The notes under the pieces: model-generated
Told to the model about the DNA's origin: nothing
The model's input: the letters and a program-made list of their open reading frames with translations, nothing else
The model's database searches: none
Made by a program: the position numbers and the translations under genes
Shown: in pieces, positions 1 through 44,332 of the stretch
How positions within the stretch are numbered: the first letter of the stretch is position 1
How the letters are laid out: each line of letters begins with the position of its first letter
Sequence record: NC_024783.1
Length of the DNA stretch: 44,332 bases
Source: Escherichia phage EK99P-1
Direction: 5' to 3' (one strand)

Positions 1-55
1 TATAATCCCACTTAGATGGCAGGGCCGTCTCCTATGTTGCCGATGGTCGGCGCAT

Positions 56-628
56 ATGCACAAAAGGGCTTATATCATGGCAGAAATTAAAGTTAAAGGC
101 CGTCGAGCTAAACTGGACGGACGAGTAGCAGTTACCCCGCGCCGTAAACCAGGCGAGCAAACCGAGCATACCAATCTCGGACCTGAAATCGAGTACGGAA
201 AGCGCCGTAAAGGCGGCAAATGTGGACGCCCTACTGACTACCGATCCGTTTACTGCGACCAGCTTCGCCGCTATTTTGCCGACGCCGACGCCTGGCAGGT
301 CAACTACTCCGATAAAGGCGCTGCGCAAGTAATCCCCCGCAACAAAATGCCAACCTTCGGCAGATTTGCCGCGGAAATAGGTGTGGGCGTTGCCTGCCTG
401 TACCGCTGGGCGCGCGCACATGAGGAGTTCGCCGAGGCTATGGCGGACGCTATGGAATTGCAGAAAACTTTCCTGATGGAAGCTGGCGGCGTGACTATCG
501 CGGCAGGCTTCGCGACCTTCCTGCTCAAAGCCAACCACGGCGTACGCGACGATATCCCACTGGATGACGACGAAGATGATAACGGCGACGTCGTTGTCGA
601 ACCTACCGGCAAAGGCCAGGGCGAATAA
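56..628 (+). CDS. terminase small subunit (putative)
   Basis: First gene of the packaging operon, stop overlaps the terL start (TAATG). Basic N-terminal region, acidic C-terminal tail. Alternative start at 77 (MAEIKVKG) has a better RBS. Confidence 0.6.
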   Translation: MHKRAYIMAEIKVKGRRAKLDGRVAVTPRRKPGEQTEHTNLGPEIEYGKRRKGGKCGRPTDYRSVYCDQLRRYFADADAWQVNYSDKGAAQVIPRNKMPTFGRFAAEIGVGVACLYRWARAHEEFAEAMADAMELQKTFLMEAGGVTIAAGFATFLLKANHGVRDDIPLDDDEDDNGDVVVEPTGKGQGE

Positions 629-2013
629 TGCGTAACTATGCTGCAGAACACCGCGCACTGGAACGCGCGATCGCGAAGCGCAACCGACCACCGCGCCCGA
701 CACGCGTTGCGCAGGCGGTGCGGCTTTACCAGCCTGATTGCCTACCGCACCAGGTCGAACTACTGCGGGACACGAAGACTAAAATCCTCGGCCTGTGTTC
801 CGGCTTCGGCGGCGGCAAGTCATGGGTCGCAGCCCGTAAGGTAATCCAGCTTTTAACCCTGAACCCGGGTCATGATGGCATCGTTACAGAACCGACTATT
901 CCCCTCCTGGTTAAAATCATGTATCCAGAATTGGAGAAGGCTTTCGACGAGGCTGGCTTCCGGTGGAAGTTCAACAAGCAGGACAAGATCTATAGCGTTC
1001 TGGTGAAAGGCAAATGGACCCGCGTGATCTGTGAATCAATGGAGAACTATACCCGTCTGATCGGGGTCAACGCCGCGTGGATTGTTGCCGACGAGTTCGA
1101 CACCACGAAGCAAGACGTCGCAATGGCGGCTTATCACAAATTGCTCGGTCGTCTGCGTGCGGGCGTGGTCCGTCAGTTTGTCATCGTATCCACGCCGGAA
1201 GGCTTCCGGGCAATGTATCAAATTTTCGAGGTGGAGAAGGATAGCCAGAAACGTTTGATCCGGGCGAAGACCACCGACAACCACCATTTACCGGCAGACT
1301 TTATCGACACGCTGCGCAGTCAGTACCCGGCGAACCTTATTGACGCGTACCTGAACGGCCTGTTTGTTAACCTTACGTCGGGCGCGGTGTACAAGATGTT
1401 TAATCGCGAGGAGAACGCCAGCACCGAAGAAGTACAACCGGAAGACACGCTGATTATCGGTATGGACTTTAACGTCACGAAAATGGCGGCGGTCGTGTAT
1501 GTAAGACGGCAGCGTACCACCGAGAACAAGGAGTTCCGCGACGAGATTCACGCCGTGGATGAATTCGTGGACCTGTTTGATACCCCGGCTATGATTGAAG
1601 CGATCGAGGAGCGCTACCCCGATCATTGCGCTGCCGGTAAGGTCGTCGTGTACCCGGATAGCAGTGGCAAGTCGCGTAAGACGGTCAACGCGTCGTCGTC
1701 CGATATAGCGCAACTGGAAGACGCAGGCTTCGAGGTGGAATACGACAGCGTTAACCCACCGGTGAAAGACCGATTGATCGCGATGAATACGATGATGTGC
1801 AACTCGAAGGGCGTGCGCCAGTATTTTGTCAACCTGGATAAATGCCCTACACTAGCGAAATGTCTGGAACAGCAGGTTTACGACCTGAAGAAAGGCGAGC
1901 CGGATAAAACCGCCGGTGTGGACCACATGAACGATGCCGCGGGTTATCCAATTGCGCACCTGTTCCCAGTGATTCGCCCAATCGCCGTTGTTCCAACTGT
2001 AGACTTCTACTAA
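628..2013 (+). CDS. terminase large subunit (ATPase and nuclease)
   Basis: 461 aa; Walker A-like GFGGGKS and Walker B-like VADEFD; size and position between terS and portal. Confidence 0.85.
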   Translation: MRNYAAEHRALERAIAKRNRPPRPTRVAQAVRLYQPDCLPHQVELLRDTKTKILGLCSGFGGGKSWVAARKVIQLLTLNPGHDGIVTEPTIPLLVKIMYPELEKAFDEAGFRWKFNKQDKIYSVLVKGKWTRVICESMENYTRLIGVNAAWIVADEFDTTKQDVAMAAYHKLLGRLRAGVVRQFVIVSTPEGFRAMYQIFEVEKDSQKRLIRAKTTDNHHLPADFIDTLRSQYPANLIDAYLNGLFVNLTSGAVYKMFNREENASTEEVQPEDTLIIGMDFNVTKMAAVVYVRRQRTTENKEFRDEIHAVDEFVDLFDTPAMIEAIEERYPDHCAAGKVVVYPDSSGKSRKTVNASSSDIAQLEDAGFEVEYDSVNPPVKDRLIAMNTMMCNSKGVRQYFVNLDKCPTLAKCLEQQVYDLKKGEPDKTAGVDHMNDAAGYPIAHLFPVIRPIAVVPTVDFY

Positions 2014-2023
2014 GGAAACGACC

Positions 2024-3544
2024 ATGACCGTTAACGTTGACAACCAGCACCCGCTCTATGCGCGCATCGCGCCAGAGTGGAAAATGATCCGTGATTGTGT
2101 GGCAGGGGAGCGCGCCGTGAAGGCGTGCGGCCCCTTGTACCTGCCTCATCCCGCCAGTGGCGACAACACTGACCCGAAAGCACGGGCGAGATATAAGGCG
2201 TATAAGCAACGCGCTGTATTCCTGAACGCCACCGCCCGCACACTTAACGCACTGTTAGGCGTTGCCTTCGCTAAACCGGTAAGTCTGGACCTTTCCGGGG
2301 CGATTGCGGACCTTATTGACGACGTAGACGGCAGTGGTATGCCGCTGCCGCAACTCCTGCGCGGTGCTATGTCGGAAGTGCTGCAATCAGGCCGTGCGGG
2401 CTTTATGGTGGACTACGATCGCCAGGCGCATTTTGATGAGCTGGGTAACGTAGTGCCGCAGACAGCCGCTGAGATGGCGTCACACCGCCCACTTATCCGC
2501 CTGTACACGGCAGAACAGATCATCAACTGGCGGCAGACCCACGGCGTAGATACGCTAATTGTGCTAAAGGAAACGGACGAAATCAGCACCGAAGACCCGG
2601 ACGACTTCGCAAACCACGAAGTAACAATATGGACCGAGCTTCGCATGATTAACGGTGCGGCACACGCCCGCCGCTGGTTTTATAACGCGGACACGTCCGA
2701 GGTGCAAATGGACTTGCCGCGTGGATTCACCCGCACCGACCTGGTGCCGCTGGTGGATGCCTCCGGTAAGGCACTGACTCAACTTCCGTTTTGCTGGTGT
2801 GGCGCGGTGGACAACAACGCGACGCCAGACGCCGCTCCGCTGGCAGATATCGCATCCATCAACATTAAGCACTACAACGCCGAAGCGGACGTCGCCGAGA
2901 TCGCGCACATCGTGGGCCAACCTACCCTGGTTGCGACGGGCTTGACTCAATCATGGGCGGACAAAAACCTGAAAGGCGGCATCGCGCTCGGAGCGACTAA
3001 GGGCGTTATTCTCGGTCAGAACATGGATGCTAAACTGATCCAGGCCGAGGAGCGCAACTTGTCTGTTGCACTGTGTGAGCGACGCGAATTGCAAATGGCT
3101 AAACTGGGCGCGGCCCTGGTTGAGAAGGGGACTGCACCTAAGACGGCAACCGAGGCGGCCTACGATGCGCAGACTGATAACAGTATCCTGTCGCTTATTG
3201 CCAGTAACGTTGAGAAGGCTTTCAACCGTGCGCTGCAAATCGTGCAGCTATTCACGGGGGACACCGCAGATCAACGTGTAACGCTGAATAAGTTCTACAC
3301 CGAGATCACGGTTGATGCACAGCTTATGACCGCGATGATGGCGGGTGTGCAGACGGGTACGGTCCGCCTGGCGGACTTCATCAAGTGGATGATGGCGCAG
3401 GGCGTCATCGACGACTCGCAAACCGTCGAGCAGGTTGAAGACGAATTGCGAAATCAGAATCCATTGCCTCAAATGTCCCCGGATGCGGTAGAATCTACCG
3501 AAGAAGACCCGGACAAGGTAGCGGACAATGGCGAAGACAATTAA
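2024..3544 (+). CDS. portal protein
   Basis: 506 aa, immediately downstream of terL, acidic C-terminus, RBS AAGGA before ATG. Confidence 0.8.
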   Translation: MTVNVDNQHPLYARIAPEWKMIRDCVAGERAVKACGPLYLPHPASGDNTDPKARARYKAYKQRAVFLNATARTLNALLGVAFAKPVSLDLSGAIADLIDDVDGSGMPLPQLLRGAMSEVLQSGRAGFMVDYDRQAHFDELGNVVPQTAAEMASHRPLIRLYTAEQIINWRQTHGVDTLIVLKETDEISTEDPDDFANHEVTIWTELRMINGAAHARRWFYNADTSEVQMDLPRGFTRTDLVPLVDASGKALTQLPFCWCGAVDNNATPDAAPLADIASINIKHYNAEADVAEIAHIVGQPTLVATGLTQSWADKNLKGGIALGATKGVILGQNMDAKLIQAEERNLSVALCERRELQMAKLGAALVEKGTAPKTATEAAYDAQTDNSILSLIASNVEKAFNRALQIVQLFTGDTADQRVTLNKFYTEITVDAQLMTAMMAGVQTGTVRLADFIKWMMAQGVIDDSQTVEQVEDELRNQNPLPQMSPDAVESTEEDPDKVADNGEDN

Positions 3545-4631
3545 TCAATATATGGCGGATCGAATGATTCGCCGACACATCTTCACCCAGCGCCTGAGTA
3601 ATGACCAGGCGCGGCGGGTGCTGGCTATGTGGGAGAAGTTCCGGCCCACGTTACTGGGTAAGCTGACCGAGTTACTTGATGGCAAAAAGTCCATGAACAA
3701 CAAGGCACTTACCACTCTGTTAACGCAACTCGACAAGACCGTCAAAACGGAACTGCGCACCGAGTTTAAGGCGTTGGCTGAAAGCCTTCAGGAGTTCGCC
3801 GACACCGAGGCCGATTATCTCGCCGACACATTAACGGCAGCGATCCAGCCGGTGGTCGCCGTACCTGCGGTCGAGGTGGTTGGCGTAGTGACCGGTGCTC
3901 AGATCGCAGCTACTGCAATGAAAAACCCGTTCCAGGGTAACACCATGATGCAGTGGCCCGATTCACTTTCCGAGTGGACCAGGACGCAGATCGGCAATCA
4001 GGTGCGCGCCGGATTCATCCAGGGCAAGCCGACGATGGAAATTATCGCGGATGTGAGGCGCACGCTAGGCGGTCGTAGTGCGCAAGCAATCTCAAGCGTT
4101 GTTAAGTCCGCGGTCAACCACTATGCGGCGACCGCCCGCGAATTAATGGTAAAAGCTAATGACGATATTCTCGAAGGTCGCCAATGGTTGGCTACATTGG
4201 ACACTCATACTTCCCCAATGTGCCAGCTACGCGATCGCCTGTTTTATCCTGTTGACGTCACTCCCGACACCAAAGGCAAGCGCGGCGGGAAAGTGGTGGC
4301 GGGATCACAATATGGCGCTGGACCGGGCAAGCTGCATTATTGCTGCCGTTCGACGGAGACGTGGAAAGTTAAGGGCATGGAAGATTGGCCCAGTGGTAAG
4401 CGTCCGGCACTGAAGCCTGACGCGGGCCGATTGCTGAGTGAGCAGGTCGACGCGCGGACTGATTTCTTCTCATGGGTGCAGCGCCAGCCGCGCCATATCC
4501 TGGAGGAATTATATGGAGTGCAACGCGCCGACCAGATTATGCGCGGCGTGAAAGTGCCGAAGATGTTTACCGATTCTGGCGAACTGATGACTATTGCACA
4601 GCTTAAAAACCGGGGGCTATGGCGTGATTAA
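3528..4631 (+). CDS. head morphogenesis protein (Mu F-like / SPP1 gp7-like minor head protein)
   Basis: 367 aa, overlaps the portal stop, conserved position after portal. Confidence 0.65.
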   Translation: MAKTINQYMADRMIRRHIFTQRLSNDQARRVLAMWEKFRPTLLGKLTELLDGKKSMNNKALTTLLTQLDKTVKTELRTEFKALAESLQEFADTEADYLADTLTAAIQPVVAVPAVEVVGVVTGAQIAATAMKNPFQGNTMMQWPDSLSEWTRTQIGNQVRAGFIQGKPTMEIIADVRRTLGGRSAQAISSVVKSAVNHYAATARELMVKANDDILEGRQWLATLDTHTSPMCQLRDRLFYPVDVTPDTKGKRGGKVVAGSQYGAGPGKLHYCCRSTETWKVKGMEDWPSGKRPALKPDAGRLLSEQVDARTDFFSWVQRQPRHILEELYGVQRADQIMRGVKVPKMFTDSGELMTIAQLKNRGLWRD

Positions 4632-4953
4632 GTATGCAGCTATTGGACTGGTTATAGGTCTGGCGGTAGGATTCTGGCTAGGTGACTCCTATCGCGCTGG
4701 CGTAGTGGCGGAGGCGGCGCAAGAAGCGCAAGCCAAAGCCCAACGGCAGCAAACTAAAGTTGTTGAGCGATCCGTGCAGGCCGAACAAGCCCGCGACGTA
4801 GAATACCGGACTATCACGAAAGAGGTTGTGAAATATGTTACGCGTCCTAACCGTCCTGATTGCAGTTTTGATGCTGAGCGCGTGCGGATCAAGCAGCGTG
4901 CCGTTGATGCCGCTAACGGAGTCGGCACTGCGACCGCCGTGCAAGTTCGATAA
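4624..4953 (+). CDS. Rz-like inner-membrane spanin (i-spanin)
   Basis: GTG start with GGGGG RBS. N-terminal TM helix (IKYAAIGLVIGLAVGFWLG), then a Q/A/E-rich helical periplasmic region. Partner lipoprotein ORF embedded in the +1 frame. Confidence 0.7.
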   Translation: MIKYAAIGLVIGLAVGFWLGDSYRAGVVAEAAQEAQAKAQRQQTKVVERSVQAEQARDVEYRTITKEVVKYVTRPNRPDCSFDAERVRIKQRAVDAANGVGTATAVQVR

Positions 4954-5065
4954 CCCGTCCGCGGACCCCGACGAAGATTTGATGATTGACGTGAAAAATA
5001 TGGAATGCGGGGCGAAGCTGAGGGCGCAGGTCCTGGAGTTGCAGCAGATAATTCGGGGGCCGTAA
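4835..5065 (+). CDS. Rz1-like outer-membrane lipoprotein spanin (o-spanin)
   Basis: Starts inside Rz in another frame and extends past the Rz stop. Signal peptide plus lipobox MLRVLTVLIAVLMLSAC, short Pro-containing mature part, RBS AGAGG. Confidence 0.7.
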   Translation: MLRVLTVLIAVLMLSACGSSSVPLMPLTESALRPPCKFDNPSADPDEDLMIDVKNMECGAKLRAQVLELQQIIRGP

Positions 5066-5080
5066 TGGCCCCCTTTTATT
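5055..5080 (+). terminator. rho-independent terminator after Rz1
   Basis: GGGGGCC-gtaat-GGCCCCC hairpin followed by TTTTATT, between convergent genes. Confidence 0.6.
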
Positions 5081-5843
5081 AGCGCGGAATACCGCAGATT
5101 TCGTTTAACGTCTTCACGTCCAGTGCCACCGCCGTGGACTTCGGCTTGTCCGGGTATGGAATAAACTGTTCCACTTCAGGCCACGCCTTGATCAGCTTCT
5201 TATCGGTATTGTGCATATCCAGCACGCCGGTCACAGTCAGCTTGAATGCGTCATACTTCGCACGCAACTCGCGGCGGGCCTTGTCGTTACGGTCCAGGCG
5301 CTTGCAGAAATCATGGTCCGCCGGGTAGTCTATACGACCGCATGACTTATATATCGGCAGCGCTTTCCCATCCTCGTCCACTTCGCACACAGAAGCCAGC
5401 ATTACTTCTTCGTACCCTGGTACAATATCGCCGAGATCTGGAGATAGCGTATTCATGTATTTATATTCCCAGTATCCGCGATGTACTCGGTATTGTCGTC
5501 CGTCACCGCTCAATGACAGTGTGCGCACATTTCCGCCCGCGTTGATTTCGAAAGTGGCGTCGTAAACGCTGCCGATGCCTTTTGGGCGGTCAGCATTATA
5601 TCTATACGTCGCCTTGTTGGTGTATACGCTTACTCCGTACATCTGCGACGGGTCATCGCCGATTGCTTTAATGCGCGCGAGTAGCTCGGCGAAAGTGCGA
5701 ATGCCTTCCGGCATACAGTCCAGCGTAATGGCGTACGCCAGGTCGCGCGAGTCCATCATGATGGATTTGGCTTCGGTCGCGATTTCATGGTCGCGCAGGA
5801 TGTTAGCCAGAATCTGGTTTTTAATGTCTTTCGTCAGTCTCAT
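5079..5843 (-). CDS. hypothetical protein (minus-strand moron in head module)
   Basis: 254 aa from the ATG at 5843 (RBS AAAGAGGA). Opposite strand to all flanking structural genes. No family recognised by eye. Confidence 0.6.
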   Translation of the reverse strand: MRLTKDIKNQILANILRDHEIATEAKSIMMDSRDLAYAITLDCMPEGIRTFAELLARIKAIGDDPSQMYGVSVYTNKATYRYNADRPKGIGSVYDATFEINAGGNVRTLSLSGDGRQYRVHRGYWEYKYMNTLSPDLGDIVPGYEEVMLASVCEVDEDGKALPIYKSCGRIDYPADHDFCKRLDRNDKARRELRAKYDAFKLTVTGVLDMHNTDKKLIKAWPEVEQFIPYPDKPKSTAVALDVKTLNEICGIPR

Positions 5844-5857
5844 TTGTGTGTCCTCTT

Positions 5858-6019
5858 TTAGTGGTTGTATAATTCGCCGCGTGCGTCGGCATCTTCCATT
5901 TGGTGTAGTGCGTGTTTCTGGTCCTGGCAAGGAATCCAGCGTTCCTCTAATTTATGCCAGAAGTAAAACACCCCGTTATCCAGCTTAATCTCGGCAATAC
6001 CGTTATTGAAAGTTAGCAT
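5858..6019 (-). CDS. hypothetical small protein (first gene of moron)
   Basis: 53 aa from the internal ATG at 6019 with RBS GAGGG, immediately downstream of a promoter-like element. Confidence 0.45.
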   Translation of the reverse strand: MLTFNNGIAEIKLDNGVFYFWHKLEERWIPCQDQKHALHQMEDADARGELYNH

Positions 6020-6036
6020 TTTGTTACCCTCATTTG

Positions 6037-6078
6037 TTGGTATGCAACCAATATACTGCAACCAATCCACCAATGCAA
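6037..6078 (-). promoter_or_regulatory. sigma70-like promoter for the moron, with downstream palindrome
   Basis: Minus strand: -35 TTGCAT (6073-6078), 17-nt spacer, -10 TATATT (6050-6055), then TTGGT-tgcat-ACCAA (6037-6051). Contains two ATTGGTTGCA boxes. Confidence 0.45.
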
Positions 6079-6168
6079 GCAAATTTTGCGATTATTTTTA
6101 TCGCTGATAATATTAGAAGCGTGAAGTCGAGCGGGTGGCCTGCTCTGCCACAATCCCAGGGGGATAGC

Positions 6169-6873
6169 ATGAAACTTACTAAAGCAGAATATGACGCGTT
6201 GCCGGAAGGTATGAAGGCGCTTTTTGTTGCCGATGGCGACGGGTATAAATCAACGTTCATGACCGCAGAAGAAGTACAGGCGGAAATCAAGGGTCTGAAA
6301 GACAACAACGCTAAGCTGGTGAGCGAGAAGAAAGCAGAAGCTGAACGCCGCGCCGAAGCTGAGCGCCTTGCGAAAGAGAAAGAGGAAGCCGCCGCGCGCA
6401 AAAATGGCGACCTCGAAGCGATCGACAAGTCCTGGAAAGATAAGTTTGCGAAACACGAAGCAGACACATCGGGAAAAATCGAAGCCTACCGCAAGCAGAT
6501 CCACGATCTAACCATCGGCAGCGCTGCCAAAGACCTGGCGTCGAAGCTGTTCGGTAAGAATGCGGGCATCATGCAACGCCACGTAATGGACCGCCTGACG
6601 CTGGAAGACGGCGAAGACGGCAGCTTGAAAGTGCGAGTCTTGCAGGATGGCAAACCGTCCGCGCTGACTATGGAAGAGCTGGAAAAAGAGTTCCGTAATA
6701 ACGCCGATTTTGCATCCGTCCTGGCTGGCACGCCAGCCGGTGGCGCGCCTAGCAAACCGACGCAGGTTGTCGAAGATGTGAAGTCGAAAATCACTATGGG
6801 CCACAGCTTCGGTATCACTGACCTTACGAAACAGGCAGGTGAAATCATCGCTAAGATGGGCGACGACGAGTAA
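6169..6873 (+). CDS. scaffolding protein
   Basis: 234 aa from the ATG at 6169 (RBS GGGGGA). Charged coiled-coil stretch (EAERRAEAERLAKEKEEAAARK), directly upstream of the capsid gene. Confidence 0.65.
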   Translation: MKLTKAEYDALPEGMKALFVADGDGYKSTFMTAEEVQAEIKGLKDNNAKLVSEKKAEAERRAEAERLAKEKEEAAARKNGDLEAIDKSWKDKFAKHEADTSGKIEAYRKQIHDLTIGSAAKDLASKLFGKNAGIMQRHVMDRLTLEDGEDGSLKVRVLQDGKPSALTMEELEKEFRNNADFASVLAGTPAGGAPSKPTQVVEDVKSKITMGHSFGITDLTKQAGEIIAKMGDDE

Positions 6874-6970
6874 GCAGATTGCCCGCGAAAGCGGGCAATT
6901 TTGCGAGCGCGTAAATCTAAGGTAACATTAACGTCACTGGGCGAATGCTCACAACTCAAAGGATTTCGAT

Positions 6971-8071
6971 ATGTCTTTAACAGTGTTCCAGCGTAAACTC
7001 GTTACCGCGGTTACGCAAATGATCCCCGACAACCTGAACGTTTTCAACGCTGCCGCCAATGGCGCTGTTGTTCTCGGTACTGGTGAAGTGCTGAAGGACG
7101 TTGTAGAAAAAATGTCCGTAGGCTTGATCGCCAACCTCGTTACCGACCGTAACGCCTATGCCCCTGTCGGTACTCCGGCGACCGCAAAAGTGCTGGCGCG
7201 TATGCTGACCAACTCCGTCAACCTGTCCGCGAAAGTGGGTCCGGTAGCAATCACTAAGGCTATGATGGCTAAAATCGAAACCAACGTTAACAGCGTTGCG
7301 GCTGAGATTGCGGCACAGGCTACTCAAGCGATTATGCTGCATTACCTGAAGGCTGGCATCGGCGCAAGTAAAGCGGCGATCGAAAGCAACGCAGCGGCAA
7401 AATACACCCAACCGGCGCGCGTTGACGGCGTTGGCGGTCGTACCTTCCCGACCCTGGCAGACTTCCCGCTGGCGGCTTCTAAGTTCGGCGATCAGGCGTC
7501 TTTGATTAAGTCCTGGTTTATGGACGGCGTTACCTGGGCAAACTTCATTGCGTACCAGGCACTCCCTTCCGCGGAACAGGTATTCGCAATTGGCGATCTT
7601 CAGGTAATGGGTGATGGCCTGGGCCGTCGTTTCATTATCTCCGATGCCGCTGCTGATGCTATGGGCACGGGTAACATGCTAGGTCTGGTCCCTGGCGCGG
7701 TTGCCGTTACCACCAACGGCCTCGATATGCTGGCGCAGGAGAAAGGCGGTAACGAGAACATCGAACGCTGGTGGCAGGGCGAGTTCGACTTCAACGTGGC
7801 TGTTAAAGGCTACCGTCTGAAGGCGTCCGCTCGTACACCGATCGAAGGCGTACGCTCGTTCAAGCTGTCGGATATCACCACTTCCGCTAACTGGGAACTG
7901 GACCAGGGCCAGGTAGACAACGCACCGGCAACCGTGCAGGACGTTGGCGATGTTGGTGATGGCGATACTAAAGGCCGTCGTAAGACCCAGGCAGCACAGG
8001 CAGTGCCGACCCGTCACATCAAGGAAACCGCTGGCGTACTGGTTACGCTGACGGCGACTACCGCGTCTTAA
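6971..8071 (+). CDS. major capsid protein
   Basis: 366 aa, Ala/Gly/Val-rich, RBS AAAGGA, follows scaffold and is followed by a strong terminator. Confidence 0.75.
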   Translation: MSLTVFQRKLVTAVTQMIPDNLNVFNAAANGAVVLGTGEVLKDVVEKMSVGLIANLVTDRNAYAPVGTPATAKVLARMLTNSVNLSAKVGPVAITKAMMAKIETNVNSVAAEIAAQATQAIMLHYLKAGIGASKAAIESNAAAKYTQPARVDGVGGRTFPTLADFPLAASKFGDQASLIKSWFMDGVTWANFIAYQALPSAEQVFAIGDLQVMGDGLGRRFIISDAAADAMGTGNMLGLVPGAVAVTTNGLDMLAQEKGGNENIERWWQGEFDFNVAVKGYRLKASARTPIEGVRSFKLSDITTSANWELDQGQVDNAPATVQDVGDVGDGDTKGRRKTQAAQAVPTRHIKETAGVLVTLTATTAS

Positions 8072-8090
8072 CGGGCGCACATCCCAAATG

Positions 8091-8114
8091 GGCGGGCTTA
8101 TGCCCGCCTTTTTT
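8091..8114 (+). terminator. rho-independent terminator after capsid gene
   Basis: GGCGGGC-ttat-GCCCGCC followed by TTTTTT. Confidence 0.7.
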
Positions 8115-8129
8115 ATAGGAGCAAATAAG

Positions 8130-8630
8130 ATGTATGGCGACCCGCAAACCTTTGTCGATTATGCCGCTGCGCGAGGCGTTGAAATTACGCTGGGCGATGC
8201 AACTCGACACCTTACCGTCGTTAATGACTTCCTTAACGGCATCAACTGGATCGGCGAACAAGCGGACCAGACCGGAATCGACGCATGGCCCCGCATCAAT
8301 TACCCATCGGACGGTAAGCCGGTGCGCGACACGCTAACCGAAGTCGTGGCGGTAGTGCCTGTCGGGCAAATCGTAGACTTTGCATCAATCCCCGTTGCCG
8401 TTGAGCAAGCTGTTTACCGGCTGGCGCTGTTGGTGGCGGACGAGATCGATATTTCTCCGGTCGGCGATGGTAAAGAGACTATCCGCGAAACGGTCGGCCC
8501 GATCACGATGGAATATGACCCGGCGTCGATTGGTAGCGGGGTGTCGTTCCCGTGGTGGGATGGCTTGTTAGGCCACTGGGTTGATTCAGGCGGCAACGCC
8601 GCAGGCAATTTCGACGTATTCAGGGGGTAA
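8130..8630 (+). CDS. head-tail connector / head completion protein (putative)
   Basis: 166 aa from the ATG at 8130 (RBS AGGAG). The ORF-track start at 8088 lies inside the terminator hairpin. Confidence 0.5.
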   Translation: MYGDPQTFVDYAAARGVEITLGDATRHLTVVNDFLNGINWIGEQADQTGIDAWPRINYPSDGKPVRDTLTEVVAVVPVGQIVDFASIPVAVEQAVYRLALLVADEIDISPVGDGKETIRETVGPITMEYDPASIGSGVSFPWWDGLLGHWVDSGGNAAGNFDVFRG

Positions 8631-8737
8631 TATGAATCCTGCATTACTCGCGGCGATAATCGCCGCCAACACTAAACAGCCGCCGGAACAAGAACCGGAG
8701 CCAGAACAAGTACAACCGGCACAGGAGAGCGAAGAAG

Positions 8738-9091
8738 ATGGCGGGCTTTAATTACGCAGGATTAAAGCGGAAAGTGAATCCGCTGATTAAAAAATTCGGC
8801 ATGACCGTTACGGTTACGCGTCCGGGATCGGTTGACCGTGTAGACGGCGACGAAGTGGTAATCCCGCCAACGTCGTTTGACGTCATCGGTCTTCGCGAGG
8901 AGTACAAGCCTAGCGAGATCGACGGAACGCGTATCGTTGCCGGTGATGTGAAGTTTTTATGTCGGGCGGTTGAGCAATTGCGGGTGGGCGACCTTGTTAA
9001 CCTGAACGGCACTGACTACCGGGTCGTCAACCCGAACCCACTGCAACCGGCTGGCACTACCATGCTGTTTCAACTACAGCTAAGGGGCTAA
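8738..9091 (+). CDS. head-tail adaptor protein (putative)
   Basis: 117 aa, in the connector block between capsid and major tail genes. Confidence 0.45.
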   Translation: MAGFNYAGLKRKVNPLIKKFGMTVTVTRPGSVDRVDGDEVVIPPTSFDVIGLREEYKPSEIDGTRIVAGDVKFLCRAVEQLRVGDLVNLNGTDYRVVNPNPLQPAGTTMLFQLQLRG

Positions 9092-9092
9092 C

Positions 9093-9686
9093 GTGGCTGA
9101 AGTCTACTCATTCGCCGCCACTATTGCTACGTGGGTGGATAAGACGAAGGAGAACAACGATAAGGCGGTGCGGGCGTACGGTATGCAAATACTCGGACGC
9201 CTTATTGAAATCTCCCCGGTGGGCGATCCCCGCCGGTGGAAGATTAACAAGGCTTACGCGATGGCCCGCCAGCACGCGAACAAGGTGAACGCCGCACAGC
9301 GCCGCAAGAATGGCGGCAAACTGAAGCGCGGGCAGAAGAAGCACGCCAGTGTGCTCATCTCATTCAAAACTAAAAACGGCAACGTCACGTTCCGCCAGCG
9401 TGGCTGGGCCGCGAAGAATTACACCGGTGGGCGCTTCCGGGGAAACTGGCAGGTTACGTTCGACCGCCCGGCTGTCGGCGCTATTGACCGCGTGGACAAG
9501 GCCGGAACTGCAACATTAGCCGCGGGGCGTGAAGTGCTGGCGCATTACGATTCCGGTGAATACGGGTCGATCTGGTTTACTAACAATGTGCCGTATGCGC
9601 AGCGACTTGAGTATGGCTGGAGTAAACAAGCGCCCGCGGGGATTGTTCGCGTCGTAGCGGCAGAAATCAATTCGAAGGTGAAATAA
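9093..9686 (+). CDS. neck / tail completion protein (putative)
   Basis: 197 aa, GTG start with RBS AAGGGG, tightly packed with neighbours. Confidence 0.45.
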   Translation: MAEVYSFAATIATWVDKTKENNDKAVRAYGMQILGRLIEISPVGDPRRWKINKAYAMARQHANKVNAAQRRKNGGKLKRGQKKHASVLISFKTKNGNVTFRQRGWAAKNYTGGRFRGNWQVTFDRPAVGAIDRVDKAGTATLAAGREVLAHYDSGEYGSIWFTNNVPYAQRLEYGWSKQAPAGIVRVVAAEINSKVK

Positions 9687-10108
9687 TGAGCAATACTCTA
9701 ATCCGCAAGGCGCTTAACAGCGTTGTCGAAGAGCTATCGGTTAGCCTGAGCACTAGCGCGCGCCCGATAAAGGTTAACTGGGAGAACGTGAGCGGCGACC
9801 ACGCAAACGGCAGCGGTGTCTACCTGGAACCATATTTGCTTCCGGCCCCGACCCAGTTTGTGGGCTTCCAGCAGAAGGGCCGGATCTATGCAGGCGTGTA
9901 TCAGGTCGCCGTGGTATTTCCTGCGGGCACGGGCACACAGTACGCGAGCGAACTGGCGGACGCCATCGCGACGTCTGATAAGTGGCGGGCCGTAAGACTT
10001 ACCGGTGCTGCGTTCCAGCTTCAGGACGCGCCATACACCAGTTCGGTGATTGAGGATGTTGATCGTGCCCGCATCGTGGTTACAGTACCCTACACCTGTT
10101 GCGCCTGA
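9686..10108 (+). CDS. tail terminator-like protein (putative)
   Basis: 140 aa, last gene before the major tail protein, overlapping ATGA junction. Confidence 0.45.
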   Translation: MSNTLIRKALNSVVEELSVSLSTSARPIKVNWENVSGDHANGSGVYLEPYLLPAPTQFVGFQQKGRIYAGVYQVAVVFPAGTGTQYASELADAIATSDKWRAVRLTGAAFQLQDAPYTSSVIEDVDRARIVVTVPYTCCA

Positions 10109-10168
10109 TTTGGCGCAATTCTATGCGTGCGGTATCATTAATCCGTATATCTAAACAGGAGCGTCATT

Positions 10169-10894
10169 ATGGGTTATCAACTTCCTAACGGGTCCAGCGT
10201 CCAGATTGGGTCCGTACTGGGTAGCGGCATCGCTGTTACGGCAGCTACCAACGCCGCCGCGTCTATCTCTGATCTTACGAAAGGTTGCGTTATCACCTGC
10301 GCGGCTTCTCATGGCCTGAAAGTCGGCGACGTGGTAATGTTCACTAAAACCCCGTGGGTACGTGCGCTGAACCGAGCGTTCATCGTGGGTAAAGTGGCTA
10401 CCAACGACGTTACGCTGGCGCGCTTCGACACCTCGGACGTGACCAAATATCCTACTGGCGCGTTTGGGGCAGGCACTCCGGGCGAAGTGGTGAAGGTGTC
10501 GAGCTTTATCGACTTCCCTTTCATTACTAACGTTGCCGTATCCGGTGGGGATCAGCAGACGACCACCTTCCAGCCGTTACAGGTGAACACCGCAATCAGT
10601 CTGAACACCACGAAAAACCCGTTTGTTCAGACTTACACCTTCACCCACGACGAAGAAGACCCGATCCGCCCAATCCTGGAAGACCTGGACGGCACACAGA
10701 AAACCACTGTGATTAAGTTCACTAACCCGGCAGCGGCAAGCGGCAAAGGTGAGATCCGTATTTACCCGGCTAAGGTATCTTTCCAGAAGATTCCATCGGC
10801 TGAAGTAAACAACGTGGAGACGGTGGAGTCCACCCTCACTATGCAGTCCGATATGGTTATTTACCGTAAGGACCTGGTTGAAGCGCTGTCGTAA
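10169..10894 (+). CDS. major tail protein
   Basis: 241 aa, RBS AGGAG, followed by a strong terminator and the G/GT chaperone pair. Confidence 0.75.
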   Translation: MGYQLPNGSSVQIGSVLGSGIAVTAATNAAASISDLTKGCVITCAASHGLKVGDVVMFTKTPWVRALNRAFIVGKVATNDVTLARFDTSDVTKYPTGAFGAGTPGEVVKVSSFIDFPFITNVAVSGGDQQTTTFQPLQVNTAISLNTTKNPFVQTYTFTHDEEDPIRPILEDLDGTQKTTVIKFTNPAAASGKGEIRIYPAKVSFQKIPSAEVNNVETVESTLTMQSDMVIYRKDLVEALS

Positions 10895-10924
10895 TTTGGT
10901 CGCTTAAATAGCGGGTGTTAATAT

Positions 10925-10948
10925 GGGGCCAGTACGGCCCCTTTTTTA
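10925..10948 (+). terminator. rho-independent terminator after major tail gene
   Basis: GGGGCC-agtac-GGCCCC followed by TTTTTTT. Confidence 0.7.
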
Positions 10949-10963
10949 TTGGAGAATTACATA

Positions 10964-11326
10964 ATGGCTAAAGCACCACTCTTTACACTTGACCCTAAAC
11001 CGACTTTTAAGCTACCGATTGAGATCCCGCGCCCCGGAGAAAACGAACCTGGCAAAATGACGTTTACCGTGCGCCACCGTCCGATCGACGAGTTTTCGCA
11101 GACCATGCAGGATACTGAGCGCAAGTTGTCAGAATATGACGACAATGACCCGGACGGCTTTAATGTTATGGTCGAGGCCATCATGCACGTCGCAGAAGGC
11201 TGGAATCTGCCGGACGAATTTAACGCGGAGAACGTCCGCCGCTTGGTGGTCAACTACCCGCGCGCGTTCGGCGTGTTCCATACGTCGTACTATCTCGAAC
11301 TGATGGGATTGCGTGAAAAAAACTAA
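10964..11326 (+). CDS. tail assembly chaperone G
   Basis: 120 aa from the ATG at 10964 (RBS GGAG). Acidic protein ending at a slippery A AAA AAC heptamer. Confidence 0.75.
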   Translation: MAKAPLFTLDPKPTFKLPIEIPRPGENEPGKMTFTVRHRPIDEFSQTMQDTERKLSEYDDNDPDGFNVMVEAIMHVAEGWNLPDEFNAENVRRLVVNYPRAFGVFHTSYYLELMGLREKN

Positions 11327-11640
11327 TTGAGGCGGCGCGACGCTTTTATGGCCCGCCGCCACCCTCCGAAGATTTAGCCGCGAGTTTATGGGGCGCGACA
11401 CCTGAAGACGTGTGTCCGCCCGTTGCGCTGTGGCCCGACAACGCGAAGGTAGTCGCAGTCTTCACAGATTGCTCCACGCAATGGCGTACCGGATTTGGCG
11501 GGGCATACGGCATCGACTACGGCGTACTGGAATGGTTATTTAAGATGCACGGCATCGAAAACGCGCAACGTGCGTTTAAAGATATCAAGCTAATGGAACG
11601 CGTTGCGCTGGATGAAATGGCGCGGCAGAACCCCGCATAA
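10964..11640 (+). CDS. tail assembly chaperone GT fusion (programmed -1 frameshift product)
   Basis: The -1 frame is open from 11317 to the stop at 11640. A slip at 11317-11323 joins G to the downstream frame. Confidence 0.6.
11317..11323 (+). other. slippery heptamer A_AAA_AAC for -1 ribosomal frameshift
   Basis: gaA AAA AAC TAA at the end of G. The -1 frame continues open for 105 codons. Confidence 0.6.
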
Positions 11641-11956
11641 CGAAGCGGGACAGGCGGGAAGTACCGTTTTGTCCCGCCTCTGTAAAACCGCATATCTAAT
11701 CACTTTCATTGCATAAACTCAAAGCGGGACAGGCGGGACGTCCCGTTTTGTCACGCCCTGTAAATGTGCATACCTATGCAGATTTCGTGCATAAACCAAA
11801 CGGGACAGAAAGCGGGACAAACAAGAGGCGGGACAAAGCGGGACAGCACCCCGTCCCAGCCAGTGCTGCCGCGGTTTTCAGCCGATCGGGACAGCGGGAC
11901 AGCACCCCAGTCTTTCAGACTAGACGGGGGTCAGTGGCCCCCCTCGTCTGAGACTG
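11641..11956 (+). repeat. GCGGGACA iteron region with terminal long hairpin (copy A, extended)
   Basis: About 10 GGGAC(A) units on one strand, several short GGGAC..GTCCC palindromes. The last 169 bp (11788-11956) are repeated at 39166-39334. Confidence 0.8.
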
Positions 11957-12024
11957 AATAAGGTTTGTTTTGAAATCGCTGATACAATATCCATCGGCAA
12001 CTGCATAAAAAAGGGGACTGCATA

Positions 12025-14667
12025 ATGGCAGATCAGGCAGCAGGCATCACGCTAAAGGCTGATGTTGCACAAATCAGAACGGCAAATACTGTGCTGGACT
12101 CCTTCGCACAGAAATCCGAGAACACAGAAAACAAGGTTAAGAAATTAAACGACACCCTCGGCAAATCCAAAAAGGTGACGAGTGACGCCGCGGGCGGAAT
12201 GGAGAAGCTGGCGACTGAATCGCAGCGCGCCGCCGATGGCATGACGAAACAGGAGCGACTTGCCAACAGGTTAGGCATGTCGACCAAAAACCTGGGCTTT
12301 GCCTCGCGTAACGCCGCATTCCAGTTACAGGATATCGCAGTTACGCTTGAGATGGGGATGCCTGTTCACCGCGTCATGCTTCAGCAGTTACCGCAGCTAA
12401 CTGGGGCGTTTGGCGGACTGGGAAACACGCTGCGTTATGTCGTCGGCACACTCGGCCCGTTAGGGATTGGCATCGCTGCATTAACGGCAACGCTCGGCGT
12501 AGGGGTGGCAATTACGACCCGCGCAGAGAACCAGGTGGCGGCGCTTAATAAGACGCTGGCGCTGTCCGGTAATATTTCAGGCCTGACAGCTAACCAGATC
12601 CTTGTGCTGTCCGAGAACGCCGAGCGCATGGGCGGGTCATTTCGCAAGACGCGTGACACAATCCAGGCGCTGGCGGCGGCGGGTGTGAAAGCGGGTGGTG
12701 ACTTTGGCGCATTGGCTAAGGTAGTGAATGACTTTGCGAAGGTGTCCAGCCAGCCGATCGAGGATGTGGTGGCGGCGGTGGCGAAGCTGTCAACCGACCC
12801 GGTAGGCGGCTTGCGCGCACTGGCGGATAAGTATCACGTCGTAAACGAAGCGCAGATCCAGCAGGTACAGTCGCTGGTTGATGCGGGTCGTGAGACAGAC
12901 GCAGTTGCGTTGGCTAACAAAACAGCCGCTGCGTCGTTCACCAGCATGACCAATGAGATCAAGGCGAACATGGGCACGCTTGAGCGGTCTATGAACGTCG
13001 TCACATCGGCAGCTAAATCGATGTGGGACGCTATCCTGGATGTGGGCCGCGCGCAGTCCTCCAATGAGTCCGAGATGAAAGCGCGCGAATCACTACAGCG
13101 CATGACCACGGCATACTATGCCGAGATGAAAGCGGTAAACGCTGCCGGTGGGGTAATGACCGAAGCGCAGAAAGCGCGTATTAACATGCTTTACAGCGAA
13201 CTGGTCGCCCAGGAAAAAGTAGTGGCGTCGCTCACCCTGCGTAACCGTGCGGAGCGAGACAACGCCCGCGCCGCGGACGAATCAGCAAAGGCGAACGAGG
13301 AGGCCAACCGCACCGCTCGCGACCGCGCCGCGTTCGAGAAGGAGTACGCAACTAACGCGAAGAAGCGCGCTGACGAGATCGCCCGCCTCAATTTGCTGAA
13401 TAAGCGCGGCGTTATCGACGAGAAAGAGCTTGCTGAGGCGGTGAAGCAGGTAAACGAGCGTTACAAAGACCCCGCCCCGAAGAAGGCCGCGGCTGTTCGC
13501 GTGGATGCCGGTATGAAAATGCTGGAAGTCGCACGGAGCGAACTGGCCCAGCTTCGAGAATCCGGCAAGCAGATCGAAGCCAACGCATCGACGCAGACCC
13601 GAACGCAACGCGCTCAAGCGGCCTTAAACAAGCTGATCGCGGATAATGAGCAGTTAATCGCCGCAAGCAAAGAAAGAGCGCTAACGGCAGCCGAAAAGCA
13701 GCAATTAGTCGAGTTCGGGCGCGTGAAGGAAGTCCGCGAGCAGATCGTCGAAGAAGCCAAATTGCTGGACGCGAAAGAGAAGCAGGTTAAGGCGCACGCG
13801 CAGATCGATGCCTTCGTTAAGAACCAGAACGCCGAACTAAAAGCCACCGCCGCGGGCTATGCCCTTTCCACTCGCGAAGCGGCAAACCTGCGCGAAGAAT
13901 TGCAGCTAATCGACCGCCTGAAGCGTGTAGGCGCTAACGATACCGATATCGACAAGGCGGTGTCTAAGCTGCGAGAAGTGCAGGAAGCACAGACCGGCGC
14001 TAACGCCTCGTTATGGGATGGATTCAGTCGCGGGCTTAAGGATAGCGTGGATGAGATGGGTAACGGATATACGCAGATGGCGTCTCTCACGAAATTCACA
14101 TTCAGCGCTATGCAGGACACGATGAACGAGTTTTTCGAGACTGGCAAGCTGAACGCAAAGGATATGGTTAAGTCCATCCTGAGCGAATTAATCAAGCTGG
14201 CTACCTCGCAGGCGTTCAAGTCCATCGTTAGCGCTTTCGGTGGTGACGGCGGCAAAAACGGATTGTTCGGCGCTATCTTCTCTGGCCTTACTAAGAATGC
14301 GGACGGCGGAGCGTACGCAGGAGGCAATCTCGCGGCCTATTCGGGGAAAGTGGTAAGCCAGCCTACCTTTTTCAGTTATGGCGTCCAGGCGTTCGCTAAG
14401 GGCGCTGGGTTGATGGGTGAGGCTGGACCCGAGGCCATCATGCCACTGAAGCGCGGGCCGGACGGGAAACTGGGCGTTGCCGCGTCTGGCGCAGGCGGTG
14501 GTATGGTCGTGACGACTAACGTTTACACGGGGACTGGTAAAACGGATACCAGTGTCAGCGGGCCGGACCCCCGTACTGCGCAAGCGTTCGGCAAGCAAAT
14601 AACCGAGGCGGTGAAGGCCGAGATCGTGAAAGCTACGAAACCGGGTGGAGTACTTTACAAACGATGA
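12025..14667 (+). CDS. tail tape measure protein
   Basis: 880 aa, Ala- and coiled-coil-rich with a Gly-rich C-terminal part, directly after the G/GT chaperone genes. Confidence 0.85.
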   Translation: MADQAAGITLKADVAQIRTANTVLDSFAQKSENTENKVKKLNDTLGKSKKVTSDAAGGMEKLATESQRAADGMTKQERLANRLGMSTKNLGFASRNAAFQLQDIAVTLEMGMPVHRVMLQQLPQLTGAFGGLGNTLRYVVGTLGPLGIGIAALTATLGVGVAITTRAENQVAALNKTLALSGNISGLTANQILVLSENAERMGGSFRKTRDTIQALAAAGVKAGGDFGALAKVVNDFAKVSSQPIEDVVAAVAKLSTDPVGGLRALADKYHVVNEAQIQQVQSLVDAGRETDAVALANKTAAASFTSMTNEIKANMGTLERSMNVVTSAAKSMWDAILDVGRAQSSNESEMKARESLQRMTTAYYAEMKAVNAAGGVMTEAQKARINMLYSELVAQEKVVASLTLRNRAERDNARAADESAKANEEANRTARDRAAFEKEYATNAKKRADEIARLNLLNKRGVIDEKELAEAVKQVNERYKDPAPKKAAAVRVDAGMKMLEVARSELAQLRESGKQIEANASTQTRTQRAQAALNKLIADNEQLIAASKERALTAAEKQQLVEFGRVKEVREQIVEEAKLLDAKEKQVKAHAQIDAFVKNQNAELKATAAGYALSTREAANLREELQLIDRLKRVGANDTDIDKAVSKLREVQEAQTGANASLWDGFSRGLKDSVDEMGNGYTQMASLTKFTFSAMQDTMNEFFETGKLNAKDMVKSILSELIKLATSQAFKSIVSAFGGDGGKNGLFGAIFSGLTKNADGGAYAGGNLAAYSGKVVSQPTFFSYGVQAFAKGAGLMGEAGPEAIMPLKRGPDGKLGVAASGAGGGMVVTTNVYTGTGKTDTSVSGPDPRTAQAFGKQITEAVKAEIVKATKPGGVLYKR

Positions 14668-14703
14668 TAAAATGGCCCCCACATCCATCGTGGGGGATCT
14701 TCT

Positions 14704-15303
14704 ATGGCACAAGGTACAATCACACTAACGAACGGAAGTAAGACCGTCACGGGCGCGGGAACGGCGTTCTTGAGCGAGGTCGGGAAGGTACGCGTATTCG
14801 CCCGCATCGACGGCAACGACTACACCGGAAAAATTGCGGCATTCAACTCTAACACCGTCATCACTCTGGTGGATAACTGGGCCGGTCCAACGAAATCCGG
14901 TGCGGTATATGAGCTAATCGAAGCACACGACCCGCGATCAAACGAATGGCCCTATTACTGGCACATGCAATTGCAAGGCGGCGGAGACGTGCAGTTGGCT
15001 TTCCGGTCCGAGGAATTGCAATTCGGTAACGGTTACGGACAGAACATTGCGGACGGCCCGAACGCCGAAACGAAACAGTTCCCCGTGCAATTCATAGGAC
15101 TGACTACCGACAAGTGGTGCAACCCTAAACTGGTTTACAACTTCCTTCGCGGGCACTTCGTAAAACCGTTCATCGTCACCGCGCCGGATGGCGAAACAGG
15201 TTTATTCGTGGTCGAGCGCTCGAGCTTGTCGTACACTGACAACGGACACTACACGGCAACTGTATCCGCCACCCTTAAGACTGCTATTGGATTCGTAAGA
15301 TGA
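14704..15303 (+). CDS. minor tail protein (gpM position)
   Basis: 199 aa, RBS GGGGGA. N-terminal 26 aa closely resemble the N-terminus of the side tail fibre at 22179. Confidence 0.55.
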   Translation: MAQGTITLTNGSKTVTGAGTAFLSEVGKVRVFARIDGNDYTGKIAAFNSNTVITLVDNWAGPTKSGAVYELIEAHDPRSNEWPYYWHMQLQGGGDVQLAFRSEELQFGNGYGQNIADGPNAETKQFPVQFIGLTTDKWCNPKLVYNFLRGHFVKPFIVTAPDGETGLFVVERSSLSYTDNGHYTATVSATLKTAIGFVR

Positions 15304-16088
15304 ATAAACTTTATCGCGAGGCGACGCGCTTTGACCCATCGGGCCGCGTTCGCCTGATTCACATTGACGCGCAGGACGTGGAACCAGGCGACGGCGCGAT
15401 CGGAGCGGGCCATCACTATTTTCATTACTGCTTTATTCCACACACTGCCGAGGATATTGCTGCCGCTGGTGGTGACGAGGATAAGCTAAAACCCAAATCA
15501 ATCTTCTTCGGCGGGCAGGAGTTCGAATTTTGGCCCTTCGATCTGTCTGGACTTAACTTCTCCACCTCGGCGGCAGCAGAACCGCAACTAACAATCGTCG
15601 ATATTGGCGGCATAATAACCCGGCTGTCGCTGAACCACGACCAGCTACTGGGAGCGAAGGTTGAGATCATTGATACGTTCGCGAAGTTCCTGGACAACGG
15701 GACAGATCCAGACCCGACGCAGAAACGAGTTCAGGAGTATTACATCGACTCGCAGGTCGGGCGCAATCCTGGCAAGCAAATCACCTTCGCACTATCCTCC
15801 CCCGCGGATATGGAAGGGCAGGTCGTCCCCCGTCGCCAAATCATGAATATGTGCGAATGGGCGCTCAACGGGAAGTACGCCAGCGGGGACGGGTGCACCT
15901 GGAACCTTGCGAAGCCCGGTATCAAGTATTACGACGAGCGAGGTAATGAAGTCATTGCGATGAATATGGACCGATGCGGCGGCTGTTTGTCCGACTGCTA
16001 TCTTCGTTTTGGGCAAGGGCTTGCGGACCCTAAAGCGGCGGTGTTGGACTTCGGTGGTTTTCCTGGGTCCAAATTGATTAAGGGGTAG
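15300..16088 (+). CDS. minor tail protein L-like (Fe-S cluster type)
   Basis: 262 aa. C-terminal cysteines (CTWN..., RCGGCLSDC) match the pattern of lambda gpL-type tail tip proteins. Confidence 0.65.
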   Translation: MNKLYREATRFDPSGRVRLIHIDAQDVEPGDGAIGAGHHYFHYCFIPHTAEDIAAAGGDEDKLKPKSIFFGGQEFEFWPFDLSGLNFSTSAAAEPQLTIVDIGGIITRLSLNHDQLLGAKVEIIDTFAKFLDNGTDPDPTQKRVQEYYIDSQVGRNPGKQITFALSSPADMEGQVVPRRQIMNMCEWALNGKYASGDGCTWNLAKPGIKYYDERGNEVIAMNMDRCGGCLSDCYLRFGQGLADPKAAVLDFGGFPGSKLIKG

Positions 16089-16090
16089 CC

Positions 16091-16831
16091 ATGTTAACGA
16101 AAAAGGTTAAAAGCGATATCGCCGCACACGTTGCGGCGTGTCTGCCGGAAGAAGCCTGCGGCCTGGTTGTCATGGTTGGTCGTAAGCAAGTATTCGTCCC
16201 ATGTCTGAACGTATTCGAAGACCCGACCGGCGTGCGCTCACGCAAGGACGCGTTTACTATTAGTGATATGGCCTGGATGGATGCCGAGGATATGGGCGAC
16301 GTCGTGCGCGTAGTCCATTCGCATCCGGGCCAGCGAGAGCTTACCCCCTCACTGGGCGACGTTAATGGATGCAACGGCAGCGGCGTAGTCTGGACCATCA
16401 CTAACGAATATGGCGACTTTATCGAGATCGACCCTGAAGACCCGCCGCTGGTAGGCCGCCGATTTGTTCTCGGAATTACGGATTGTTACGGCCTCGTAAT
16501 GGACTGGCACAAAAAGCAGGGAGTAAACCTGCCAGACTTCCGCGTGCCGTATAACTGGTGGGAGACAGGCGAAAACCTGTATATGGACAATTGGTACGGT
16601 GCGGGCTTCAGGGAATGCGAGGAGAATACGCCTGGGGCGATGGTCATCATGCAGATTAGCGCGCCTGTGCCAAACCACGCAGGGATATTCCTTCCGGGCA
16701 ACCAACTACTACACCATATCTACGGCAGTCTGTCGAGCGTAGTCCCCTTCCGGGCAGGATTTTTCCGCGACAATGTGGTTAAATGGGTCCGTCATAAAGA
16801 CCTACCGGGGGATATCACAAAATGGCAATGA
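16091..16831 (+). CDS. tail assembly protein K-like (JAB/MPN plus NlpC/P60-like)
   Basis: 246 aa with a JAMM-like HSHPGQRELTPSLGD motif and downstream Cys/His residues. Confidence 0.7.
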   Translation: MLTKKVKSDIAAHVAACLPEEACGLVVMVGRKQVFVPCLNVFEDPTGVRSRKDAFTISDMAWMDAEDMGDVVRVVHSHPGQRELTPSLGDVNGCNGSGVVWTITNEYGDFIEIDPEDPPLVGRRFVLGITDCYGLVMDWHKKQGVNLPDFRVPYNWWETGENLYMDNWYGAGFRECEENTPGAMVIMQISAPVPNHAGIFLPGNQLLHHIYGSLSSVVPFRAGFFRDNVVKWVRHKDLPGDITKWQ

Positions 16832-17439
16832 CCACGTTTAAATTGTACGGCGTCTTAGGGCGTCGTTTTGGTAAAGTGCATAAGCTGGACTGCTTCACAC
16901 CAGGCGAAGGACTCACCGGCTTGTGTGTGAAGCTGCCTGGGTTACAAGACTTTTTAATGTCCGCCCACCTGGACAACATGATGTTCAAGGTGCGCAAAGG
17001 CGACCACACAATGACCGGCTATGATGAGCTAGGCGAGTTCCACGGCAACCGCGTCGTTACCATCGCGCCGGTTATGACTGGCGCAAAAAGAGGATTGGGG
17101 CAATTGCTGGCGGGTGTCGCGATCGTAGTGGCGTCGTTCTATACGGGCGGACTTGCTACTGCCGCTTTCGGGGCTTCGGCTGCAACCGCTGCCGCTATCG
17201 GTACGGCTACATTTTCGTTTGGCATGTCGCTTGCGCTGGGCGGTGCTATGCAATTGCTGTCGCCGCAGCCGAAAGGATTGCAGACCCGGCAGGACGTGGA
17301 TAACAAAGCGTCGTATGCGTTCGGCGGCCCTGTAAACACGACCGCGCAAGGTACGGCGCTTGGTGTATTATGGGGCGAGCGTGAGATCGGCGGCGCTATT
17401 ATTTCAGCCGGAATCGTAACCGAGGATTTGAACGAATGA
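16822..17439 (+). CDS. tail assembly protein I-like
   Basis: 205 aa, Gly/Ala-rich hydrophobic C-terminal half, position between K and J. Confidence 0.65.
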   Translation: MAMTTFKLYGVLGRRFGKVHKLDCFTPGEGLTGLCVKLPGLQDFLMSAHLDNMMFKVRKGDHTMTGYDELGEFHGNRVVTIAPVMTGAKRGLGQLLAGVAIVVASFYTGGLATAAFGASAATAAAIGTATFSFGMSLALGGAMQLLSPQPKGLQTRQDVDNKASYAFGGPVNTTAQGTALGVLWGEREIGGAIISAGIVTEDLNE

Positions 17440-20400
17440 CGATTGTCTATGACGTCACAGGCCATAAAGGCGGCGGTGGCAAACAGCACACCCCACAGGA
17501 GACACCCGATAGCCTGCATTCGCTGGCTAAAATCCGCATCTTGCTTGCGCTGGGAGAAGGTGAGTTCGAAGGTATTCCAGACCCTAACGAATTACGGCGG
17601 CGCGTATATCTGGACGGAACACCGATCCAGAATGCAGACCTGTCTGAAAACTTCCCAGGCGCGCGTGTGGAGTTCCGCCCCGGAACACAGCACCAGGATG
17701 TGATCCACGGATTTTCAGCGGTGGAAAGTGAGCAATCTGTCGGCGTAAAACTGGAAAACGGCACGCCGTGGGTGCGCCAGATTAACGACACCAGTTTGGA
17801 CGCCGTGCGCATTCGCATCGGCATTCCGGCCCTGTACACAAACGAAGATAATGGCGACCTGGTGGGCGGGCGCATCGACTATAAGATCGTTGTGTATACG
17901 GATAACGCGGACCCGCGTGAGTTCAGATTCGCCGCCGTTGGTAAAACAATGTCGCTATATGAGCGTGACCACCGCATCGAGCTACCGTCGAACGTGAATA
18001 CCGGTTGGCGCGTGGAAGTTCACCGCACAACGGCAGATTCCACATCGGCGAAAGTGGTGAACGATATTCAGGTACAATCAATTACTGAGATTATCGACGC
18101 CCGCCTGCGTTACCCGCTAACCGCGCTGTTGTTTGTGGAGTTCGACGCCAAAGCGTTCCAGAACATCCCGCGCGTGTCCATCAAGTGCAAAGGCCGCAAA
18201 GTTCTAATACCGAACAACTACGATCCGATTAATCATACATATTCCGGGGACTGGGACGGCACGTTTAAACGCGCATGGACGGATAACCCTGCGTGGCACT
18301 GGTACGATATTTGTATTACTGAGCGCTTCGGCCTCGGTCGGCGTATCAAACCGCAAATGTTAAACCGGTACGCGCTCTACCAGATTGCGCAGCGCTGCGA
18401 TCAGTTGGTCAGCGACGGCAACGGCGGTCGAGAAATCCGCTTTAAGAACGATATGTACATCCAGTCGCAGACAGACGCCTGGACCGTGCTTAAGGATTTA
18501 GCAGCTATCTTTGCCGGTATGACTTGGTGGGGAAACCAGATGTTGAATATCGTAAGTGACCAGCCGGTCGCAGCGGTATCGCACACTATCACCAACGCCT
18601 CGGTTATTGATGGCAGATTCGACTACGCGTCAGGGAGCCAGAAAACTCGCTATTCCACTTTCGCGGTAGCATACGGCAACCCGAAAAACCACTACGACGA
18701 TGCCATCGCAACGGGACAACGTGTCGAACTGGTACGCCGCCATAAGATTAACCGTCTGGATATAACGGCGATCGGCTGTACGCGTGAATCAGAAGCGCAA
18801 CGCCGGGGGCACTGGGCGCTAATCTCCAACCAGCTTGACCAGCAAGTTAGCTTTAAGGTTGGCATGGAGGGACTATTCTTTATTCCGGGTAGCGTAGTCG
18901 CGATCGCCGATACAAACATTTCTGGTGGCTTCGAGACACGCGGCGGTCGCCTGTTGTCGGACCCTGGCACGCGTACCGTGCTTAACACGGACAGCGAAAT
19001 CACGTTCCGCCCAGGAGATAAATTCCTGGTACGCACCGATAGCGGTAATGTGGAGTCTCGCGAGATTGCCAGCGTCAACGGCAACAAGGTTACGCTAAAA
19101 ACCGCACTGGATGCCGACCCGATTCCAGATCAACCGTTTTGCGTGGATGGCAACGATATCCAGTTGCAGAAATTCCGCATCACCGACCTGGAATATGACG
19201 ACTCTACCAGCACTTTCTCGGTGCGCGGGATCGAGTACAACGATAGTAAATACGATGCCGTTGATAATGGCGCTCGCCTTGATCCGGGCATCTTCACGCA
19301 AGTTCCTGACGGAGTAATGAAGGGGCCGGAGTCCGTGACCATTACGCCGTCGCAGATTTCATCGCAAGGCCAGCTAATCACCAACGTGGATATTGTATTC
19401 CCGCCGGTGAAGGATGCCGTGGTGTATGAAATCCAGTGGCGACGTACCAGCTTGCAGAATATGGCGGTCCAGTGGGGGAATGACTGGGTAAACATCCCAC
19501 GTACGGCATCTAACGGCGCGCACATCCCGAACGTGTTTTCCGGTAACTACCAGGCACGCGTCCGCGCGATCGGTATGGGCGAGATTTCATCCCCGTGGGT
19601 GTCGTCTGCCATCACACCGATCGAAGGTCGTCTCGGCGGGCTTAACGCGCCTATCATCACCAACGCGATTTCGGGACTCCACCAAATTTTGTGGAAGTGG
19701 AACCACAACAACGCCGCGACGGATATTTCGTATACCGAGCTTGAAGTACGCAAGCTGGGCGAAACGGAATGGAAGTTCTTGACCAACGTCCCATATCCGG
19801 GGTCGGACTATGCGCAAACGTCGCTGGAGTTCGGCATCTACCAGCAGTTGCGCGCCCGCGTAGCGGATAAAATCGGCAACCTGTCGGACTGGTCCGCCCC
19901 GTTTGAAGGCCAGGTGAGTGACAAAGTTGACGAGTACATGAAGGGGCTTGATGACGCGTTCTTGACTTCCGAAGATGGTAAACACTTCCAGGAAGCAATA
20001 GACACCATTCCGCAGGGCATTTATGAATCAATGCTCACGGACGCCCAGCAGCTATTCAATGCCCGCGCCGAGTATCAAGGTATTTACGCAGAAATCAAGG
20101 TGGCGTATAACGTGGCAGCGGATGCCCACAAGGCGGTCGCACAACTTGAGACGCTGATCGGCACTCGCCTTGACGATGCGGAAGCGGCGATCCACACGTT
20201 GCAGACAGCGCAAAGCACGCATGAACAAGCGTTCGCCCAGTACCAGCAAACTGTTGCCGCTAAGTTCGGTGAACAGGAAGCCGCCATCGATCAGGTACAA
20301 ACGGCAACGGCAGACGTAGCGGGCGCACTGGCGGAGTATAAGACCCAGGTCGCGGCGCAGTTCGGTCAGCAGTCCGCAGCTATCGAGCAGAAGATGACGT

Positions 20401-20882
20401 CCTCGTTTAACCATGCTGGCGGTAGCGCCACATATAGCCTTAAAGCTGGCGTGACGTATAACGGAACTTATTATGATGCCGGTATGCAGCTTTCAGTTGT
20501 GGCGGAAGGCGGCGCGGTTAAATCCCGCATCGCGTTCAAGGCGGACCAGTTCTACATCATGCACCCGTCGAATGGGTCGCTTTCGTCCGCGTTTATCGTT
20601 GACGGCGGTCAGGTGTACATCGACACGGCGCGCATCAAGAACGCGTCCATCAACTTCGCACAGATCACGGACACGCTGCAATCGAATAACTGGAATCCGG
20701 GGAGCAGCGGCTGGCGTATCGCGAAGGATGGCGGGGCGGAGTTCAACAACGTCACGGTCCGCGGCAACTTGTACGCGACTACGGGTAATTTCGGATTCTC
20801 CGGCGGGTCCGTTACGATCGACTCAACGGGCGTTAACGTGCCATTACCTGGCGGTGGTAGGGTGAAAGTAGGGACGTGGTAA
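17436..20882 (+). CDS. central tail fibre / host specificity protein J-like
   Basis: 1148 aa, largest ORF, follows M-L-K-I in lambda order. Confidence 0.85.
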   Translation: MTIVYDVTGHKGGGGKQHTPQETPDSLHSLAKIRILLALGEGEFEGIPDPNELRRRVYLDGTPIQNADLSENFPGARVEFRPGTQHQDVIHGFSAVESEQSVGVKLENGTPWVRQINDTSLDAVRIRIGIPALYTNEDNGDLVGGRIDYKIVVYTDNADPREFRFAAVGKTMSLYERDHRIELPSNVNTGWRVEVHRTTADSTSAKVVNDIQVQSITEIIDARLRYPLTALLFVEFDAKAFQNIPRVSIKCKGRKVLIPNNYDPINHTYSGDWDGTFKRAWTDNPAWHWYDICITERFGLGRRIKPQMLNRYALYQIAQRCDQLVSDGNGGREIRFKNDMYIQSQTDAWTVLKDLAAIFAGMTWWGNQMLNIVSDQPVAAVSHTITNASVIDGRFDYASGSQKTRYSTFAVAYGNPKNHYDDAIATGQRVELVRRHKINRLDITAIGCTRESEAQRRGHWALISNQLDQQVSFKVGMEGLFFIPGSVVAIADTNISGGFETRGGRLLSDPGTRTVLNTDSEITFRPGDKFLVRTDSGNVESREIASVNGNKVTLKTALDADPIPDQPFCVDGNDIQLQKFRITDLEYDDSTSTFSVRGIEYNDSKYDAVDNGARLDPGIFTQVPDGVMKGPESVTITPSQISSQGQLITNVDIVFPPVKDAVVYEIQWRRTSLQNMAVQWGNDWVNIPRTASNGAHIPNVFSGNYQARVRAIGMGEISSPWVSSAITPIEGRLGGLNAPIITNAISGLHQILWKWNHNNAATDISYTELEVRKLGETEWKFLTNVPYPGSDYAQTSLEFGIYQQLRARVADKIGNLSDWSAPFEGQVSDKVDEYMKGLDDAFLTSEDGKHFQEAIDTIPQGIYESMLTDAQQLFNARAEYQGIYAEIKVAYNVAADAHKAVAQLETLIGTRLDDAEAAIHTLQTAQSTHEQAFAQYQQTVAAKFGEQEAAIDQVQTATADVAGALAEYKTQVAAQFGQQSAAIEQKMTSSFNHAGGSATYSLKAGVTYNGTYYDAGMQLSVVAEGGAVKSRIAFKADQFYIMHPSNGSLSSAFIVDGGQVYIDTARIKNASINFAQITDTLQSNNWNPGSSGWRIAKDGGAEFNNVTVRGNLYATTGNFGFSGGSVTIDSTGVNVPLPGGGRVKVGTW

Positions 20883-20888
20883 ATGCGA

Positions 20889-20910
20889 AGGGGCCATCTG
20901 GCCCCTTTCT
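20889..20910. terminator. hairpin terminator between convergent J and RBP genes
   Basis: AGGGGCC-atct-GGCCCCT followed by TTCT. Weak U tract on both strands. Confidence 0.45.
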
Positions 20911-21874
20911 AATACATGTTAGGGATGACTAGTAACGGTGTGGGTACGGTTACATTACGATTAGGCATCTGGAATTGCTGCCGTGAGTAGTTACCGATCA
21001 CGCGATTTCGTGCCGCGCTAACCACGTTGCCAGCCATGCGTATCCCGCTCATTCGCACGTGGTTATATCCGCTGTTGTTCTCAATGAGCGCGCCGGTATA
21101 TGAGAGCTGTACGAGGCTGTTGCCAATATTCTGACCACCAGTGCTGATATTAATTACGGAATTGAGGACAAACGGCTTATTCACAGTGGAGAACGTGACC
21201 TGGCCCTGGTTGTTAGTCATAGTAATGCCGGTCCCCGGTGATGGCGGCGTATTGTTGAATATCACCAGGTCCATATCCACCGAAGCCGCCACATCGTCAA
21301 TACCGCCATAGGACGCATTGCGGACAATAATACTGCCGCCGTCGAAGCCTACTGATACGTTGCCATCGTCCCATCGGGCGAACGGGACACCGCTAACGGG
21401 CAATGCCATACTACCGTTGACGCGCACGCGCTGTGCGTATCGGCAGGTCATTAGCTTAGACACGTTGGATATGGCGGTGAAGTCCGTCGAGTTCTCCACC
21501 AGTAAGCCCGCGTTGCGTGAACCAACCGGCAGCACTTCCATTATGACGCCAGCCCATTGTGGTAAGCCAGAGTACGCGCCATACGCATCCTCCCCGCGCA
21601 GGGTGATACCACTATTCCCGTTGCGGGTAACAGACGTAACGTAAAACGGGTCGGGAATTACCAGGGTCTGGTCGAATACCTCAATCACTTCTACCGGGCG
21701 AGTGAGCGCGACGACGACCTGCGACCCCTCCGTAAGCGGGGTGTTAATGGTTAGCGTCTTGTTGGACTGTGCCCGCTGGTTAAAGCTGGTGCAGTATGAC
21801 GGCGCGCGGAGTCCAGCGGTTATCTCCATTACAGGCCTGCCGTCGTTATAGTCGATAAGTATTCCAGCGCCCAT
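20909..21874 (-). CDS. putative receptor-binding protein, encoded antisense to tail genes
   Basis: 321 aa from the ATG at 21874 (RBS GGGAG). Gly/Asn/Ser/Thr-rich beta-type composition, immediately after J, coupled to an upstream lipoprotein gene. Confidence 0.5.
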   Translation of the reverse strand: MGAGILIDYNDGRPVMEITAGLRAPSYCTSFNQRAQSNKTLTINTPLTEGSQVVVALTRPVEVIEVFDQTLVIPDPFYVTSVTRNGNSGITLRGEDAYGAYSGLPQWAGVIMEVLPVGSRNAGLLVENSTDFTAISNVSKLMTCRYAQRVRVNGSMALPVSGVPFARWDDGNVSVGFDGGSIIVRNASYGGIDDVAASVDMDLVIFNNTPPSPGTGITMTNNQGQVTFSTVNKPFVLNSVINISTGGQNIGNSLVQLSYTGALIENNSGYNHVRMSGIRMAGNVVSAARNRVIGNYSRQQFQMPNRNVTVPTPLLVIPNMY

Positions 21875-21876
21875 TA

Positions 21877-22098
21877 TTACCACTCCCGTGATTTAACTGA
21901 TACTGTGCCTGAGAAGTTGCCGTCGCTATCGGATGACAGCCCGGTGAATCGCATGTCCACATCTCCTGCCGGGACTTTTTGCCCGTCAACGTAGCGCAAC
22001 ATGCAGCTACCGTAAGCAACCGTAACGCAATCGCCGTTGTTGCGTTCTACGGCGCAACCGGACAACAGAACCGCACAAATCATAATTAAAGTTTTCAT
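21877..22098 (-). CDS. small lipoprotein, putative superinfection exclusion protein (Cor/Llp-like)
   Basis: 73 aa. Signal peptide and lipobox MKTLIMICAVLLSGC, RBS GGAGATGA. Stop lies 3 nt before the RBP start. Confidence 0.55.
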   Translation of the reverse strand: MKTLIMICAVLLSGCAVERNNGDCVTVAYGSCMLRYVDGQKVPAGDVDMRFTGLSSDSDGNFSGTVSVKSREW

Positions 22099-22128
22099 GG
22101 TATCATCTCCTATATTTGGTTGAGTTTT

Positions 22129-22157
22129 AGTATTACACCGCTCAGCCAGGATTGCAA
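22129..22157 (-). promoter_or_regulatory. putative promoter for the lipoprotein-RBP operon
   Basis: Minus strand: ATTGGTTGCAA box with TTGCAA as -35, 17-nt spacer, weak -10 AATACT. Confidence 0.35.
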
Positions 22158-22178
22158 CCAATTTATGAGGATTCAGCT

Positions 22179-23840
22179 ATGGCAGCGGGTACACTATCCG
22201 TAACGAATAACAGCAAGGCGGTTGCCGGGGTAGGCACGACGTTCACCGCGTTTAAAGCTGGCGACTTCTTAACGCTGGTGGTGGGGCAAGTCCCTTACAC
22301 TGTCGCGATTGCATCCGTAGAAAGCGATACCGCGCTTACGCTGGTGCTTCCGTTCGACGGTCCCACGGCAACCGGCCTTGCCTGGGATGGCGTTGCGCGC
22401 GATACCATGTCACTGGCGACGATGGGCGTTACCGTACAGGCCCAGAAAGCGTTGCGATTGATGATCGCCGATGAAAACAACTGGCGTGCGATCTTCGGAG
22501 ACGAAGAAGAAGTTACGGTAACGCTGCCGAACGGGCAGGTTATGCAGGGTATGTCGTGGGGCTACCTGTCGCGATTACTGAAGGAAGTTGACCCCGTTGA
22601 AATGCGCGACCTGCAACAACAAGCCGCCGCATCGGAAGCCGCCGCACTAGCATCACGTAACGAGGCTGAAGGATTCAAGAACGAGACGGCAGGCATTCGC
22701 GACGCCACCGATCAGATTAAGACGGATACGCAGGCAATCCACGACGCCACCAACGCCATCAAGACGCAAACCAACCAGATTAAGACAGATACTGGCGCTA
22801 TTCGCGACGAGGCCAACCAGATTAAGACGGATACCGGGGTTATTCGCGACGAGGCCAATACCGCGAAGATTGACGCGCAAACCGCCAGCACTGCCGCGCA
22901 GGGATTTCGCGATCAGGCCGAAGAATGGGCGCGAAGCGTAAACGCCGATAATCTGCTAACTAAAACCGGCAACCTGGCAGGCATTGCAGACGCTGCGGCA
23001 GCGCGCACCAATTTAGGCTTAGGTACTGTCGCCACGTTAAACACTGTTCCTGTCGCTAATGGCGGTACAGGTGCGACCACGGCTGCAGCAGCGCGCACCA
23101 ATTTAGGCTTAGGTACGACTCAGGTTGTATCTTTCGGGTCAGTGGCGTTGACTAACGTTGTTACGGGCGCTTACGCTAGCGGTTTTGGGGCAACCGTAGC
23201 TGGCGGCAGTTTTGGGGAACAGTATACCAACCCCACAGCAATTGCTGTAGATAGCACCGCTGTCGAAGGTTACATTACGTTAATGAGGGTTACAATACCC
23301 GGTGTGGGTAACCCGGGTGGCATGGACTGCTTCATGTACGCTAATGGTACGTCGTTCTTCAGAATAAATACCGGTGTTGCAAATTACGTGTTTAACAGTA
23401 CTGGGGTAGCCACCGCTACACAGTGGTCGAGTACATCTGACGAGCGAATCGAAGAGGATATTGCACGGATTGATAACCCGCTCGAAAAAATGAAGCGTAT
23501 CAAAGGTGTGTCATGGCGACTGAAGACAAACGGTAGTATCGGTCACGGTTTCATCGCTCAGGATGTGGAGCAAGATTTCCCTAGCGCTGTCAATCCGTTA
23601 CAAGATATGCAATTGTCCGACGGTAGTGTCGTAAAAAACGTCAAGTCTGTTGACACGTACGGCGTGGCCGCAGCTTTGCATCATGAAGCTATTCTCGCAC
23701 TCATGGCTAAAATAGAAGCACTGGAGGCCACCATGCGAGCGTTGCCGGATACGATGAAACAGGTGGAGGAGTTGAAAGCCGCACAAGCGGGCTTTCGTAA
23801 TATTCCTTTCCGTCCACTTCCACTAAGGGCCAATCGTTAA
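22179..23840 (+). CDS. side tail fibre with C-terminal intramolecular chaperone (peptidase S74-like) domain
   Basis: 553 aa from the ATG at 22179 (RBS GAGGA). Repeated IKTDT and AARTNLGLGT motifs. C-terminal DERIEEDI...KRIKGV...HGFIAQDVEQ...AILALMAKIEALE resembles the endosialidase-type chaperone. Confidence 0.7.
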   Translation: MAAGTLSVTNNSKAVAGVGTTFTAFKAGDFLTLVVGQVPYTVAIASVESDTALTLVLPFDGPTATGLAWDGVARDTMSLATMGVTVQAQKALRLMIADENNWRAIFGDEEEVTVTLPNGQVMQGMSWGYLSRLLKEVDPVEMRDLQQQAAASEAAALASRNEAEGFKNETAGIRDATDQIKTDTQAIHDATNAIKTQTNQIKTDTGAIRDEANQIKTDTGVIRDEANTAKIDAQTASTAAQGFRDQAEEWARSVNADNLLTKTGNLAGIADAAAARTNLGLGTVATLNTVPVANGGTGATTAAAARTNLGLGTTQVVSFGSVALTNVVTGAYASGFGATVAGGSFGEQYTNPTAIAVDSTAVEGYITLMRVTIPGVGNPGGMDCFMYANGTSFFRINTGVANYVFNSTGVATATQWSSTSDERIEEDIARIDNPLEKMKRIKGVSWRLKTNGSIGHGFIAQDVEQDFPSAVNPLQDMQLSDGSVVKNVKSVDTYGVAAALHHEAILALMAKIEALEATMRALPDTMKQVEELKAAQAGFRNIPFRPLPLRANR

Positions 23841-24324
23841 CAATCACGTACGGCTCAGCAATATCCTCAATCACGCCGTGCGCGCTATGTTGTCCGAAAT
23901 CTACGCCCACCAGGATAACCCCGGCAACGCGACGAGTGAGATACTCGCGAGCGCAACGAGCCTCTACCAGTCCGCGACGGATGCCGCTGGTGGCCTTAAC
24001 CTCATAGGTCCAGACGGCATCAATCATGTGTTCCCGGAAGTCGGGGCCGGACTTAACCTTGCGCTTACCGACCATGATAATATCGCCGCGGTCGATAGTG
24101 TTAGCACTAAACAGGCCGGTACGCATTAGCAAACCTTGCGGTATGCAACTACGCCCGCCCGCCTGCCCCTCAAGGTACATGCCCGCAAACATCTCGCCCA
24201 GCACACCGACAAGACGGCTTTGCTTGCACGCGTCAGACTTTAGGCGCCACTGGTCAAACTCTATGCTTGCGATCATTGCCGCCAGGTGGAATTGTTTACC
24301 GGATATTTCATATTCGCCGTACAT
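23707..24324 (-). CDS. hypothetical protein
   Basis: 205 aa, RBS GAGGA. The 3' end overlaps the tail fibre 3' end by 134 bp (convergent). Confidence 0.5.
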   Translation of the reverse strand: MYGEYEISGKQFHLAAMIASIEFDQWRLKSDACKQSRLVGVLGEMFAGMYLEGQAGGRSCIPQGLLMRTGLFSANTIDRGDIIMVGKRKVKSGPDFREHMIDAVWTYEVKATSGIRRGLVEARCAREYLTRRVAGVILVGVDFGQHSAHGVIEDIAEPYVIVNDWPLVEVDGKEYYESPLVRLSTPPPVSSYPATLAWWPPVLLF

Positions 24325-24366
24325 CGTGTGGTCCTCATTGATGCGGGCCGAAGCCCGCGATTAGAA

Positions 24367-24888
24367 TTATTTCAGTGCGCTACGTACCAGTGTTTTTTCC
24401 ATGTTACGGAAATCTTCCGGCGTCATGAGGATTTTGGACCCATCTTCGCCGGTGAGCACGACCATAGGCTGGACTTCTTGGTCTGCAATGCCGAAATTGG
24501 CGGCTTTTACAGTCTTACCCACCGATGCAGAAGGATTCCACGTCCCCGCGGTGGCGATGGGCCAACCTTTAAGGCTGTCGTATTGCGCTGCCGTTGTATC
24601 GACCTGAATCTCATCATGTACGGTCATGTAAGACTCGCCCAGCAGGGCGGCATACGCCACCAGATCCACGATGTTATCTTCCTGGTGCTTACGGTGCTGG
24701 CGCACCAGCTTCAGGCAGATCAGGAAGGTCCAGGCTTCTTGCTCGGTAAGGTCGCGACCGGTAAGCGCGTTAAACACGGCAGCGATTTGTTTAGCGCTGC
24801 GTTCTTCTTTCGCGTTGTCATAGCCGTTTTCTTTCCCGCGCTGTTCCATAGTGGTGGCGGCGTTTTTGCAGTATTCGTATGCTTTCAC
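24367..24888 (-). CDS. hypothetical protein, possible MazG-like all-alpha nucleotide pyrophosphohydrolase domain
   Basis: 173 aa, GTG start with RBS AAGGG. The pattern EQRGKENGYD...AWTFLICLKLVRQHRK...DNIVDLVAYAALLGE is suggestive only. Confidence 0.4.
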   Translation of the reverse strand: MKAYEYCKNAATTMEQRGKENGYDNAKEERSAKQIAAVFNALTGRDLTEQEAWTFLICLKLVRQHRKHQEDNIVDLVAYAALLGESYMTVHDEIQVDTTAAQYDSLKGWPIATAGTWNPSASVGKTVKAANFGIADQEVQPMVVLTGEDGSKILMTPEDFRNMEKTLVRSALK

Positions 24889-24935
24889 AGTATTGCCCTT
24901 TTTAGCGAGGGGGCGGTAATGCCCCCGACACGTTT

Positions 24936-24965
24936 ACTATAGTGCAACCAACCTATTGGTTGCAA
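24936..24965 (-). promoter_or_regulatory. putative promoter with palindromic box pair
   Basis: Minus strand: TTGCAA (-35), 18-nt spacer, TATAGT (-10). The perfect inverted repeat TGCAACCAA-cct-a-TTGGTTGCA spans the -35 and spacer. Confidence 0.45.
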
Positions 24966-25423
24966 GTGAATTTCGCAACATTTATCGCGTAAATTTTCGG
25001 GACCAAATCACCACACGCCCGACGAATTGCCGCGATGTTCTTCTCGCAATCTTCAATGATGACCAGTTCCGACACGTCCGCATAGCAGACCATTTTGAAC
25101 ACGGCGCACGCCTTAAACTCAGGCGGCGGGGTGTCGTCCAGCATGTGGCGCATAAACAACCGGCCTACCGGGAAGACCTCCAATTGCTCGGCGGTGGTGT
25201 CCCAGCATTCGCGCTGCCGGTTGGTCAGATACGCGATCTCGAAGCCTTGCTCTTTATACATGCGCAGTAGCGGCAGCATATCCATGTTCAGGTCTTCGCG
25301 GACGTGCGCCTTGTGCCACTTCGCCCAGAAGGTGGATTTAGTTTTTATGCCCGGCACCAGGTCGGCGCGCGCATCGCTTGACCCATTAATAACGCCATCC
25401 AGATCACAAATCAGTAATTTCAT
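24953..25423 (-). CDS. HAD-superfamily phosphatase / nucleotidase-like protein
   Basis: 156 aa. N-terminal LICDLDGV matches HAD motif I (DxDG). Confidence 0.6.
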   Translation of the reverse strand: MKLLICDLDGVINGSSDARADLVPGIKTKSTFWAKWHKAHVREDLNMDMLPLLRMYKEQGFEIAYLTNRQRECWDTTAEQLEVFPVGRLFMRHMLDDTPPPEFKACAVFKMVCYADVSELVIIEDCEKNIAAIRRACGDLVPKIYAINVAKFTCNQ

Positions 25424-25653
25424 TTCAATTCCTCAATAAGGGTGTATCGGGCGCTGCGCGCGGTGTAAGAGTTGCACACGAAATGACAACGTCGGGTAAT
25501 GACAAGCCACCCGGTAAGGTCCATACCCAGGAGGTGTTCAGGCCGTGACACGCGACGCACACGATCGCGGCGCGGGTCAATGTTATAGTCTTTTTGCATT
25601 TGGTCTACGACCGCGTGGTCGCGGTCAACGATTAAGATATTCATGTAGCTCAC
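25420..25653 (-). CDS. hypothetical protein
   Basis: 77 aa, overlapping junctions with both neighbours. Confidence 0.4.
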   Translation of the reverse strand: MSYMNILIVDRDHAVVDQMQKDYNIDPRRDRVRRVSRPEHLLGMDLTGWLVITRRCHFVCNSYTARSARYTLIEELK

Positions 25654-26110
25654 TCTCGCTCATTATTTCAATTTGTGCGCTGCCGCTGGGCGGCGCTTCG
25701 TCAAAGATTATCAACTGCTGGCACTTGTTATTGCTCGGCCCGACTTCACCGGTTACAGCGTGTATAAATCGGATACGCCAGTCCAGAAGAATTATCAGGT
25801 TTGCAGTCTTCCGGGCCAGCTTTGCCCACTTCGTCGACGTGTCCTGATTCAGCAGCATGACGGTCCGGCGTCCGTGCGCTGCGCACTTGACCCACGGCAG
25901 CGGATCGGAATACGGCGGGTTGCACCACTTCCACCCTTTCAACTCAGACCAGTCCGCATCGAGCGCGCTGTGCTCTGCCGTGAAGTAACGCGGTAGCAGG
26001 TGGTTGGTGTCGCTTGCCGCCATATCGTAACGGAATCGGTACTTACGGCGCAGCGGTTTAAATAAAGCTGGCGGCGTGCGCCAGCTATCTTTTTGCTCAC
26101 TCTTCTGCAT
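25625..26110 (-). CDS. DNA N6-adenine methyltransferase (small phage Dam type)
   Basis: 161 aa with WRTPPALF and catalytic NPPY motifs. Confidence 0.8.
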   Translation of the reverse strand: MQKSEQKDSWRTPPALFKPLRRKYRFRYDMAASDTNHLLPRYFTAEHSALDADWSELKGWKWCNPPYSDPLPWVKCAAHGRRTVMLLNQDTSTKWAKLARKTANLIILLDWRIRFIHAVTGEVGPSNNKCQQLIIFDEAPPSGSAQIEIMSESELHEYLNR

Positions 26111-26555
26111 GATCTGGATCTATCGCGTACAGGGCAATTTTCTTATTACTGTTTAGAACGCGTTGCACGCGCTTTGATTCCTCGGTGCCGAGTGGTCGGC
26201 AGTCGGAGTAGTAAGACCCGTTCCCTCGCCACGCAACCAGCACCAGGTCTTTCCGGTCAATCTTAGACTGGCGGCCCTTCGGACGCACGTACTCCTCGGC
26301 CCGTTTGCAATGTTCACGCAAACCATCGGCAGTGATGCGGTTTAGTGCAACGCTGGTGGTGTATCCGGTGCGCTGCATAATCCCCATCAATTCGAATAGC
26401 AGTTCGAAGCGCTCCTCTAGCTCCTGGCGCACTTTCTTCTCCCCTTCATATAGCGTCTGGTTGGTGTCCGCCAACGCGTTCGCACGTTCGGCCTGTTCGC
26501 GGGCTTCGAGGCATTGCGCGGCCCAGTAGTTTTTCTCTTCTTGTAAAATTTTCAT
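26097..26555 (-). CDS. hypothetical protein
   Basis: 152 aa, charged coiled-coil-like N-terminus. Confidence 0.45.
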   Translation of the reverse strand: MKILQEEKNYWAAQCLEAREQAERANALADTNQTLYEGEKKVRQELEERFELLFELMGIMQRTGYTTSVALNRITADGLREHCKRAEEYVRPKGRQSKIDRKDLVLVAWRGNGSYYSDCRPLGTEESKRVQRVLNSNKKIALYAIDPDHAEE

Positions 26556-26798
26556 TTATTTAAGCTCCGTTGTGCGAATCTCATCGCGAGGAATAAATTT
26601 GCCATCCATTTCAACCCAGCAGACACCGTATCGCCATTGTGTGTTACGGCCTGTTTGCTCGGGGTACACAGCCTCGCATTCGTAGCGTTCCGTGTAGTAA
26701 ACAGCTGCGGTAGGTACGCAAACACAAACGGCAATCATGAGGGTGAGGAGCACCCAAAATCTAAGGTCGCCGTCGTAGTCGAAAAATAATGATTTCAT
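26556..26798 (-). CDS. small membrane protein
   Basis: 80 aa from the ATG at 26798 (RBS GGAGACGG). One TM helix (FWVLLTLMIAVCVCVPTAAVYY). Confidence 0.45.
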   Translation of the reverse strand: MKSLFFDYDGDLRFWVLLTLMIAVCVCVPTAAVYYTERYECEAVYPEQTGRNTQWRYGVCWVEMDGKFIPRDEIRTTELK

Positions 26799-26844
26799 CT
26801 CACCGTCTCCAGGTATTAAAAAGGGCGTCCAACCGGACACCCTC

Positions 26845-26878
26845 AATATAATGCAACCAATATAATTACGCAACCAAT
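26845..26878 (-). promoter_or_regulatory. putative sigma70-like promoter with two boxes
   Basis: Minus strand: ATTGGTTGCGT (-35 TTGCGT), 17-nt spacer containing a second ATTGGTTGCA, -10 TATATT. Confidence 0.45.
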
Positions 26879-27202
26879 TTACGCATAAAAATTTGGGTCG
26901 CGCGCTACGTCTACCAGATACAGGTTACTAATGCGGTTGCCGTAGTGCCCAGGCGTGCGCTGGCGGCACACAACGGCGAATCCTGGGGGGATTGTATTGC
27001 CTGTCTCAATAATCCACGCCACGCGCGCGCCCGACAGCGTCTTGCCGTTGCACTCGATGCGCGTGCCGCCATCGGCAGTGTTAAGGTTGCCAATCTTGCA
27101 GCCTGTGGACTTCAGGCGAATGACGCCGGTCTTGCTGTCGTAGGAAAAAAGCTGATTGGTCATTGCCACTGAAAAGTCGATGGCTTCGAATGTAGTATTC
27201 AT
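26879..27202 (-). CDS. hypothetical protein (possible degenerate HNH/NUMOD-like fold)
   Basis: 107 aa. The C-terminal GHYGNRISNL is only weakly HNH-like. Confidence 0.35.
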   Translation of the reverse strand: MNTTFEAIDFSVAMTNQLFSYDSKTGVIRLKSTGCKIGNLNTADGGTRIECNGKTLSGARVAWIIETGNTIPPGFAVVCRQRTPGHYGNRISNLYLVDVARDPNFYA

Positions 27203-27909
27203 TTTAAATTTTCCTCGTTAACCGCTATCGCGAAGCCGCGCGGGGTGAGTGAGTGGATTAATTTTGTACGAGCGGATTTACCACCGAGGCGACTATACTG
27301 CTTCGAGTACCCTTTTTCAATGAAAACAGGTTTCTTCTCTGGCATACGGAAGCCGTTGCCGGTCCATAAGCAGGTCAGCTTCGGATATGAATCGCGGGCG
27401 TTGATGTATTCCGGGAAGAGCGGGTGTACGTCATCCTCCGGCAGATATCCCCCATACTCCCACGGGTTGAATGAGTGATCCGGCTTGCGCCACTGGGTGG
27501 AAAGCACACTGCGCGGATTCTCAATCATATATGGCACTTCGAAGAAGTCACCCAGGTAAGCGGCGATCTTCGCGGTGCGCACCGCCTTAAGCTGAAAGGC
27601 TGGGTCTTTAGCCCGCTTGCGCGGGAAAGCTGGCGCACCGCTCACTGCCAGATCCGTACACGGAGGGAATGCATAGATGATATCCGGCGTACCGAAATCG
27701 CCATTCATCGCGCGGTCTACAAAGTCCAGATCGATAAACTCATTGCGATACCGGATTCCGCGACCATAAATCCGGTAGTCAAGGTAAGACCCGTGATCGG
27801 CTTCGGAGTAGTTGAAGCAATAACACTTATGCCCCATCTCGGCAGCACGCTCAATCATCAAGCCGCTGCCGTCAAACAACGACCAGATTGTCATTTTAGC
27901 AATAGTCAT
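27199..27909 (-). CDS. C5-cytosine DNA methyltransferase-like protein (compact)
   Basis: 236 aa with LFDGSG (motif I-like), FPPC (motif IV-like catalytic Cys) and ENP (motif VI-like). Unusually short for a C5-MTase. Confidence 0.5.
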   Translation of the reverse strand: MTIAKMTIWSLFDGSGLMIERAAEMGHKCYCFNYSEADHGSYLDYRIYGRGIRYRNEFIDLDFVDRAMNGDFGTPDIIYAFPPCTDLAVSGAPAFPRKRAKDPAFQLKAVRTAKIAAYLGDFFEVPYMIENPRSVLSTQWRKPDHSFNPWEYGGYLPEDDVHPLFPEYINARDSYPKLTCLWTGNGFRMPEKKPVFIEKGYSKQYSRLGGKSARTKLIHSLTPRGFAIAVNEENLK

Positions 27910-29330
27910 TTGCGCGCCTTTTTAGCTTTCATGTATTCCATCAGGTCGTCCTGGATATCTCGCTTACTGTCGCGACGCTCGGCGACCAATTCATCCAGTG
28001 TCCCGCGCGCCTGGATAATGTAGACGAATACCGGTCGAGGGTGTCCGGCCTGCATCTGGCGAACCGGCCCGATACGTTCAACGATCTGCGAAAAGTGCTC
28101 AAAGTTCCAGGTATCGGAGAAGATTGCCAGGTGATGTCCGCCGTCCTGCAAGTTAAGGCCGTGGCCTGCCGATGCCGGGTGTGCAAACATGATGGGGATC
28201 TCGCCCCTGTTCCACGCTTCCATATCCTTATTGCCCTGCTTACCTTTACCCAACGCAACGCCGTGCGGAAATTTCTTCTTAAGACGTGCCAGGTCATGCT
28301 TATACTGATACGCAACGAGCAACGGCGCGCCGTTCAACTCCTCCACGATACTTTCCAGCGCGTCCAGTTTGGCGTCGTGAATCTTCACCCACTCGTCGGT
28401 CCGTTCGCCGTCTTCGTCCACCTTATACACAGCGCCGGAAGCAAGCTGAAGGCACTTAATTGTCTTCGATGCCGCGTTCGCCGCTTCCACTGTTCCGCTT
28501 TCCAGTTCGGCAAATAGCTCGCTTTCAAACTGGTCGTAAATCTTGCGGGCTTTCTTCGGCAGGTCCACAACAACCGGCGTATAGATTGGCTTGTCGCACC
28601 CGAAGTATTCAGCCGCGTCAACGGTGAGGGATACATCTGACAGACGTTGTTGTATCTCTTTCTCGGAGTTCTTTAGCGGAGCGTGCTGCATAGTGAAGCT
28701 GCCAGGCTTAACAGGCTTGCTAATGAACCAGCGGTCGGTAAATGCCTTATAGCTACTGCCGAGGCGTTCGCCTCCGTCGACAAACCACGTCTGACCCCAT
28801 AAGTCTTTAAGCCCGTTTGGCGCTGGTGTGCCGGTAAGGTTAATCCAGCGCTTGACGTGTTTATGTGCAATCGCCGCCAGTGCGCGGGCGCGCTTGCTCC
28901 CCTGCTTGCTACGATAGCCTTTCAGCTTAGTCGATTCATCGGCAACAACGACCGTAAAGGGCCACGCATCGCCGTAATAGTCGACCAGCCACTCAACCAC
29001 ATCGTAGTTAACACAAACCACGTTAGCGTCGCTCTCCAGCGCTGCAATACGGTCCTTCTCCGGCCCGGTGCCGTCTACGACCAGCAGGGATGAGAACCGC
29101 CATTTCTCCTGTTCCGGGGGCCAGGTGCCGGATGCAACGCGCAGCGGGGCCAGCACCAGTACGCGGTCCTCCTGGTTTGACAGGATGCCAGTCTGGAACA
29201 TTTTATTCAGCGCCCACATTGTCGCGCCGGTTTTACCGGATCCCATTGTCGCCCATATATTGCATCGCTTATGCTTGAGGATGAACGCGGTTATCAACTT
29301 CTGATATTCGCGGCGTCGGAATCTTGCCAT
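27906..29330 (-). CDS. SNF2/DEAD-like helicase
   Basis: Walker A MGSGKTGA and DExx-like VVADEST. Start taken at the ATG at 29330 (RBS AAGGCGGA); the ORF-track start at 29420 is a GTG. Confidence 0.7.
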   Translation of the reverse strand: MARFRRREYQKLITAFILKHKRCNIWATMGSGKTGATMWALNKMFQTGILSNQEDRVLVLAPLRVASGTWPPEQEKWRFSSLLVVDGTGPEKDRIAALESDANVVCVNYDVVEWLVDYYGDAWPFTVVVADESTKLKGYRSKQGSKRARALAAIAHKHVKRWINLTGTPAPNGLKDLWGQTWFVDGGERLGSSYKAFTDRWFISKPVKPGSFTMQHAPLKNSEKEIQQRLSDVSLTVDAAEYFGCDKPIYTPVVVDLPKKARKIYDQFESELFAELESGTVEAANAASKTIKCLQLASGAVYKVDEDGERTDEWVKIHDAKLDALESIVEELNGAPLLVAYQYKHDLARLKKKFPHGVALGKGKQGNKDMEAWNRGEIPIMFAHPASAGHGLNLQDGGHHLAIFSDTWNFEHFSQIVERIGPVRQMQAGHPRPVFVYIIQARGTLDELVAERRDSKRDIQDDLMEYMKAKKARK

Positions 29331-29334
29331 GTCT

Positions 29335-29568
29335 TTATTCCGCCTTTTTCCAGACTTCTGTCTCACTGTTCCAGTTCCTTTTTGTGGCGTCGTAGTTGGT
29401 GGCGTGTCCGATGTGGACACCGGTAGCCCGGAAGCTCTTAAATTTTTGCCAGCACACCGTCAACGGCAGCGGATCATTCATGCCTGCGATAAACCATACG
29501 CGATCGCCCGGTTTACATTCGCCCAGCTTGGTTAGTCGGTAATGTTCTTTCATCGTCATGTCTCCCAA
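29335..29568 (-). CDS. hypothetical protein
   Basis: 77 aa, ends 4 nt before the helicase start. Confidence 0.4.
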   Translation of the reverse strand: MGDMTMKEHYRLTKLGECKPGDRVWFIAGMNDPLPLTVCWQKFKSFRATGVHIGHATNYDATKRNWNSETEVWKKAE

Positions 29569-29596
29569 AAATGGCGGGACAAGCCCGCCGTATTAA

Positions 29597-29770
29597 TTAT
29601 TTTTGTTCTGCACGGTAGCGGCGCTGCCGTTCACGCTCTTTCTTATTGCGGCATGATTTGCACTCGGCCCGATACCCGTCCGGGCTGCGCGCAGTCTTGC
29701 CAGTGTATTTGTGGAACTGGGATAGCGGTTTAACGCAGCCGCAATTACTACAACGTTTTTCTTCAATCAT
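29597..29770 (-). CDS. small zinc-ribbon protein (CxxC...CxxC)
   Basis: 57 aa from the ATG at 29770: MIEEKRCSNCGCVKPLSQFHKYTGKTARSPDGYRAECKSCRNKKERERQRRYRAEQK, four Cys and a basic tail. Confidence 0.45.
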   Translation of the reverse strand: MIEEKRCSNCGCVKPLSQFHKYTGKTARSPDGYRAECKSCRNKKERERQRRYRAEQK

Positions 29771-29801
29771 CTCTAAAATCCTCGATATGGCTAACCGGCA
29801 C

Positions 29802-29835
29802 ACTATACCGCTATGCGACCAATTCAGCAACCAAT
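29802..29835 (-). promoter_or_regulatory. putative sigma70-like promoter with two boxes
   Basis: Minus strand: ATTGGTTGCTG (-35 TTGCTG), 17-nt spacer containing ATTGGTCGCA, -10 TATAGT. Confidence 0.4.
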
Positions 29836-30089
29836 AAATCGCAGTCGGATATGTTGTCGATAACGCGAACGTCAGCACCGCGGCGGGCCATTCGCTCATG
29901 TTCACGTACCTGGTGCGGCTTCGGTTTTCCTCCGGGGCGCTTCACTTCGACGAAAACTATCTTGCCGTTGATGATGATAATCAGATCGGGCGCACCCGAG
30001 CGCCCCTCCCATGCCACTTTGCGGCAGAATCCGCCGACGGCTTTCACCCGTCTCATCAAGTGACTTTGAATCTTGCCTTCTGGTGTCAT
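29811..30089 (-). CDS. VRR-NUC domain nuclease
   Basis: 92 aa from the ATG at 30089 (overlaps the polymerase stop, TAATG). PD-(D/E)XK-like D...EVK core in GAPDLIIIINGKIVFVEVKRPGGKPKPHQ. Confidence 0.65.
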   Translation of the reverse strand: MTPEGKIQSHLMRRVKAVGGFCRKVAWEGRSGAPDLIIIINGKIVFVEVKRPGGKPKPHQVREHERMARRGADVRVIDNISDCDLLVAELVA

Positions 30090-32380
30090 TATTTCCTGTA
30101 CCTGTACATAATGTCGCCTTCCGCTGCAAGCGGGAAGCCTTTCGCCCAAACCGGCAGGTCGCACATCAGCGCGCACAACTCCTCGGTTGTGTAGTCGTCG
30201 GTATCCGGCACTTCGGTTATCAGTTCATCGTGTACGGACAGTACGATCTCATATCCCGCAGCTTCAACGCCAGGCATGGACCATGCGAGGATATCGCGAC
30301 ACAGCGCCTGCACGATGTTTTCCGTGAGTTTGCCGCCGTAGGTGTACTGGAATCCCCACTGGCGCGTCGTCTGATTCTCACCCTGATATTTAATGCGGGT
30401 GCTGGTGCGCTTCTTGCCGGTGTCTTCGTCGATCTCGGTCGTGACAGACAGCGCGATGCCGGGGTAGCTCATGATGCGCCCCGACGGTAACTCAATTTTC
30501 AACCACCACCCCGCGGCGTTCGGACCGTCGCGCTCCTCGTCGAAGGTTGGGTCATGCTTCGCCTTCGTGCGGACTATCTTGAGCGCTTTCTTACCATCCG
30601 GGCGAACGTTCGCGCCAGCCCAGTACGCTTTGCCCGGATTGCGGATCGCGCAGAGCACCGCGTCTTCCAGTTCGGCCCAAAATGCTACCGTCTTCGGGTG
30701 CGACTCACGCCACATACGTTTGATCGCATCACACGTCAGCCATACGTTTTTCGGCAGTATATAAGTTGGGCGCTCGTCTTTCTTGCCAGGCTTCGGCGGG
30801 CGCTTAGCTTCGTTAATGCGGGCGTATTCATATCCACGTTTCGCTGCTGCCCAAATGTGATCGGGGAATGTGCCCTTCATGACGTCCGCCATCGCGTAAA
30901 GGTCGAGGCCCAGGTTTTTAGCGAACTGCAAGAACGCGGCAACGCCACCTCCATAGCCCAACCCCAATTCGCACGCCTTACCAATCTGGCGCAAGTCTTT
31001 GCGGTTGGCTTTAATGTATTCCGGGTCGAGGCCGAACATTTTACCGGCAGTCTCACAATAAATATCGCGACCGGCCCTAAATACCATTAGCGCGGTTTTC
31101 TCGCCAGCGATCCAGGCGAGGCCGCGCCCTTCCACGTTGGAGTAGTCCGCTACGACAAACTTCTTGCCCTTCGCCGGAATAATGCACCCGCGAACGGTCG
31201 AGGCCGTTAGCTTCGATATGTCATATGCCCAGTGCGCTGTCCCGCGTAACAGGGAGTTGATGCCGTTGGTGAGCATGTGCGACCGCACCCAAAAGGATAT
31301 ATCGCTCTCGCCTTCACGGCGTTTAATCTTCCCTTCGTGGTCGTCGCTATACTCGCCGCGTGCCAGGTTTTGAGGCTGGAATCCTTTACCGGCCCAGCGT
31401 AGCGTGCGCTTTGCGCCACCATACTGAAGACACCCACGGCGGCGACCATCGGCGGATAGGCCGTTAACGAGCGGATTGTACTTAGTCGATGCCGTTGATG
31501 ACGCACCGAGGCGCATTTCGATAAGCGCTTTGCCTTCGTCGGGGAAATCCGGGTCTTCAAGCAGGTCGTTAAGTGTGGATTTCTGCGCGTTGTGGATCGT
31601 GAACGCCGGGGCGATATCACGCAGGATTGGCAGGAAGTCATTGCCGGTCAGCTTACCGCCAAATCGCTCCCAGGCTTCTTCCTTCAATTCTTCCTTATGC
31701 GCCTGCACCGCTTTGATCGCGGCGTTCGCCAGGTCAACGTCCACATAGAAGCCGCGGTCGTTGATCAACTGGTCGATATGTAGGATTTCATCTTCCTTCG
31801 GAGTATTACCCCAGTCCGGTATGCGCCAGTAGACTTCACGCATTGCGATAATATCCAGCGCGGCATAGCGCAGAAATTTGGCCCATTCTTCCGGGTGAGT
31901 CTCGCGAGTGTAGCGGCGTATTTTGTAGGTCTTAGGGGTAGGCTTACAGAATCGTTTAATCAGCGCCTTGCCTGCCTTATCCTTCGCGTGCTCTGCGTCA
32001 ACGCCCAGCACCTGGCACTGCATATCGAGGCTACCCGGCAGCGCGTGGCGAAAGGCCATAATCATGGTGTCTTCGATCTGGCTTACCGGCAGGTCGATGC
32101 CCCACTTCTCACGGATAACCAGGCGGTCAAACAGGAGGCCGTTAGCCATCACTATTTTTGCTTTCTTGCGGGATACATGGCGGAGCGCCTTGCGCAGTTC
32201 ACGCGGCATTGTGGGGGATTCAGTGCAATCCCATGTCTGCACGCGGCCTTCGTCGATGGCGTAGGTGCAAATCATAATCTCGGTAGTTGGGTGTTCCGCG
32301 TAGGCGTATGCGCCCACTTTCTTCAGATCCACCCCGCTAAATGTCTCGGTATCGAGGAAAAGTCGTTCGAAGTCTTTCAT
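30089..32380 (-). CDS. family A DNA polymerase with 3'-5' exonuclease domain
   Basis: 763 aa. Exo I LFLDTETFS, motif A DYSNVEGR, motif B RQIGKACELGLGYGGG, motif C VHDE. Confidence 0.9.
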   Translation of the reverse strand: MKDFERLFLDTETFSGVDLKKVGAYAYAEHPTTEIMICTYAIDEGRVQTWDCTESPTMPRELRKALRHVSRKKAKIVMANGLLFDRLVIREKWGIDLPVSQIEDTMIMAFRHALPGSLDMQCQVLGVDAEHAKDKAGKALIKRFCKPTPKTYKIRRYTRETHPEEWAKFLRYAALDIIAMREVYWRIPDWGNTPKEDEILHIDQLINDRGFYVDVDLANAAIKAVQAHKEELKEEAWERFGGKLTGNDFLPILRDIAPAFTIHNAQKSTLNDLLEDPDFPDEGKALIEMRLGASSTASTKYNPLVNGLSADGRRRGCLQYGGAKRTLRWAGKGFQPQNLARGEYSDDHEGKIKRREGESDISFWVRSHMLTNGINSLLRGTAHWAYDISKLTASTVRGCIIPAKGKKFVVADYSNVEGRGLAWIAGEKTALMVFRAGRDIYCETAGKMFGLDPEYIKANRKDLRQIGKACELGLGYGGGVAAFLQFAKNLGLDLYAMADVMKGTFPDHIWAAAKRGYEYARINEAKRPPKPGKKDERPTYILPKNVWLTCDAIKRMWRESHPKTVAFWAELEDAVLCAIRNPGKAYWAGANVRPDGKKALKIVRTKAKHDPTFDEERDGPNAAGWWLKIELPSGRIMSYPGIALSVTTEIDEDTGKKRTSTRIKYQGENQTTRQWGFQYTYGGKLTENIVQALCRDILAWSMPGVEAAGYEIVLSVHDELITEVPDTDDYTTEELCALMCDLPVWAKGFPLAAEGDIMYRYRK

Positions 32381-32547
32381 TGCTTAATCCTCACTACGGC
32401 GTCAGCGCTGCCGATCATAGAGAAGATACCGTCGGAAAGGGTTATCTCCTCGCCGTTGTTGCGAACCTCGGCAACGGTGAAATATTCCCCCAGCAATTTG
32501 GACCATACCTGCATTCCGACTTTTACTTCGCTGGCTTTAATGCGCAT
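32377..32547 (-). CDS. hypothetical small protein, translationally coupled to the polymerase gene
   Basis: 56 aa (MRIKASEVKVGMQVW...), RBS AGGA, stop overlaps the polymerase ATG (ATGA). Below the ORF-track length cutoff. Confidence 0.4.
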   Translation of the reverse strand: MRIKASEVKVGMQVWSKLLGEYFTVAEVRNNGEEITLSDGIFSMIGSADAVVRIKQ

Positions 32548-32561
32548 TTTTCATTGTCCTA

Positions 32562-32586
32562 TTAAAAAGCCCGCACTAAGCGGGCT
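32562..32586 (-). terminator. rho-independent terminator (minus strand)
   Basis: On the minus strand AGCCCGC-ttagt-GCGGGCT followed by TTTTTAAT. Confidence 0.55.
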
Positions 32587-32605
32587 TGAATAGTGGGCTT
32601 TGCCC

Positions 32606-33331
32606 TTAACGGCGGCGACGTTTACGCGGTGCTTTGTCTTCGTCGTCGTCGTCCTCATCTTCGTCATCGCGTGGCTTACGACGTTTACGAGGTTTTTTAT
32701 CTTCATCATCGTCATCGCGACGTTTTGACTTTTTGGACTTGCGCGGCTTGTCATCTTCATCATCGTCGCCCAGGTCCTCGTCTGAGCAAGAAGACCCGCC
32801 ACCTCCGAAGGCTTCGCCGTCTTCACGGAATCGCAGACCCAGCAAGCCAGCCCCGAGGCCCTTGCCGTTGGTATTGTTCCATGCCCAAATATCAAGGGAC
32901 ACGTTGCAATAACAACCGGAGTAGATCTCCTGGCCTTCAATCTCGTCGCCTTCTACGGTCAGACCTTGTTCAGTCTGCTTCTCGCCGAGTGACGTTTGAA
33001 TGATAGGCTGTTTGAACGATTTGGCGTTGATATACAACATGCCTTCGAATTCTTCTGTCACTTCGTCGCGCTCGTCACCGTCGCGAACTGCGCATTCCTT
33101 AGAATCCTGGGCGTAGTGGCGGTCCATCCACTTATCGGCATTCTTCTCGGATTTCAGCTTATCGGTGAGCACTGCGCGCGCTGCCGCTTCCACTTTGTCC
33201 ACCTGCGGATCTTCTTTATCCAGAAGAATCACGGCACGGTATGCCGGTTTTTGTCCATCCTGTTTAGGGGTATCACGTTCCCAGATTTTCAGGAAGCATA
33301 CGCGCACATTTTTCAGGTTGACTTTAGCCAT
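32606..33331 (-). CDS. ssDNA-binding-like protein (DUF2815-like) with hyper-charged C-terminal tail
   Basis: Start taken at the ATG at 33331 (MAKVNLKNV, RBS GAGGA). C-terminal ~60 aa alternate D/E blocks with K/R blocks. Confidence 0.5.
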   Translation of the reverse strand: MAKVNLKNVRVCFLKIWERDTPKQDGQKPAYRAVILLDKEDPQVDKVEAAARAVLTDKLKSEKNADKWMDRHYAQDSKECAVRDGDERDEVTEEFEGMLYINAKSFKQPIIQTSLGEKQTEQGLTVEGDEIEGQEIYSGCYCNVSLDIWAWNNTNGKGLGAGLLGLRFREDGEAFGGGGSSCSDEDLGDDDEDDKPRKSKKSKRRDDDDEDKKPRKRRKPRDDEDEDDDDEDKAPRKRRRR

Positions 33332-33421
33332 TTTCCAATTCCTCATTTTCACATGTATCGGGGTTATTGGAAGCCACCCCGTTCGGCTTGGTTGCTAATC
33401 TACTTGGTTGCGCCTGAGCGG

Positions 33422-33664
33422 TCAAGCATTTTCGTTAAAAAGATTTCGGGTAACGTAGTTGGTAGCGTTATCGATCCAGCTTAACGGCGGGCGGTCGATG
33501 TTCTTCTTCACCCAGTCGACGGCAGCGTCACTATACCCGTCATCAAGCCAGCGGGTTGGATGGCGAATCATCCACGCCACCATTAACACGCCTTGCACGC
33601 AATGCAGGATAAAGCCCAGCGCGCCGAGCAAAAACATCAATAAGATTGCGAATACTTTATTCAT
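33422..33664 (-). CDS. small membrane protein
   Basis: 80 aa with two hydrophobic helices (ILLMFLLGALGFIL, GVLMVAWMI). Confidence 0.45.
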   Translation of the reverse strand: MNKVFAILLMFLLGALGFILHCVQGVLMVAWMIRHPTRWLDDGYSDAAVDWVKKNIDRPPLSWIDNATNYVTRNLFNENA

Positions 33665-35087
33665 TGCTTAAGTCCTCGTCAGTAGCTTCCGACCACGCAG
33701 GGCGCGGGTCGTCGATTGGGGCTAACACCGGTTTGGCAGGTGCGCGCGTGATTTTATCACACAGCTTAGCCCACACTTTCGGTTTTTCGTCCTTCAGTAC
33801 CTTCTCGGCATCCGTAGGGCTGAGCAATGTTTCTTTGTACATCACATCGCGCTTGATCCGGGCCTTCGTGAAGATTTCAATCACTTCGCTCTCGTCCGCC
33901 CACTTGCGGATCCCTTCCTTACCGGCAACCATCTTGAGGCCCAGCGATTCGCCGTCGCCCGCCATTACCGCCTTAAATACCGCGGACTCGATAGCTTTGA
34001 TGTGCTGGCGCATTGCGTCCAGGCCTTCATAAGCCTTGCGCAGTTCAGCCGCGCTCATAGCGCCGGGGGCCGCTTCTTTCTTGCCACGCTTCGCACGTCG
34101 CGCCGCCTTCCTGGCTTCACGCGCCATATTGCGATCGTGGTTGGCGCATTCTTCCTCGGTCGCAATAATCACGTCGTCGCCCAGGTCTTCGTCAGTTGCC
34201 GTGGTTGGTGTCATCGTATCGATTGCGGCCTTCGCGCGGGCACTACACTGATCCGCAAATCGGCACCACTGACACGCATCAACGCTGGGCCGGAAGTCTG
34301 CGCGAGTGAGTCCCTTCTTGCCTCGGGAATATGCCTCCAGTGCGGAAATAGCGCGCTTGGATGCAAACTTCGCGAATATCTCCAGTGCTTCTACCGAAAT
34401 ATCCCACTCCGACGCCCCGCCGCAATACGGCTGGAAGATAACCAGGCGAACGGTCGTAATGTCGTACATAGTTTGCAGCTTGCGCAGCAGGCCGAGCGCG
34501 TACAACATAAGCTGTTTGTTCTCTTTCGCCTCGACCTTATGCCGCCCGGTCTTCAGGTCGCCAACAATCAGCATGTACGTTCCATCGGTCTTTTTCATGA
34601 CCATGACCATATCGGCAGTACCGAACGTTTTAATCCGGTTGCCGTCGATCTCGTAGCCTGAGTGAAGGACGCGGGTCAGATCGGCGCGCATCTCAAGCTG
34701 GACAAACTCCGCCACCTCGAGGAGTGGTCGCCAGTGGTCGATGTACGCGTCGCACTGTTTCACCATGTCGTCATTGACCAGTACGCCGCCTTTCGGCGCT
34801 TTCGGATGTGCCTTCACTGGCCCCTTGCCTTCGTTCTCGACGTAGCTCCCTTTATACGTCTTTGCGGTTATCAGCTTTTCACCGGCGATAATGCGGTTTA
34901 GCACCACTTCCGATACGGTGTGCATACTCGTACCGTTAATCGCGGCTTGCCCGGATTCGTTCGGGATATCTTTTTCTACCACCAGGGCGGCAGGGCAACC
35001 CATCCATTTTTTAGCACCGGATGGCCCGAGTAATGAGTGTTCCGTATTGCTGCCGGATTGCGTCTTACGTTTTGGTTTAATCGCCAT
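33657..35087 (-). CDS. PD-(D/E)XK exonuclease-like protein (Cas4-like / DUF2800-like) with C-terminal Cys cluster
   Basis: 476 aa. N-terminal LLGPSGAKKWMGCPA pattern and CQWCRFADQCS cysteine cluster. Confidence 0.5.
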   Translation of the reverse strand: MAIKPKRKTQSGSNTEHSLLGPSGAKKWMGCPAALVVEKDIPNESGQAAINGTSMHTVSEVVLNRIIAGEKLITAKTYKGSYVENEGKGPVKAHPKAPKGGVLVNDDMVKQCDAYIDHWRPLLEVAEFVQLEMRADLTRVLHSGYEIDGNRIKTFGTADMVMVMKKTDGTYMLIVGDLKTGRHKVEAKENKQLMLYALGLLRKLQTMYDITTVRLVIFQPYCGGASEWDISVEALEIFAKFASKRAISALEAYSRGKKGLTRADFRPSVDACQWCRFADQCSARAKAAIDTMTPTTATDEDLGDDVIIATEEECANHDRNMAREARKAARRAKRGKKEAAPGAMSAAELRKAYEGLDAMRQHIKAIESAVFKAVMAGDGESLGLKMVAGKEGIRKWADESEVIEIFTKARIKRDVMYKETLLSPTDAEKVLKDEKPKVWAKLCDKITRAPAKPVLAPIDDPRPAWSEATDEDLSNE

Positions 35088-35275
35088 TATTCCACCCTTG
35101 AAAACTGAGCAATGTAATATTCATGTTTAACCCCAGCCCGCTTCGCGGCTTCGTTCATGGTAGCCGCCAAACCTCTGGCTTGAGTCCAGCAGCAATTCCA
35201 GTTCTGATTCATAACGATTTCCGGTTGCTCATCGCCGGTAATACGGCAACGAAATAAAACAAAGAATATAGCCAT
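35087..35275 (-). CDS. hypothetical protein
   Basis: 62 aa, adjacent to the exonuclease gene. Confidence 0.35.
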   Translation of the reverse strand: MAIFFVLFRCRITGDEQPEIVMNQNWNCCWTQARGLAATMNEAAKRAGVKHEYYIAQFSRVE

Positions 35276-35527
35276 TTATTTTGTCTCCCAGCGGTCAATT
35301 GTTTTTGCTTCGGATGCAACTGCGAAGCGAACATATTCCAGATTGGAATCCGCCCAAATATAAAAGTCGGGGTTAGTAAAGGTGGTGCGCTTAATTTGCG
35401 CGGGGGTGTTACGGCGTTTATCTATTACGGCAACGCGTGACTGAAAGCTGCCGATGCGTTCGAATAGCCAATAGTACGGGCGCTGGTCGCGGGAGTCCAC
35501 CGCCTCGATTAGCGTGAAGCGTGCCAT
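35276..35527 (-). CDS. hypothetical protein
   Basis: 83 aa, RBS GAGGA. Confidence 0.45.
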   Translation of the reverse strand: MARFTLIEAVDSRDQRPYYWLFERIGSFQSRVAVIDKRRNTPAQIKRTTFTNPDFYIWADSNLEYVRFAVASEAKTIDRWETK

Positions 35528-35540
35528 TGTCTCGTCCTCT

Positions 35541-35567
35541 AAAAAGAGGCCCGCAGATTAGCGGGCC
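35541..35567 (-). terminator. rho-independent terminator after the first early-left gene
   Basis: On the minus strand GGCCCGC-taatct-GCGGGCC followed by TCTTTTT. Confidence 0.55.
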
Positions 35568-35575
35568 GGATAATA

Positions 35576-36061
35576 TTAATCTTCCAGTTCGAAATAAGTT
35601 TCGACGATTTCTTTAAGTTCTGTGTGGAAGTCTTCGACGTCTTCATCTTCCAGCTTGGCGATTGATTTGATCTCGAACGATTCCAGCAGGTCGTCAAATT
35701 CGTCGTTCGCGTCGTCGTCGTCACCACCAGCGATAATAGCGGCATATTGTTTGATTTCGTCGCGCATCTCAGCCAGCGGATCGGCATCTTTCTTGCCTTT
35801 GCCTTTCGCCGGGGCTTTTTTACCCTTAGCTGGTTTTACGTCATCAGCGTCATCGTCGTCGTCATCTTCTACGACTTCTTTTTTGGCTTTCGCCGGAGCT
35901 TCGTCGTCAGCGTCGTCATCTTCTACGACTTCTTTTTTCGCCTTAGACGGCTTCTTGTCTTCCTGCTTGCCAACGGCAGCGCCAACGGTTTCATAATGCT
36001 TAGCGATGGTTTCCAGTGCTACTACGCCGCGAGTAATCAGGTTTACGATTTGTTCAAACAT
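35576..36061 (-). CDS. highly acidic repeat protein (possible DNA mimic / anti-restriction candidate)
   Basis: 161 aa, runs of D/E, internal duplication AKKEVVEDDDADDEAPAK / AKKEVVEDDDDDDADDVKPAK. First gene downstream of the leftward early promoter. Confidence 0.5.
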   Translation of the reverse strand: MFEQIVNLITRGVVALETIAKHYETVGAAVGKQEDKKPSKAKKEVVEDDDADDEAPAKAKKEVVEDDDDDDADDVKPAKGKKAPAKGKGKKDADPLAEMRDEIKQYAAIIAGGDDDDANDEFDDLLESFEIKSIAKLEDEDVEDFHTELKEIVETYFELED

Positions 36062-36259
36062 GTTTTATATCTCCGATTGGTTAAGTTTAGGTGTCGACCA
36101 TTAACCTCGTCGGTGGCCTTAACATAGTGCCTGGTTACGCGTTCTCCCGTTCGGGTAGTGGACCAGGTTATATAATCACGGTTGGGAATCCTGACACTTC
36201 GATCCGGCCCCTGCGTTGCCCCTCTCCAGTTTGCGTCCTGCATCCTGTCGACGGAGTGA

Positions 36260-36288
36260 ATATTAGATTGGTTGCAGAATGGAGTCAA
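36260..36288 (-). promoter_or_regulatory. leftward early promoter (PL-like)
   Basis: Minus strand: TTGACT (-35), 17-nt spacer containing TGCAACCAAT, TAATAT (-10). About 190 nt of leader before the ATG at 36061. Confidence 0.5.
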
Positions 36289-36299
36289 CAACTAATTTC

Positions 36300-36334
36300 A
36301 AAAAAAAAAGCGCCGAGGCAAAATGCGACGGCGC
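36300..36334 (-). terminator. minus-strand intrinsic terminator between the divergent promoters
   Basis: Plus strand A10 then GCGCCG-13 nt-CGGCGC. On the minus strand this is hairpin plus U10. Confidence 0.45.
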
Positions 36335-36406
36335 TAACCAATAAGAGACAATGAGACGGGAATTATTATTACACGCGTGCGCGCCCGTTTCAATATATCA
36401 AAGGAG

Positions 36407-36452
36407 TTGACACCCTGCTGTTTTAGGTGTAGTTTCGTTGGTCATTAACCAA
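36407..36452 (+). promoter_or_regulatory. rightward early promoter (PR-like) with operator palindrome
   Basis: TTGACA (36407-36412), 17-nt spacer, TAGTTT (36430-36435), then TTGGT-catta-ACCAA (36438-36452) before the RBS. Confidence 0.55.
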
Positions 36453-36466
36453 CCGGGGACAGAAAA

Positions 36467-36796
36467 ATGAATATCAACGACGCAATCGAAATGTTAACTA
36501 AGACTGTTTGCAGTGAAACAAGCCGGTCCTGGGCGTATACCGATGCCGTGGGGGCGGTGCTATTTGAAATCGAACGCCTGCGACTCACCGAAAAAGAATT
36601 GCGCGCGAAGCTGGAATTACTCAACGGTACGGCAGCCAGCAAGCTGCAAAAGCACAATGAAGAAATGGAAGAATACAAAAAGCAGGTTATCCGTCTACGT
36701 GAGGAAGGTAAATCCTGGGCTATGATCGCCGAGCTAACCGGAATCAACCAGAGCACTGTGCGCTCCTGGGTACGCAATAATAAAACTTCCAAATAA
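36467..36796 (+). CDS. small HTH DNA-binding protein (candidate early regulator)
   Basis: 109 aa. C-terminal helix-turn-helix GKSWAMIAELTGINQSTVRSWV. First gene after PR. Confidence 0.55.
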   Translation: MNINDAIEMLTKTVCSETSRSWAYTDAVGAVLFEIERLRLTEKELRAKLELLNGTAASKLQKHNEEMEEYKKQVIRLREEGKSWAMIAELTGINQSTVRSWVRNNKTSK

Positions 36797-36806
36797 GGCT
36801 ACGACC

Positions 36807-39071
36807 ATGAGTTTAATTAAATTCGCCGTAACAAGACCCGCTAAAAAAGGCGAAAAAGCCAGGGCGGAAAACCTCCAGATGACCACCGATGAATTTTTCG
36901 AATTTATCAAAGATGCGAAAGAAATCTCATCGGTGCATATCAACAAGACGGAGGATAAAGCCGAGTATGCGCGCCGCAAGCGTAAGGCCGATGGCATCGT
37001 GGCATATACCAGTGACGGACTTCGCCGCAAGACCAGTGCGGTGGACCGCTCGATCCTGTTCTTTGATATTGACCGCACCGACACCCGCACCCTACGCCGC
37101 TGCCGTAAGGCGTTCATTGACGCGGGTCTGGAACACGTATTTCACACCACAACCGGCGACCGTCACCCACTGAAAGGCGGCACGCGTTGCGCCCGTTTCC
37201 TGGTGTTAACTGACAAGCCTGTACCGGCGGAAGACCTGGGCCGCGCCCAGTATGCCTTGTTAGCCCAACTGGGTCTGTCCGATGTGGACTTCGACGATTG
37301 CACGAAAGACACAAACCGCCTTATGTACCTGCCACACCAGCAATCTGTCATTAAATGCCACTACGGCAAGCGCGCCCGCGTCCGTCGTCTGCTCCGCCTG
37401 GCGGACAGGCTGGGAGTTGAGAAAGAGGAAGTGCGCCGCGAACTAACCCAGGGTGATGACGGCATGGCGGACGGTATTCTGGATTGGTGCTTCCAGGCAG
37501 GATTCGAACCGCTGTCGTCCGGTCGTGGTTATGAAGTTCCATGCCCGAACGAACATCTGCATAGTGGCGAAGGGTCCACCGCTATCATGGTTAAGGATGG
37601 CGAGATCCGTTTCAAGTGTATGCACACCGGCAACGAGTGTTGCTCGGAACTGAATAGACACCAGCACCTGGCGCTACGTCTCATCGGGATACCGGACCAC
37701 CTGAACGTCGAGCCGCACAACATGTCCCGTAAGCAAATCGCCGCCATCCTCCCAGGGCTGGACGACGAGGAAGTCGAATCCTTATATGAACATATTGTTG
37801 ATGCGGTTGGCGACGGCGAAGAATACGGCGTGTGCACCGATGCGGATCTGGATAACGAGCCGGTTGCGCTGTTCAGCAAGCACGACCCGATTATCGAGGG
37901 GTTGATTAACTTTAAATCAACTTGGTATATGGCTGGCGAGTCGAACATCGGTAAGTCTTTCTACGTGCTGGGGCAAATGGGTGCGGTTGCCGCGGGGATT
38001 CCGTTCGGTGGCGCGAAGGTAGTCCAGTCTCATTGCTTCTATTTCGATGCGGAAGGTGGCGAAGCCTCTAACCAGCGTAAGGAAGCATTGCAGATCAAAT
38101 ATGAGCACGATCTCGACAAGCTGCACATTATCGACCTGCAAACTCGCGGCTGGGATATCACCAGCAAATCCGGCTTGCGTGAAGTTATCAGCTTTATCAA
38201 CCGCACCGCTAACGGCGAACCGGTTGGCCTGGTGGCATTCGACTCCCTCAACCAGACTGTTGCGTTGCGGTCCGCCGATTCTAAACCGTTCGACGAGAAC
38301 AACGCCAGCGATATGGGCGAAGTGGTCAAAGCGCTGAAGGCCATTGCGGAAAATACAGGCGGCAGTGCGGGCGTCATCCACCACCCGGCGAAAGGTGCAA
38401 ACGGCAGCAGATCTCCCCGTGGGTCCGGCGCGCTGCATGGTGCTGTCGATTCCGCGTTCTTCCTGGAACAGCCGGACGACAATCAGCCTGGTCAATTGAA
38501 CCTGTATCACGAAAAGGCACGTAACGGCATCAAGCAAGCGCCGCGCGGCTTCGTCCTGCTCAAGTGCAAAGTTAAGGTAGATCTCCGCAAGTCCGAGGCG
38601 TTCGAATCGCACCAGTCCACCAGCACCGGGCCTGACTTCGGCGATGTGGTTGCCGGTTGGGACGTCAAGCCGATCGCATCCACGCCACGCGACGAGACTC
38701 TGTATCTCGTACCGGTCGCCCTGGCACCGTTCGCCATCGAACAGGCGAAGGCGGCGGGCAAAGCAGCAGTTAAGGACGAGAATGCCGCAGGACCGCGCAA
38801 CGAAAAAGAGAAAGTGCTTTATGCGGCGCTGGAAAAACTGATGGAAGATAACCCGGACCATACCGGATTCAGTAAATCGGCAATCGTCCGCCAGGCGGGA
38901 TTGGCAAAAGGTGGCACATCGACGAAGGCAATAGACGATATGGTGGAGCGCGGCGTGCTAGGTTTTTATACAGATCCGCATACCGGGGCCATCTATGGGT
39001 CGTCGAATATCGTCATAAAAACGAATATACCCATCACGCTTTCGGCGACCGATGACGACCTTAAAGATTAA
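36807..39071 (+). CDS. DNA primase / replicative ATPase (primase-helicase-like)
   Basis: 754 aa. N-terminal primase-like region and central P-loop GESNIGKS. Large early replication protein. Confidence 0.55.
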   Translation: MSLIKFAVTRPAKKGEKARAENLQMTTDEFFEFIKDAKEISSVHINKTEDKAEYARRKRKADGIVAYTSDGLRRKTSAVDRSILFFDIDRTDTRTLRRCRKAFIDAGLEHVFHTTTGDRHPLKGGTRCARFLVLTDKPVPAEDLGRAQYALLAQLGLSDVDFDDCTKDTNRLMYLPHQQSVIKCHYGKRARVRRLLRLADRLGVEKEEVRRELTQGDDGMADGILDWCFQAGFEPLSSGRGYEVPCPNEHLHSGEGSTAIMVKDGEIRFKCMHTGNECCSELNRHQHLALRLIGIPDHLNVEPHNMSRKQIAAILPGLDDEEVESLYEHIVDAVGDGEEYGVCTDADLDNEPVALFSKHDPIIEGLINFKSTWYMAGESNIGKSFYVLGQMGAVAAGIPFGGAKVVQSHCFYFDAEGGEASNQRKEALQIKYEHDLDKLHIIDLQTRGWDITSKSGLREVISFINRTANGEPVGLVAFDSLNQTVALRSADSKPFDENNASDMGEVVKALKAIAENTGGSAGVIHHPAKGANGSRSPRGSGALHGAVDSAFFLEQPDDNQPGQLNLYHEKARNGIKQAPRGFVLLKCKVKVDLRKSEAFESHQSTSTGPDFGDVVAGWDVKPIASTPRDETLYLVPVALAPFAIEQAKAAGKAAVKDENAAGPRNEKEKVLYAALEKLMEDNPDHTGFSKSAIVRQAGLAKGGTSTKAIDDMVERGVLGFYTDPHTGAIYGSSNIVIKTNIPITLSATDDDLKD

Positions 39072-39165
39072 ATTTTGCGCGCATTGGTTGCCATTTTGGG
39101 TGTTTTTATCTGGTCGTATTGGTTGCCGTGTAGTGTAGATATAATGAATAGTTATGCAATAAAAC

Positions 39166-39334
39166 TGCATAAACCAAACGGGACAGAAAGCGGGACAAAC
39201 AAGGGGCGGGACAAAGCGGGACAGCACCCCCGTCCCGCCCCGGATGGCGCGGCCTGGAGAGGAGCGGGACAGCGGGACAGCACCCCAGTCTTTCAGACTA
39301 GACGGGGGTCAGCGGCCCCCCTCGTCTGAGACTG
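39166..39334 (+). repeat. GCGGGACA iteron plus long hairpin element (copy B)
   Basis: 169 bp directly after the primase gene. Both flanks near-identical to 11788-11956, 34-bp central core divergent, one loop substitution in the hairpin. Confidence 0.8.
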
Positions 39335-39493
39335 CATAAAATCCGGGATTGCAAAATACACGGCAGCATGTTGCGGATTGCGGTCGTCGCTGAACTAGGC
39401 AACCAATGCGAGATGCGGAATGGTGGGTGGAAAATGCAGTTTGCAGTCACAGCAGATAGCGATCAACTTTTTCATGCGCGTGATTAATATTGG

Positions 39494-39535
39494 TTGCATT
39501 CAATCCGGCACCCGGCTATATTGGTTGCACACCAA
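39494..39535 (+). promoter_or_regulatory. sigma70-like promoter with downstream palindrome
   Basis: ATTGGTTGCAT (-35 TTGCAT, 39494-39499), 17-nt spacer, TATATT (39517-39522), then TTGGT-tgcac-ACCAA (39521-39535) and RBS GAGGA. Confidence 0.5.
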
Positions 39536-39550
39536 CATGAGGACTGAACA

Positions 39551-39841
39551 ATGAGAGCGTTAATCTGGAATTACACAATGGCAGTGGCAAAACAGGTCGA
39601 AGCGAGATATACCAACGGCAGAGCACCGTGGGAGCGCCTGGTAGCTCCGACCTGGTTTGCGATCATGGATGCGACCGCGGGCATGGAAGACCCCGAGCCG
39701 TTGCGCGCGGCTATCAGGGCTTACGCGCTTGCATTTGCCCGTGAACGCCTGGCCTATCGCTTCGGTATTGGCGATAAGGCAGTGACAAACGTCGCCCGGA
39801 TTAAAGCCCAGCGCGAACTATTCTCCCAGCTTGCGAAATAA
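39551..39841 (+). CDS. hypothetical protein
   Basis: 96 aa, RBS GAGGA, first gene after the promoter. Confidence 0.5.
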   Translation: MRALIWNYTMAVAKQVEARYTNGRAPWERLVAPTWFAIMDATAGMEDPEPLRAAIRAYALAFARERLAYRFGIGDKAVTNVARIKAQRELFSQLAK

Positions 39842-39850
39842 GGGGCCAAA

Positions 39851-40120
39851 ATGAGCCGTAGGCGCGCTAAACAGCTTTCCTGGCATATTCCCCTGCATTG
39901 CATACGAATATGGGCTAAGAATGCGAATGTGGGCGATTCTGTATTCTGGTGTTATCGCGATGACGTTAAGCCGTTGTCGCAGACTCGCTACCTGCACCAG
40001 TTCGCAGCACAACACGATTTCAGGGTGCGGACCTCCTTGCAACCAATGGGGATTCGTATTACATTACGCCGGAAGCCCGCCGTTGAGCGGGTAGGCAAAC
40101 ACTGGAGACTGAGCAAATGA
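39851..40120 (+). CDS. hypothetical protein
   Basis: 89 aa, basic, RBS AAGGGG. Confidence 0.45.
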   Translation: MSRRRAKQLSWHIPLHCIRIWAKNANVGDSVFWCYRDDVKPLSQTRYLHQFAAQHDFRVRTSLQPMGIRITLRRKPAVERVGKHWRLSK

Positions 40121-40308
40121 TGATTCGACTAAGCGACCAGGTGACGGACTCCGAGCTTGCGGAGTGGATTGCCGAAGGGTGGGTCAGTTATCGTTACGGG
40201 CCGCAGGTATGGGCTATTAAGCGCTGCCGTTGTGATATGCGCCCGCATAACGTGCGCAAGTTTATACGCAAGCATGGGGTATTTCTGGAGGCCGAGAAAT
40301 GTTACTAG
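40117..40308 (+). CDS. hypothetical protein
   Basis: 63 aa, overlapping start (ATGATG). Confidence 0.4.
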   Translation: MMIRLSDQVTDSELAEWIAEGWVSYRYGPQVWAIKRCRCDMRPHNVRKFIRKHGVFLEAEKCY

Positions 40309-40429
40309 GCGACTTCCCGCAGGAGCTTATGGACCTGCATATGTGCGTACTTGAATACGAACAGAACGGCATTGCTACGGTATGCGATGGCGACACGAAG
40401 ACTATCGACGAGATTGAGGAGACTGAACT

Positions 40430-41026
40430 ATGAAATTACTATTCCGCCGTAAAGCTGACGGTCGCATCCTGAAGCCGATCCAGACCCTGGATTCATACGT
40501 CCGCTTACAAAACGCGGCAGGCAATCGGGTATGGTGGGCGAAGAAAGACAAGCTGCAGGAAGACTGCGATATTCTCACACACGATATTGAGCGCGGCGAT
40601 GTGCTGCGTGATATTCGCGACGGTAGTATGTGGATCGTCGAATATGTCGGTCTTCATGGCCTGCGTATGCAAAACCGCAAGGATGGCGTAGCCGGTATGA
40701 CTTACTTCGGCCTTATCAACTACGAACGAGTGGGCCGCAAATACAGCCTTCGGGATCGCCAGCCGCATGAGCGGGCGAGCGCCATAGCGGACGCAGTTAA
40801 CCGCGTAACGCATGACGTGGCGCAGAAGACGCGTGTAGATTTCACCCGCTACGACTCCCACCAGGTGCAAGCGAAGATGGGCCGCGCCGTACACCAAATC
40901 GTCAATCGCTTCGATGCCGTGACGAATGCACAGCGCCATGCGCAGGAATACGGTTTTGGATTCATCCGGGTAGAACGCGACGGCAGCATGAAAGCCATCG
41001 ACCCGCGCTCGGTGATTCTGAGATGA
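40430..41026 (+). CDS. hypothetical protein
   Basis: 198 aa, RBS GAGGAG. Confidence 0.5.
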   Translation: MKLLFRRKADGRILKPIQTLDSYVRLQNAAGNRVWWAKKDKLQEDCDILTHDIERGDVLRDIRDGSMWIVEYVGLHGLRMQNRKDGVAGMTYFGLINYERVGRKYSLRDRQPHERASAIADAVNRVTHDVAQKTRVDFTRYDSHQVQAKMGRAVHQIVNRFDAVTNAQRHAQEYGFGFIRVERDGSMKAIDPRSVILR

Positions 41027-41147
41027 GTGCGACGATCCGAGATATGCTTCAGCATAACCGCTTTGAGATAGGCGGTCGGGTATTTCGCAATTACTTCGTG
41101 GCGCGTGCATGGGCGCGCCATATTGGCAAACCGGAAGGGGCAATTCG

Positions 41148-41435
41148 ATGTTACACGATGTGATTTATTGGTTTGGTTTGATCTGGGGGCTGTGCCTGCT
41201 TACTGCGGTGCTGTTGGTCGTCCTGTTATTCGTAGTATGGCCCGCCGTGGAAGCCGCCAGCATTACCCGCATGACGTTCGAGATCTACAAGCGCCGTGGA
41301 ATCACGGAGCACCCGACCCGGCTTCGGATGTGGTGGCTGTGGTATCGGGATATGATAGGCGGTCGAACATTTGAAGCCGTCCGATCATCCGGGTGGGAGT
41401 GGAAAGGCGTCGGCAAGTGGTCCATTTTCGATTAA
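41148..41435 (+). CDS. small membrane protein
   Basis: 95 aa from the ATG at 41148 (RBS GGAAGGGG). One long TM helix (IYWFGLIWGLCLLTAVLLVVLLFVVW). Confidence 0.45.
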   Translation: MLHDVIYWFGLIWGLCLLTAVLLVVLLFVVWPAVEAASITRMTFEIYKRRGITEHPTRLRMWWLWYRDMIGGRTFEAVRSSGWEWKGVGKWSIFD

Positions 41436-41453
41436 TTATGCAAGCGTGATATA

Positions 41454-41487
41454 GTCCCAGTGAGCTAAAACTTACTGGGACTTTTTT
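41454..41487 (+). terminator. rho-independent terminator abutting the holin start codon
   Basis: GTCCCAGT-12 nt-ACTGGGAC followed by TTTTTT, then the ATG at 41488. Confidence 0.5.
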
Positions 41488-41778
41488 ATGGATAAGCTAA
41501 ACGAGTGGTTATTCGCCATTGCGTGTCTTGCTGGTGGCTTCGTAGGCGCACGCATTCATGGCGAGGCAACGAAAGGGCCGTTGAACTTCGTTTTATATGT
41601 CGTAGTTGGATTCCTGTGCGCCATATTTGGTGCGCCAGCTATCGCCGAGTGGGCTGGTTTATCTGGCGAGCGCACTGTCGCCGGTTTGGGCTTCGTAACT
41701 GCTATCTTCTGGATGCCAATAGCCGCCCGGATCAGGGAGACTATTGAGTCGTTCCGACTTCCGGGGGGCGCAAAATGA
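41488..41778 (+). CDS. holin (putative)
   Basis: 96 aa with about three TM segments, immediately upstream of a second membrane protein and the endolysin. Confidence 0.55.
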   Translation: MDKLNEWLFAIACLAGGFVGARIHGEATKGPLNFVLYVVVGFLCAIFGAPAIAEWAGLSGERTVAGLGFVTAIFWMPIAARIRETIESFRLPGGAK

Positions 41779-42020
41779 TTATCTCCGTCCTGTTGTTTGT
41801 TATCATAGGGGCTTCGTCCCTGTTTAACGTGTATGCGCCGTCCGTCCAGGATGGCTTCTTCGGTCGGGTGTTATATCTGCTAACGGCAATGACCTGTATT
41901 GTCGGTCTGTTGCAAACAGGAGACGTATCTGACACCACCTGGACCGCGTTAATCTGGTTGTTTGCATTGCGCACGCTGCGTAATGCTGTTTTGAATGGGG
42001 TAAAACATGCGATTCAGTGA
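41775..42020 (+). CDS. second holin / antiholin-like membrane protein
   Basis: 81 aa with two to three TM helices, overlaps both neighbours. Confidence 0.45.
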   Translation: MIISVLLFVIIGASSLFNVYAPSVQDGFFGRVLYLLTAMTCIVGLLQTGDVSDTTWTALIWLFALRTLRNAVLNGVKHAIQ

Positions 42021-42498
42021 CAACGGTCTACGATTTACGGCAGCATGGGAGACTTTCATCCCGGTGCCGTATTTCGCGACCAAGAAAGAGCAGGCCCGCG
42101 GCCTGTACACCTGGGGCTATGGTCATACTGGCACTAATCCGCCTCGAAGCATTACCCGTGCGGAAGCGCTGGAACTGCTCAAGCGTGATGTGGCGTATGC
42201 CGAGGACTGGGTGAACAAATACGCGCATAAGAGCATTAACCAGGCGCAATTCGACGCGCTGGTGGACCTGGTAATCAACGCTGGCCCTGGTCCGATCGTA
42301 CCGGATGACGTCGCGAATGATTTCGATGATGCGGTGCGGTTGGGCGACTGGGCGAAGGTCCGTGCTACGCTGCCGCTATTCCGCAAGCAAGGCGGGGAAG
42401 TGCTTAAGGGTCTTGTGCGCCGTGCAATCGGCAGACAGGCGTTATTTGATGGTAAGCAGTGGGACGTTGCCGAGCGAATCGGTCGTAACGCAGCATAA
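42007..42498 (+). CDS. endolysin, lysozyme (GH24-like)
   Basis: 163 aa. SDNGLRF...WGYGHTG matches the catalytic region pattern of P22/lambda-type lysozymes. Confidence 0.8.
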   Translation: MRFSDNGLRFTAAWETFIPVPYFATKKEQARGLYTWGYGHTGTNPPRSITRAEALELLKRDVAYAEDWVNKYAHKSINQAQFDALVDLVINAGPGPIVPDDVANDFDDAVRLGDWAKVRATLPLFRKQGGEVLKGLVRRAIGRQALFDGKQWDVAERIGRNAA

Positions 42499-42514
42499 TA
42501 CGAGGTGACACAGT

Positions 42515-42682
42515 ATGTTAAAAAGTATTCTTGATCATAATGCGGACGCGCTTGCCGCACTGGCTAAAACCGAAGATCCTGGCGCACGCGCTATCATCGC
42601 GGACACTATCAGCCACGCGGGGGTCTTCGATGCGAAGCTGCCAAGCCCGCCACCACCGGAAGAACCAGGCCCCGCAGCATAA
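42515..42682 (+). CDS. hypothetical small protein
   Basis: 55 aa (MLKSILDHNADALAALAK...), RBS GAGGTGA, followed by a terminator. Below the ORF-track cutoff. Confidence 0.35.
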   Translation: MLKSILDHNADALAALAKTEDPGARAIIADTISHAGVFDAKLPSPPPPEEPGPAA

Positions 42683-42688
42683 AACCAC

Positions 42689-42714
42689 AAGCCCGGTTAA
42701 TTCCGGGCTTTTTA
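42689..42714 (+). terminator. rho-independent terminator after the lysis genes
   Basis: AAGCCCGG-ttaatt-CCGGGCTT followed by TTTTT. Confidence 0.65.
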
Positions 42715-42776
42715 TTGCTTTACTTGCAACCAACTATCAGACTATACTGCGACCAATCAACGAGAGGAGTAATACT

Positions 42777-43004
42777 ATGGAACCTGAATTAATCTGCATG
42801 GTCATCTGTCATGAATCTGCTACGCGCGCCGTAATCACGTATCTGGAATATGGTGTTTTCCTGATTGACGATAAGTATTACGTTATGAATGAGCACGGGA
42901 ACTGGACTGAAGTATTCAAGTTTAGCGATACGCGCGGTGTATGGATAACTATCGACGGCATAAGCGCCGCTTTCACTGAGATTGAGTTACACTATGGCAC
43001 GTAA
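42777..43004 (+). CDS. hypothetical protein
   Basis: 75 aa, RBS GAGAGGAG, preceded by TTGCAACCAA and TATACTGCGACCAAT elements. Confidence 0.5.
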   Translation: MEPELICMVICHESATRAVITYLEYGVFLIDDKYYVMNEHGNWTEVFKFSDTRGVWITIDGISAAFTEIELHYGT

Positions 43005-43135
43005 AGATATTTGGGTATTAGCGATCTGGACCACCGCGGCTTTTATCGGCATGGTTATTTGCGAATTGATATAGCCCGCCGCCATACGGACCGTGGTATA
43101 TTGTCCACGGTCCACTAATCAGGAATTAATTAAAT

Positions 43136-44278
43136 ATGCACCCGCAAACTAAAATTACCGATGAGCAATTGATCGCAGAAATCCAGGCAGGGACTACAGT
43201 TAAAGAGATTGCGAAGAAATACGGGATTGCCCTACGCAATGTCTATATGCGTAAAGCCCGCCTGTCGAAAAAAGGCATTGGACACGGCAACGATGCCGTA
43301 ATCCGCAAGCGCGTTGCCGACGGCTTTGGGGTTAAGCGCGTATCGGCCCTGGTGCGCGGCAATGGTGAAGAGGTCATGTCGTGGGTCATCACTGAGCAGG
43401 ACAAAGAGCGCCAACTCGAAGCCATGCGCGCTGTTGTCGATGGTATGAACAGCGAAATCACACCGGCAGCGCCAGTAAAAGCCCCGCCAGTACCGATCCA
43501 GGCGCTCGACTTGCTCAACCTGTATACTGTGTCAGACTTCCACCTGGGCATGTTGGCATGGGGTGAGGAGACTGGCGAAGACTGGGATATGGCGATCGCC
43601 GAAGACCTGTTCTACCGCTGGTTTGTCGAAGCCTTCGCACGCGCCCCGGACGCAGGCACTGCCGTAATTAATATTCTCGGTGATATGGCGCACTTTGATA
43701 GCCTCGATGCTGTCACTCCGGCAAGTGGTCACATACTGGACGCTGACACCCGCTACCAGAAACTGGTCCGATACATGATTCGCATGGTGCGCAACGTAGT
43801 AGAACTGGCGCTGCAAAAACACCACAAAGTAAAACTGCTAATCGTCCAGGGAAATCATGACGAGTCGGGTATGATTTGGCTGGCGGAGATGTTCAATACT
43901 CTGTACGAGAACGAGCCGCGCGTCGATGTGGATACGTCCCCGGACGTCTACAAAATGGTGCAGCACGGCAAGACCACGCTATTCTTCCACCACGGGCACA
44001 AAGCGCGATTCGATGCTATCGAGCAGGTTATGATTTCTAAATTCAGACAGGCTTTCGGGTCCAGTGAGTACAGCTACGCGCATGTCGGTCACTTGCACCA
44101 CCAGAAGATTGTAGAATCCCGTAACATGATTGTTGAACAGCACAGGACGCTTGCCGCGAAAGACGCATATGCAAGCCGCGGCGGTTGGATGTCCGGTCGT
44201 AGTGCCAACGTCATCACATACAGCGCCAATTACGGCGAAGTGGCGCGCTTAACCATTAGCCCGGAAATGTTGAAGTAA
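43136..44278 (+). CDS. HTH-domain / calcineurin-like metallophosphoesterase fusion protein
   Basis: 380 aa. N-terminal HTH-like TVKEIAKKYGIALRNVYMRKARL. Phosphoesterase motifs DFHLG, GDMAHFD, GNHDE, HHGH, GHLHH. Confidence 0.65.
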   Translation: MHPQTKITDEQLIAEIQAGTTVKEIAKKYGIALRNVYMRKARLSKKGIGHGNDAVIRKRVADGFGVKRVSALVRGNGEEVMSWVITEQDKERQLEAMRAVVDGMNSEITPAAPVKAPPVPIQALDLLNLYTVSDFHLGMLAWGEETGEDWDMAIAEDLFYRWFVEAFARAPDAGTAVINILGDMAHFDSLDAVTPASGHILDADTRYQKLVRYMIRMVRNVVELALQKHHKVKLLIVQGNHDESGMIWLAEMFNTLYENEPRVDVDTSPDVYKMVQHGKTTLFFHHGHKARFDAIEQVMISKFRQAFGSSEYSYAHVGHLHHQKIVESRNMIVEQHRTLAAKDAYASRGGWMSGRSANVITYSANYGEVARLTISPEMLK

Positions 44279-44295
44279 CGGCAACCAGTAATCCG

Positions 44296-44326
44296 CCCAG
44301 CCTGCCGATTTGGTGGGCTTTTTTGT
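44296..44326 (+). terminator. putative terminator at window end
   Basis: Imperfect GC-rich hairpin followed by CTTTTTTG. Confidence 0.4.
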
Positions 44327-44332
44327 GCCTGT

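Follow-up and report, generated by a model that had tools for sequence, protein, structure and literature searches.

The window analysed here, the whole 44,332-nucleotide stretch of Escherichia phage EK99P-1 (NC_024783.1), belongs to a Dhillonvirus, an HK578-like E. coli siphophage, and carries two overlapping open reading frames directly 3' of its head morphogenesis gene:

3528..4631, + strand: head morphogenesis gene (SPP1 gp7 / Mu F-like; phrog_241, E=2.1e-117)
4624..4953, + strand: i-spanin (Rz-like), GTG at 4624, TAA at 4951-4953, 109 aa (phrog_2536, E=4.5e-37)
4633..4683, + strand: N-terminal transmembrane anchor of the i-spanin, residues ~4-20 (YAAIGLVIGLAVGFWLG), from hydropathy
4820..4825, + strand: Shine-Dalgarno AAGAGG for Rz1, 9 nt before the ATG, from the sequence
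4835..5065, + strand: o-spanin (Rz1-like) lipoprotein precursor, ATG at 4835, TAA at 5063-5065, 76 aa (phrog_5672, E=1e-26; phrog_1267, E=2.3e-12)
4874..4885, + strand: lipobox L-S-A-C with Cys17 as the lipidated residue, from the sequence

Both reading frames matched PHROGs of Rz-like spanins, in agreement with a preliminary description of this DNA that had called them Rz-like and Rz1-like and had placed them immediately after the head morphogenesis gene, a position that the coordinates and PHROG matches bear out. Rz begins before the head morphogenesis gene has ended, the stop of the one and the start of the other sharing 8 nt (4624-4631, GTGATTAA), and Rz appears to be translationally coupled to that gene; GGGGG at 4613-4617 may serve as its ribosome-binding site. 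Residues 1-19 of Rz gave a 19-residue Kyte-Doolittle mean of 2.02, with no second hydrophobic segment elsewhere in the protein and with K3 on the cytoplasmic (N) side, which describes a single N-terminal transmembrane domain oriented N-in/C-out; the anchor on which the Rz-like assignment had been made to depend is therefore present by hydropathy. A single-sequence AlphaFold2 model, of low confidence (mean pLDDT 58.6) and for that reason only weakly supportive of a helical periplasmic domain, placed one helix at residues 5-72 and another at 84-97, joined by a linker (73-83), in agreement with the two-helix organisation described for the EP23-SO-1 subfamily (PMC6139136). Alignment of homologues revealed an invariant C80 and conservation of the motif VVKYV.RP.R..C.F. 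The protein is 99% identical to its JL1 counterpart; C-terminal variants of 109 aa and 102 aa occur among dhillonviruses, and Bas84 (PQ850611) carries an annotated i-spanin at the equivalent place.

Since (4835-4624) mod 3 = 1, Rz1 lies in the +1 frame relative to Rz. The two genes overlap by 119 nt, and the remaining 112 nt of Rz1 follow the Rz stop, so that the architecture is "overlapped" rather than embedded, exactly as the earlier coordinates had it. The Shine-Dalgarno of Rz1 sits within a conserved i-spanin motif, (E/D)V(V/I)KY(V/I), which reads EVVKYV in the window. The N-terminus of Rz1 (MLR-VLTVLIAVLM-LSAC-GS) combines R3, a hydrophobic core and the lipobox whose presence the preliminary description had left for confirmation, followed by Gly at +2 and Ser at +3; as these positions lack the Asp retention signal, sorting to the outer membrane is expected. 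The lipobox was retained in 16/16 dhillonviruses (as MSAC in L016), and its Cys is also found in the homologues from Kagunavirus K1H, Jerseyvirus wksl3, L022, L021 and Klebsiella phage BUCT541. Four Rz1 residues, C36, D46, E47 and C58, stay unchanged in homologues as distant as 22-39% identity (C36 and C58 in 8 sequences, down to 22%). Such lipoprotein signals are rare: only 3 of the 1586 start/ORF combinations of the window carry one, and the same whole-window scan gave none near the holin and endolysin genes.

We then considered the family to which the pair belongs. Pfam gave no match for Rz at E<=0.1 and a sub-threshold LptM match only for Rz1, so membership rests on the PHROGs and on the published listing of the Jersey overlapped i-/o-spanin families, which includes HK578, EP23, JL1, SSL-2009a, EK99P-1 and SO-1 and contains a shorter "EP23 to SO-1" subfamily (Kongari et al. 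2018, PMC6139136). With EP23, HK578, JL1, SSL-2009a and SO-1 the window shares phage genus, overlapped +1 architecture and cysteines, Rz C80 and Rz1 C36/C58 coinciding with the Cys positions published as constant in the Jersey family (PMC6139136). Nothing substantive separates the pair from the short subfamily, of which it is another allele. The combination of phrog_2536 and phrog_5672 has been reported in Jerseyvirus SeF1 as well (PMC9409062); a literature search returned no experiment on any Jersey-family spanin.

Both reading frames were intact in all 16 dhillonvirus copies compared, as was the GTG start of Rz (16/16). In the non-overlapped part of Rz, the synonymous fraction of codon differences was 0.68 in the Rz frame against 0.11 in the other frame, whereas downstream of the Rz stop it was 0.70 in the Rz1 frame and 0.04 in that of Rz. 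Purifying selection thus leaves a signature that changes frame at the Rz stop, as expected of this architecture. Two minus-strand reading frames within the region (4678..4944 and 4689..4928) were set aside, the two + strand frames accounting fully for how variation is distributed over codon positions. Taken with the PHROG E-values and the rarity of lipoprotein signals, the 16/16 intact reading frames place the spanin calls far beyond chance.

The genes expected to act before the spanins in lysis lie near the other end of the window:

41488..41778, + strand: holin-family gene 1, 96 aa (phrog_2359, E=3.6e-32)
41775..42020, + strand: holin-family gene 2, 81 aa (phrog_2508, E=7.8e-28)
42007..42498, + strand: endolysin, T4-lysozyme-type muramidase (PF00959 phage lysozyme, E=2.8e-20; phrog_7)

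A hydropathy scan of the first holin-family product found hydrophobic stretches at approximately residues 28-58 and 64-82, which we read as three probable membrane segments. The second may be its antiholin partner, a holin/antiholin pair being annotated in related phages (PMC6763661). The endolysin has no signal-anchor-release or signal sequence (maximum hydropathy 1.02). The PHROG and Pfam matches uphold the placement of a holin-family pair and a lysozyme within 41488-42498, and the separation of about 6.5 kb proposed between them and the spanins is likewise accurate, at 44332-42498+4623 = 6457 nt across the window ends, which are contiguous in related genomes. Seven genes fill this gap: an ORF at 42515-42682, a small ORF at 42777-43004, an exonuclease, TerS, TerL, portal and head morphogenesis. 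With its spanins away from holin and endolysin, the phage lacks a canonical contiguous lysis cassette of the lambda S-R-Rz/Rz1 type.

The comparison of synteny that the preliminary description had recommended showed the same split in every one of the 10 IMG/VR dhillonvirus loci, from a set of 14, that extend far enough upstream to include the lysis genes; the other four and Bas84 run from TerS to the major capsid protein, with spanins at the equivalent position. More widely, tblastn matched 658 phage records, Jerseyvirus and Kagunavirus among them. In Kagunavirus K1H the whole layout recurs, with holin-holin-endolysin ~7.5 kb upstream of the spanins across terminase, portal and head morphogenesis genes. 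The spanins of K1H and of Jerseyvirus wksl3 are in the head module, as in the window, those of wksl3 being flanked by the head morphogenesis/Hoc-like genes on one side and the scaffold gene on the other, and for the Guernseyvirinae-like phage Schulenberg the split has been stated explicitly (PMC6763661). Protein identity between the window and K1H/Guernseyvirinae is just 37-51%, and the latter, unlike the window, have a Hoc-like decoration gene between head morphogenesis and spanins. In K1H, terminator-like hairpins precede the spanins and the scaffold gene follows directly, whereas in the window the spanins appear to be coupled to head morphogenesis and are followed by a terminator-like hairpin and a minus-strand gene.

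Dhillonvirus and Guernseyvirinae both conserve the split layout, which is ancestral to them. We put at roughly 90% the probability that 4624-5065 encodes a true Jersey-family spanin of two components, with overlapped architecture in a conserved split layout; this figure covers spanin identity and the conserved layout, and the transcription units are graded apart below. The arrangement is real, ordinary and already known for this phage group and its relatives. Lysis genes that do not cluster have their textbook example in T4 PseT.3/PseT.2, likewise not near the holin/endolysin genes (PMC6139136), although T4 has the "separated" architecture and a sequence family unrelated to that of the window. 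The same spanin family also occurs in contiguous cassettes, holin-holin-endolysin-Rz-Rz1 in IMG/VR contig L022 and endolysin-holin-Rz/Rz1 in Roufvirus pIS4-A and Klebsiella phage BUCT541. We considered whether the spanin position in the window is the remnant of a complete cassette such as that of Roufvirus (endolysin-holin-Rz/Rz1, 3' of head morphogenesis), and dropped this idea, since the Roufvirus portal and head genes have no detectable similarity to those of the window and so give no support to a common origin of the position.

The mechanism proposed for the pair follows the lambda Rz/Rz1 paradigm. Like the window, lambda combines a type II inner-membrane protein with a lipoprotein of the outer membrane that is read in the +1 frame, and periplasmic cysteines are shared too, and membrane fusion is the presumed mechanism in each; the two differ in that no Pfam-level sequence similarity was detected, in that lambda Rz1 is embedded whereas Rz1 of the window is overlapped, and in that the lambda spanins stand within the S-R-Rz/Rz1 cassette, whereas those of the window do not adjoin holin and endolysin. 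On this model, the N-terminal helix of the i-spanin would anchor in the inner membrane with its helical domain in the periplasm, the o-spanin would receive its lipid at Cys17 and reach the inner leaflet of the outer membrane, and the two would bind each other across the periplasm, with Rz C80 and Rz1 C36 and C58 available for covalent homodimers. The complexes would build up harmlessly, threaded through the peptidoglycan mesh, until the holin frees the endolysin and the wall is degraded; they would then bring about fusion of the inner membrane with the outer, and the progeny would be released.

We investigated how the two loci might be transcribed. The relevant sites, all consensus matches, are:

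41447..41482, + strand: extended -10-like TGATATAGT (41447-41455) and an overlapping 12-bp hairpin with T-run (41453-41482), directly before the holin ATG
42689..42710, + strand: terminator-like hairpin after the lysis cassette and small ORF 42515-42682, then a -35/-10-like pair at 42719-42748
44299..44332, + strand: terminator-like hairpin (44299-44319) with T-run, -35-like TTGGTG (44310-44315) and the TG (44330-44331) of an extended -10
1..6, + strand: TATAAT, -10 hexamer of a promoter-like site that lies across the junction of the window ends, upstream of TerS (ATG 56 or 77)
5055..5080, + strand: intrinsic-terminator-like hairpin GGGGGCC-GTAAT-GGCCCCC then TTTTATT, kept in 16/16 dhillonviruses

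The last of these is built into the spanin gene itself: the 5' arm of the hairpin (5055-5073) is formed by the last Rz1 codons and the Rz1 stop codon lies in its loop, and the hairpin also stands 6 nt beyond the stop of a convergent minus-strand Nmad5 gene. The stem of the pre-holin hairpin gains one C-G pair in L018 through matching insertions in both arms, and the hairpin at 42689-42710 is kept in relatives that have the short ORF after the endolysin (L008, L012, L013, L017, L019). TATAAT at 1..6 is conserved in 10 relatives, with TGATATAAT ~13 nt further downstream in the divergent L018. Over the window as a whole, promoter-like and terminator-like sites were no more numerous than in shuffled sequence, and scanning with a standard sigma-70 model gave no convincing + strand promoter ahead of the holin or the spanin locus; the only grounds for arguing that these particular sites are real are their conservation and their placement at gene boundaries. 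A shared signature, TGNTATARTCC, was not enriched (4 matches vs 3.2 expected), and we therefore claim no phage-specific promoter class.

The junction-spanning site is a candidate promoter for a TerS-TerL-portal-head morphogenesis-Rz-Rz1 unit, of which Rz/Rz1 would be the last cistron pair, with the putative terminator at 5055-5073. Three strong + strand hairpins between or around the loci and the conserved extended -10 sites before holin and TerS make separate transcription plausible, and we consider the odds about even that there are two predicted units, one from holin to endolysin and the other from TerS via portal and head morphogenesis to Rz/Rz1. The stronger proposition, that the spanins are hard-wired to the packaging/head operon by the extended -10 promoter at the junction, the coupling of Rz to head morphogenesis and the terminator in the last Rz1 codons, is less likely than not, and we advance it tentatively. 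If true, spanin dosage would track the expression of capsid-assembly genes and not that of holin and endolysin, the K1H spanin locus would appear to have switched its allegiance to the scaffold/capsid unit, and the clade would be a natural system in which to ask whether spanin level or timing matters for lysis.

Alternatively, everything from holin to Rz1 could be one long late transcript whose hairpins are leaky or bypassed by phage-directed antitermination, leaving the split without regulatory meaning. In favour of this reading, the genes from 41488 to 5065 all lie on the + strand, separated by short intergenic gaps, and the site totals are no higher than in shuffled sequence; nevertheless we find it rather unlikely, considering that the hairpins are long (8-12 bp) and rich in G+C, with T-runs behind them, and are located exactly at gene boundaries, that changes on both arms maintain them in divergent relatives, and that a conserved -10-like element comes after each.

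The preliminary description had gone further and taken the split to imply separate transcriptional timing for the spanins, which would make it a timing device, with spanins following the packaging/head operon and holin/endolysin on a separately regulated promoter. Its gene identities, overlapped architecture and physical split all stand; the further step to separate timing we judge distinctly improbable. Three conserved terminator-like hairpins do part or bracket the loci, each locus has a promoter-like site, and in K1H hairpins at 4334-4353 and 4794-4813 set the spanins apart from the genes upstream. Against this, the promoter-like sites TGATATAGTCCC and TGTTATAATCCC are similar, suggesting one class rather than two; all genes from holin to Rz1 are co-directional, and separate units could share one late time. 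The spanins are moreover at the 3' end of a predicted terminase-portal unit in Dhillonvirus but at the 5' end of a scaffold-capsid unit in K1H, a difference that speaks against fine tuning of the arrangement. In the accepted spanin model, action awaits removal of the peptidoglycan whatever the time of protein synthesis, so that a split cassette needs no timing of its own. One search of the literature yielded no transcript data, time-courses included, for dhillonviruses.

A role outside lysis, in which the pair would be a membrane-anchored protein and a lipoprotein for head assembly or superinfection exclusion, would explain its place between head morphogenesis and scaffold genes and would sit well with the absence of a Pfam Rz/Rz1 match and with a second small lipoprotein, Cor-like, at 22098..21877, yet is highly improbable, given that homologues of both genes are the last of contiguous holin-endolysin cassettes in unrelated phages, that the genome offers no alternative spanin candidate despite a Gram-negative host and a canonical endolysin, and that the paired architecture, conserved cysteines and sizes fit the definition of a spanin.

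For the phage group, the main value of identifying 4624-5065 as a spanin pair is one of annotation: many GenBank dhillonvirus records label one or both reading frames "hypothetical protein", an overlapped o-spanin tends to be missed by automated callers, and correct calls bear on the vetting of genomes for phage therapy and on the engineering of lysis timing. The split layout opens no new question; it adds one more case of spanin genes unlinked to holin and endolysin, and agrees with the view of spanins as gated by degradation of the wall, not by their own expression.

Megablast queries covering 3500–6100 and 1–25000 matched about 156 phage records at 90–95% identity, nearly all of them Escherichia and Shigella phages assigned to Dhillonvirus, a genus of ~44-kb HK578-like siphophages. 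The window begins a short way before the gene for the small terminase (TerS), and the last and first bases adjoin in related genomes. It can therefore be treated as a whole genome cut open at an arbitrary position, and a distance across its ends is meaningful: the endolysin stop is 6457 nt from the Rz start. The preliminary description had put this spacing at ~6.5 kb, and its coordinates for the spanin and lysis genes all held on re-inspection of the sequence.

Features of the spanin region, the lysis genes and the predicted hairpins (window coordinates)
3528–4631, + strand: head morphogenesis gene (phrog_241, E = 2e-117)
4624–4953, + strand: Rz-like ORF, GTG start, stop at 4951–4953, 109 aa
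4835–5065, + strand: Rz1-like ORF, ATG start, 76 aa
5055–5073, + strand: hairpin with T-run overlapping the last Rz1 codons, kept in 16/16 genomes
5079–5846, − strand: Nmad5-domain protein gene (PF18757, E = 1e-57)
5858–6082, − strand: small ORF in the variable island beside the Nmad5 gene
41453–41482, + strand: hairpin with T-run just before holin
41488–41778, + strand: holin-family gene 1 (phrog_2359)
41775–42020, + strand: holin-family gene 2 (phrog_2508)
42007–42498, + strand: endolysin (PF00959, E = 2.8e-20)
42689–42710, + strand: hairpin with T-run after the lysis cassette
44299–44319, + strand: hairpin with T-run before TerS

The Rz start, with GGGGG 6 nt to its 5′ side, and the head morphogenesis stop overlap in GTGATTAA, an arrangement typical of translational coupling; AAGAGG lies 9 nt upstream of the Rz1 ATG. 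Rz1 occupies the +1 frame with respect to Rz, has 119 nt in common with it and runs 112 nt past its stop, so the architecture is, as originally stated, "overlapped" and not "embedded". A Kyte-Doolittle scan of the whole Rz protein revealed one hydrophobic segment at the extreme N-terminus (mean 2.02), as expected of a membrane anchor, and no second segment. The lipobox anticipated in Rz1 was recovered in a textbook-like lipoprotein signal (R3, hydrophobic core, LSAC with Cys17, then Gly-Ser), with no Asp at position +2 that would retain the protein in the inner membrane. A scan of every start/ORF combination in the window of 40 aa or more (1586 in total) turned up only three with such a signal: Rz1, a Cor-like lipoprotein encoded on the opposite strand (~22 kb) and one doubtful case. 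It revealed no further spanin candidate, whether two-component or unimolecular, near the lysis cassette. The second small lipoprotein ORF (21877–22098, − strand, 73 aa, starting MKTLIMICAVLLSGC) matches phrog_4281 (E = 1.6e-33) and, weakly, phrog_1119, the Cor superinfection-exclusion family; its product is probably a receptor-blocking exclusion lipoprotein, not a spanin.

Rz matched the PHROG profile phrog_2536 (E = 4.5e-37), and Rz1 matched phrog_5672 (E = 1e-26) and phrog_1267, all three labelled "Rz-like spanin"; a Pfam search of both proteins gave nothing useful. Using Rz as a tblastn query, we found 658 phage records, ~155 of them dhillonviruses and a further several hundred Salmonella and E. 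coli Guernseyvirinae phages (Jerseyvirus, Kagunavirus), the latter matching only part of the protein, at <60% identity and mostly ~35–60%. A low-confidence AlphaFold2 single-sequence model of Rz (pLDDT 58.6) predicts a long helix (5–72), a linker (73–83) and a second helix (84–97). In another IMG/VR contig (L022), holin, holin, endolysin, Rz and Rz1 stand just 5′ of a lambda-like terminase, and in Roufvirus pIS4-A and Klebsiella phage BUCT541 endolysin, holin and Rz/Rz1 are contiguous. Both families thus close contiguous lysis cassettes elsewhere, which ties them to lysis independently of their name.

We compared 16 dhillonvirus copies (the window, the GenBank dhillonvirus Bas84 and 14 IMG/VR contigs), and both ORFs were intact in 16/16, each with its start codon kept (GTG for Rz, ATG for Rz1). 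Before the overlap begins, synonymous changes made up 68% of codon differences when read in the Rz frame and 11% in that of Rz1; past the Rz stop, the corresponding shares were 70% for the Rz1 frame and 4% for the Rz frame; inside the overlap both frames were intermediate (33% and 36%). The substitution pattern switches frame as expected and, as evolutionary evidence, speaks for translation of the o-spanin frame, on which the preliminary description depended. In alignments down to 22–39% identity, Rz retains C80 and the motif VVKYV.RP.R..C.F, and Rz1 retains C36, D46-E47 and C58; the DNA of the i-spanin motif (E/D)V(V/I)KY(V/I), EVVKYV in the window, doubles as o-spanin ribosome-binding site and start codon. 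The pair diverges more than its neighbours (84–87% protein identity in L013, L016 and L017 versus 97–100% for flanking head genes), and Rz occurs in C-terminal variants of 109 and 102 aa among dhillonviruses, a pattern suggesting that alleles of the spanin cassette have been exchanged within the genus.

By analogy with the lambda paradigm, the i-spanin would be anchored in the inner membrane, its helical domain projecting into the periplasm, and the o-spanin would acquire its lipid and be sent on to the outer membrane. Both proteins would pair across the periplasm, probably as dimers joined by disulfide bonds through the conserved cysteines, and be kept inactive by the peptidoglycan mesh until holin gives the soluble endolysin access to the wall, whereupon the complexes would fuse both membranes. 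The endolysin has neither signal-anchor nor signal sequence (maximum hydropathy 1.02).

The dhillonvirus gene order is holin-holin-endolysin ... TerS-TerL-portal-head morphogenesis-Rz/Rz1-(variable minus-strand gene)-scaffold-major capsid protein. Synteny, proposed earlier as a check, revealed this full split order in 10 of the 14 IMG/VR loci, i.e., every one reaching far enough upstream; the remaining four and Bas84 extend from TerS to the major capsid protein, with spanins at the same place. Kagunavirus K1H has the whole split layout, and in Jerseyvirus wksl3 the spanins are flanked by head morphogenesis/Hoc-like genes on one side and by the scaffold gene on the other, indicating that the arrangement predates the divergence of these groups. 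We put the probability of the spanin identity and the conserved split layout at about 0.9. The convergent minus-strand genes after the spanins form a variable island (5079–6082), the Nmad5 gene being absent or replaced in 4/14 IMG/VR dhillonviruses (L007, L009, L015, L016) with both flanks 96–100% conserved.

The split had been taken to imply separate timing of the spanins; separate transcription found support in hairpins and promoter-like sites, but separate timing did not. The four hairpins on the + strand are strong ones, their stems are retained in divergent relatives through changes on both arms, and extended −10-like elements follow two of them: TGATATAGT at 41447–41455 before holin and TGtTATAAT before TerS. 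Joining 44299–44332 to 1–32 gives a terminator hairpin, then a promoter-like TTGGTG-17 nt-TG-T-TATAAT; scans that do not wrap the window ends miss this −10 because its TATAAT is bases 1–6. The element is kept in ten relatives, and contig L018, which is divergent, carries TGATATAAT at a position ~13 nt farther downstream. No extended −10-like element was found on the + strand from TerS to Rz. These features suggest two separate transcription units, although promoter- and terminator-like site counts over the whole scan do not exceed shuffled expectation. The most economical reading, to which we give even odds, is that Rz and Rz1 would be the last cistrons of a ~5-kb TerS-to-Rz1 unit, with holin and endolysin in their own. 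The TerS leader also contains a small hairpin (AGATGGC-AGG-GCCGTCT, 14–30), kept in L018 with both arms changed (AGGTGG...CCACCT). The longest TerS ORF starts at ATG 56, but ATG 77, annotated in Bas84, has the better ribosome-binding site (AAAAGGG, 62–68) and is probably the start.

As to timing, the pre-holin and pre-TerS promoter-like sites resemble each other, the genes from holin through Rz1 are all co-directional, and a literature search found no Dhillonvirus transcript data. In the accepted model, spanins build up during the late period and are set off when the wall is degraded, which calls for no special timing. K1H resembles dhillonviruses in gene order but differs in predicted unit membership: a ~500-nt gap (4331–4837) with two terminator-like hairpins (4334–4353, 4794–4813) precedes its spanins, which run into the scaffold gene without an intervening terminator. 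Different predicted units in two lineages argue against a finely tuned timing device. More tentatively, spanin dosage may be hard-wired to the packaging/head operon and re-wired in K1H.

The holin ATG (41488) directly follows a 12-bp hairpin with T-run, and no clear Shine-Dalgarno was found outside the stem (41447–41490). TGATATAGT extends into the 5′ arm; transcription begun there would leave this arm out, freeing GGGA of the 3′ arm. The element, kept in 10 relatives (the L018 stem gains one C-G pair), could be a terminator/promoter overlap or translational control. Immediately upstream, across the hairpin, 41109–41435 (+) encodes a 108-aa product whose N-terminus bears a single very hydrophobic segment (Kyte-Doolittle mean 3.0); it matches phrog_2531, a family of unknown function, and might be a lysis regulator or exclusion protein. 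After endolysin, a 55-aa ORF (42515–42682) is the N-terminal stump of a gene longer in L007, L010, L014, L015 and L018, where the frame stays open for at least 150 nt more, entering a repeat-like stretch ('VTVAP...ATNK'), and the 300 nt read there contain no terminator hairpin. The frame of the window ends early, before the hairpin at 42689–42710.

The split spanin finding is correct and already known. Kongari et al. 2018 (PMC6139136) placed HK578, EP23, JL1, SSL-2009a, EK99P-1 and SO-1 in overlapped "Jersey" i-/o-spanin families, described a shorter "EP23 to SO-1" subfamily, and noted the constant cysteines. T4 is the classic case of unclustered lysis genes, and for phage Schulenberg a published account (PMC6763661) already states the split. 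The Rz of JL1 is 99% identical to that of the window, and spanins are annotated at this position in GenBank records such as Bas84 (PQ850611), Pubbukkers, Opt212 and SECphi18; the SeF1 (PMC9409062) and Golestan papers show the same gene-numbering gap without comment. What we add is small: a promoter-like site spanning the junction of the genome ends, a predicted terminator in the Rz1 stop region, and a different predicted unit for the spanins of K1H.

Follow-up and report, generated by a model that had tools for sequence, protein, structure and literature searches.

What is the function of two leftward genes that lie among the rightward head genes of Escherichia phage EK99P-1, and do they form a single acquired unit? 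EK99P-1 is a virulent coliphage belonging to the genus Dhillonvirus and has been used experimentally against enterotoxigenic E. coli. The window analyzed was the whole stretch of 44,332 nucleotides (NC_024783.1), and the features of the locus are listed in Table 1. The two genes, here called nmad5 and orf53, had been described in the initial annotation as a two-gene moron inserted between the spanin and scaffold genes and carrying proteins of no recognizable family.

Both open reading frames were present as claimed, each with an ATG start codon and a Shine-Dalgarno sequence. In the mechanical ORF list both frames begin further upstream, at TTG codons, giving 283 and 74 aa; the same two CDSs are annotated in the GenBank record of the sister phage Dru_SM5, with starts that agree with the ATGs at 5843 and 6019. 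The AT skew, positive in the neighbouring plus-strand genes, fell below zero over 5000-6000, which agrees with coding on the minus strand. A search with the region 4600-6200 returned matches in 156 phage records, almost all from Dhillonvirus (HK578-like virulent coliphages), the closest being P-GXEC-L2P5 (94%) and Dru_SM5 (91.6%, colinear across the whole query). The proposal of a unit antisense to the head genes was borne out, and this unit is non-structural and has candidate signals of its own. We regard this anatomy of the locus as solid.

Table 1. Coordinates of the features of the leftward unit and its surroundings in the EK99P-1 genome.
Feature	Position	Strand	Details
Hairpin between convergent Rz1 (+) and nmad5 (-)	5055..5073	.	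GC-rich; dG -17.8 (+) and -17.1 (-) kcal/mol
nmad5 (EK99P-1_0007)	5079..5843	-	254 aa, ATG start; Pfam PF18757, phrog_1965; AF2 pLDDT 90
Shine-Dalgarno of nmad5	5851..5855	-	GAGGA, from sequence; inside the 14-nt gap after the orf53 stop codon
Variable cassette slot	5858..6036	-	Between the promoter leader and the nmad5 RBS; holds orf53 and its own RBS GAGGG
orf53 (EK99P-1_0008, "hypothetical protein")	5858..6019	-	53-aa orphan, ATG start; predicted beta-beta-beta-alpha fold
Shine-Dalgarno of orf53	6031-6027	-	GAGGG; spacing to the ATG 7 nt
Two direct copies of TGCAACCAAT	6043-6052, 6057-6066	.	Overlap the -10/+1 and the spacer of the leftward promoter; invariant in five phages
Candidate leftward sigma-70 promoter (orf53-nmad5)	6050..6078	-	TTGCAT (6078-6073), 17-nt spacer, TATATT (6055-6050); relaxed scan 8/12
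Candidate rightward promoter (scaffold and capsid genes)	6086..6113	+	TTGCGA, 16-nt spacer, TGaTAATAT (extended -10); relaxed scan 8/12

The divergent control region measures 149 bp and precedes the scaffold ATG at 6169. A standard sigma-70 scan of the intergenic segment 6020-6168 returned no promoter, and one candidate in each direction was recovered by a relaxed scan. The interval between nmad5 and the scaffold gene was aligned in five phages (EK99P-1, Dru_SM5, KS_S9, SM_S22 and PTXU06); both candidate promoters fall in sequence conserved across all five, and the pattern GTTGGTRTGCAACCAATATA(N)TGCAACCAAT ... TTTTGCGATTATTTTTATCGCTGATAATATT was present in 5/5. On the minus strand the two copies of TGCAACCAAT read ATTGGTTGCA. 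A promoter with an operator palindrome had been proposed at 6037-6078. This description holds in part: a repeated element and a relaxed-scan promoter do occur there, but the standard scan gave no promoter and the element is mainly a direct repeat, the inverted-repeat finder not having reported the palindrome. A short near-palindrome, TTGGTATGCAACCAA, was noted at 6037-6051.

When one mismatch was allowed, TGCAACCAAT matched 18 times in the genome versus 2.8 expected, a count reached by none of the shuffled sequences. The remaining 16 matches all lie within 22-43 kb and are often paired. The TTGCA core of ATTGGTTGCA occupies the -35 position in at least six sigma-70-like promoters, whose sites were anchored on the -10 hexamers, and the leftward promoter shares the 20-nt sequence TATATTGGTTGCAYACCAAC with a promoter at 39517. 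Motif-bearing promoters were found ahead of replication genes (SNF2 helicase and the Dam operon) and ahead of genes upstream of or beside the lysozyme gene. We considered the motif as a marker of early genes and rejected it, as it also precedes genes of the lysis region; since it stands ahead of both groups, it marks a family of phage promoters and assigns no temporal class. The shared motif makes some co-regulation of the leftward unit with the replication genes plausible, and the additional motif copies that cover the -10 and +1 of this unit's promoter may act as an operator.

At the other end of the unit, the hairpin said to be shared with Rz1 is real and is placed between the stop codons of Rz1 (5065) and nmad5 (5079). 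PTXU06 has a terminator annotated at this site. A proper T-run follows the hairpin on the plus strand only (TTTTATT), the minus strand offering the weak U-run GAAUUAUCU, so that the terminase-to-Rz1 unit has a good terminator in this structure and the leftward unit a weak one at best.

The view that neither protein could be placed in a known family did not hold for the 254-aa product, which carries a full-length Nmad5 domain (Pfam PF18757, E 1.1e-57, 195.8 bits against a gathering cutoff of 27, profile positions 1-206 of 206 aligned to residues 1-253) and also matches phrog_1965; it did hold for the 53-aa protein, which gave no family match. With such a Pfam match, a chance origin of the 254-aa reading frame can be dismissed. 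Compared with the 206-position Pfam model, the EK99P-1 protein has about 48 additional residues. In a tblastn search, about 145-148 of the 156 Dhillonvirus records (~95%) contained the complete nmad5, and matches to the C-terminal 80 residues alone came from Pseudomonas YuA/M6-like, Bordetella, Vibrio and Stx-converting phages. An exhaustive search of 1.84 billion representative proteins returned only 101 Nmad5 clusters. Among seven Dhillonviruses the gene showed purifying selection, with dN/dS of 0.05-0.18 at dS up to 0.65, indicating that it is maintained by selection. Its GC content (52.7%) is typical for the genome. A natural truncation of nmad5 occurs in phage Teewinot.

An alignment of 86 homologues showed that L217, W221 and N247 are invariant and that P222, E223 and L246 are conserved in at least 90%; all six residues are present in the EK99P-1 protein. 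The family signature, with the consensus TxKKLxExWPE, corresponds to residues 213-223 (TDKKLIKAWPE), L246 and N247 being conserved as well. The AlphaFold model of Nmad5 (pLDDT 90, pTM 0.83) has three helices at its N-terminus, a beta region in the centre and a long helix spanning 178-209, and the signature is carried on short helices. Foldseek against BFVD retrieved A0A8S5STG2 (E 1e-28, TM 0.79) and seven more family members or uncharacterized phage proteins at E <=1e-5, and these were the only kinds of match; neither a solved fold nor a PDB sequence was matched. As modelled, the Nmad5 fold is unlike any solved structure. PADLOC, NCBIfam and PDB sequence searches gave no match for Nmad5 or orf53.

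The five-phage alignment was used to compare the segment between the promoter leader and the nmad5 ribosome binding site, and this segment turned out to be a variable slot. It is empty in KS_S9 and SM_S22, in which the nmad5 RBS directly abuts the control region, and in EK99P-1 and Dru_SM5 it holds a 177-bp insert (about 5858-6036) with orf53. PTXU06, together with Zar3M, HK578 and SM_W22, carries an unrelated gene of 135 aa, with homologues of 52-56% identity in Serratia and Erwinia phages. A third gene, annotated as 122 aa and matching phrog_24635 (E 2e-71), occupies the slot in JLBYU60, ZCEC10 and ~60 other records; its annotated start falls within the promoter. A 27-residue N-terminus shared by the 122-aa and 135-aa proteins was discarded, being the translated shared promoter region that results from an over-long start call. 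Ksap1, the trigger of KpAvs2, was ruled out as a slot occupant, its gene being located between the phosphatase and Dam genes. Neither Nmad5 nor orf53 nor the 135-aa protein of the alternative cassette matched a PADLOC-DB HMM at E up to 1.

The orf53 cassette is the rarest of these alleles, being found in 2 of 50,697 phage records in addition to EK99P-1, i.e., in three phages in all. Among 5.8 billion proteins, the orf53 product formed two clusters, and all copies were 100% identical. DNA identity between EK99P-1 and Dru_SM5 was 99.4% in the cassette, compared with 86.1% in nmad5, 95.3% in the Rz genes and 97.7% in the control region. The GC content of orf53 is 45.7% against 54.5% for the genome, and a local GC dip is visible. 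Slot polymorphism, near-identical DNA on a diverged backbone and low GC together point to recent horizontal transfer of the orf53 cassette.

These results contradict the picture of a two-gene moron, since nmad5 is a conserved gene of the genus that stands directly behind the same promoter in the sister phages with an empty slot, and only orf53 is insert-like. Variable presence at one site among close genomes was observed for orf53 and not for nmad5, and orf53 also has the deviant base composition typical of morons. The cassette shares these properties, as well as near-identical DNA on diverged backbones and alternative genes at the same site, with the morons and accessory hot spots of tailed phages. 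Unlike lambda-like morons, it brings neither a promoter nor a terminator: it uses the resident nmad5 promoter, located upstream of it, and the 14-nt gap before nmad5 contains no terminator. The nmad5 gene itself falls outside the moron definition. As EK99P-1 is virulent, the cassette has no role in lysogenic conversion.

The coding evidence for orf53 is moderate. Searches of Pfam, PHROG, PADLOC and NCBIfam found no family for its product. A single-sequence AF2 prediction returned a compact beta-beta-beta-alpha fold with a pLDDT of 71, for which Foldseek found no match below E 0.8; a likeness to the N-terminal domain of lambda Int (TM 0.56-0.59) was dismissed as not significant. The 177-bp insert could instead be a non-coding leader or regulatory RNA segment in which the reading frame is fortuitous. 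The lack of homologues beyond identical copies, of family and significant fold matches and of substitutions with which selection might be measured is in keeping with this explanation, which we nevertheless judge improbable, as the ATG is preceded, at a distance of 7 nt, by a good Shine-Dalgarno sequence (GAGGG), the frame takes up 91% of the insert and stops 14 nt short of the nmad5 ATG, and an ATG ORF of at least 53 codons arose in only ~1% of shuffles of the cassette. The compact predicted fold and the clear protein genes found in the same slot of sister phages (phrog_24635 and the 135-aa gene) argue in the same direction. Taken as a gene, orf53 most likely encodes a strain-specific host-interaction or counter-defence protein, a class suggested by the kind of locus in which it lies.

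Genetic evidence on nmad5 is available from orthologues that are 91-95% identical to the EK99P-1 protein, to which all the toxicity and Tmn data discussed here refer. On E. coli expressing Tmn, the escape mutants of two Dhillonviruses shared one nmad5 substitution, reported as K216E in SM_A8 and "K296E" in SM_S22 (PMC11846954). Reversion of K216E brought Tmn sensitivity back, and the engineered K216E led to escape (Yamashita et al. 2025, Commun Biol, PMC11846954). A phage deleted for nmad5 was viable, yet still sensitive to Tmn, and wild-type nmad5 could not be cloned in E. coli, apparently owing to its toxicity (PMC11846954). The guess that the locus encodes a toxic, non-structural function in host interaction or defence was therefore supported for nmad5 by published orthologue genetics, namely by its dispensability, its apparent toxicity and the Tmn escape mutation.

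In both SM_S22 and SM_A8, nmad5 has the same position as in EK99P-1, between Rz1 and the scaffold gene, and K216 and the sequence TDKKLIKAWPE are shared. The EK99P-1 protein is 91.4% identical to its SM_S22 orthologue over 254 aa; the two loci differ in the slot upstream of nmad5, which is empty in SM_S22 and holds the additional 53-aa gene between promoter and nmad5 in EK99P-1. We found that the 334-aa CDS of SM_S22 was called too long: residues 1-80 are the antisense translation of the control region and of the start of the scaffold gene. As these residues are an annotation artefact, "K296" is K216, and the published numbering is corrected here. EK99P-1 carries the wild-type residue (HNTDK-K-LIKAWPE), which is located inside the most conserved motif of the family (TxKKLxxxWPE) and beside the invariant L217.

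Tmn is a membrane P-loop NTPase that is activated by the phage protein RIIB in T2 (PMC13001434, 2026 preprint), which favours sensing at the protein level. T2 RIIB and Nmad5 can be likened by genetics, not by protein comparison, in that Tmn defence is abolished in both cases when one residue is changed in a phage protein that is early and non-structural. However, loss-of-function (nonsense) mutants of T2 RIIB escape Tmn, whereas the nmad5 deletion does not, and Nmad5 is thus not a simple trigger. Escape by K216E and not by deletion suggests that Nmad5 modulates the triggering of Tmn without being its sole trigger.

The apparent toxicity of Nmad5 orthologues, which made them uncloneable (PMC11846954), and the tight coupling of the two genes across a 14-nt gap might also be reconciled with a toxin-antidote pair, in which orf53 would temper a toxic Nmad5. 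We consider this very unlikely, as in most Dhillonviruses nmad5 stands behind an empty slot or an unrelated upstream gene and hence does not need orf53.

The authors of the escape study proposed a different explanation (PMC11846954), according to which Nmad5 would be a DNA-modification enzyme or an obligatory cofactor that marks phage DNA, with the modification being sensed by Tmn. This reading draws on the family name and on the placement of the gene inside the thymidine hypermodification cluster of M6-like phages; in SN1 and M6-like phages, the Nmad5 gene abuts the genes for aGPT-Pplase1, 5-hmdU kinase, rSAM and PLP proteins (PMC9476957). Nmad5 also contains a conserved ADH motif and basic residues, and the ADH and KK residues could be catalytic. 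M6 and YuA-like Pseudomonas phages and Sphaerotilus SN1 have the same PF18757 domain, with 37-40% identity to EK99P-1 Nmad5 over the C-terminal 80 residues. Modification genes adjoin Nmad5 in the thymidine-hypermodifying phages, whereas in EK99P-1 a Pfam scan of the 19 large non-structural ORFs (20.9-44.3 kb) detected none of the partner enzymes, i.e., no 5-hmdU kinase, aGPT-Pplase, hydroxymethylase or TET/JBP protein. The sole modification-type gene among those 19 ORFs encodes a Dam methyltransferase (25625-26110).

Several further lines of evidence stand against a modification role. The orthologue deletion leaves Tmn sensitivity intact (PMC11846954), and the Tmn trigger identified in T2 is a protein, RIIB, not DNA chemistry (PMC13001434). 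The 5-NedU pathway of M6 was reconstituted with gp51-54 alone, without Nmad5 (PMC8989533), and in BASEL phenotyping Dhillonviruses were RM-sensitive compared with the base-modified Queuovirinae (PMC8594841). By sequence and fold searches Nmad5 resembles no enzyme fold, and many of its homologues occur in phages that lack modification clusters. In the publications consulted, no experimental activity was described for any member of the family. The name Nmad5 rests on gene neighbourhood, and nothing supports an enzyme role for the EK99P-1 protein, although its predicted structure could represent a novel enzyme fold. On balance, we assign a low likelihood to the modification reading.

The genomic contexts of Nmad5 homologues are varied. 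In the lambdoid phages HK542c102 and PhiR12_2_star and in Stx phages, the Nmad5 gene (Pfam E 1e-71) directly follows N in the pL operon, a region rich in host-takeover and anti-defence genes. As in EK99P-1, these homologues have the full-length domain and are encoded by an accessory gene just behind a promoter; they differ in being 207 aa long and in belonging to the pL operon of temperate phages, whereas the EK99P-1 gene is part of an antisense unit in the head module of a virulent phage. Other homologues lie in early, replication or recombination operons beside DUF2800/PD-(D/E)XK exonuclease, Enc34-type SSB and Dam genes, one is directly ahead of holin and lysozyme genes, and in other phages they form antisense islands within packaging modules. 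This distribution of contexts is more in line with an accessory gene of the conflict type than with an enzyme of a pathway.

The same contexts bear on the idea that both proteins are head-assembly or structural accessory factors, which could be suggested by their position within the head module, between MuF-like, spanin and scaffold genes, and by the divergent control region common to the scaffold gene and the leftward unit. We find this barely credible. The genes are on the opposite strand with signals of their own, the orthologue of nmad5 can be deleted with plaque formation kept (PMC11846954), and the gene is naturally truncated in Teewinot. Moreover, homologues of Nmad5 belong to early or replication operons of unrelated phages, sequence and fold searches found no homology to structural proteins, and orf53 is missing from almost all sister phages.

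Taken together, the data are best described by a small leftward accessory operon in which the genus-conserved, non-structural nmad5 is joined to a recently acquired orf53 cassette, between two rightward structural units. We estimate the probability of this reading at about 60%. In the model that we propose, transcription would start from a sub-consensus sigma-70 promoter within the divergent control region shared with the scaffold gene. The leftward transcript would carry orf53 followed by nmad5, whose RBS lies in the short gap between the two, and would be ended or attenuated at the hairpin shared with Rz1. Nmad5 would be an early-type accessory factor acting by binding on host or replication-associated processes and is not a demonstrated DNA-modifying enzyme. 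The orf53 cassette would have arrived recently by horizontal transfer, at a hot spot close to the promoter.

For the most part, the locus reflects known biology or is ordinary, the remainder being the biochemical role of Nmad5, the Tmn genetics of missense versus deletion and the orphan cassette. A bolder interpretation, which we put forward tentatively and hold to be rather unlikely, is that the slot serves Dhillonvirus as a hot spot in which counter-defence cassettes can replace one another, that orf53 encodes a small new protein acting in anti-defence or host interaction, and that Nmad5 is a non-enzymatic early protein with a new fold, whose KKLxxxWPE surface controls the firing of membrane NTPase defences such as Tmn. 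If this hot-spot and non-enzymatic interpretation were true, the family name Nmad5 would be a misnomer outside the M6-like phages.

As regards the family, we argue that the label "DNA modification enzyme" is unsupported outside one clade. The polymorphic slot, with its four states, is a handy natural site in which accessory genes can be found or engineered. Finally, EK99P-1 carries K216, the Tmn-sensitive allele in its sister phages, and a one-codon edit might therefore widen its host range.

Comparison of EK99P-1 with Dru_SM5, a sister phage, showed that nmad5, which encodes the 254-aa Nmad5 protein, shared 86% nucleotide identity with a dS of 0.58. Both flanks were far less diverged, with 95% identity in the Rz genes and 98% in the control region, a disparity that suggests mosaic recombination at the nmad5 locus. 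In another Dhillonvirus, Teewinot (41.8 kb), nmad5 has been reduced by natural deletion to codons 1-62, as would be expected if the gene is dispensable. The P-GXEC-L2P5 record (PQ843332.1), one of the best matches to the region, comprises 88,607 bases and gave three matches to the query region; it is probably an assembly in which a genome of about 44 kb has been concatenated or duplicated.

Nmad5 genes were also found as small opposite-strand islands within the packaging/head modules of two unrelated metagenomic phages, placed either between the portal and terminase genes or in convergent orientation to MuF and portal, and in both phages a small gene lay upstream. This opposite-strand arrangement is common to EK99P-1 and these phages.

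Start-site miscalls were seen in two Dhillonvirus records. The published 334-aa Nmad5 CDS of SM_S22 overlaps the opposite-strand scaffold CDS and its residues 1-80 are the control region translated antisense, so that the reported K296E substitution corresponds to K216E in the true 254-aa protein. Similarly, JLBYU60 gp08, annotated as 122 aa, has its start within the promoter (ATGTTGGTTGCATTATATTGGTTGCA), and the phrog_24635 alignment to it begins only at residue 14. A 27-residue match between gp08 and the HK578 135-aa protein was rejected as spurious, being a product of this over-long start.

Coordinates of features in EK99P-1 and in other phage loci
Phage	Coordinates	Strand	Feature	Location
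EK99P-1	5079-5843	-	nmad5	
EK99P-1	4594-5065		embedded Rz/Rz1-type spanin pair	head module
EK99P-1	42007-42498		lysozyme gene	
EK99P-1	25420-25653	-	74-77-aa ORF	between HAD-phosphatase-like gene (24953-25423) and Dam (25625-26110)
EK99P-1	22153, 24943-24964, 26852-26878, 29814-29835, 36267, 39083-39529, 40038, 42725-42757		motif copies	elsewhere in the window
Teewinot (L014, NC_073053)	2001-2174		reduced nmad5	
SM_S22 (L004, PP627283)	2006-3010		334-aa Nmad5 CDS	
JLBYU60 (L006)	1586-1954		gp08	
Metagenomic phage (L019)	2145-2729		Nmad5 gene	packaging/head module
Metagenomic phage (L013)	720-1445		Nmad5 gene	packaging/head module

The spanin pair lies about 37 kb away from the lysozyme gene. 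It ends at a strong terminator, the only one for the plus strand in this region, which thus divides the head genes into two transcription units. As a separate observation, the 74-77-aa ORF corresponds in position to Ksap1, with which Dhillonviruses trigger KpAvs2 (PMC11564622).

Finally, the motif TGCAACCAAT / ATTGGTTGCA was over-represented in the window (18 matches versus 2.8 expected). Its TTGCA core lies at the -35 position in several sigma-70-like promoters, and two copies at 24943-24964 constitute an inverted pair flanked by convergent genes. The motif looks like a family of Dhillonvirus promoters or regulator sites.

Follow-up and report, generated by a model that had tools for sequence, protein, structure and literature searches.

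A short asymmetric box recurring in promoters of Escherichia phage EK99P-1 and its relatives is probably a dispersed protein-binding site

Background

Phages and other replicons place short recognition sequences in and around promoters in several ways. In the temperate mycobacteriophage L5 these are the gp71 operators or 'stoperators', reportedly described by Brown and co-workers in 1997; stoperators are bound by the immunity repressor and act in one orientation within transcribed DNA. The immunity system of temperate phage P1 includes more than 10 dispersed, asymmetric 17-bp operators for C1, which are located at many operons and some of which overlap or form inverted pairs. Origin iterons, for their part, can double as operators of the replication initiator, as is seen for plasmid Rep proteins, for P4 alpha (ori/crr) and for SV40 T antigen. 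A promoter element proper is the MotA box of phage T4, a 9-10-bp phage sequence that occurs at a single position (about -30) and in one orientation and that requires both MotA and AsiA. Finally, in TLS, a virulent T1-like phage, a dispersed 21-nt repeat (aaATAGCACnnnTTGnTAAAA) occurs at about 20 intergenic places (PMC11447400).

Dhillonviruses are among the commonest coliphages isolated and are present both in the BASEL collection and among therapy candidates. No published account of their promoters, transcription starts, transcriptomes or gene regulation was found in the searchable literature.

Here patterns of recurrence, position and conservation are used to characterize a box within the genome of Escherichia phage EK99P-1 (NC_024783.1), a virulent siphophage and 44.3-kb Dhillonvirus whose full 44,332 nucleotides are termed the window. 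A first-pass annotation, made from the sequence alone, had noticed this box and had read it either as an extended, phage-specific -35 element or as a site bound by some factor of phage or host origin. The analysis below favors the latter.

Results and discussion

The box and its distribution

The consensus of the box is (A/G)TTGGTYGCA (10-mer form, ATTGGTTGCA; core, TTGGTYGC), which is asymmetric. When at most one mismatch is allowed on either strand, ATTGGTTGCA matches the window 18 times, as compared with 3.25 ± 1.70 matches (maximum 9) in dinucleotide shuffles; hence the box is more frequent than in shuffled-sequence controls. Moreover, ATTGGTTGCA ranks first among over-represented 10-mers in the window (9 exact copies versus 0.12 expected; z = 25.9), a rank that it also holds in the relatives WFI and SO-1. 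The core, TTGGT[TC]GC, occurs 24 times, and 17 of these copies fall within intergenic DNA, which constitutes 7.9% of the genome (binomial p = 3.5e-14). Three cores (24956, 29815 and 29827) fall within the final codons of a gene that immediately precedes a promoter, and four (16698, 27982, 40039 and 42076) are truly intragenic.

The intergenic clustering reported by the first-pass annotation is thus real and its coordinates are correct to within 1 nt, but its list of copies missed those at 39083-39092 and 39118-39127, as well as a degenerate third copy (TTTGCTTGCA, at 6073-6082) beside the two that it correctly placed at 6043-6066. The single intragenic copy that it listed near 40037 exists as an exact box, one of the four given by the core census. 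Its statement that the box marks most transcription-unit boundaries was too strong: among gaps of at least 35 nt, boxes occur in 8 of 17 within the non-structural arm (20.9-44.3 kb) and in 1 of 10 within the structural arm, that is, in about 9 of 27 overall. The structural arm also contains a lone TTGGTCGC core at 10896, which is probably a chance copy.

Boxes within promoters

The box is a short asymmetric recognition site that occurs in either orientation, and usually in pairs, within the cores of about ten candidate host-type (sigma70) promoters of non-structural genes. These promoters (P1 to P10) and the associated boxes are as follows, where offsets are relative to the -10 hexamer.

P1, the promoter of an unannotated 53-aa ORF (6019-5858) and of the Nmad5 gene (5843-5082)
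6043..6052, minus strand: exact box overlapping the 3' end of the -10 and +1, offset -3, in the context TATATTGGTTGCAtACCAAC
6057..6066, minus strand: exact box in the spacer, ending 1 nt before the -10 TATATT (6055-6050), offset 11
6073..6082, minus strand: the degenerate box, whose TTGCAT (6078-6073) is the -35, 17 bp from TATATT
P2, which drives the lipoprotein and DUF6453 genes
22153..22162, minus strand: exact box whose TTGCAA is the -35, 16-17 bp from TAATAC/AATACT
P3
24943..24952, minus strand: box GTTGGTTGCA in the spacer, abutting the -10 TATAGT (24941-24936), offset 11
24955..24964, plus strand: exact inverted box whose palindromic TTGCAA (24965-24960, minus strand) is the -35, 18 bp from TATAGT
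P4, with a terminator-like hairpin beginning just past the -10
26852..26861, minus strand: exact box abutting the -10 TATATT (26850-26845), offset 11
26869..26878, minus strand: box ATTGGTTGCG whose TTGCGT (26873-26868) is the -35, 17 bp from TATATT, offset 28
P5, which drives a 57-aa basic zinc-ribbon gene (29770-29597) and the SNF2 helicase unit
29814..29823, minus strand: box ATTGGTCGCA in the spacer, offset 16, overlapping the last codons of the VRR-NUC gene
29826..29835, minus strand: box ATTGGTTGCT whose TTGCTG (29830-29825) is the -35, 17 bp from TATAGT (29807-29802)
P6, minus strand, TTGACC (33425-33420)-17-TAGATT (33402-33397)
33387..33396, plus strand: inverted box CTTGGTTGCT directly downstream of the minus-strand -10
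33403..33412, plus strand: inverted box CTTGGTTGCG filling the spacer directly upstream of the -10
P7, the leftward early promoter, TTGACT (36288-36283)-17-TAATAT (36265-36260)
36267..36276, plus strand: exact inverted box in the spacer, 1 nt from the -10
Region B, 39072..39550, plus strand: 479 bp of noncoding DNA immediately 3' of the helicase-primase gene
39083..39092, plus strand: box ATTGGTTGCC, the upstream copy of P8
39118..39127, plus strand: P8 box ATTGGTTGCC, 12 nt before a perfect TATAAT (39140-39145), offset 22; P8 reads into the GGGACA-repeat and hairpin block of region B
39398..39407, minus strand: orphan inverted box ATTGGTTGCC within region B
39489..39498, plus strand: exact P9 box whose TTGCAT (39494-39499) is the -35, 17 bp from TATATT (39517-39522)
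39520..39529, plus strand: exact P9 box overlapping the -10 and +1, offset -3; the context TATATTGGTTGCAcACCAAC, as at P1, precedes the gene at 39551-39841
P10, plus strand, TTTACT (42719-42724)-18-TATACT (42743-42748)
42725..42734, minus strand: inverted box GTTGGTTGCA in the spacer
42748..42757, minus strand: inverted box ATTGGTCGCA overlapping the last base of the -10 and +1; the gene at 42777-43004 follows
Elsewhere
40038..40047, minus strand: exact box inside the gene at 39851-40120, outside any promoter context; it may be an orphan or have arisen by chance

At least two boxes are present in 8 of the 10 promoters, and a box lies between the -35 and +1 in 9 of the 10. Relative to TATAnT -10 hexamers the boxes fall into three sharp registers: (i) -40 to -31, where the TTGCA half of the box is the -35; (ii) -23 to -14, where the box abuts the -10; and (iii) -9 to +1. 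The corresponding offsets (28, 11 and -3) are occupied by 3, 4 and 3 boxes, respectively, in the window (0.05 expected per offset) and by 8, 9 and 5 boxes in three other Dhillonviruses (0.15 expected). Offsets -4 and 28 are found in Edwardsiella phage eiAU and offset 28 in Klebsiella phage VLCpiS11a.

Three promoters with a -35 of their own (TTGACC-17-TAGATT, TTGACT-17-TAATAT and TTTACT-18-TATACT) have cores that are flanked or filled by inverted boxes around the -10 (at 33387-33412, 36267-36276 and 42725-42757). Two of these loci, 33388 and 42724, had been described as lacking the geometry of a sigma70 promoter, which is wrong in detail: good sigma70-like promoters overlap both, on the strand opposite the box. 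The two boxes reported at the first of them are present (33387/33403) in the form CTTGGTTGC(T/G), but with two mismatches each.

A promoter element or something more?

The simplest interpretation is that the box is a promoter element and nothing else--namely, an extended -35 (ATTGG + TTGCAN) read by host sigma70, with the additional copies serving as decoy or tandem -35s or being leftovers. The first-pass annotation had counted at least six loci at which the box supplies a -35 about 17 bp from a TATAnT. Four forward boxes (22153, 26869, 29826 and 39489) bear this out, and the remainder consist of one degenerate copy (6073) and one inverted box (24955); together these put TTGC(A/G/T)N 17-18 bp upstream of TATAnT. 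Furthermore, a TTGCA-type -35 combined with a TATAGT-type -10 is the general promoter style of this phage supergroup. When a -35 is defined as lying 16-18 bp upstream of a -10 in the transcribed orientation, however, the extended -35 reading holds for about 5-6 of about 20 intergenic boxes (about a third) and fails for the rest: roughly two thirds either have offsets of 11, 16, 22 or -3 or are inverted, and yet are equally conserved. By inspection, none of the spacer or +1 boxes has a usable -10 located 16-18 bp downstream, and the three promoters having inverted boxes around the -10 have better -35s of their own.

The flanking half of the box points in the same direction. An ordinary -35 would be present in single copy and have free flanks; the TTGG half is invariant across the genus. 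TTGCA-N17/18-TATAGT promoters lacking the TTGG extension are common across the supergroup, including in box-less genomes, and for this reason the box must be more than a -35; conversely, a TTGGCTG variant found in some relatives lacks the -35-like half altogether. A purely promoter-based explanation is therefore unlikely. Between the two options originally offered, factor binding is better supported, both because equally conserved copies sit where a -35 cannot act and because TTGCA-type -35s without TTGG are so widespread; the -35 option applies to a minority of copies.

A function at the RNA level was also considered and set aside: transcription would be expected to start downstream of boxes at offsets 28 and 11, and searches for Rfam matches and tRNAs found none. 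On inspection, the box matches neither sigma54 nor other alternative-sigma geometries, and no E. coli transcription-factor motif is known to match it.

The box fits the profile of a dispersed, asymmetric repressor operator, in that more than 10 copies are present, mostly intergenic and overlapping promoters. We consider the box to be, probably, a dispersed asymmetric protein-binding site (an operator or iteron) embedded within sigma70-type promoter cores and within the origin-like region B. A sequence-specific DNA-binding protein, most likely phage-encoded, would recognize it. In about a third of the copies the TTGCA half would double as the -35, so that RNA polymerase and this factor would compete for or share that DNA; in the remaining copies, which are in the spacer near the -10 or at the -10/+1, a bound protein would block RNA polymerase or hold it in place. 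Overall, early and middle units and the origin-region promoter would be controlled in a coordinated way--most simply, by shut-off or feedback. For the offset-28 copies, direct reading by sigma70 alone is sufficient, which counts against a factor.

Conservation and divergence among relatives

Alignments to WFI, SO-1 and Ioannina (the last roughly 77% identical) show no variation in the boxes and -10 hexamers, in contrast to the spacers between them; across the genus, box copies not serving as a -35 are as strongly conserved as those that are. Ioannina has independently gained a second box at P2 (offset 11) and a third box in the P8 region. The same box and registers recur in eiAU (23 copies) and VLCpiS11a (13 copies), which belong to other genera having the same replication module. 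Dhillonvirus boxes have A at position 1, and those of eiAU and VLCpiS11a have G. In the Salmonella and Enterobacter relatives SP-031, SE1 and phiEap-2 the one-base variant TTGGCTG occurs beside the helicase-primase gene. The E. coli phage LotteLoewe lacks the box, and repeats in its 'region B' that at first seemed informative turned out to be ordinary promoters.

These patterns bear on whether the factor could instead be a host protein, conserved across Enterobacterales and exploited by the phage to set the timing or conditions of early transcription or of the firing of its origin. Phages of Escherichia, Sodalis, Klebsiella and Edwardsiella have an identical 9-bp core despite their limited nucleotide similarity, and no small phage regulator common to them was found; both observations favor this explanation. 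However, relatives with the same or similar hosts either lack the box (LotteLoewe) or carry a one-base variant of it, as for phiEap-2 (recorded host, Enterobacter aerogenes) versus VLCpiS11a, whose hosts are closely related; and the preference at box position 1 is specific to the genus. Nor is any E. coli transcription-factor motif known to fit the box, no description of which was found in the searchable literature (a search with its sequence returned only primers). A host protein thus seems very unlikely; such lineage-specific differences in the box favor a co-evolving phage factor.

Region B and the helicase-primase

Boxes also cluster in the noncoding DNA just downstream of the helicase-primase gene.

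36807..39071, plus strand: helicase-primase gene, encoding 754 aa with an AAA_25 domain at residues 357-531

Region B contains five boxes, P8, P9 and a TGAATAGTTATGCA block that is conserved across genera, along with a GGGACA-repeat/hairpin block of about 170 nt, a second copy of which is located at 11788-11957. Region B is thus far best described as a putative region of origin or priming. In eiAU, seven boxes lie within about 290 bp just 3' of the helicase-primase gene, and in those relatives examined that carry the box or a variant, a copy adjoins the TGAATAGTTATGCA block 3' of this gene. A repeat cluster is thus adjacent to an initiator gene, as expected of origin iterons, but iterons should also be regularly spaced and confined to the origin; the boxes of region B are spaced irregularly (35, 280, 91 and 31 bp) and three quarters of all copies are at promoters elsewhere.

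The helicase-primase itself may provide the binding domain. Its C-terminal residues (about 665-735) are modeled as a winged helix, followed by an acidic tail. Model confidence is moderate (pLDDT about 80 locally, mean 67) and the top Foldseek matches are all MarR, ArsR, H1 or ORC winged-helix domains, none of them significant (best E-value, 0.15). This is the only predicted DNA-binding domain found to be common to all box-bearing lineages, and the modeled winged helix is the leading candidate for the box binder. Counting against the helicase-primase, the putative recognition-helix residues differ between lineages that share the same box, and phage helicases are not commonly known to regulate promoters. 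Covariation between the form of the box (T or C) and residues of the helicase-primase was uninformative: the C-box phages form one clade, in which all proteins show similar fixed differences.

A more specific proposal is that the helicase-primase recognizes the box through this winged helix and that, in Dhillonvirus, Eiauvirus and some Guernseyvirinae, the cores of about ten early and middle promoters have received copies of origin iterons; disseminated in this way, the boxes would couple transcription to the replication initiator. This proposal is tentative and on balance doubtful. If true, the initiator would either gate transcription directly or load at many sites via promoter opening, a logic resembling that of SV40 T antigen in a supergroup of virulent bacterial siphophages.

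An IMG/VR scan for two boxes within 25 nt--a search conditioned on the motif, with an estimated 70 or so chance matches--returned Dhillonvirus-like contigs and unrelated contigs (L020, L045 and L104) with TTGGTTGCA iteron arrays. These arrays adjoin Prim-Pol/DUF3987 or DnaG-type primase genes; protein similarity between the contigs and the window is undetectable, and the arrays are regarded as a lead only.

Other candidate binders

Two small proteins encoded within the window were also considered as possible binders.

36467..36796, plus strand: 109-aa protein with a C-terminal HTH resembling sigma-70/ECF region 4
29597..29770, minus strand: 57-aa zinc-ribbon protein (CxxC...CxxC) with a very basic tail

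The 109-aa protein matches Pfam HTH_23 and Sigma70_r4_2 and the NCBIfam sigma70-ECF region 4 family; its sigma-like match is below the family cut-offs. The box could be the operator of this early protein, which, in a Cro-like manner, would compete with sigma region 4 at TTGCA, occlude the -10/+1 and thereby shut off early and middle promoters. It is the only small dedicated HTH protein that was found; its gene heads the rightward early operon, where related genera have a Cro/C1-type HTH; and Dhillonvirus differs from those genera both at box position 1 (A versus G) and in this regulator. Yet its homologues occur only in Dhillonvirus contigs, and eiAU and VLCpiS11a have the same box and architecture without one. 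Instead these two phages have Cro-type proteins whose recognition helices differ from each other in no pattern related to the T or C box. Moreover, the candidate promoter of the HTH/helicase-primase operon (TTGACA-17-TAGTTT, 36408-36436, identified by eye) has no box, which is unexpected for an autoregulated repressor. We regard this explanation as quite unlikely, and the 109-aa protein as a weaker candidate than the helicase-primase winged helix. A syntenic small HTH serving as a universal binder was rejected, since the 109-aa protein is not homologous to the Cro-type proteins of eiAU and Guernseyvirinae, and since the recognition helices of the latter do not track box variants.

The gene for the zinc-ribbon protein is the first after the two-box promoter P5, both in EK99P-1 and in VLCpiS11a; in eiAU, boxes occur upstream of gp21 and the zinc-ribbon homologue is further downstream in the same unit. 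This protein is a weak candidate.

Three further proteins were considered. Among outgroups the Nmad5 protein (5082-5843) occurs in those that have the box and is missing from those that lack it, but it was rejected because SO-1, with 21 boxes, does not encode it. A Dam-type methyltransferase (25625-26110) tracks the T-box perfectly (six genomes from three clades have both, four have neither); no GATC is present in the box, the number of genomes is too small and the association is treated as an unexplained coincidence. The acidic 161-aa product of the first gene of the leftward operon is D/E-rich and of low complexity and hence not a DNA binder.

Implications

With the box, ten candidate promoters can be assigned exact coordinates and a single control element in common, which makes the early-to-late program of these phages testable. 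It may also serve as a handle for engineering phage timing or portable regulated promoters. More generally, its conservation, with one-base lineage variants, among phages of Escherichia, Klebsiella, Edwardsiella, Salmonella and Enterobacter points to an unrecognized regulator or initiator module, putatively common to a large group of small virulent siphophages.

Comparison with known systems

Like the T4 MotA box, the EK99P-1 box is a phage-specific element that replaces or overlaps the -35 of promoters retaining a sigma70 -10; unlike it, the box occupies three registers in both orientations, and no Pfam or PHROG match to MotA/AsiA-like proteins was found among about 36 proteins scanned. It also differs from PHIRE-type promoters of phage RNA polymerases: neither an RNA polymerase nor a sigma factor is annotated in three relatives, and sigma-like similarity is limited to the isolated HTH of the 109-aa protein, which resembles region 4.

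With L5 stoperators the box shares a short asymmetric site, tens of copies that are mostly intergenic, a -35-like hexamer and overlap with an early promoter; it differs in that EK99P-1 is virulent, in that both orientations are used and in that copies take three fixed registers inside promoter cores. The dispersal of asymmetric sites among many separate operons is likewise reminiscent of P1 C1, whose sites, by contrast, are 17 bp long, differ in sequence and belong to a temperate immunity system. Hallmarks of such L5- or P1-type immunity systems were not found: the annotations of WFI, SO-1 and Ioannina include neither an integrase nor a CI-type repressor, nor was either seen among the window proteins scanned.

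As in iteron systems, a cluster of short repeats adjoins the gene for an initiator or helicase-primase and further copies overlap promoters, but most boxes are outside the origin-like region, distributed over about ten promoters, and form no clear tandem array (eiAU does have one). Finally, the box differs in sequence and length from the TLS repeat, and is like it in belonging to a virulent siphophage that uses the host RNA polymerase, has few canonical sigma70 promoters and carries a phage-specific repeat at about 20 intergenic places.

Genome layout and copy number of the box

The window is the complete genome (44,332 bp; IMG/VR record UViG_2706795331_000001) of an HK578-like virulent siphophage of the genus Dhillonvirus, and is ~92% identical to phages that include PEC9 and Oekolampad. 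Its gene layout, mapped from that annotated in phage WFI, consists of three arms.

77-20882, plus strand: structural arm
23779-36061, minus strand: replication and modification arm
36467-44278, plus strand: third arm, comprising in order a 109-aa helix-turn-helix (HTH) protein, the helicase-primase, region B (479 bp, noncoding), small genes, lysis genes and an HTH-phosphoesterase

The box--that is, the repeated word (A/G)TTGGTYGCA--is present in real excess over shuffled sequence: allowing at most one mismatch, ATTGGTTGCA occurs 18 times in the window versus 3.25 ± 1.7 times in shuffles, and it is the leading over-represented 10-mer both there and in two relatives. The core TTGGT[TC]GC occurs 24 times, 17 of these within intergenic DNA, which makes up 7.9% of the genome (p = 3.5e-14); three further cores fall in the final codons of genes that immediately precede promoters. 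Within a frequency matrix of the boxes, conservation stops at (A)TTGGTTGC(A). The box coordinates in the first-pass annotation are correct to within 1 nt, but its list missed copies at 39083 and 39118, and its entries at 33387 and 33403 are two-mismatch variants. Its statement that boxes mark most transcription-unit boundaries was too strong: among gaps of 35 nt or more, boxes are found in 8 of 17 across the non-structural arm and in 1 of 10 across the structural arm, a count from which a lone TTGGTCGC core at 10896 in the latter arm is kept apart.

Registers of the box within promoters

Each box was oriented and good -10 hexamers were then sought downstream. Offsets of 28, 11 and -3, counted from the box's first base to the start of the -10, occur three, four and three times in the window (versus 0.05 expected per offset), and likewise peak in three other Dhillonviruses (n = 8, 9 and 5); the peaks are at 28 and -4 in the Edwardsiella phage eiAU and at 28 in the Klebsiella phage VLCpiS11a. 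At offset 28 the TTGCAN of the box falls at -35; at offset 11 the box occupies -23 to -14, its last base 1 nt ahead of the -10; and at offset -3 the resulting sequence is TATATTGGTTGCAyACCAAC, in which the start site is covered. Of the 10 candidate promoters (P1-P10), 9 have one or more boxes between -35 and +1, and most contain two boxes in differing combinations of offsets.

6043-6082: 27 + 11 + -3
24943-24964: inverted -35 + 11
26852-26878: 28 + 11
29814-29835: 28 + 16
39489-39529: 28 + -3

Three promoters that possess their own -35 have inverted boxes--boxes on the opposite strand--around the -10.

33425-33397: TTGACC-17-TAGATT, inverted boxes around the -10
36288-36260: leftward early promoter, TTGACT-17-TAATAT, inverted box beside the -10
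42719-42748: TTTACT-18-TATACT, inverted boxes around the -10

TATA being a palindrome, the composite 'box-n-TATA' gives a -10 that is readable on both strands; the strand used is set by the flanking -35.

Conservation and the -35 question

Alignment of the ten promoter regions with their counterparts in WFI, SO-1 and Ioannina (~77% identical) shows invariant blocks at the boxes and -10 hexamers and varying bases in between; Ioannina has gained a second box in P2, precisely at offset 11, and has a third in the P8 region. Copies outside the -35 position are invariant in this alignment and are therefore kept by selection, which is the chief argument against regarding the box as a -35 element alone. 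That explanation, which the first-pass annotation had entertained, holds for a minority of copies and is improbable as a general account, as the rest sit off -35 yet are conserved. Across the supergroup, box-less genomes included, TTGCA-N17/18-TATAGT promoters lacking the TTGG extension are common.

These patterns show the box to be a real, selected cis-element that is conserved across genera and that occurs in three fixed registers within about ten sigma70-type promoters, as well as in region B. It is probably a protein-binding site, whose occupancy would control these promoters, most simply through occlusion.

The box and its variants in other phages

The core is strongly enriched in eiAU (23 copies; GTTGGTTGCA) and VLCpiS11a (13 copies; aTGTTGGTTGCa), where promoter architecture is as in the window; Salmonella phages SP-031 and SE1, Enterobacter phage phiEap-2 and E. 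coli phage LotteLoewe contain just one to three copies. A one-base variant, aTGTTGGCTGy, in SP-031, SE1 and phiEap-2 clusters in noncoding DNA immediately 3' of the helicase-primase gene, beside a TGAATAGTTATGCA block (39147-39160 in the window), and two copies lie inside the conserved coding 'QPT' at the 3' end of that gene. The box begins with A in Dhillonvirus and with G elsewhere (position 1). The occurrence of different variants in phages of closely related hosts makes a co-evolving reader encoded by the phage more likely than a host factor.

IMG/VR was scanned for pairs of boxes inside 25 nt, a search that is conditioned on the motif and for which tens of chance matches are estimated. 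It recovered Dhillonvirus-like contigs and also unrelated metagenomic viral contigs with tandem or inverted TTGGTTGCA arrays, which resemble origin iterons and lie beside Prim-Pol/DUF3987 or DnaG-type primase genes.

L020 7740-7990: array, with an AT-rich core flanked by forward and inverted boxes
L045 4539-4620: array
L127 3310-3390: array
L114 4845-4990: array

Two of these arrays directly follow primase-helicase genes of other families. No protein similarity between the window and these contigs was found; the arrays may reflect chance convergence, and constitute a lead rather than evidence.

Candidate readers of the box

Among candidate readers the helicase-primase winged helix ranks first, followed by the 109-aa protein, another phage protein and a host factor; even so, the winged helix is itself an unlikely reader.

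38800-39071 (helicase-primase residues ~665-754): probable winged-helix domain, then an acidic tail (ATDDDLKD)

A winged-helix pattern is evident in the sequence of the C-terminal ~70 residues, and a structure model of them is also a winged helix; its matches to MarR, ArsR, H1 and ORC winged helices are all weak and non-significant. This is the sole DNA-binding domain, of those found, common to all box-bearing lineages, and a hexamer with six winged helices on flexible tethers would accommodate box pairs of varied spacing and orientation. Against the helicase-primase, recognition-helix residues differ between lineages with an identical box, and the candidate promoter of its own operon lacks one. 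The layout of this region recalls origin-binding domains and polymerase-docking tails.

The 109-aa protein (36467-36796) has a C-terminal HTH like sigma/ECF region 4, and no homologues were found outside Dhillonvirus contigs. In other genera its gene position is held by an unrelated Cro/C1-type HTH protein, a non-orthologous replacement: the 109-aa protein occurs in Dhillonviruses, and the ~70-aa HTH protein in eiAU and all Guernseyvirinae examined. Comparing Cro-type recognition helices with box variants gave no matching pattern.

L004 7664-7900, L005 11098-11313 and L006 24258-24467: ~70-aa Cro/C1-type HTH, encoded just before the helicase-primase gene

Nmad5 is ruled out as reader by SO-1, and the 161-aa early protein by being acidic and not a DNA binder. 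Other proteins considered include the following.

35576-36061, minus strand: 161-aa protein, encoded at the head of the leftward early operon
25625-26110, minus strand: Dam-type N6-adenine methyltransferase (PF05869)

The 161-aa protein, highly acidic, of low complexity and kept in 8 of 8 related genomes, could be a DNA mimic or host-takeover factor. The methyltransferase occurs in each of the six genomes examined that have the box, from three clades, and in none of four lacking the T-box (T at position 6), a tiny sample; the box contains no GATC, and the co-occurrence may be coincidence. A basic 57-aa zinc-ribbon protein directly follows a two-box promoter in both the window and VLCpiS11a; two boxes in eiAU precede gp21, and the zinc-ribbon homologue lies farther downstream in the gp21 unit.

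Other elements and genes

11788-11957 and 39166-39335: ~170-nt block, two direct copies, ~92% identity
11709, 11780, 12003, 12017, 39163 and 39335: short word (C)TGCATAAA around this block, regions A and B
36172-36228: ~55-nt block (CTCACGGTTGGGAATCCTGACACTTCGATCCGGCCCCTGCGTTGCCCCTCTCC) in the ~190-nt leader of the leftward early operon
26822-26850: intrinsic-terminator-like hairpin GGGTGTCCggttGGACGCCC+TTTTT, starting 1-2 nt past the -10 of P4
5858-6019, minus strand: 53-aa ORF (MLTFNNGIAEIKLDNGVFYFWHK...) with a strong GAGGG ribosome-binding site
43136-44278: 380-aa 'DNA repair exonuclease' (metallophosphoesterase), opening with a clear HTH-like segment (TVKEIAKKYGIALRNVYMRKARL)

The ~170-nt block, which has one copy in each of the regions named 'region A' and 'region B' in the annotation of SO-1, contains GGGACA repeats (AGCGGGACA being the second most over-represented genome word) and GC-rich hairpins (e.g., GGGGCGGGAC...GTCCCGCCCC). 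Its region B copy lies just downstream of the box-bearing P8 (TATAAT, 39140-39145). The block is a possible transcription-primed origin, single-strand initiation (primase) site or noncoding RNA. The CTCACGGTTGGGAATCCTGACACTTCGATCCGGCCCCTGCGTTGCCCCTCTCC block is near-identical in the T1-like Warwickvirus swan01 and has matches in phages of Serratia and Salmonella, the DNA being unannotated in every case; no Rfam family matches the block, which contains no tRNA and folds no better than shuffles. Transcripts that start from P4 would be missing the hairpin's 5' arm and escape termination, and upstream read-through would stop there; comparable promoter-hairpin packing occurs at 24915-24935 and 33355-33385. 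The 53-aa ORF, unannotated in WFI and SO-1, has P1 directly upstream and the Nmad5 gene downstream. The metallophosphoesterase has a homologue in LotteLoewe and none in eiAU or VLCpiS11a.

Relation to known systems

No description of the box was found in the searchable literature. Nearest to it are the dispersed asymmetric operators of L5 gp71 and P1 C1, initiator iterons serving also as operators, and the unexplained TLS/T1 repeats; each of these fits the box incompletely.

Follow-up and report, generated by a model that had tools for sequence, protein, structure and literature searches.

A predicted −1 ribosomal frameshift joining the tail assembly chaperone G to a DUF1799 extension in Escherichia phage EK99P-1

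Introduction

How is the reading frame expressed that follows the tail assembly chaperone gene of Escherichia phage EK99P-1 and precedes its tape measure gene? The ORF list of this DNA contains only its downstream part, as a separate GTG-initiated ORF at 11410-11640. The initial annotation, which described that entry correctly, proposed that the frame is a T extension reached from the chaperone gene G by a programmed −1 ribosomal frameshift, and that the pair is a case of the conserved G/GT arrangement "in textbook form". The corresponding system of phage lambda has been worked out in detail (Levin, Hendrix & Casjens 1993; Xu, Hendrix & Duda 2004, 2013, 2014; summarised in PMC5009743).

We have analyzed the locus within a window of 44,332 nt (sequence record NC_024783.1), i.e. 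the whole stretch of DNA examined, to which all coordinates refer. What the sequences show directly is how the junction is built, which families the proteins belong to, the order of the genes, how far these features are conserved, and that the −1 frame carries a coding signal from the junction onward. On this basis the proposed expression mode is weighed here against transcriptional slippage, separate initiation, reinitiation and artefact.

Genomic setting and protein families

The window represents Dhillonvirus, the HK578/SSL-2009a-like siphophages of E. coli, and shows about 93% identity to SSL-2009a. The 2-kb region around the site is matched by 157 phage records with 80-94% identity, nearly all of which are E. 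coli Dhillonvirus. The local gene order is tail terminator, tail tube, G, T and tape measure, and its components are as follows.

9686-10108: tail terminator protein (Phage_tail_terminator_5)
10169-10894: tail tube protein (Phage_tail_3, E 3.5e-32)
10964..11326, + strand: gene G, tail assembly (tape measure) chaperone, 120 aa, 14.0 kDa (Phage_TAC_4, phrog_569)
11323..11640, + strand: T extension, 105 codons (CTA ... GCA) followed by TAA at 11638-40 (translation, DUF1799, phrog_680, phrog_17368)
between T and the tape measure gene: repeat-rich non-coding gap of 384 nt
12025-14667: tape measure protein, 880 aa (TMP_2, E 1.5e-42, and Tape_meas_lam_C)

The G/T pair has the tail tube gene on its 5' side and the tape measure gene on its 3' side, which is the synteny of a G/GT locus, and the C-terminus of the tape measure protein carries the lambda-type tape-measure domain (Tape_meas_lam_C). 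Gene G starts with the ATG at 10964, with GGAG at 10951-54 ahead of it, and the same 363-nt CDS is also annotated in relatives. Its product matches Pfam Phage_TAC_4 (PF08748) with E 1.4e-23 and 83.9 bits (gathering threshold, 21.1) and over the full length, residues 1-120 being aligned to profile positions 1-124 of 124. The T extension matches DUF1799 (PF08809) with E 3e-21 and 75.9 bits (threshold, 26), again over the whole profile (positions 1-80 of 80). In phrog_17368, a profile of 213 positions, the first half matches G and the second half matches T. AlphaFold2 models computed from alignments of distant homologues have pLDDT values of 92 for G and 95.7 for T. A Pfam search with G and T at E <= 0.1 gave nothing beyond Phage_TAC_4 and DUF1799, and searches of PDB sequences and NCBIfam returned zero matches.

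The G-T junction and the slippery heptamer

The codons at the end of G are CGT, GAA (11315-17), AAA (11318-20), AAC (11321-23) and TAA (11324-26). The ending GAA AAA AAC TAA had been reported in the initial annotation, with coordinates that are correct to the base, and the heptamer at 11317-11323 and the −1 frame open to 11640 were likewise confirmed from the sequence. The junction consists of three abutting elements.

11314..11316, + strand: TGA closing the −1 (T) frame, immediately 5' of the heptamer (three-frame stop map)
11317..11323, + strand: slippery heptamer A_AAA_AAC, within the A7 run at 11316-11322 (sequence, stop map, conservation)
11324..11326, + strand: stop codon TAA of G, abutting the heptamer on its 3' side

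The heptamer stands in the X_XXY_YYZ register of the G frame. From the junction the −1 frame reads AAA AAA CTA ATT GAG and so on until the TAA at 11638-40, and its translation is KK LIEAARRFYGPPPP...ARQNPA. The length of 105 codons that had been given for the T extension holds when counted from the CTA at 11323 (107 codons when counted from 11317). The predicted fusion, join(10964..11323,11323..11640), has 225 aa and a mass of 25.6 kDa.

According to the stop-codon map of all three frames, the G and T frames overlap by exactly 7 nt. Because the −1 frame is closed by the TGA at 11314-16 and G itself stops at 11324, the heptamer is the sole register in which G and T can be joined by a −1 shift. 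Heptamers of the form X_XXY_YYZ occur at 102 positions on the + strand of the window (0.23%), and it is unlikely that one should fall by chance on the only position that is permitted.

Conservation of the slip site among relatives

Homologous loci were found by protein homology to either G or T, and the junction in each was set by the stop codon of the G frame, not by the motif. Of the 159 IMG/VR loci obtained in this way, 158 have A_AAA_AAC with an adjacent stop codon, namely 78 of the 79 seeded with G and all 80 seeded with T. The G-seeded loci read GAAAAAAAC followed by TGA or TAA in 77 of 79 cases and ACAAAAAAC followed by TAG in one, while every one of the T-seeded loci (80/80) reads AAAAAAC followed by T[AG]A. 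The remaining exception, L084, is the sole locus with AAT for AAC, and the T ORF is absent from it. It was considered as a natural control and rejected, the prophage being interrupted there by an element with an integrase-like gene.

Clustering of the 186 loci by T identity gives 34 groups at a level of 90%, 16 groups at 70% and 7 groups at 50%, and conservation of the heptamer extends to about 42% protein identity. This conservation across homologous loci settles the question of a chance origin in the negative. The overlap permitted by the stop codons varies from 7 to 235 nt among the loci, and in the T-seeded set the heptamer is always at the extreme end of G. In these loci the Arg codon immediately upstream of the site is written CGC, CGA, CGT or CGG, and the wobble positions of GAA, AAA and AAC are invariant.

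Beyond these loci, the same A_AAA_AAC plus stop junction was found in Rtp, a Tlsvirus, Pseudomonas phage Motto and Aeromonas phage pAEv1818. The equivalent place is taken by G_GGA_AAC TGA in Ralstonia phage Dina, by A_AAG_GGT TAA in Warwickvirus Jahat, by A_AAG in Serratia phage Scapp and by the tetramer A_AAA in Webervirus. In distant T-family ORFs that extend across the junction, KKL or GKL directly precedes a conserved LxEAA, which fits a −1 frame readout of the heptamers. Slipperiness that is kept while the motif itself changes is what would be expected under selection for ribosomal slippage.

The same comparison bears on transcriptional slippage, in which RNA polymerase would add one A within the A7 run, and the resulting A8 mRNA would be translated as ...REKK-LIEAARR. 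The run is present here and in most relatives, an extra A does yield the same T frame, and slippage of bacterial RNA polymerase on A/T runs is documented. However, efficient bacterial slippage has been described for runs of about 9 A/T (PMC5009743), as compared with 7 here. The run is reduced to only 6 A in Drexlerviridae members (GTA AAA AAC) and in one further locus, L065 (ACA AAA AAC), and a usable run is absent from Dina (G_GGA_AAC), Jahat (A_AAG_GGT) and Scapp (A_AAG). In addition, the conserved features, i.e. the register of the heptamer, its final C and the adjacent stop, are irrelevant to RNA polymerase. We consider transcriptional slippage very unlikely, and it is nevertheless the strongest of the four rival explanations to ribosomal frameshifting.

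In-frame G-T fusions were sought in a set of 1.84 billion cluster representatives, which gave 1183 hits (50%-identity representatives). Of the best 150, one is such a fusion and the others are G-only or T-only. This lone fusion was too weak to serve as a Rosetta stone: it comes from an 811-nt contig with 2.6x coverage, and the junction segment is missing from it. A homologous-protein search with the fusion as query gave three matches, none covering both halves. The frame break is maintained throughout the family.

T as a probable extension of G

The ORF list starts the downstream frame at the following codon.

11410..11412, + strand: in-frame GTG taken by the ORF lister as the start of T (not conserved as a start)

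If this start were used, T would be a separate protein of 76 aa (8.6 kDa) and there would be no fusion. The GTG is indeed present, and public records do give short pieces of the T ORF as CDSs of their own. Against this, there is no Shine-Dalgarno sequence within 20 nt upstream of the GTG, and ATC replaces it in L037, a Dhillonvirus locus whose G protein is 93% identical and in which the first in-frame start corresponds to residue 68, inside the domain. Depending on the relative, the first in-frame ATG, GTG or TTG of T lies at residue 3, 5, 8, 18, 20, 21, 30 or 68. In some relatives an in-frame ATG, TTG or GTG does occur 3-8 codons past the junction, and separate initiation at such codons may take place in a part of the family.

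Family matches, cross-clade conservation, codon periodicity and predicted fold all reach 5' of the GTG to the junction. The DUF1799 match begins 7 codons and the phrog_680 match 19 codons 5' of it, and one peptide of the T domain upstream of the GTG-equivalent position reads FYGPPPPSEDLAASLWGATPEDV... In nine clade representatives, the T residues L1, P13, G24 and D29 are invariant, so that conservation begins at residue 1. Residues 1-30 of T form three helices that are packed into the domain in the AlphaFold2 model (pLDDT 94-95). Among 33 Dhillonvirus sequences, the variable sites at 11323-11409 fall on third positions of the −1 frame in 13 cases, on first positions in 5 and on a second position in 1, and this pattern points to purifying selection on T in its own frame. 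Since protein conservation, codon periodicity and predicted fold all start at the junction, T is no independent gene, and expression from the GTG at 11410 appears slightly less probable still than transcriptional slippage.

Another way to obtain a free T would be termination at the TAA at 11324 and restart nearby, for example at the ATT at 11326, which would give a protein of about 104 aa whose synthesis depends on translation of G but which is not fused to it. The stop of G and the start of the T frame do overlap (AAC TAA TT), and the T frame contains the ATT at 11326-28 as a codon. A start-like codon is, however, not conserved at the junction, where other clades read CTG AGG CAG, CTA ATA GCG or CTA AAA CGA, and reinitiation accounts neither for the invariant heptamer nor for its replacement by other slippery motifs. 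Reinitiation ranks below initiation at the GTG in probability.

That the frame break is a homopolymer sequencing error within one continuous G-T ORF, or that T is a dead pseudogene, is hardly credible: homopolymer runs are error-prone in some chemistries and the 811-nt metagenome contig does carry an in-frame fusion, but more than 150 genomes and contigs that were sequenced independently agree in the A count and the frame offset, T is under purifying selection in its own frame, and the in-frame contig lacks the junction segment and is covered only 2.6x.

RNA structure and other stimulators

A check for a downstream stimulatory structure, which the initial annotation had suggested, was run, and one candidate was obtained.

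11331..11360, + strand: candidate 3' hairpin GGCGGCG...CGCCGCC, about −17 kcal/mol, with a 7-nt spacer from the heptamer (MFE folds)

When this hairpin was compared with 500 synonymous recodings of the same peptide, it was no better than the recodings and its stability was unexceptional (p = 0.15). Folding z-scores for the whole segment were also unremarkable (+0.24 and −1.16). The stem is invariant within the genus, so that it offers no covariation, and no consistent counterpart was found across clades except in Tlsvirus. This was also the only one of 11 clade representatives that stood out for a 3' hairpin (p = 0.002). On the recoding test and the cross-clade absence, the hairpin was rejected as evidence for a stimulator, and it stays a candidate. 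The description of the junction as a textbook case goes too far in two respects: the heptamer is weak in E. coli and the 3' hairpin has no statistical support.

An upstream Shine-Dalgarno-like stimulator was also considered and rejected: the conserved GGG that lies 8 nt 5' of the site is the Gly codon of a conserved peptide, ...LMG.RE.., and the third base of this codon varies freely.

The other element next to the heptamer is the stop codon, and an adjacent stop (TAA, TGA or TAG) is conserved in all heptamer-bearing relatives. The abutting stop may act as a pause element of the "shifty stop" type. A stronger version of this idea is that the stop codon is itself the stimulator and no RNA structure takes part, the −1 shift being coupled to termination with peptidyl-tRNA-Asn moving from AAC to AAA before a release factor has entered the A site; we put this forward tentatively and think it rather unlikely. 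It would explain why the weak heptamer has been kept in Dhillonvirus, Drexlerviridae and many prophages, and why stop adjacency is invariant while no 3' structure is conserved. If it were true, release factor and Leu-tRNA (CUA/CUG) would compete with each other, and the outcome would determine the G:GT ratio. It is opposed by Scapp and Webervirus, where one sense codon separates the stop from the slip site, and the adjacency could simply reflect the position of the slip site at the C-terminus of G.

Proposed mechanism

We consider it very probable that a low-level programmed −1 ribosomal frameshift on A_AAA_AAC makes a 25.6-kDa GT protein beside the 14-kDa G protein in a lambda-like manner. 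We infer that the slip takes place, how efficient it is and what the G and T domains do, and the course of events would be as follows. Most ribosomes translating G would stop at the TAA at 11324 and release the 120-aa G protein. A small fraction would slip back by one base on the heptamer (11317-11323), with tRNA-Lys (on AAA) and tRNA-Asn (on AAC) re-pairing to AAA AAA. The slip may occur in tandem in the P and A sites, or in the P site alone by peptidyl-tRNA-Asn while the adjacent stop codon occupies the A site. After the slip, CTA (Leu) and the rest of the 105 codons of the −1 frame would be read, and a 225-aa GT protein containing ...LMGLREKN-LIEAARRFYG... would be produced.

By analogy with lambda, many copies of G and a few of GT would coat the tape measure protein (12025-14667), and the T (DUF1799) domain would recruit the tail tube protein (10169-10894). 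Both G and GT would be absent from the finished virion.

A_AAA_AAC is highly shifty on eukaryotic ribosomes and weak in E. coli, where it is inefficient because re-pairing of AAC to AAA is poorly tolerated (PMC5009743, PMC4066793). Weak motifs serve where little fusion product is needed (PMC4066793), and in lambda the long form GT is needed in small amounts, about 1:30 (PMC5009743). A weak heptamer would fit a chaperone whose long form is required sparingly.

In the proteome of the Dhillonvirus EE09 (PRIDE PXD046455), G was detected (CDS21), with a search database that held T only as fragments and did not contain GT. Our literature search found no frameshift experiments on Phage_TAC_4/DUF1799 pairs, this phage included, and no direct evidence for Dhillonvirus.

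Comparison with known systems

The locus resembles that of lambda in that two ORFs follow the major tail (tube) gene and precede the tape measure gene, the downstream ORF of the pair uses the −1 frame and lacks its own start, and an X_XXY_YYZ heptamer is present near the end of G. Lambda makes much of its short G protein and little of the GT fusion, and both products are similar in size to those predicted here. The two loci differ in the slip site, which in lambda is the efficient G_GGA_AAG five codons before the stop of G and here is the inefficient A_AAA_AAC abutting the stop, and in the spacing of the downstream genes, lambda T overlapping or abutting H whereas T is separated here from the tape measure gene by 384 nt. 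Alignments of G and T showed no similarity to those of lambda G and T in hhalign (probability 0.8-1.2%), and the Pfam families are different. Judged by family and synteny, G and T are functional analogues of lambda G and T and not their sequence homologues.

True homologues, with the combination of Phage_TAC_4 and DUF1799 and 27-44% identity, are found in T1-like phages (Drexlerviridae: Rtp, Tlsvirus, Stevie and U136B) and in Scapp. Rtp and Tlsvirus share the junction A_AAA_AAC TAA with EK99P-1, whereas Scapp, Webervirus and Warwickvirus have slip motifs other than A_AAA_AAC. In the T1-like phages and Scapp, unlike in EK99P-1, the tape measure gene begins within tens of bases after T. The genome announcements of Stevie and U136B mention this conserved chaperone frameshift, and the homologous pair of Scapp has been deposited as a joined CDS named "Tape Measure Chaperone Frameshift Product".

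The heptamer itself is known from the insA-insB' junction of IS1, where A_AAA_AAC is a proven low-level −1 site in E. coli without an established stimulator (PMC4066793). The motif and the host are the same as here, and IS1 is an unrelated transposase system. In gp12/gp13 of Acinetobacter phage Loki, AAAAAAC directly adjoins the stop of the tail chaperone gene, and a fusion by −1 shift has been predicted (PMC5313236); the likeness to G and T is one of arrangement, and the Loki fusion is a prediction only.

Significance for annotation

The kind of feature described here is already known and already annotated in homologues. The view of the initial annotation that the locus has the conserved G/GT arrangement agrees with the synteny, the protein families, the −1 frame, the heptamer, its conservation and the joined CDS of Scapp, and the G/GT-type interpretation is supported by every test open to sequence analysis. 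The main value of the result is in annotation. The GT fusion is missing from all five Dhillonvirus records that were sampled (SSL-2009a RefSeq, Opt212, JLBYU60, Pandora71 and Gluttony), and T is present in them only as a fragment of 31-42 aa called "hypothetical" or "DUF1799". In the RefSeq records among these, G wrongly bears the name "tail length tape measure protein".

The correct feature, join(10964..11323,11323..11640), would return an essential tail-assembly protein to about 150 E. coli phages that are therapeutic candidates. DUF1799 would at the same time acquire a function, that of the T domain in the Phage_TAC_4 chaperone family. For the incremental question of how the share of fusion protein is set to a low value by a weak heptamer with an abutting stop codon, the family provides a clean natural series.

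Other features of the region

An Rfam search of 10800-12100 at E <= 1 gave a single chance match, which is SraG-like and on the opposite strand. One further element was found upstream of G.

10925..10949, + strand: terminator-like hairpin GGGGCC-AGTAC-GGCCCC followed by TTTTTTATT (terminator scan, sequence)

This hairpin, which resembles an intrinsic terminator, is located between the stop of the tail tube gene (10894) and G, and is probably an attenuator upstream of the chaperone and tape measure genes.

Repeats between T and the tape measure gene

The tape measure gene (12025-14667) begins only after a gap of 384 nt beyond the stop codon of T, the -1-frame DUF1799 extension of the tail assembly chaperone gene G, whereas lambda and those T1-like relatives that were examined have this gene within tens of bases of T. 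The gap owes its length to a 78-79-nt unit present in two tandem copies, which are followed by the first copy of a second, longer element. These features and a hairpin preceding G are as follows.

Non-coding features of the window
10925-10949: intrinsic terminator-like hairpin GGGGCC AGTAC GGCCCC, followed by TTTTTTATT, 3' of the tail tube gene and 5' of G
11641-11719 and 11720-11797: 78-79-nt unit, duplicated in tandem, directly 3' of the T stop and just upstream of the ~175-bp element
11786-11963: ~175-bp element, copy 1, between the T stop and the start of the tape measure gene
39164-39343: ~175-bp element, copy 2, 3' of a 754-aa ORF (36807-39071)

The tandem units contain two repeat blocks with identities of 92% and 72%, and each unit is opened by an inverted repeat, GCGGGACA...TGTCCCGC. 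The two copies of the ~175-bp element share long identical blocks, are rich in CGGGACA(G) repeats, and end in each case with a hairpin, GACGGGGG...CCCCCCTCGTC. In the whole window GCGGGACA was observed 16 times against 2.2 expected, and 12 of these sites fall in two clusters, at ~11.6-11.9 kb and ~39.2 kb, which take in both copies of the element; all five sites of TGCATAAA in the window are inside or adjoining the same two regions. The ~175-bp element is kept in 155 Dhillonvirus records, mostly without annotation and usually at two sites per record. No match for it was found in Rfam, and it may represent an array of binding sites for a regulator, serve as a promoter region or encode a small RNA.

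The terminator-like hairpin at 10925-10949 probably attenuates transcription entering the chaperone and tape measure genes; at the equivalent site, terminators are annotated in Serratia phage Scapp and Pseudomonas phage Motto.

Relatives departing from the usual G/T arrangement

Three related loci depart from the usual arrangement. In a prophage relative (L084:1320-2060) the junction reads GAAAAAAAT TAG and T is absent; in its place, an ORF whose N-terminus resembles a P4-type integrase begins ~100 nt downstream, and a mobile element seems to have been inserted at or adjoining the slippery A-run. A 206-aa protein (P0011, L192:173-793), encoded on a single 811-nt metagenome contig of 2.6x coverage, is an in-frame G-T fusion from which the ...ELMG.REKN junction segment has been deleted. 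The alternatives are that this fusion is natural but rare, or that the assembly created it. The third locus (L077:1327-1445) retains GAAAAAAAC TGA, yet its -1 ORF ends after 39 codons, which may mean that T is a pseudogene here or was sequenced with an error.

Annotation in public records

In the sampled Dhillonvirus records L001 (NC_012223.2), L002, L003, L022 and L105, the join for the frameshift fusion GT is missing and T is cut into CDSs of 31-42 aa named "hypothetical protein" or "DUF1799". In RefSeq, the SSL-2009a and Gluttony records give G the name "tail length tape measure protein", which derives from PHROG annotation. Since the RefSeq copy of lambda used here (NC_001416.1, 812-1650) also presents G and T as two separate CDSs with no join flag, a missing join in a record is weak evidence on what is known.

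The two records closest to the 2-kb stretch around G/T carry the names "Campylobacter phage A144" and "Acinetobacter phage NJ01", yet share ~94% identity with the present Dhillonvirus of E. coli. These host names look doubtful, and contaminating coliphages are a possible explanation.

What the first reader, a model, noticed from the sequence alone, without database searches (positions are those of the whole stretch)
11788..11956. A 169-bp element with phased GCGGGACA iterons and a long hairpin occurs twice, 27 kb apart
11788-11956 and 39166-39334 are direct repeats of identical length. The first ~65 bp carry four GCGGGACA units at 11-16 bp spacing plus a short GGGAC..GTCCC hairpin. The last ~70 bp carry two more units and a ~49-nt imperfect hairpin (CAGTCT/AGACTG + CAGAC/GTCTG + GGGGG/CCCCC). 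These flanks are near-identical, while a 34-bp core differs completely. The one substitution inside the hairpin falls in the loop. This pattern implies selection on a cis-acting element. One-strand, helical-turn-phased iterons fit a multimeric DNA-binding protein array (origin, packaging-site or partition-like site) or a structured RNA embedded in two operons.
Basis: seen in the sequence. Interest (0 to 1): 0.8.

Follow-up and report, generated by a model that had tools for sequence, protein, structure and literature searches.

The report
Duplicated origin-like repeat array in coliphage
A 174-base non-coding element made of CGGGACA repeats plus a long hairpin occurs twice in every Dhillonvirus coliphage, and it most likely serves as the DNA landing site (replication origin plus a duplicated second site) for the phage's own helicase-primase, though no experiment has tested this.

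Summary
Window 11788-11961 and 39166-39339 are a 174-nt direct repeat (about 90% identical). Each copy has six CGGGACA units on one strand, an inverted GTCCC and a 49-nt imperfect hairpin. The ~34-nt core is specific to each copy.

All 157 Dhillonvirus genomes in GenBank carry it, and complete genomes have two places each. The Sodalis phage SO-1 record already annotates both places as 'region A/B', so the repeat itself is not a new sighting.

The copy after the helicase-primase gene is ancestral. Cornellvirus, phiEap-2 and AH01 have one homologous array at that place. Their unit differs (GGGGAGA or CGGACA), but the spacing pattern and the hairpins are kept.

The helicase-primase ends in a predicted winged-helix domain. 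This is its most variable part, and its similarity between lineages follows the unit type. The window's third most AT-rich 40-mer abuts copy B.

RNA tests were negative: no Rfam hit, no covariation, and both strands fold equally well.

Best reading (confidence about 0.45): iteron-type origin DNA for the helicase-primase, with copy A as a P4 crr-like second site. The co-variation is confounded by linkage and mosaicism, and nothing has been tested experimentally. Interest is moderate.

The parts
39166..39339 (+). Copy B of the element, at the ancestral place in the 480-bp gap after the helicase-primase gene. Six CGGGACA units, an inverted GTCCCG, a copy-specific core, the 49-nt hairpin and a terminal TGCATAA.
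   Evidence: Homologous single arrays lie at the same place in VSiA, phiEap-2, AH01 and L229.
11788..11961 (+). Copy A of the element, in the 385-bp gap between the tail chaperone ORF (ends 11640) and the tape measure gene (12025). This is a Dhillonvirus-specific duplicate.
   Evidence: VSiA, phiEap-2 and AH01 have no second array.
11643..11757 (+). Two degenerate upstream modules (11643-11678 and 11722-11757). Each follows a (T/C)GCATAA word and consists of unit-unit-inverted unit(s): GCGGGACAGGCGGGAc|GTCCCGTTTTGTCcCGCC.
   Evidence: the repeat finder family D6; alignment of region A in 8 genomes.
11800..11858 (+). 5' unit block of copy A: units at 11800, 11812, 11828 and 11838, plus inverted GTCCCA at 11853. 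The third or fourth unit can pair with the inverted unit.
   Evidence: In LM40P1, Ioannina and KarlBarth the fourth unit is the palindrome GCGGGACGTCCCGC.
39178..39237 (+). 5' unit block of copy B: units at 39178, 39190, 39206 and 39216, plus inverted GTCCCG at 39232. GGGGCGGGAC...GTCCCGCCCC can form a 10-bp stem.
11886..11901 (+). Two adjacent units of copy A (TCGGGACA, GCGGGACA) just before the hairpin.
   Evidence: The second unit shifts by 1 nt in some genomes, with a compensating 1-nt change after it.
39264..39279 (+). Two adjacent units of copy B.
11908..11956 (+). 49-nt imperfect hairpin of copy A: CAGTCT / CAGAC / GGGGG arms built from AGTCT, AGACT, AGAC and GTCT words, with a variable apical loop.
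39286..39334 (+). 49-nt imperfect hairpin of copy B.
39134..39173 (.). AT-rich stretch abutting the units of copy B (78% A+T), the third most AT-rich 40-mer of the window. It contains the conserved GTGAATAGTTATGCA block and the inverted repeat TTATGCA-N7-TGCATAA (39152-39172). It is a candidate DNA-unwinding element.
36807..39071 (+). Helicase-primase gene (754 aa), the proposed trans-acting partner. The helicase core is RSF1010 RepA-like.
   Evidence: Pfam AAA_25; phrog_3228; Foldseek hits 1nlf/1g8y, E about 5e-10.
38784..39026 (+). Codons for residues ~660-740 of the helicase-primase. This is a predicted winged-helix domain and the most variable part of the protein between lineages.
12000..12026 (+). 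ACTGCATAAAAAAGGGGACTGCATAAT just before the tape measure start codon. It is related to 39331-39357, which follows copy B directly, so copy A carries a ~45-nt insertion between the hairpin and this block.
   Evidence: the repeat finder family D19

Best explanation
The element works as double-stranded DNA. It is an array of binding sites ('iterons', core GGAC with degenerate AGAC forms, in both orientations) for the C-terminal winged-helix domain of the phage's own helicase-primase.

Copy B, immediately after that gene and next to a very AT-rich stretch, is the ancestral replication origin. The proposed steps are inferred, not shown:
1. The winged-helix domains of several helicase-primase molecules occupy the six direct units and the inverted unit.
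2. The neighbouring AT-rich DNA, and/or the imperfect 49-nt palindrome, opens.
3. The RepA-like helicase ring loads there and the N-terminal primase primes.

Copy A is a Dhillonvirus-specific duplicate of the site array and hairpin. It lacks the strongly AT-rich block. It may act as a second origin or as a cis partner of copy B, as crr does for ori in satellite phage P4.

The two copies are kept alike because both must fit the same protein, helped by gene conversion.
For: Shown by tools:
1. The units are confined to the two non-coding regions and are far above chance.
2. A homologous array sits right after the helicase-primase gene in four further lineages. The spacing pattern is similar (about 12, 16, 10), an inverted unit and a G-rich/C-rich hairpin are kept, but the word differs: CGGGACA (Dhillonvirus, L229), CGGACA (phiEap-2, AH01), GGGGAGA (VSiA).
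3. More distant lineages have other 6-9-mers in both orientations at that place.
4. In each lineage the hairpin arms are built from unit-like words: AGAC/GTCT where the unit is GGAC, and GGAG/CTCC where it is GGAGA.
6. This domain is the most divergent part of the protein, and pairs with the same unit have the highest C-terminal identity even when their N-termini do not. phiEap-2/AH01: 54% C-terminal (76% N-terminal). AH01/VSiA: 40% (82%). L230/L232: 57% (63%). L230/L234: 44% (64%).
7. The small XRE HTH encoded upstream tracks unit type less well.
8. The third most AT-rich 40-mer of the window abuts copy B.
9. Flanks of A and B evolve in concert: 89.9% identity within a genome against 85.9% between genomes, reached by 21 of 5000 permutations.
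10. Stems are conserved as sequence, not by covariation, and both strands fold equally well. This fits DNA recognition better than an RNA fold.

Published analogue: the pRN1 origin is a stem-loop 54 bp downstream of its primase-helicase gene, which also carries a winged helix, and similar stem-loops lie 3' of replication genes in some phages (PMC4234260).
Against: - There is no experimental evidence of binding or of initiation.
- The co-variation is confounded. The C-terminal codons lie within 100-400 bp of the element, so one recombination block could carry both.
- In a genome-wide phiEap-2/AH01/VSiA scan, the strongest 'phiEap-2 = AH01' windows were in tail genes. The helicase-primase C-terminus (difference about 13 points) was not among the top 12 of 378 windows.
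- The XRE gene shows the same direction of signal in that trio.
- Unit spacing is irregular, unlike classical 11- or 22-bp iterons.
- Copy A has only moderately AT-rich flanks.
- The GC-skew minimum lies near 36 kb and follows gene orientation, so it neither supports nor locates an origin.
- The strict same-strand orientation of the direct units, always the sense strand, and the 58-nt T-free stretch are not explained by a duplex-binding model.
- AH01 and VSiA have 94-97% identical N-terminal domains but different hairpin sequences, so the hairpin is not simply a primase-domain recognition site.
Confidence: 0.45

Rival explanations
1. Transcriptional control region. The units are operators or enhancer sites for a phage regulator, either the small HTH protein encoded at 36467-36796 or another factor. 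This regulator would switch the rightward transcription unit from early genes (HTH, helicase-primase) to late genes at copy B, and would tune expression of the tape measure and distal tail genes at copy A.
For: - Copy B lies between the early genes and a likely promoter (TTGCAT-17-TATATT, 39494-39522) in a gap full of conserved motifs, including ATTGGTTGC and the TTATGCA-N7-TGCATAA palindrome.
- Copy A follows two terminator-like modules in the tail operon.
- In the phiEap-2/AH01/VSiA trio the XRE protein is also most similar between the two phages that share a unit: 51-53% against 38-42%.
Against: - No sigma-70-like promoter was found around copy A.
- The TATAAT upstream of copy B is not conserved.
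- The upstream regulator belongs to different families in lineages that share the architecture: HTH_23/sigma-70 region 4-like in Dhillonvirus and L229, XRE in the others.
- XRE identity is 52% between phiEap-2 and L230 although their units differ.
- The recurrent promoter-associated word of this phage is ATTGGTTGC, not CGGGACA.
Confidence: 0.2
2. Cis-acting RNA. The plus-strand transcript of the element folds (5' hairpin plus 49-nt hairpin) and/or presents its GGA-containing units to an RNA-binding protein or to RNA polymerase. It would then act as an antitermination, processing or stability signal in two operons, in the manner of put/nut sites or a protein-titrating RNA.
For: - Both copies, and all homologous arrays, lie on the sense strand of the flanking genes.
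- The 5' block is purine-rich with no U over 58 nt.
- Hairpins are kept across genera, with completely different arm sequences in VSiA (CTCCT/AGGAG instead of AGTCT/AGACT).
- A U.G pair occurs in the apical stem.
Against: - No Rfam family matches at E<1.
- Whole-element z-scores are only -1.7 and -2.3.
- The covariation term is +0.49 and stems are almost invariant.
- The minus strand folds as well or better: the 5' part is more stable on the minus strand in 29 of 33 copies, and AH01 gives -34.8 (minus strand) against -26.5 kcal/mol (plus strand).
- Inverted copies of the unit are conserved, and on RNA these would read as a different word.
- More distant lineages use units in both orientations.
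Confidence: 0.15
3. Packaging recognition site (pac-like). The terminase small subunit would bind the repeated words and cut nearby, as in the P1 pac site with its hexamers on both sides of the cut.
For: - The layout of 4 + 2 words around a variable centre in about 170 bp resembles P1 pac (recalled from memory).
- Several assemblies start or end at the element.
Against: - Assembly breaks are expected at any 174-nt repeat.
- In related genera the single array lies after the helicase-primase gene, 4-6 kb from the terminase genes.
- PhageTerm analyses report headful packaging for Opt-212 and a cos end ATCTTAAGGG for EE09, and neither links packaging to this element (PMC9022532, PMC10673088).
- Two same-sense pac sites 27 kb apart in a 44-kb headful genome have no precedent that I know of.
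Confidence: 0.05
4. Functionless duplicated spacer DNA or a selfish repeat, kept similar only by gene conversion.
For: Concerted evolution of the flanks; a tandem extra copy in the unverified TH11 record.
Against: - It is present at the same two places in all 157 GenBank records and in metagenome contigs.
- It is absent from bacterial genomes.
- Its architecture is kept across genera whose helicase-primase is about 45% identical.
- The flanks are more conserved than synonymous sites.
Confidence: 0.05

Closest known systems
Satellite phage P4 ori / crr with the alpha protein (details recalled from memory; not verified in the paper library)
   Same: Two separated cis regions carry the same short repeated words. 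The initiator is a single polypeptide combining primase, helicase and a C-terminal winged-helix DNA-binding domain.
   Different: P4 alpha has a superfamily-3 helicase, whereas here the core is RSF1010 RepA-like. The distance is 4.5 kb in P4 and 27 kb (17 kb the other way round) here. Binding and a cis requirement are shown for P4 and untested here. Only Dhillonvirus has the second copy.
pRN1-type origin: stem-loop just downstream of the primase-helicase gene orf904 (PMC4234260)
   Same: A small regulator gene is followed by a primase-helicase gene with a winged helix, then by a conserved non-coding region with a stem-loop. The authors report similar stem-loops 3' of replication genes in phages.
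   Different: The pRN1 stem-loop is about 100 nt, variable in sequence and without an iteron array. Here the hairpin is 49 nt, nearly invariant, and preceded by six repeated words. The helicase class also differs.
RSF1010/IncQ oriV (iterons, AT-rich region, ssiA/ssiB hairpins; RepC, RepA, RepB') (recalled from memory)
   Same: It combines iterons, an AT-rich stretch and sequence-conserved hairpins. The helicase fold of the phage protein is closest to RSF1010 RepA.
   Different: In RSF1010 three separate proteins bind iterons, unwind and prime, and the two ssi hairpins lie on opposite strands. Here there is one fused protein and one hairpin orientation. AH01 and VSiA have near-identical primase domains but different hairpins, so a simple ssi analogy does not hold.
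Plasmid prophage P1 incC / repA / incA (recalled from memory)
   Same: An iteron array lies directly downstream of the initiator gene, and a second array could titrate or pair with the first.
   Different: P1 iterons are 19 bp and regularly spaced. P1 RepA is not a helicase-primase. A control function by handcuffing is untested here.
HK022 put / lambda nut sites (recalled from memory)
   Same: Two copies of a hairpin-containing element lie in two transcription units on the sense strand.
   Different: Those sites are promoter-proximal RNAs whose structure matters. Here there is no covariation, no strand preference in folding, and no conserved promoter directly upstream.

Membership tests
Iteron-type replication origin | Cluster of repeated short words (initiator binding sites) in a non-coding region | tested here: met
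   Six direct units plus one inverted unit per copy. The word is enriched 7-fold and confined to the two regions.
Iteron-type replication origin | Adjacent AT-rich DNA-unwinding stretch | tested here: inconclusive
   Copy B abuts the third most AT-rich 40-mer of the window (78% A+T). Copy A has only 62-70% A+T flanks.
Iteron-type replication origin | Regular, helically phased spacing of the repeats | tested here: not met
   Spacings are 12, 16, 10, 48 and 8 nt. The same irregular pattern recurs in other genera.
Iteron-type replication origin | An initiator protein binds the repeats | tested here: inconclusive
   Predicted winged helix at the C-terminus of the helicase-primase. Its similarity follows unit type, but this is confounded by linkage and mosaicism. 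No binding assay is possible with these tools.
Iteron-type replication origin | Replication starts there | not testable with these tools
   GC skew follows gene orientation and does not locate an origin.
P4 ori/crr-type two-site origin | Two separated cis regions sharing the same repeated words | tested here: met
   Copies A and B have near-identical flanks, in all 157 Dhillonvirus records.
P4 ori/crr-type two-site origin | Initiator combines primase, SF3 helicase and a C-terminal winged helix | tested here: not met
   A winged helix is predicted, but the helicase core is RecA-fold and RepA-like, not SF3.
P4 ori/crr-type two-site origin | Both sites are required in cis for replication | not testable with these tools
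   Needs deletion genetics. Related genera manage with one copy.
pRN1-type stem-loop origin | Conserved stem-loop within about 100 bp downstream of the primase-helicase gene | tested here: met
   For copy B only. The element starts 95 nt after the stop codon, and a hairpin is present in Dhillonvirus, phiEap-2, AH01 and VSiA. Copy A is not next to a replication gene.
Structured cis-acting RNA (put/nut-like, or any Rfam family) | Match to a curated RNA family | tested here: not met
   No Rfam hit at E<1 in either copy.
Structured cis-acting RNA (put/nut-like, or any Rfam family) | Base pairs supported by compensatory changes and a strand-specific fold | tested here: not met
   Covariation term +0.49, with only 2 of 18 pairs showing double changes, both next to the loop. 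The plus and minus strands fold equally well.
pac site (P1-like) | Located in or next to the terminase genes, with virion DNA ends mapping to it | tested here: not met
   Location: about 5 kb (copy B) and 11 kb (copy A) from terS at 56-628. End mapping is not testable here, and published PhageTerm results do not point to the element (PMC9022532, PMC10673088).

The most novel reading that the evidence does not exclude
Dhillonviruses use a two-site origin. A second helicase-primase landing pad (copy A) was duplicated into the middle of the tail operon and is needed in cis. It would act either as a P4 crr-like partner that loops to copy B, or as a second start site that couples DNA replication to expression of the tape measure and distal tail genes. 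The winged-helix domain and the unit word would then be a swappable specificity pair that defines replication 'incompatibility groups' among these phages.
Probability: 0.2. Interest if true: 0.6.

Novelty: new variant of a known kind. Interest (0 to 1): 0.45.

Why it matters
Dhillonviruses are among the most often isolated virulent coliphages (157 GenBank records; members of the BASEL collection), yet I found no mapped origin or cis-acting replication signal for them or for the related Cornellvirus group.

If the reading is right, it gives three things:
- A concrete, testable origin at 39.17-39.34 kb.
- A candidate initiator domain (residues ~660-740 of the helicase-primase).
- A natural set of matched word/domain variants (CGGGACA, CGGACA, GGGGAGA and others) for studying how initiator specificity changes.

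There are practical points too. The 174-nt repeat breaks or mis-joins short-read assemblies of these phages. Anyone engineering them should avoid deleting either copy blindly.

If the reading is wrong and the element is an RNA or a transcriptional switch, it is still the most conserved non-coding feature of the genus and deserves a deletion test.

Tried and rejected
- **Rfam, whole window at E<=1:** only an unrelated sub-threshold NsiR1-like terminator at 41437.
- **RNA fold significance and strand test:** weak z-scores and no plus-strand advantage.
- **RNAalifold on 12 hairpin variants including phiEap-2 and AH01:** stems invariant, no useful covariation. MAFFT misaligned the 3' arm of the two distant sequences, so I did not push count of structure pairs.
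- **Coding potential:** ORFs over the two copies are in different frames, and orthologues differ by 1-nt indels. Rejected.
- **Host-derived repeat:** no exact match in 185,579 bacterial and archaeal genomes.
- **Collection scans:** the 15-mer TGAATAGTTATGCAA and the gapped pattern AGTCTT..CAGACT..AGACT gave mostly chance hits. After filtering, only Dhillonvirus and phiEap-2 remained.
- **Jerseyvirus and Kagunavirus:** these have a different gene layout after the helicase-primase, with no homologous array.
- **GC skew:** follows gene orientation and is uninformative.
- **Sigma-70 promoter and terminator scans:** nothing above the shuffled expectation around either copy. The TATAAT at 39140 is not conserved.
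- **CsrA-sponge, Shine-Dalgarno-like, RfaH ops, PhoB box, Chi and CRISPR-repeat-mimic ideas:** considered from memory and dropped, because the word differs between genera or does not fit the consensus.
- **Genome-wide test of whether the winged helix is the best co-varying segment:** it is not.
- **SO-1 annotation:** the full text of the depositors' note ('possible ...') could not be retrieved, and no paper on SO-1's regions A/B was found in the library.

Full report

Yes. Window 11788-11961 and 39166-39339 are the longest direct repeat in the window: 174 nt, 89% ungapped and 90.3% by BLAST.

Each copy starts with TGCATAAACCAAA. It then carries four CGGGACA units (A: 11800, 11812, 11828, 11838; B: 39178, 39190, 39206, 39216) and an inverted GTCCC(A/G) (11853; 39232). 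A ~34-nt core follows, then two adjacent units (11886, 11894; 39264, 39272), a 49-nt imperfect hairpin (11908-11956; 39286-39334) and GACTG(A/C)ATAA.

The hairpins of the two copies differ by one base, in the predicted loop. GCGGGACA occurs 16 times against 2.2 expected, with 0 of 100 shuffles reaching 16. CGGGACA occurs 23 times against 6.4 expected, and 15 of the 23 lie in the two non-coding regions.

- Start-to-start spacings are 12, 16, 10, 48 and 8 nt, so the units are not helically phased.
- The core is copy-specific rather than unrelated. A-A identity is 91%, B-B 75% and A-B 56%.
- Upstream of copy A lie two more degenerate modules (11643-11678, 11722-11757), each made of unit-unit-inverted unit.

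Both copies also contain a 58-nt stretch without a single T.

**2. Context**

The window is a Dhillonvirus, an HK578/SO-1-like virulent coliphage. Copy A lies in a 385-bp gap between the DUF1799 tail chaperone ORF and the tape measure gene. Copy B lies in a 480-bp gap after the 754-aa helicase-primase gene. Both are on the sense strand.

All 157 Dhillonvirus records in the phage collection hold the element, and complete genomes have two places. Metagenome contigs of 44-45 kb also mostly carry two. No bacterial genome has it.

The GenBank record of Sodalis phage SO-1 (2009) already annotates 'region A' and 'region B' as repeat regions similar to each other, with a note 'possible ...' that I could not read to the end. 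So the two-copy arrangement is not a new sighting. I found no paper in the library that analyses it.

**3. Selection and concerted evolution**

Across 18 copies from 9 genomes, 65-67% of flank columns are invariant, against 32% in the core. For comparison, 38-52% of third codon positions are invariant in the neighbouring genes across the same 9 genomes.

In the flanks, A and B of one genome are more alike (89.9%) than A and B of different genomes (85.9%). Only 21 of 5000 permutations reach the observed value. Spacing variants of the last two units are often shared by both copies of a genome. The two copies therefore evolve in concert, through gene conversion and/or a shared trans-acting partner.

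The element is not coding. ORFs over the two copies are in different frames, and orthologues differ by 1-nt indels.

**4. The key comparative result**

The element is not confined to Dhillonvirus. A homologous array sits directly after the helicase-primase gene (protein about 45% identical) in these phages:
- Cornellvirus VSiA: unit GGGGGAGA five times plus inverted TCTCCCCC.
- Enterobacter phage phiEap-2 and Pantoea phage AH01: unit CGGACA, then ...AGTCT-loop-AGACT, a G-rich/C-rich hairpin, AGACT and TGCATAA.
- A metagenomic lineage with 68% protein identity: unit CGGGACA.

The spacing pattern (about 12, 16, 10), the inverted unit and the hairpin are kept while the word changes. The hairpin arms are built from unit-like words in each lineage: AGAC/GTCT with GGAC units, and GGAG/CTCC with GGAGA units.

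These genomes have only one array. So copy B is the ancestral place, and copy A is a Dhillonvirus-specific duplicate.

More distant helicase-primase lineages carry other 6-9-mers in both orientations in the same gap: TTGCGAGT, TTCCGCACA and GGGGATC. Jerseyvirus and Kagunavirus have a different layout.

**5. A candidate partner**

This domain is the most divergent part of the protein. In a 12-lineage matrix, pairs with the same unit have the highest C-terminal identity even when their N-termini are not the closest:

| Pair | C-terminal identity | N-terminal identity | Same unit? |
|---|---|---|---|
| phiEap-2 / AH01 | 54% | 76% | yes |
| phiEap-2 / VSiA | 41% | 82% | no |
| AH01 / VSiA | 40% | 82% | no |
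| L230 / L232 | 57% | 63% | yes |
| L230 / L234 | 44% | 64% | no |
| L231 / L233 | 53% | 75% | yes (GGGAT-type) |

The start of the predicted recognition helix is group-specific. The small XRE regulator upstream tracks unit type less well.

The caveat is important. The C-terminal codons are physically next to the element. In a genome-wide scan of the phiEap-2/AH01/VSiA trio, the strongest 'phiEap-2 = AH01' windows were mosaic blocks in tail genes, and the helicase-primase C-terminus was not in the top 12 of 378 windows. The co-variation is therefore suggestive, not decisive.

**6. DNA or RNA?**

- No Rfam family matches.
- Whole-element folding z-scores are -1.7 and -2.3.
- Hairpin stems are almost invariant and the covariation term is +0.49.
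- The minus strand folds as well as or better than the plus strand.
- Conserved inverted copies of the unit make sense as the same site on duplex DNA, but would read as a different word on RNA.

In favour of RNA remain the constant sense-strand orientation and the T-free purine-rich block, which the DNA model does not explain.

**7. Other origin-like features**

The 40 nt abutting the units of copy B (39134-39173) are the third most AT-rich 40-mer of the window. They include a block, GTGAATAGTTATGCA, that is conserved across genera. Copy A has only moderately AT-rich flanks. GC skew follows gene orientation and does not help.

**8. Most likely mechanism (inferred)**

The units are iterons for the winged-helix domain of the helicase-primase. 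Copy B plus its AT-rich neighbour is the origin, where the protein assembles, opens the DNA, loads its helicase ring and primes.

The nearly invariant imperfect palindrome may be an extrusion or loading structure, as proposed for the stem-loop origin downstream of the pRN1 primase-helicase gene (PMC4234260).

Copy A is a second origin or a crr-like cis partner, as in P4 (recalled from memory). I put this reading at about 0.45.

Rivals:
- Operator/enhancer array for a transcription regulator: 0.2.
- Cis-acting RNA: 0.15.
- pac site: 0.05. It is disfavoured by location and by published PhageTerm results (PMC9022532, PMC10673088).
- Functionless repeat: 0.05.

**9. Novelty and interest**

The repeat was already flagged in a database record. 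An iteron-plus-hairpin origin next to an initiator gene is a known kind of system.

What is new here:
- The link to a fused primase / RepA-like helicase / winged-helix protein.
- The word swapping between genera with a kept architecture.
- The finding that the second copy is a genus-specific duplication.

It is a good, testable lead for a much-isolated phage group, but it would not greatly surprise a specialist. Interest: 0.45.

Noticed in passing
window 39084-39091, 39119-39126, 39399-39406 (-), 39490-39497, 39521-39528; also 6044/6058 (-), 24944 (-)/24956 (+), 26853/26870 (-), 33388/33404 (+), 36268: A second repeated word, ATTGGTTGC (19 exact TTGGTTGC in the window), occurs mostly in pairs in non-coding gaps and is invariant among dhillonviruses. 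Cornellvirus and phiEap-2 use TGTTGGCTG at the equivalent places. It overlaps the -35 and +1 of a likely promoter, so it may be a promoter element or an operator.
   Followed up: partly
window 39143-39160; L028 37036-37075; L108 ~3016-3050; L109 ~3000-3035: The block GTGAATAGTTATGCA is conserved between genera whose proteins are about 45% identical. It occurs twice, 21 bp apart, in VSiA, phiEap-2 and AH01. It matches the E. coli ARG box consensus (recalled from memory) at 13 of 16 positions, and 21-bp spacing is the spacing of paired ARG boxes. This could be a host ArgR site or part of the unwinding element.
   Followed up: partly
window 39494-39522 and 36407-36435: Likely sigma-70 promoters: TTGCAT-17-TATATT just before ORF 39551, and TTGACA-17-TAGTTT before the HTH gene at 36467. 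The consensus scan tool did not list the first.
   Followed up: no
window 41437-41489 (+): A sub-threshold Rfam hit to NsiR1 (29 bits, gathering score 39). It is a GC-rich hairpin followed by a U tract, most simply an intrinsic terminator before the holin genes.
   Followed up: no
L020 (MT446389, TH11, unverified) 15561-15734 and 16076-16249: Region A is duplicated in tandem, 515 bp apart, in this record. It is either a real expansion or an assembly artefact at the repeat.
   Followed up: no
L023 (Maverick) record ends, L015 (UAE_MI-01) record ends; metagenome loci L253, L255, L256, L259: Many GenBank and metagenome assemblies of dhillonviruses start or end inside or next to the 174-nt repeat, and some contigs show a third partial copy at an end. 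This is probably the assembler breaking the circle at the repeat, not a genome terminus.
   Followed up: partly
window 11795-11852 and 39173-39231: A 58-nt stretch without a single T on the plus strand in both copies (A/G/C only). This strong strand asymmetry is not explained by my preferred duplex-DNA model.
   Followed up: no
window 11859-11886 vs L108 ~3118-3145, L109 ~3096-3122, L028 ~37130-37155: The core of copy A (GCTGCCGCGGTTTTCAGCCGAT) resembles the single-copy core of phiEap-2, AH01 and VSiA (CTGCCGCAAGGGTTTGCTGCCGAA) more than the core of copy B does. The core at the ancestral place may therefore have been replaced after the duplication.
   Followed up: no
window 32616-32767 and 35694-35950 (- strand genes): Runs of TCGTCGTC/TCATC repeats (families D2, D3, D5, D7). 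They encode Asp/Glu-rich tracts in the SSB-like protein (32606-33352) and in the 161-aa protein (35576-36061).
   Followed up: no
GenBank MG065648 (Campylobacter phage A144), OQ221563 (Acinetobacter phage NJ01): These records are labelled with non-enterobacterial hosts but are 96% identical to coliphage dhillonviruses over the element or the helicase-primase. The host labels are probably wrong, or the samples were contaminated.
   Followed up: no

Follow-up and report, generated by a model that had tools for sequence, protein, structure and literature searches.

Region A, the 384-bp non-coding gap at positions 11641 to 12024 of the window (a complete Dhillonvirus genome of 44,332 nucleotides, from an HK578/SO-1-like coliphage), appears to be a second copy of a replication-origin-type iteron array, its GGGAC(A) units being putative replication-protein sites; we assign this reading a probability of roughly 55%. 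An auxiliary origin-type site bound by protein is the likeliest identity of region A, ahead of junk DNA or a plain promoter. The other copy, copy B, lies directly downstream of a primase-helicase gene, and this placement, together with the link between CGGGACA arrays and AAA_25 helicase genes in various phages, is new here. A second replication site had been one of several options raised by an earlier, sequence-only reading of this DNA. It is now the best supported of them, as copy B follows the primase-helicase gene and 7-mer arrays occur at AAA_25 helicase stop codons in other phages, with none in a permuted control.

In the window, region A separates two tail genes on the + strand, which is also the strand of the modules, the repeat copies, and the helicase gene described below. 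Upstream are the gpG-like tail assembly chaperone (10949 to 11326; Pfam Phage_TAC_4, E = 1.7e-23) and its gpT-like frameshift extension (11326 to 11640; Pfam DUF1799, E = 2.7e-21), the equivalent of gp16 in phage SO-1. The stop codon of the DUF1799 open reading frame, which ends at 11640, forms the left border. The right border is the ATG at 12025 of the tail tape measure protein gene (12025 to 14667; Pfam TMP_2 and Tape_meas_lam_C). The iteron-dense, non-coding gap noticed earlier between the chaperone and tape measure genes is thus present; it is defined by its open reading frame context, is kept in Dhillonvirus records, and corresponds to the repeat_region "region A" of SO-1. Small open reading frames within it are broken by one-nucleotide indels among relatives. 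GC-rich iteron blocks alternate with AT-rich spacers (GC, 0.33 to 0.38) along the region.

The left part of region A consists of two modules in tandem. Both had been described from the letters alone with their palindromes and terminal motifs, which are as described, and with a length of about 60 bp, which is instead 79 and 78 bp. Module 1 (11643 to 11721) comprises an imperfect palindrome at 11645-11678, followed by an AT-rich spacer ending in TGCATAAAC. The palindrome contains four GGGAC half-sites, [GCGGGACA][GGCGGGAA]|[..CCG][TTTTGTCCCGCC], and GGCGGGA (11653-11659) pairs with TCCCGCC (11672-11678). In most relatives the center of this palindrome is CGGGACGTCCCG. It is near-perfect in phage jat, where it is annotated as a repeat_region, and it is labeled a putative terminator in the record of phage WFI. 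Module 2 (11722 to 11799) is a tandem duplicate of module 1, with 80% identity overall and 92% over the first 36 nt; it carries CGGGACGTCCCG as a perfect 12-mer palindrome at 11734-11745, and its AT-rich spacer likewise ends in TGCATAAAC. Both modules open with GCGGGACAGGCGGGA (11645-11659 and 11724-11738).

The modules are followed by copy A (11788 to 11961) of a 174-nt repeat that is 89% identical to copy B (39166 to 39339). Copy A carries four direct CGGGACA units (11801 to 11845; start-to-start spacings of 12, 16, and 10 nt) that are invariant in 31 sequences and sit on a T-free stretch (11797-11851), with an inverted GTCCC at 11853-11857. Motif search and alignment identified two further direct units at 11887 to 11901. 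A long interrupted palindrome or hairpin then occupies 11908 to 11956 (CAGTC..TCAGAC..GGGGG-loop-CCCCC..GTCTGA-GACTG); its arms are invariant among relatives, and its apical loop is hypervariable. Region A ends in an AT-rich tail (11957 to 12024; GC, 0.375 to 0.45) containing TGATACAAT at 11980-11988, TGCATAAA at 12002-12009, and the ribosome-binding site of the tape measure gene; a 43-bp segment of this tail is missing from copy B.

Copy B shares the terminal palindrome of copy A and likewise has six direct CGGGACA units, at 39179-39279; the start-to-start spacings of the six units are equal in the two copies (12, 16, 10, 48, and 8 nt). The window contains 23 CGGGACA sites against 6.4 expected, a count reached in none of 100 shuffles, and 15 of the 23 fall in the two regions (nine in 11646-11901 and six in 39179-39279). 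The motif TGCATAAA, previously reported to recur around both copies, does so with small coordinate corrections. It occurs five times in the 44-kb window (11710, 11788, 12002, 39166, and 39333), always within regions A and B and on both sides of the 174-nt repeat; about 1.5 occurrences are expected by chance, and five were reached in 1 of 100 shuffles.

Region A itself is flanked by tail genes and does not lie beside the helicase gene; copy B adjoins it. The primase-helicase (36807 to 39071; 754 amino acids) has an N-terminal region with DxD and Zn motifs and an AAA_25 (RepA-like) ATPase domain (Pfam; residues 357-531). For its C terminus, a winged helix was predicted by AlphaFold2 (pLDDT, 72), and the top Foldseek hits examined were mostly winged-helix DNA-binding domains. 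This protein is the candidate reader of the GGGACA units. Sequence searches of the PDB gave no match for the window helicase or for the C-terminal domain of the other array-linked helicases. The helicase stop codon at 39071 is followed by the non-coding region B (39072 to 39550), where the first CGGGACA unit begins at 39179. Region B also contains five ATTGGTTGC sites, TATAAT at 39141-39146, and TGAATAGTTATGCA at 39146, and a TATAAT/TATAGT sequence is conserved about 20 nt upstream of copy B. Region B separates the early helicase operon from the lysis and late genes. Just before the helicase gene lies the gene for a 109-amino-acid helix-turn-helix protein (Pfam Sigma70_r4_2/HTH_23).

Both regions were found in all 157 GenBank relatives within Dhillonvirus, with at least 80% of region A covered in 150 of the 157 records; region A is thus not a recent insertion absent from relatives. 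Among 15 to 16 relatives, the gap is conserved about as well as the flanking coding DNA, and 82 to 83% of the GGGAC-unit columns are invariant, compared with 55 to 56% of the other non-coding columns. Pairwise identity is 0.886 from A to A and 0.872 from B to B but only 0.77 to 0.79 from A to B, so that A and B form orthologous sets. Because identity within the sets exceeds that between them, the duplication is older than the genus, and both copies have been retained. Concerted evolution of A and B was considered and is marginal at most (0.788 within a genome versus 0.774 between genomes; p = 0.014). In phage TH11, region A appears duplicated over 515 bp, but the record is UNVERIFIED and the duplication looks like an assembly artifact.

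Exact patterns for a 26-mer and for a 19-mer of the hairpin retrieved only Dhillonvirus contigs of about 44 kb from IMG/VR. A host origin was rejected: 5,426 Escherichia coli genomes contained no match, and GTDB genomes contained only two chance hits, in high-GC bacteria. Given this absence, the element is neither host derived nor mobile. The SO-1 record (GenBank GQ502199) already carries the orthologous sequences as repeat_regions "region A" (11214-11597, with gp16 on one side and the tape measure gene on the other) and "region B" (40178-40657, after the helicase/primase gene), described as direct, inverted, and palindromic repeats that resemble each other. That description is an annotation note only, and the link to helicases in other phages is not part of the SO-1 record. 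The literature was searched for SO-1, HK578, Dhillonvirus, and the motif; no functional study was found, and the matches to the motif were unrelated primer sequences.

CGGGACA arrays also occur in unrelated phages from IMG/VR. These came from a scan by motif only, which required three closely spaced CGGGACA units and yielded 117 non-Dhillonvirus loci among the matches listed. A homologue of the helicase ATPase domain was encoded in 35 of these 117 listed loci, and the array lay within 1.2 kb of such a homologue in 33 of the 117, compared with 0 of 120 control loci among the matches listed. In 32 of the 35 helicase-bearing loci, the array started between about 20 nt before and 60 nt after the helicase stop codon. 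CGGGACA occurred in both orientations in 44 of the 117 loci among the matches listed. The permuted control motif CGAGGCA (120 loci among the matches listed) gave one helicase homologue, none within 1.2 kb, and one locus with both orientations. Fisher tests of the CGGGACA counts (35, 33, and 44) against this control gave p = 5e-12 and 6e-15.

The helicase was the sole gene family widely common to 51 array-bearing loci (36 of 52 clustered neighborhoods, the window included). When ten further array loci were compared with Pfam, eight encoded replicative helicases or primase-helicases: four AAA_25, two VapE-like, and two D5/P4-alpha-like. The same 7-mer arrays therefore also adjoin VapE-like and D5-like helicases. 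A common layout runs from direct units through a CCCC..GGGG palindrome (often present) to inverted units. Burkholderia phage BcepGomr has this layout after a RepA-like gene with a different iteron of the GAAAAATAAAT type, which would be expected were iterons matched to the specificity of their initiators. Near the arrays of other phages, the 40-nt window of lowest GC lies at a median of the 14th percentile, a modest enrichment, in intergenic DNA that is AT-rich anyway. Conservation of the CGGGACA 7-mer spans phages whose hosts have GC contents from about 48% to 70%, despite helicase identities of only about 25%.

Other results of these comparisons concern the limits of the association. No second array was found in non-Dhillonvirus contigs among the matches listed, so that region A is without parallel among these GGGACA-array phages. 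The SP-031-like Salmonella phages, the nearest other genus (helicase 43% identical), have no GGGACA array. Profile comparison between the C-terminal domain of the Dhillonvirus helicase and those of other array-linked helicases gave no significant similarity (hhalign probability, 0.6%). The 109-amino-acid helix-turn-helix protein was rejected as a common partner, having no homologue in other array loci.

We infer from this pattern that the GGGAC(A) units would be double-stranded DNA sites bound by a phage replication protein, the likeliest binder being the 754-amino-acid primase-helicase, acting through its predicted C-terminal winged-helix domain. Region B, whose place right after the helicase gene has counterparts in many phage replication modules, would be the primary copy. 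Region A, with the same six direct units and terminal palindrome, would be an auxiliary copy; unlike B, it also carries two palindromic four-unit modules with AT-rich spacers between them. It might serve as a second initiation site, as a site that works together with B as crr of P4 does with ori, or, like SPP1 oriR, as a roadblock with tightly bound protein. Terminator-like palindromes on the left of the array and the extended -10 promoter on its right, which would restart transcription of the tape measure gene, may shield it from late transcription. A role in transcript punctuation may thus coexist with an origin role. GC skew was also considered; it follows gene orientation, which confounds it, and points to neither A nor B.

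One precedent for such an arrangement is Bacillus phage SPP1, which has two similar origins about 13 kb apart, both bound by gp38 (PMC6316719; PMC3485210). Of the two, oriL is at the initiator gene; oriR occupies non-coding DNA that breaks up the late structural genes and has transcription signals on either side. When bound there, gp38 has been proposed to stall forks and thereby to bring about a theta-to-sigma switch to concatemer mode (PMC6316719; PMC3485210). SPP1 is likewise a siphovirus that is virulent, 44 kb in size, and packaged by the headful mechanism; direct repeats and AT-rich DNA make up its two origin sequences, and the window also has two similar arrays, the second between the chaperone and tape measure genes. 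The differences are several. SPP1 uses the initiator gp38 with the DnaB-type helicase gp40 instead of an AAA_25 primase-helicase, and its repeats differ; oriL lies inside the initiator gene, whereas copy B follows the helicase gene. The terminator and promoter flanking region A are pattern-level candidates. Binding and initiation have been demonstrated experimentally in SPP1, whereas the sites in the window are known from sequence.

A second precedent is satellite phage P4, whose alpha protein unites primase and helicase in one polypeptide and binds the origin through a C-terminal winged-helix domain. P4 iterons are short and clustered at two separated sites, of which crr consists of tandem direct repeats, and both ori and crr are reportedly bound by alpha in work by Ziegelin and colleagues and by Yeo et al. 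2002. However, alpha is an SF3/D5-type helicase with the iteron TGTTCACC, unlike the AAA_25 helicase of the window, and ori and crr lie 4.5 kb apart, both in the replication region. In the pri-rep-ori modules of SaPI/PICI elements and in plasmid iteron origins, the origin is immediately downstream of the helicase or initiator gene and consists of short iterons flanking AT-rich DNA; the plasmid initiators RepA, RepE, and pi are winged-helix proteins. Direct repeats of plasmid iterons bind initiator monomers and inverted repeats bind dimers, a scheme that parallels the direct units and palindromic modules of the window. The SaPI/PICI and plasmid proteins belong to other families, and plasmid iterons are usually 17 to 22 bp long and in helical phase, whereas the window units are 7 to 8 bp long with irregular spacings of 8 to 16 bp.

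Several rival explanations deserve to be weighed against an origin-type array. Region A might combine a terminator with a promoter and so control how much chaperone is made relative to the tape measure and distal tail proteins, which we consider unlikely. The GC-rich palindromes with TTTT, and the hairpin at 11908-11956 with its T-rich tract, would then terminate or stabilize the upstream mRNA or be cut by RNase III, and the extended -10 TGATACAAT would restart transcription. The WFI annotation, which covers the CGGGACGTCCCG palindrome followed by TTTT, fits this proposal, as do an additional clear hairpin plus T5 right after gpT in phage LM40P1 and the invariant arms of the 11908-11956 hairpin, whose loop varies freely. 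Compared with shuffled sequence, predicted folding of region A is stronger, more so for the + strand (z = -6.1) than for the - strand (z = -3.75), TGATACAAT is placed correctly before the tape measure gene, with TACAAT invariant in 15 relatives, and the bracketing of SPP1 oriR by transcription signals offers a parallel. Yet a consensus scan of 10800-12400 gave no + strand terminator or sigma-70 promoter; Rho-independent terminator patterns within 11641-12024 matched only on the - strand, and consensus scans of regions A and B gave no sigma-70 promoter in either. The T-run has just four T residues and is lost from module 2 in many relatives, and the extended -10 pattern occurs at chance frequency in the window. 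Hairpins alone also leave unexplained the six invariant direct 7-mers with conserved spacing and the same 7-mer arrays after the helicase genes of unrelated phages. Activation of late promoters by a phage protein bound at GGGACA units, with one promoter at B driving the lysis and head genes and another at A driving the genes for the tape measure and distal tail, strikes us as very unlikely. Regions A and B each precede a late gene block, the helix-turn-helix protein is encoded near the helicase, and the array of region A is followed by a possible -10. That protein, however, lacks homologues in other array-bearing loci, the sole good -10 of region B is upstream rather than downstream of its array, and the arrays of other phages track the 3' ends of helicase genes whatever follows. 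The genome's candidate transcription motif is instead ATTGGTTGC (14 copies versus 0.58 expected), which is widespread in many intergenic regions and in region B but missing from region A. The earlier suggestion of a late promoter or activator site is weakly supported; with the conserved extended -10, a promoter is possible at the right edge.

An RNA-level function of the 174-nt repeat is distinctly unlikely in our judgment, even though some of the evidence suits it as well as it suits an origin. The repeat would be a structured RNA with multiple GGGACA (GGA-containing) motifs, acting in cis in antitermination or processing (compare HK022 put and lambda nut) or in trans as a small RNA or protein sponge. 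Both copies are oriented with the surrounding + strand genes, the conserved TATAAT/TATAGT precedes copy B, B lies at an operon border, and the folding z-scores are significant. The module stems include G-U pairs, which the - strand cannot form, and opposite GTTTTG the sequence is either AGGC or AAAAC. The shared orientation of the 7-mer units in the repeat with transcription, the G-U pairs favoring the + strand, the -10 upstream of B, and the position of other phages' arrays in the would-be 3' untranslated region of the helicase mRNA all fit an RNA-level function equally well as an origin. A further point against an origin is that the C-terminal domain of the candidate reader protein has no detectable homology to other array-linked helicases. 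Against an RNA element, covariation is absent from all stems (0 of 19 predicted pairs covary in the 11908-11956 hairpin, which is uninformative), and the whole window has no Rfam 15 match at gathering score; region A has none at E below 0.5, the sole match in 11500-12100 being a chance microRNA (E = 0.52). There is no U-tract terminator to delimit a discrete RNA, the association of the arrays is with a replication gene and not with operon starts, and the modules and other phages' arrays use the unit in both orientations, as is typical of double-stranded DNA sites. The pac sites of P1 and SPP1 have short repeated motifs flanking a central region. Their resemblance to region A, together with TGCATAAA on both flanks of the repeat and two GenBank records that start or end within it, could suggest a packaging (pac) recognition site or a functionless, selfish MITE-like repeat, either of which we regard as highly improbable. 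Record ends within a 174-bp two-copy repeat are what assembly breaks would give, and no terminase link was found. For a relative, PhageTerm predicted headful packaging with no site named, and the genomes were oriented at terS (PMC9022532), which argues against the packaging site proposed earlier. A selfish element is opposed by its absence from the bacterial genomes searched, bar the two chance hits, and by its copy number and placement: each genome has just two copies, their sites are fixed and orthologous, and purifying selection acts on them.

Two smaller ideas were set aside by inspection. Mimicry of a CRISPR repeat was considered because ATAAACC resembles a type I-E 5' handle, but the hairpin and the handle are not adjacent. 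By eye, none of a G-quadruplex, a sigma-54 promoter, or DnaA, TyrR, MetJ, or LexA boxes fits region A.

Returning to the origin-type array, a broader and more doubtful extension can be proposed tentatively. GGGACA arrays may define a widespread, undescribed class of phage origin tied to AAA_25 primase-helicases, of which the Dhillonviruses alone planted a second, palindrome-enriched copy in the tail operon, as a programmed roadblock to forks or RNA polymerase. If this were true, a roadblock at region A would switch replication to concatemer mode or tie distal tail gene expression to the replication state. A CGGGACA array at the 3' end of the AAA_25 helicase gene in many uncultivated phages could become a rule for finding origins in metagenomic phage genomes, and it raises the question of how one iteron persists across such divergent helicases. 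Few E. coli siphophages are isolated more often than Dhillonviruses, which are represented in the BASEL collection and in sets of phage therapy candidates. For this genus there are now concrete candidates, B for the origin and A for an auxiliary site. For phage engineering, the 384-bp conserved cis element in the tail operon should not be used as a neutral insertion site.

The window is a complete 44,332-bp genome of the genus Dhillonvirus (HK578/SO-1-like virulent E. coli siphophages). Over a queried 1-kb region it is 95 to 96% identical to phages BMA1, mckay, and bob, and it is colinear with the phage KarlBarth genome. Terminase, head, tail, and fiber genes occupy 1 to 25 kb on the plus strand, and DNA polymerase, SSB, nuclease, helicase, and methylase genes occupy 25 to 36 kb on the minus strand. 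From 36.4 kb, the plus strand encodes a 109-amino-acid helix-turn-helix (HTH) protein (36467-36796), a 754-amino-acid primase-helicase, small genes, lysis genes, and then terS again. Two copies of a 174-nt repeat lie in non-coding DNA. Copy A (11788-11961; 89% identical to copy B at 39166-39339) is within region A, the gap at 11641-12024 bordered by a gpT-like ORF (Pfam DUF1799) and the tape measure gene (Pfam TMP_2); copy B is within region B (39072-39550), after the primase-helicase gene. A strong intrinsic terminator (10925-10941; GGGGCC..GGCCCC then TTTTTT) stands directly 3' of the major tail protein gene, the usual way to reduce expression of downstream tail genes.

Region A begins with two tandem modules, module 1 (11643-11721; 79 bp) and module 2 (11722-11799; 78 bp; 80% identical to module 1). 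Both carry GCGGGACAGGCGGGA at the start, a GGGAC/GTCCC palindrome inside, and TGCATAAAC at the end, with the perfect 12-mer palindrome CGGGACGTCCCG at 11734-11745 in module 2. The module palindromes are imperfect and built from four GGGAC half-sites; in phage jat, AAAAC replaces AGGC in the left arm, making the palindrome near perfect. Each module also has a right arm complementary to units 3 and 4 of copy A, the units being CGGGACA or GGGAC(A) iterons. CGGGACA occurs 23 times in the window (6.4 expected), 9 times in region A and 6 times in region B with identical spacing, and all five genomic occurrences of TGCATAAA fall inside the two regions. AT-rich spacers separate the GC-rich iteron blocks of region A. 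The sequence-only reading had thus correctly described tandem GGGAC-palindrome modules in a non-coding gap with flanking TGCATAAA, but its module length of ∼60 bp and a few base positions needed correction.

Region A is present in 157/157 Dhillonvirus records, with at least 80% of it covered in 150, and region B is as widespread; region A is thus not a recent insertion missing from close relatives, which had been proposed as grounds for dismissing it. In alignments of 15 to 16 relatives, conservation of the gap equals that of the flanking genes, and GGGAC units are 82 to 83% invariant versus 55 to 56% for other non-coding columns. Small ORFs annotated here in some records are disrupted by one-nucleotide indels among relatives. 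The feature is real, conserved, and under selection. Among Dhillonvirus copies, identity is 0.886 for A to A and 0.872 for B to B but 0.77 to 0.79 for A to B; the duplication is therefore older than the genus, with both copies kept and little gene conversion. Descriptive notice in GenBank already precedes our analysis: the two appear in the Sodalis phage SO-1 record as mutually similar repeat regions A and B, and the phage jat record marks the module palindrome as a repeat. No functional test of either region was found in the literature on SO-1, HK578, Dhillonvirus, or the motif.

An IMG/VR scan for three closely spaced CGGGACA motifs retrieved at least 117 loci from phages outside Dhillonvirus; the figures below are among the matches listed. 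Many loci pack 8 to 18 units of both orientations into 400 nt of non-coding DNA, and a frequent layout is direct units, a CACCCC..GGGGTG palindrome, and inverted units. By tblastn, 35 of the loci matched the ATPase domain of the window primase-helicase (22 to 31% identity); the start of the array falls between ∼20 nt before and 60 nt after the helicase stop codon in 32 of them. The permuted control 7-mer CGAGGCA retrieved 120 loci. Control and CGGGACA loci differed in helicase homologues (1 versus 35), homologues nearby (0 versus 33), and units in both orientations (1 versus 44), with p = 5e-12 and 6e-15. When neighboring ORFs of 51 array loci and the window were clustered, the helicase was the sole widely shared gene (36/52 neighborhoods); no homologue of the 109-amino-acid HTH protein was found in the other array loci. 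A Pfam scan placed AAA_25, VapE-like, or D5/P4-alpha-like primase-helicases in 8/10 further array loci. None of the listed non-Dhillonvirus contigs has a second array, so the second copy looks peculiar to Dhillonvirus. In several metagenomic phages (L034, L066, L087, and L120), the helicase ORF continues through the array, giving tails rich in RD/GT, for example ..RDNRDNAGHERDMSPDKKRDGRD; the explanation is either an overlap of the array with the C terminus or overextended gene calls, the array lacking stop codons.

The same layout occurs with other iterons. In Burkholderia phage BcepGomr (L275, 2762-2960), direct and inverted copies of GAAAAATAAAT flank a CCCCTTTAGGGG palindrome (also written CCCCTCTCCCCTTTAGGGGAGGGG) directly after the RepA-like helicase gene gp62. 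SP-031-like Salmonella phages, the closest other genus (helicase 43% identical), yielded no GGGACA array; two GTGAATAGTTATG copies directly follow their helicase stop codon (L153, 18-50). One similar copy, TGAATAGTTATGCA, lies just upstream of copy B (39146-39159), and this element may be a second conserved origin or promoter element. Across phages, arrays of short iterons thus emerge as a general feature of the 3' end of replicative helicase genes, with the GGGACA type as one widespread version. Origins in phage and satellite replication modules (lambda, P22, SPP1, N15, P4, and SaPI) classically occupy this position. In Salmonella phage SaI_NFG_5579 (L153), ∼450 bp is repeated at both record ends (1-450 and 41555-42008), dividing the region downstream of the helicase gene between them; the repetition reflects either terminal redundancy or failure to trim a circular assembly.

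The Dhillonvirus helicase is a candidate reader of the GGGACA motif. Conserved DxD and Cys/His motifs in its N-terminal third are read as primase-like, and Pfam places AAA_25 at residues 357-531. AlphaFold2 predicts a helix-helix-helix-strand-strand C-terminal domain (mean pLDDT, 72). Its Foldseek matches are weak (E, 0.06 to 0.5), and winged-helix DNA-binding domains predominate among the top matches examined (linker histone, MarR, LexA, and the RIO2 N-terminal domain), which makes an origin-binding role for the modeled domain plausible. Other array-linked helicases share a conserved C-terminal WRxxFY..KKAFxRA domain, to which profile comparison found no significant similarity. CGGGACA arrays also lie just 3' of SF3-type primase-helicase genes, both VapE-like (L048 and L125) and D5/P4-alpha-like (L106 and L129). 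The motif therefore spans more than one helicase superfamily, which sits poorly with a single conserved reader domain.

Taken together, we favor, at a probability of about 0.55, GGGACA arrays as origin-type arrays to which the phage replication machinery binds, with region B as primary and region A as auxiliary site. We classify the two as a putative iteron origin and its duplicated auxiliary copy. Region A might initiate replication, cooperate with region B, or block forks. The closest documented parallel is SPP1, where gp38 binds both oriL, located at the initiator gene, and oriR, which lies in a non-coding stretch among the late genes; oriR has been proposed to stall forks and set off the change to concatemeric replication (PMC6316719; PMC3485210). 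New here is a testable link between such arrays and AAA_25 primase-helicases across many phages. A replication site was among the options of the sequence-only reading and is the likeliest of them; its activator and packaging options fare poorly.

The last 68 bp of region A are AT-rich and hold an invariant extended -10, TGATACAAT, suitably positioned for the tape measure gene; a 43-bp piece of this end is absent from copy B. The phage WFI record annotates the module palindrome as a putative terminator. Transcript punctuation by terminator-like palindromes and a restart promoter is a lesser possibility for region A, compatible with the origin reading and able to coexist with it. The ATTGGTTGC motif occurs 14 times in the window (0.58 expected), nearly always intergenic (6044, 6058, 22154, 24955, 26853, 26870, 29827, 36267, 39083, 39118, 39399, 39489, 39520, and 40039), and often within TATATTGGTTGCAcACCAA, where an inverted repeat (TTGGT-N5-ACCAA) overlaps a -10-like TATATT. 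It probably serves as a promoter or operator of the phage, and the 109-amino-acid HTH protein may bind it. Region B holds five of its sites and region A none; because it marks many intergenic regions and not region A, transcription-type and GGGACA motifs are separable. An activator site at the GGGACA units is improbable.

An RNA-level element is doubtful, though somewhat less so than an activator site. Both arms of the 49-nt terminal palindrome (11908-11956) are invariant, and its loop is hypervariable; no covariation was found in this palindrome, which therefore fits RNA structure and DNA site equally. Least probable is a pac site or selfish element. The repeat element had no match in E. coli genomes and none in GTDB genomes beyond two chance matches, and its long exact patterns appear in IMG/VR only in Dhillonvirus contigs.

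Among the relatives' records, NC_073059.1 (CHD5UKE2) starts and OX460974.1 (Kente) ends inside copy A of the 174-nt repeat, most simply explained by assembly breaks at a two-copy repeat. Phage TH11 (MT446389.1, 15227-16512) carries a 515-bp tandem duplication of the gpT end and the whole of region A (junction, CTGCATA); the record is flagged UNVERIFIED and the duplication is thus probably an assembly artifact, although a real event through TGCATAAA repeats is possible. In the most divergent relative, LM40P1, an additional clean hairpin with T5 (GGCCGGgtaattCCGGCCTTTTT) immediately follows the gpT stop and precedes the modules (about 11425-11450), and there are further GGGAC units.
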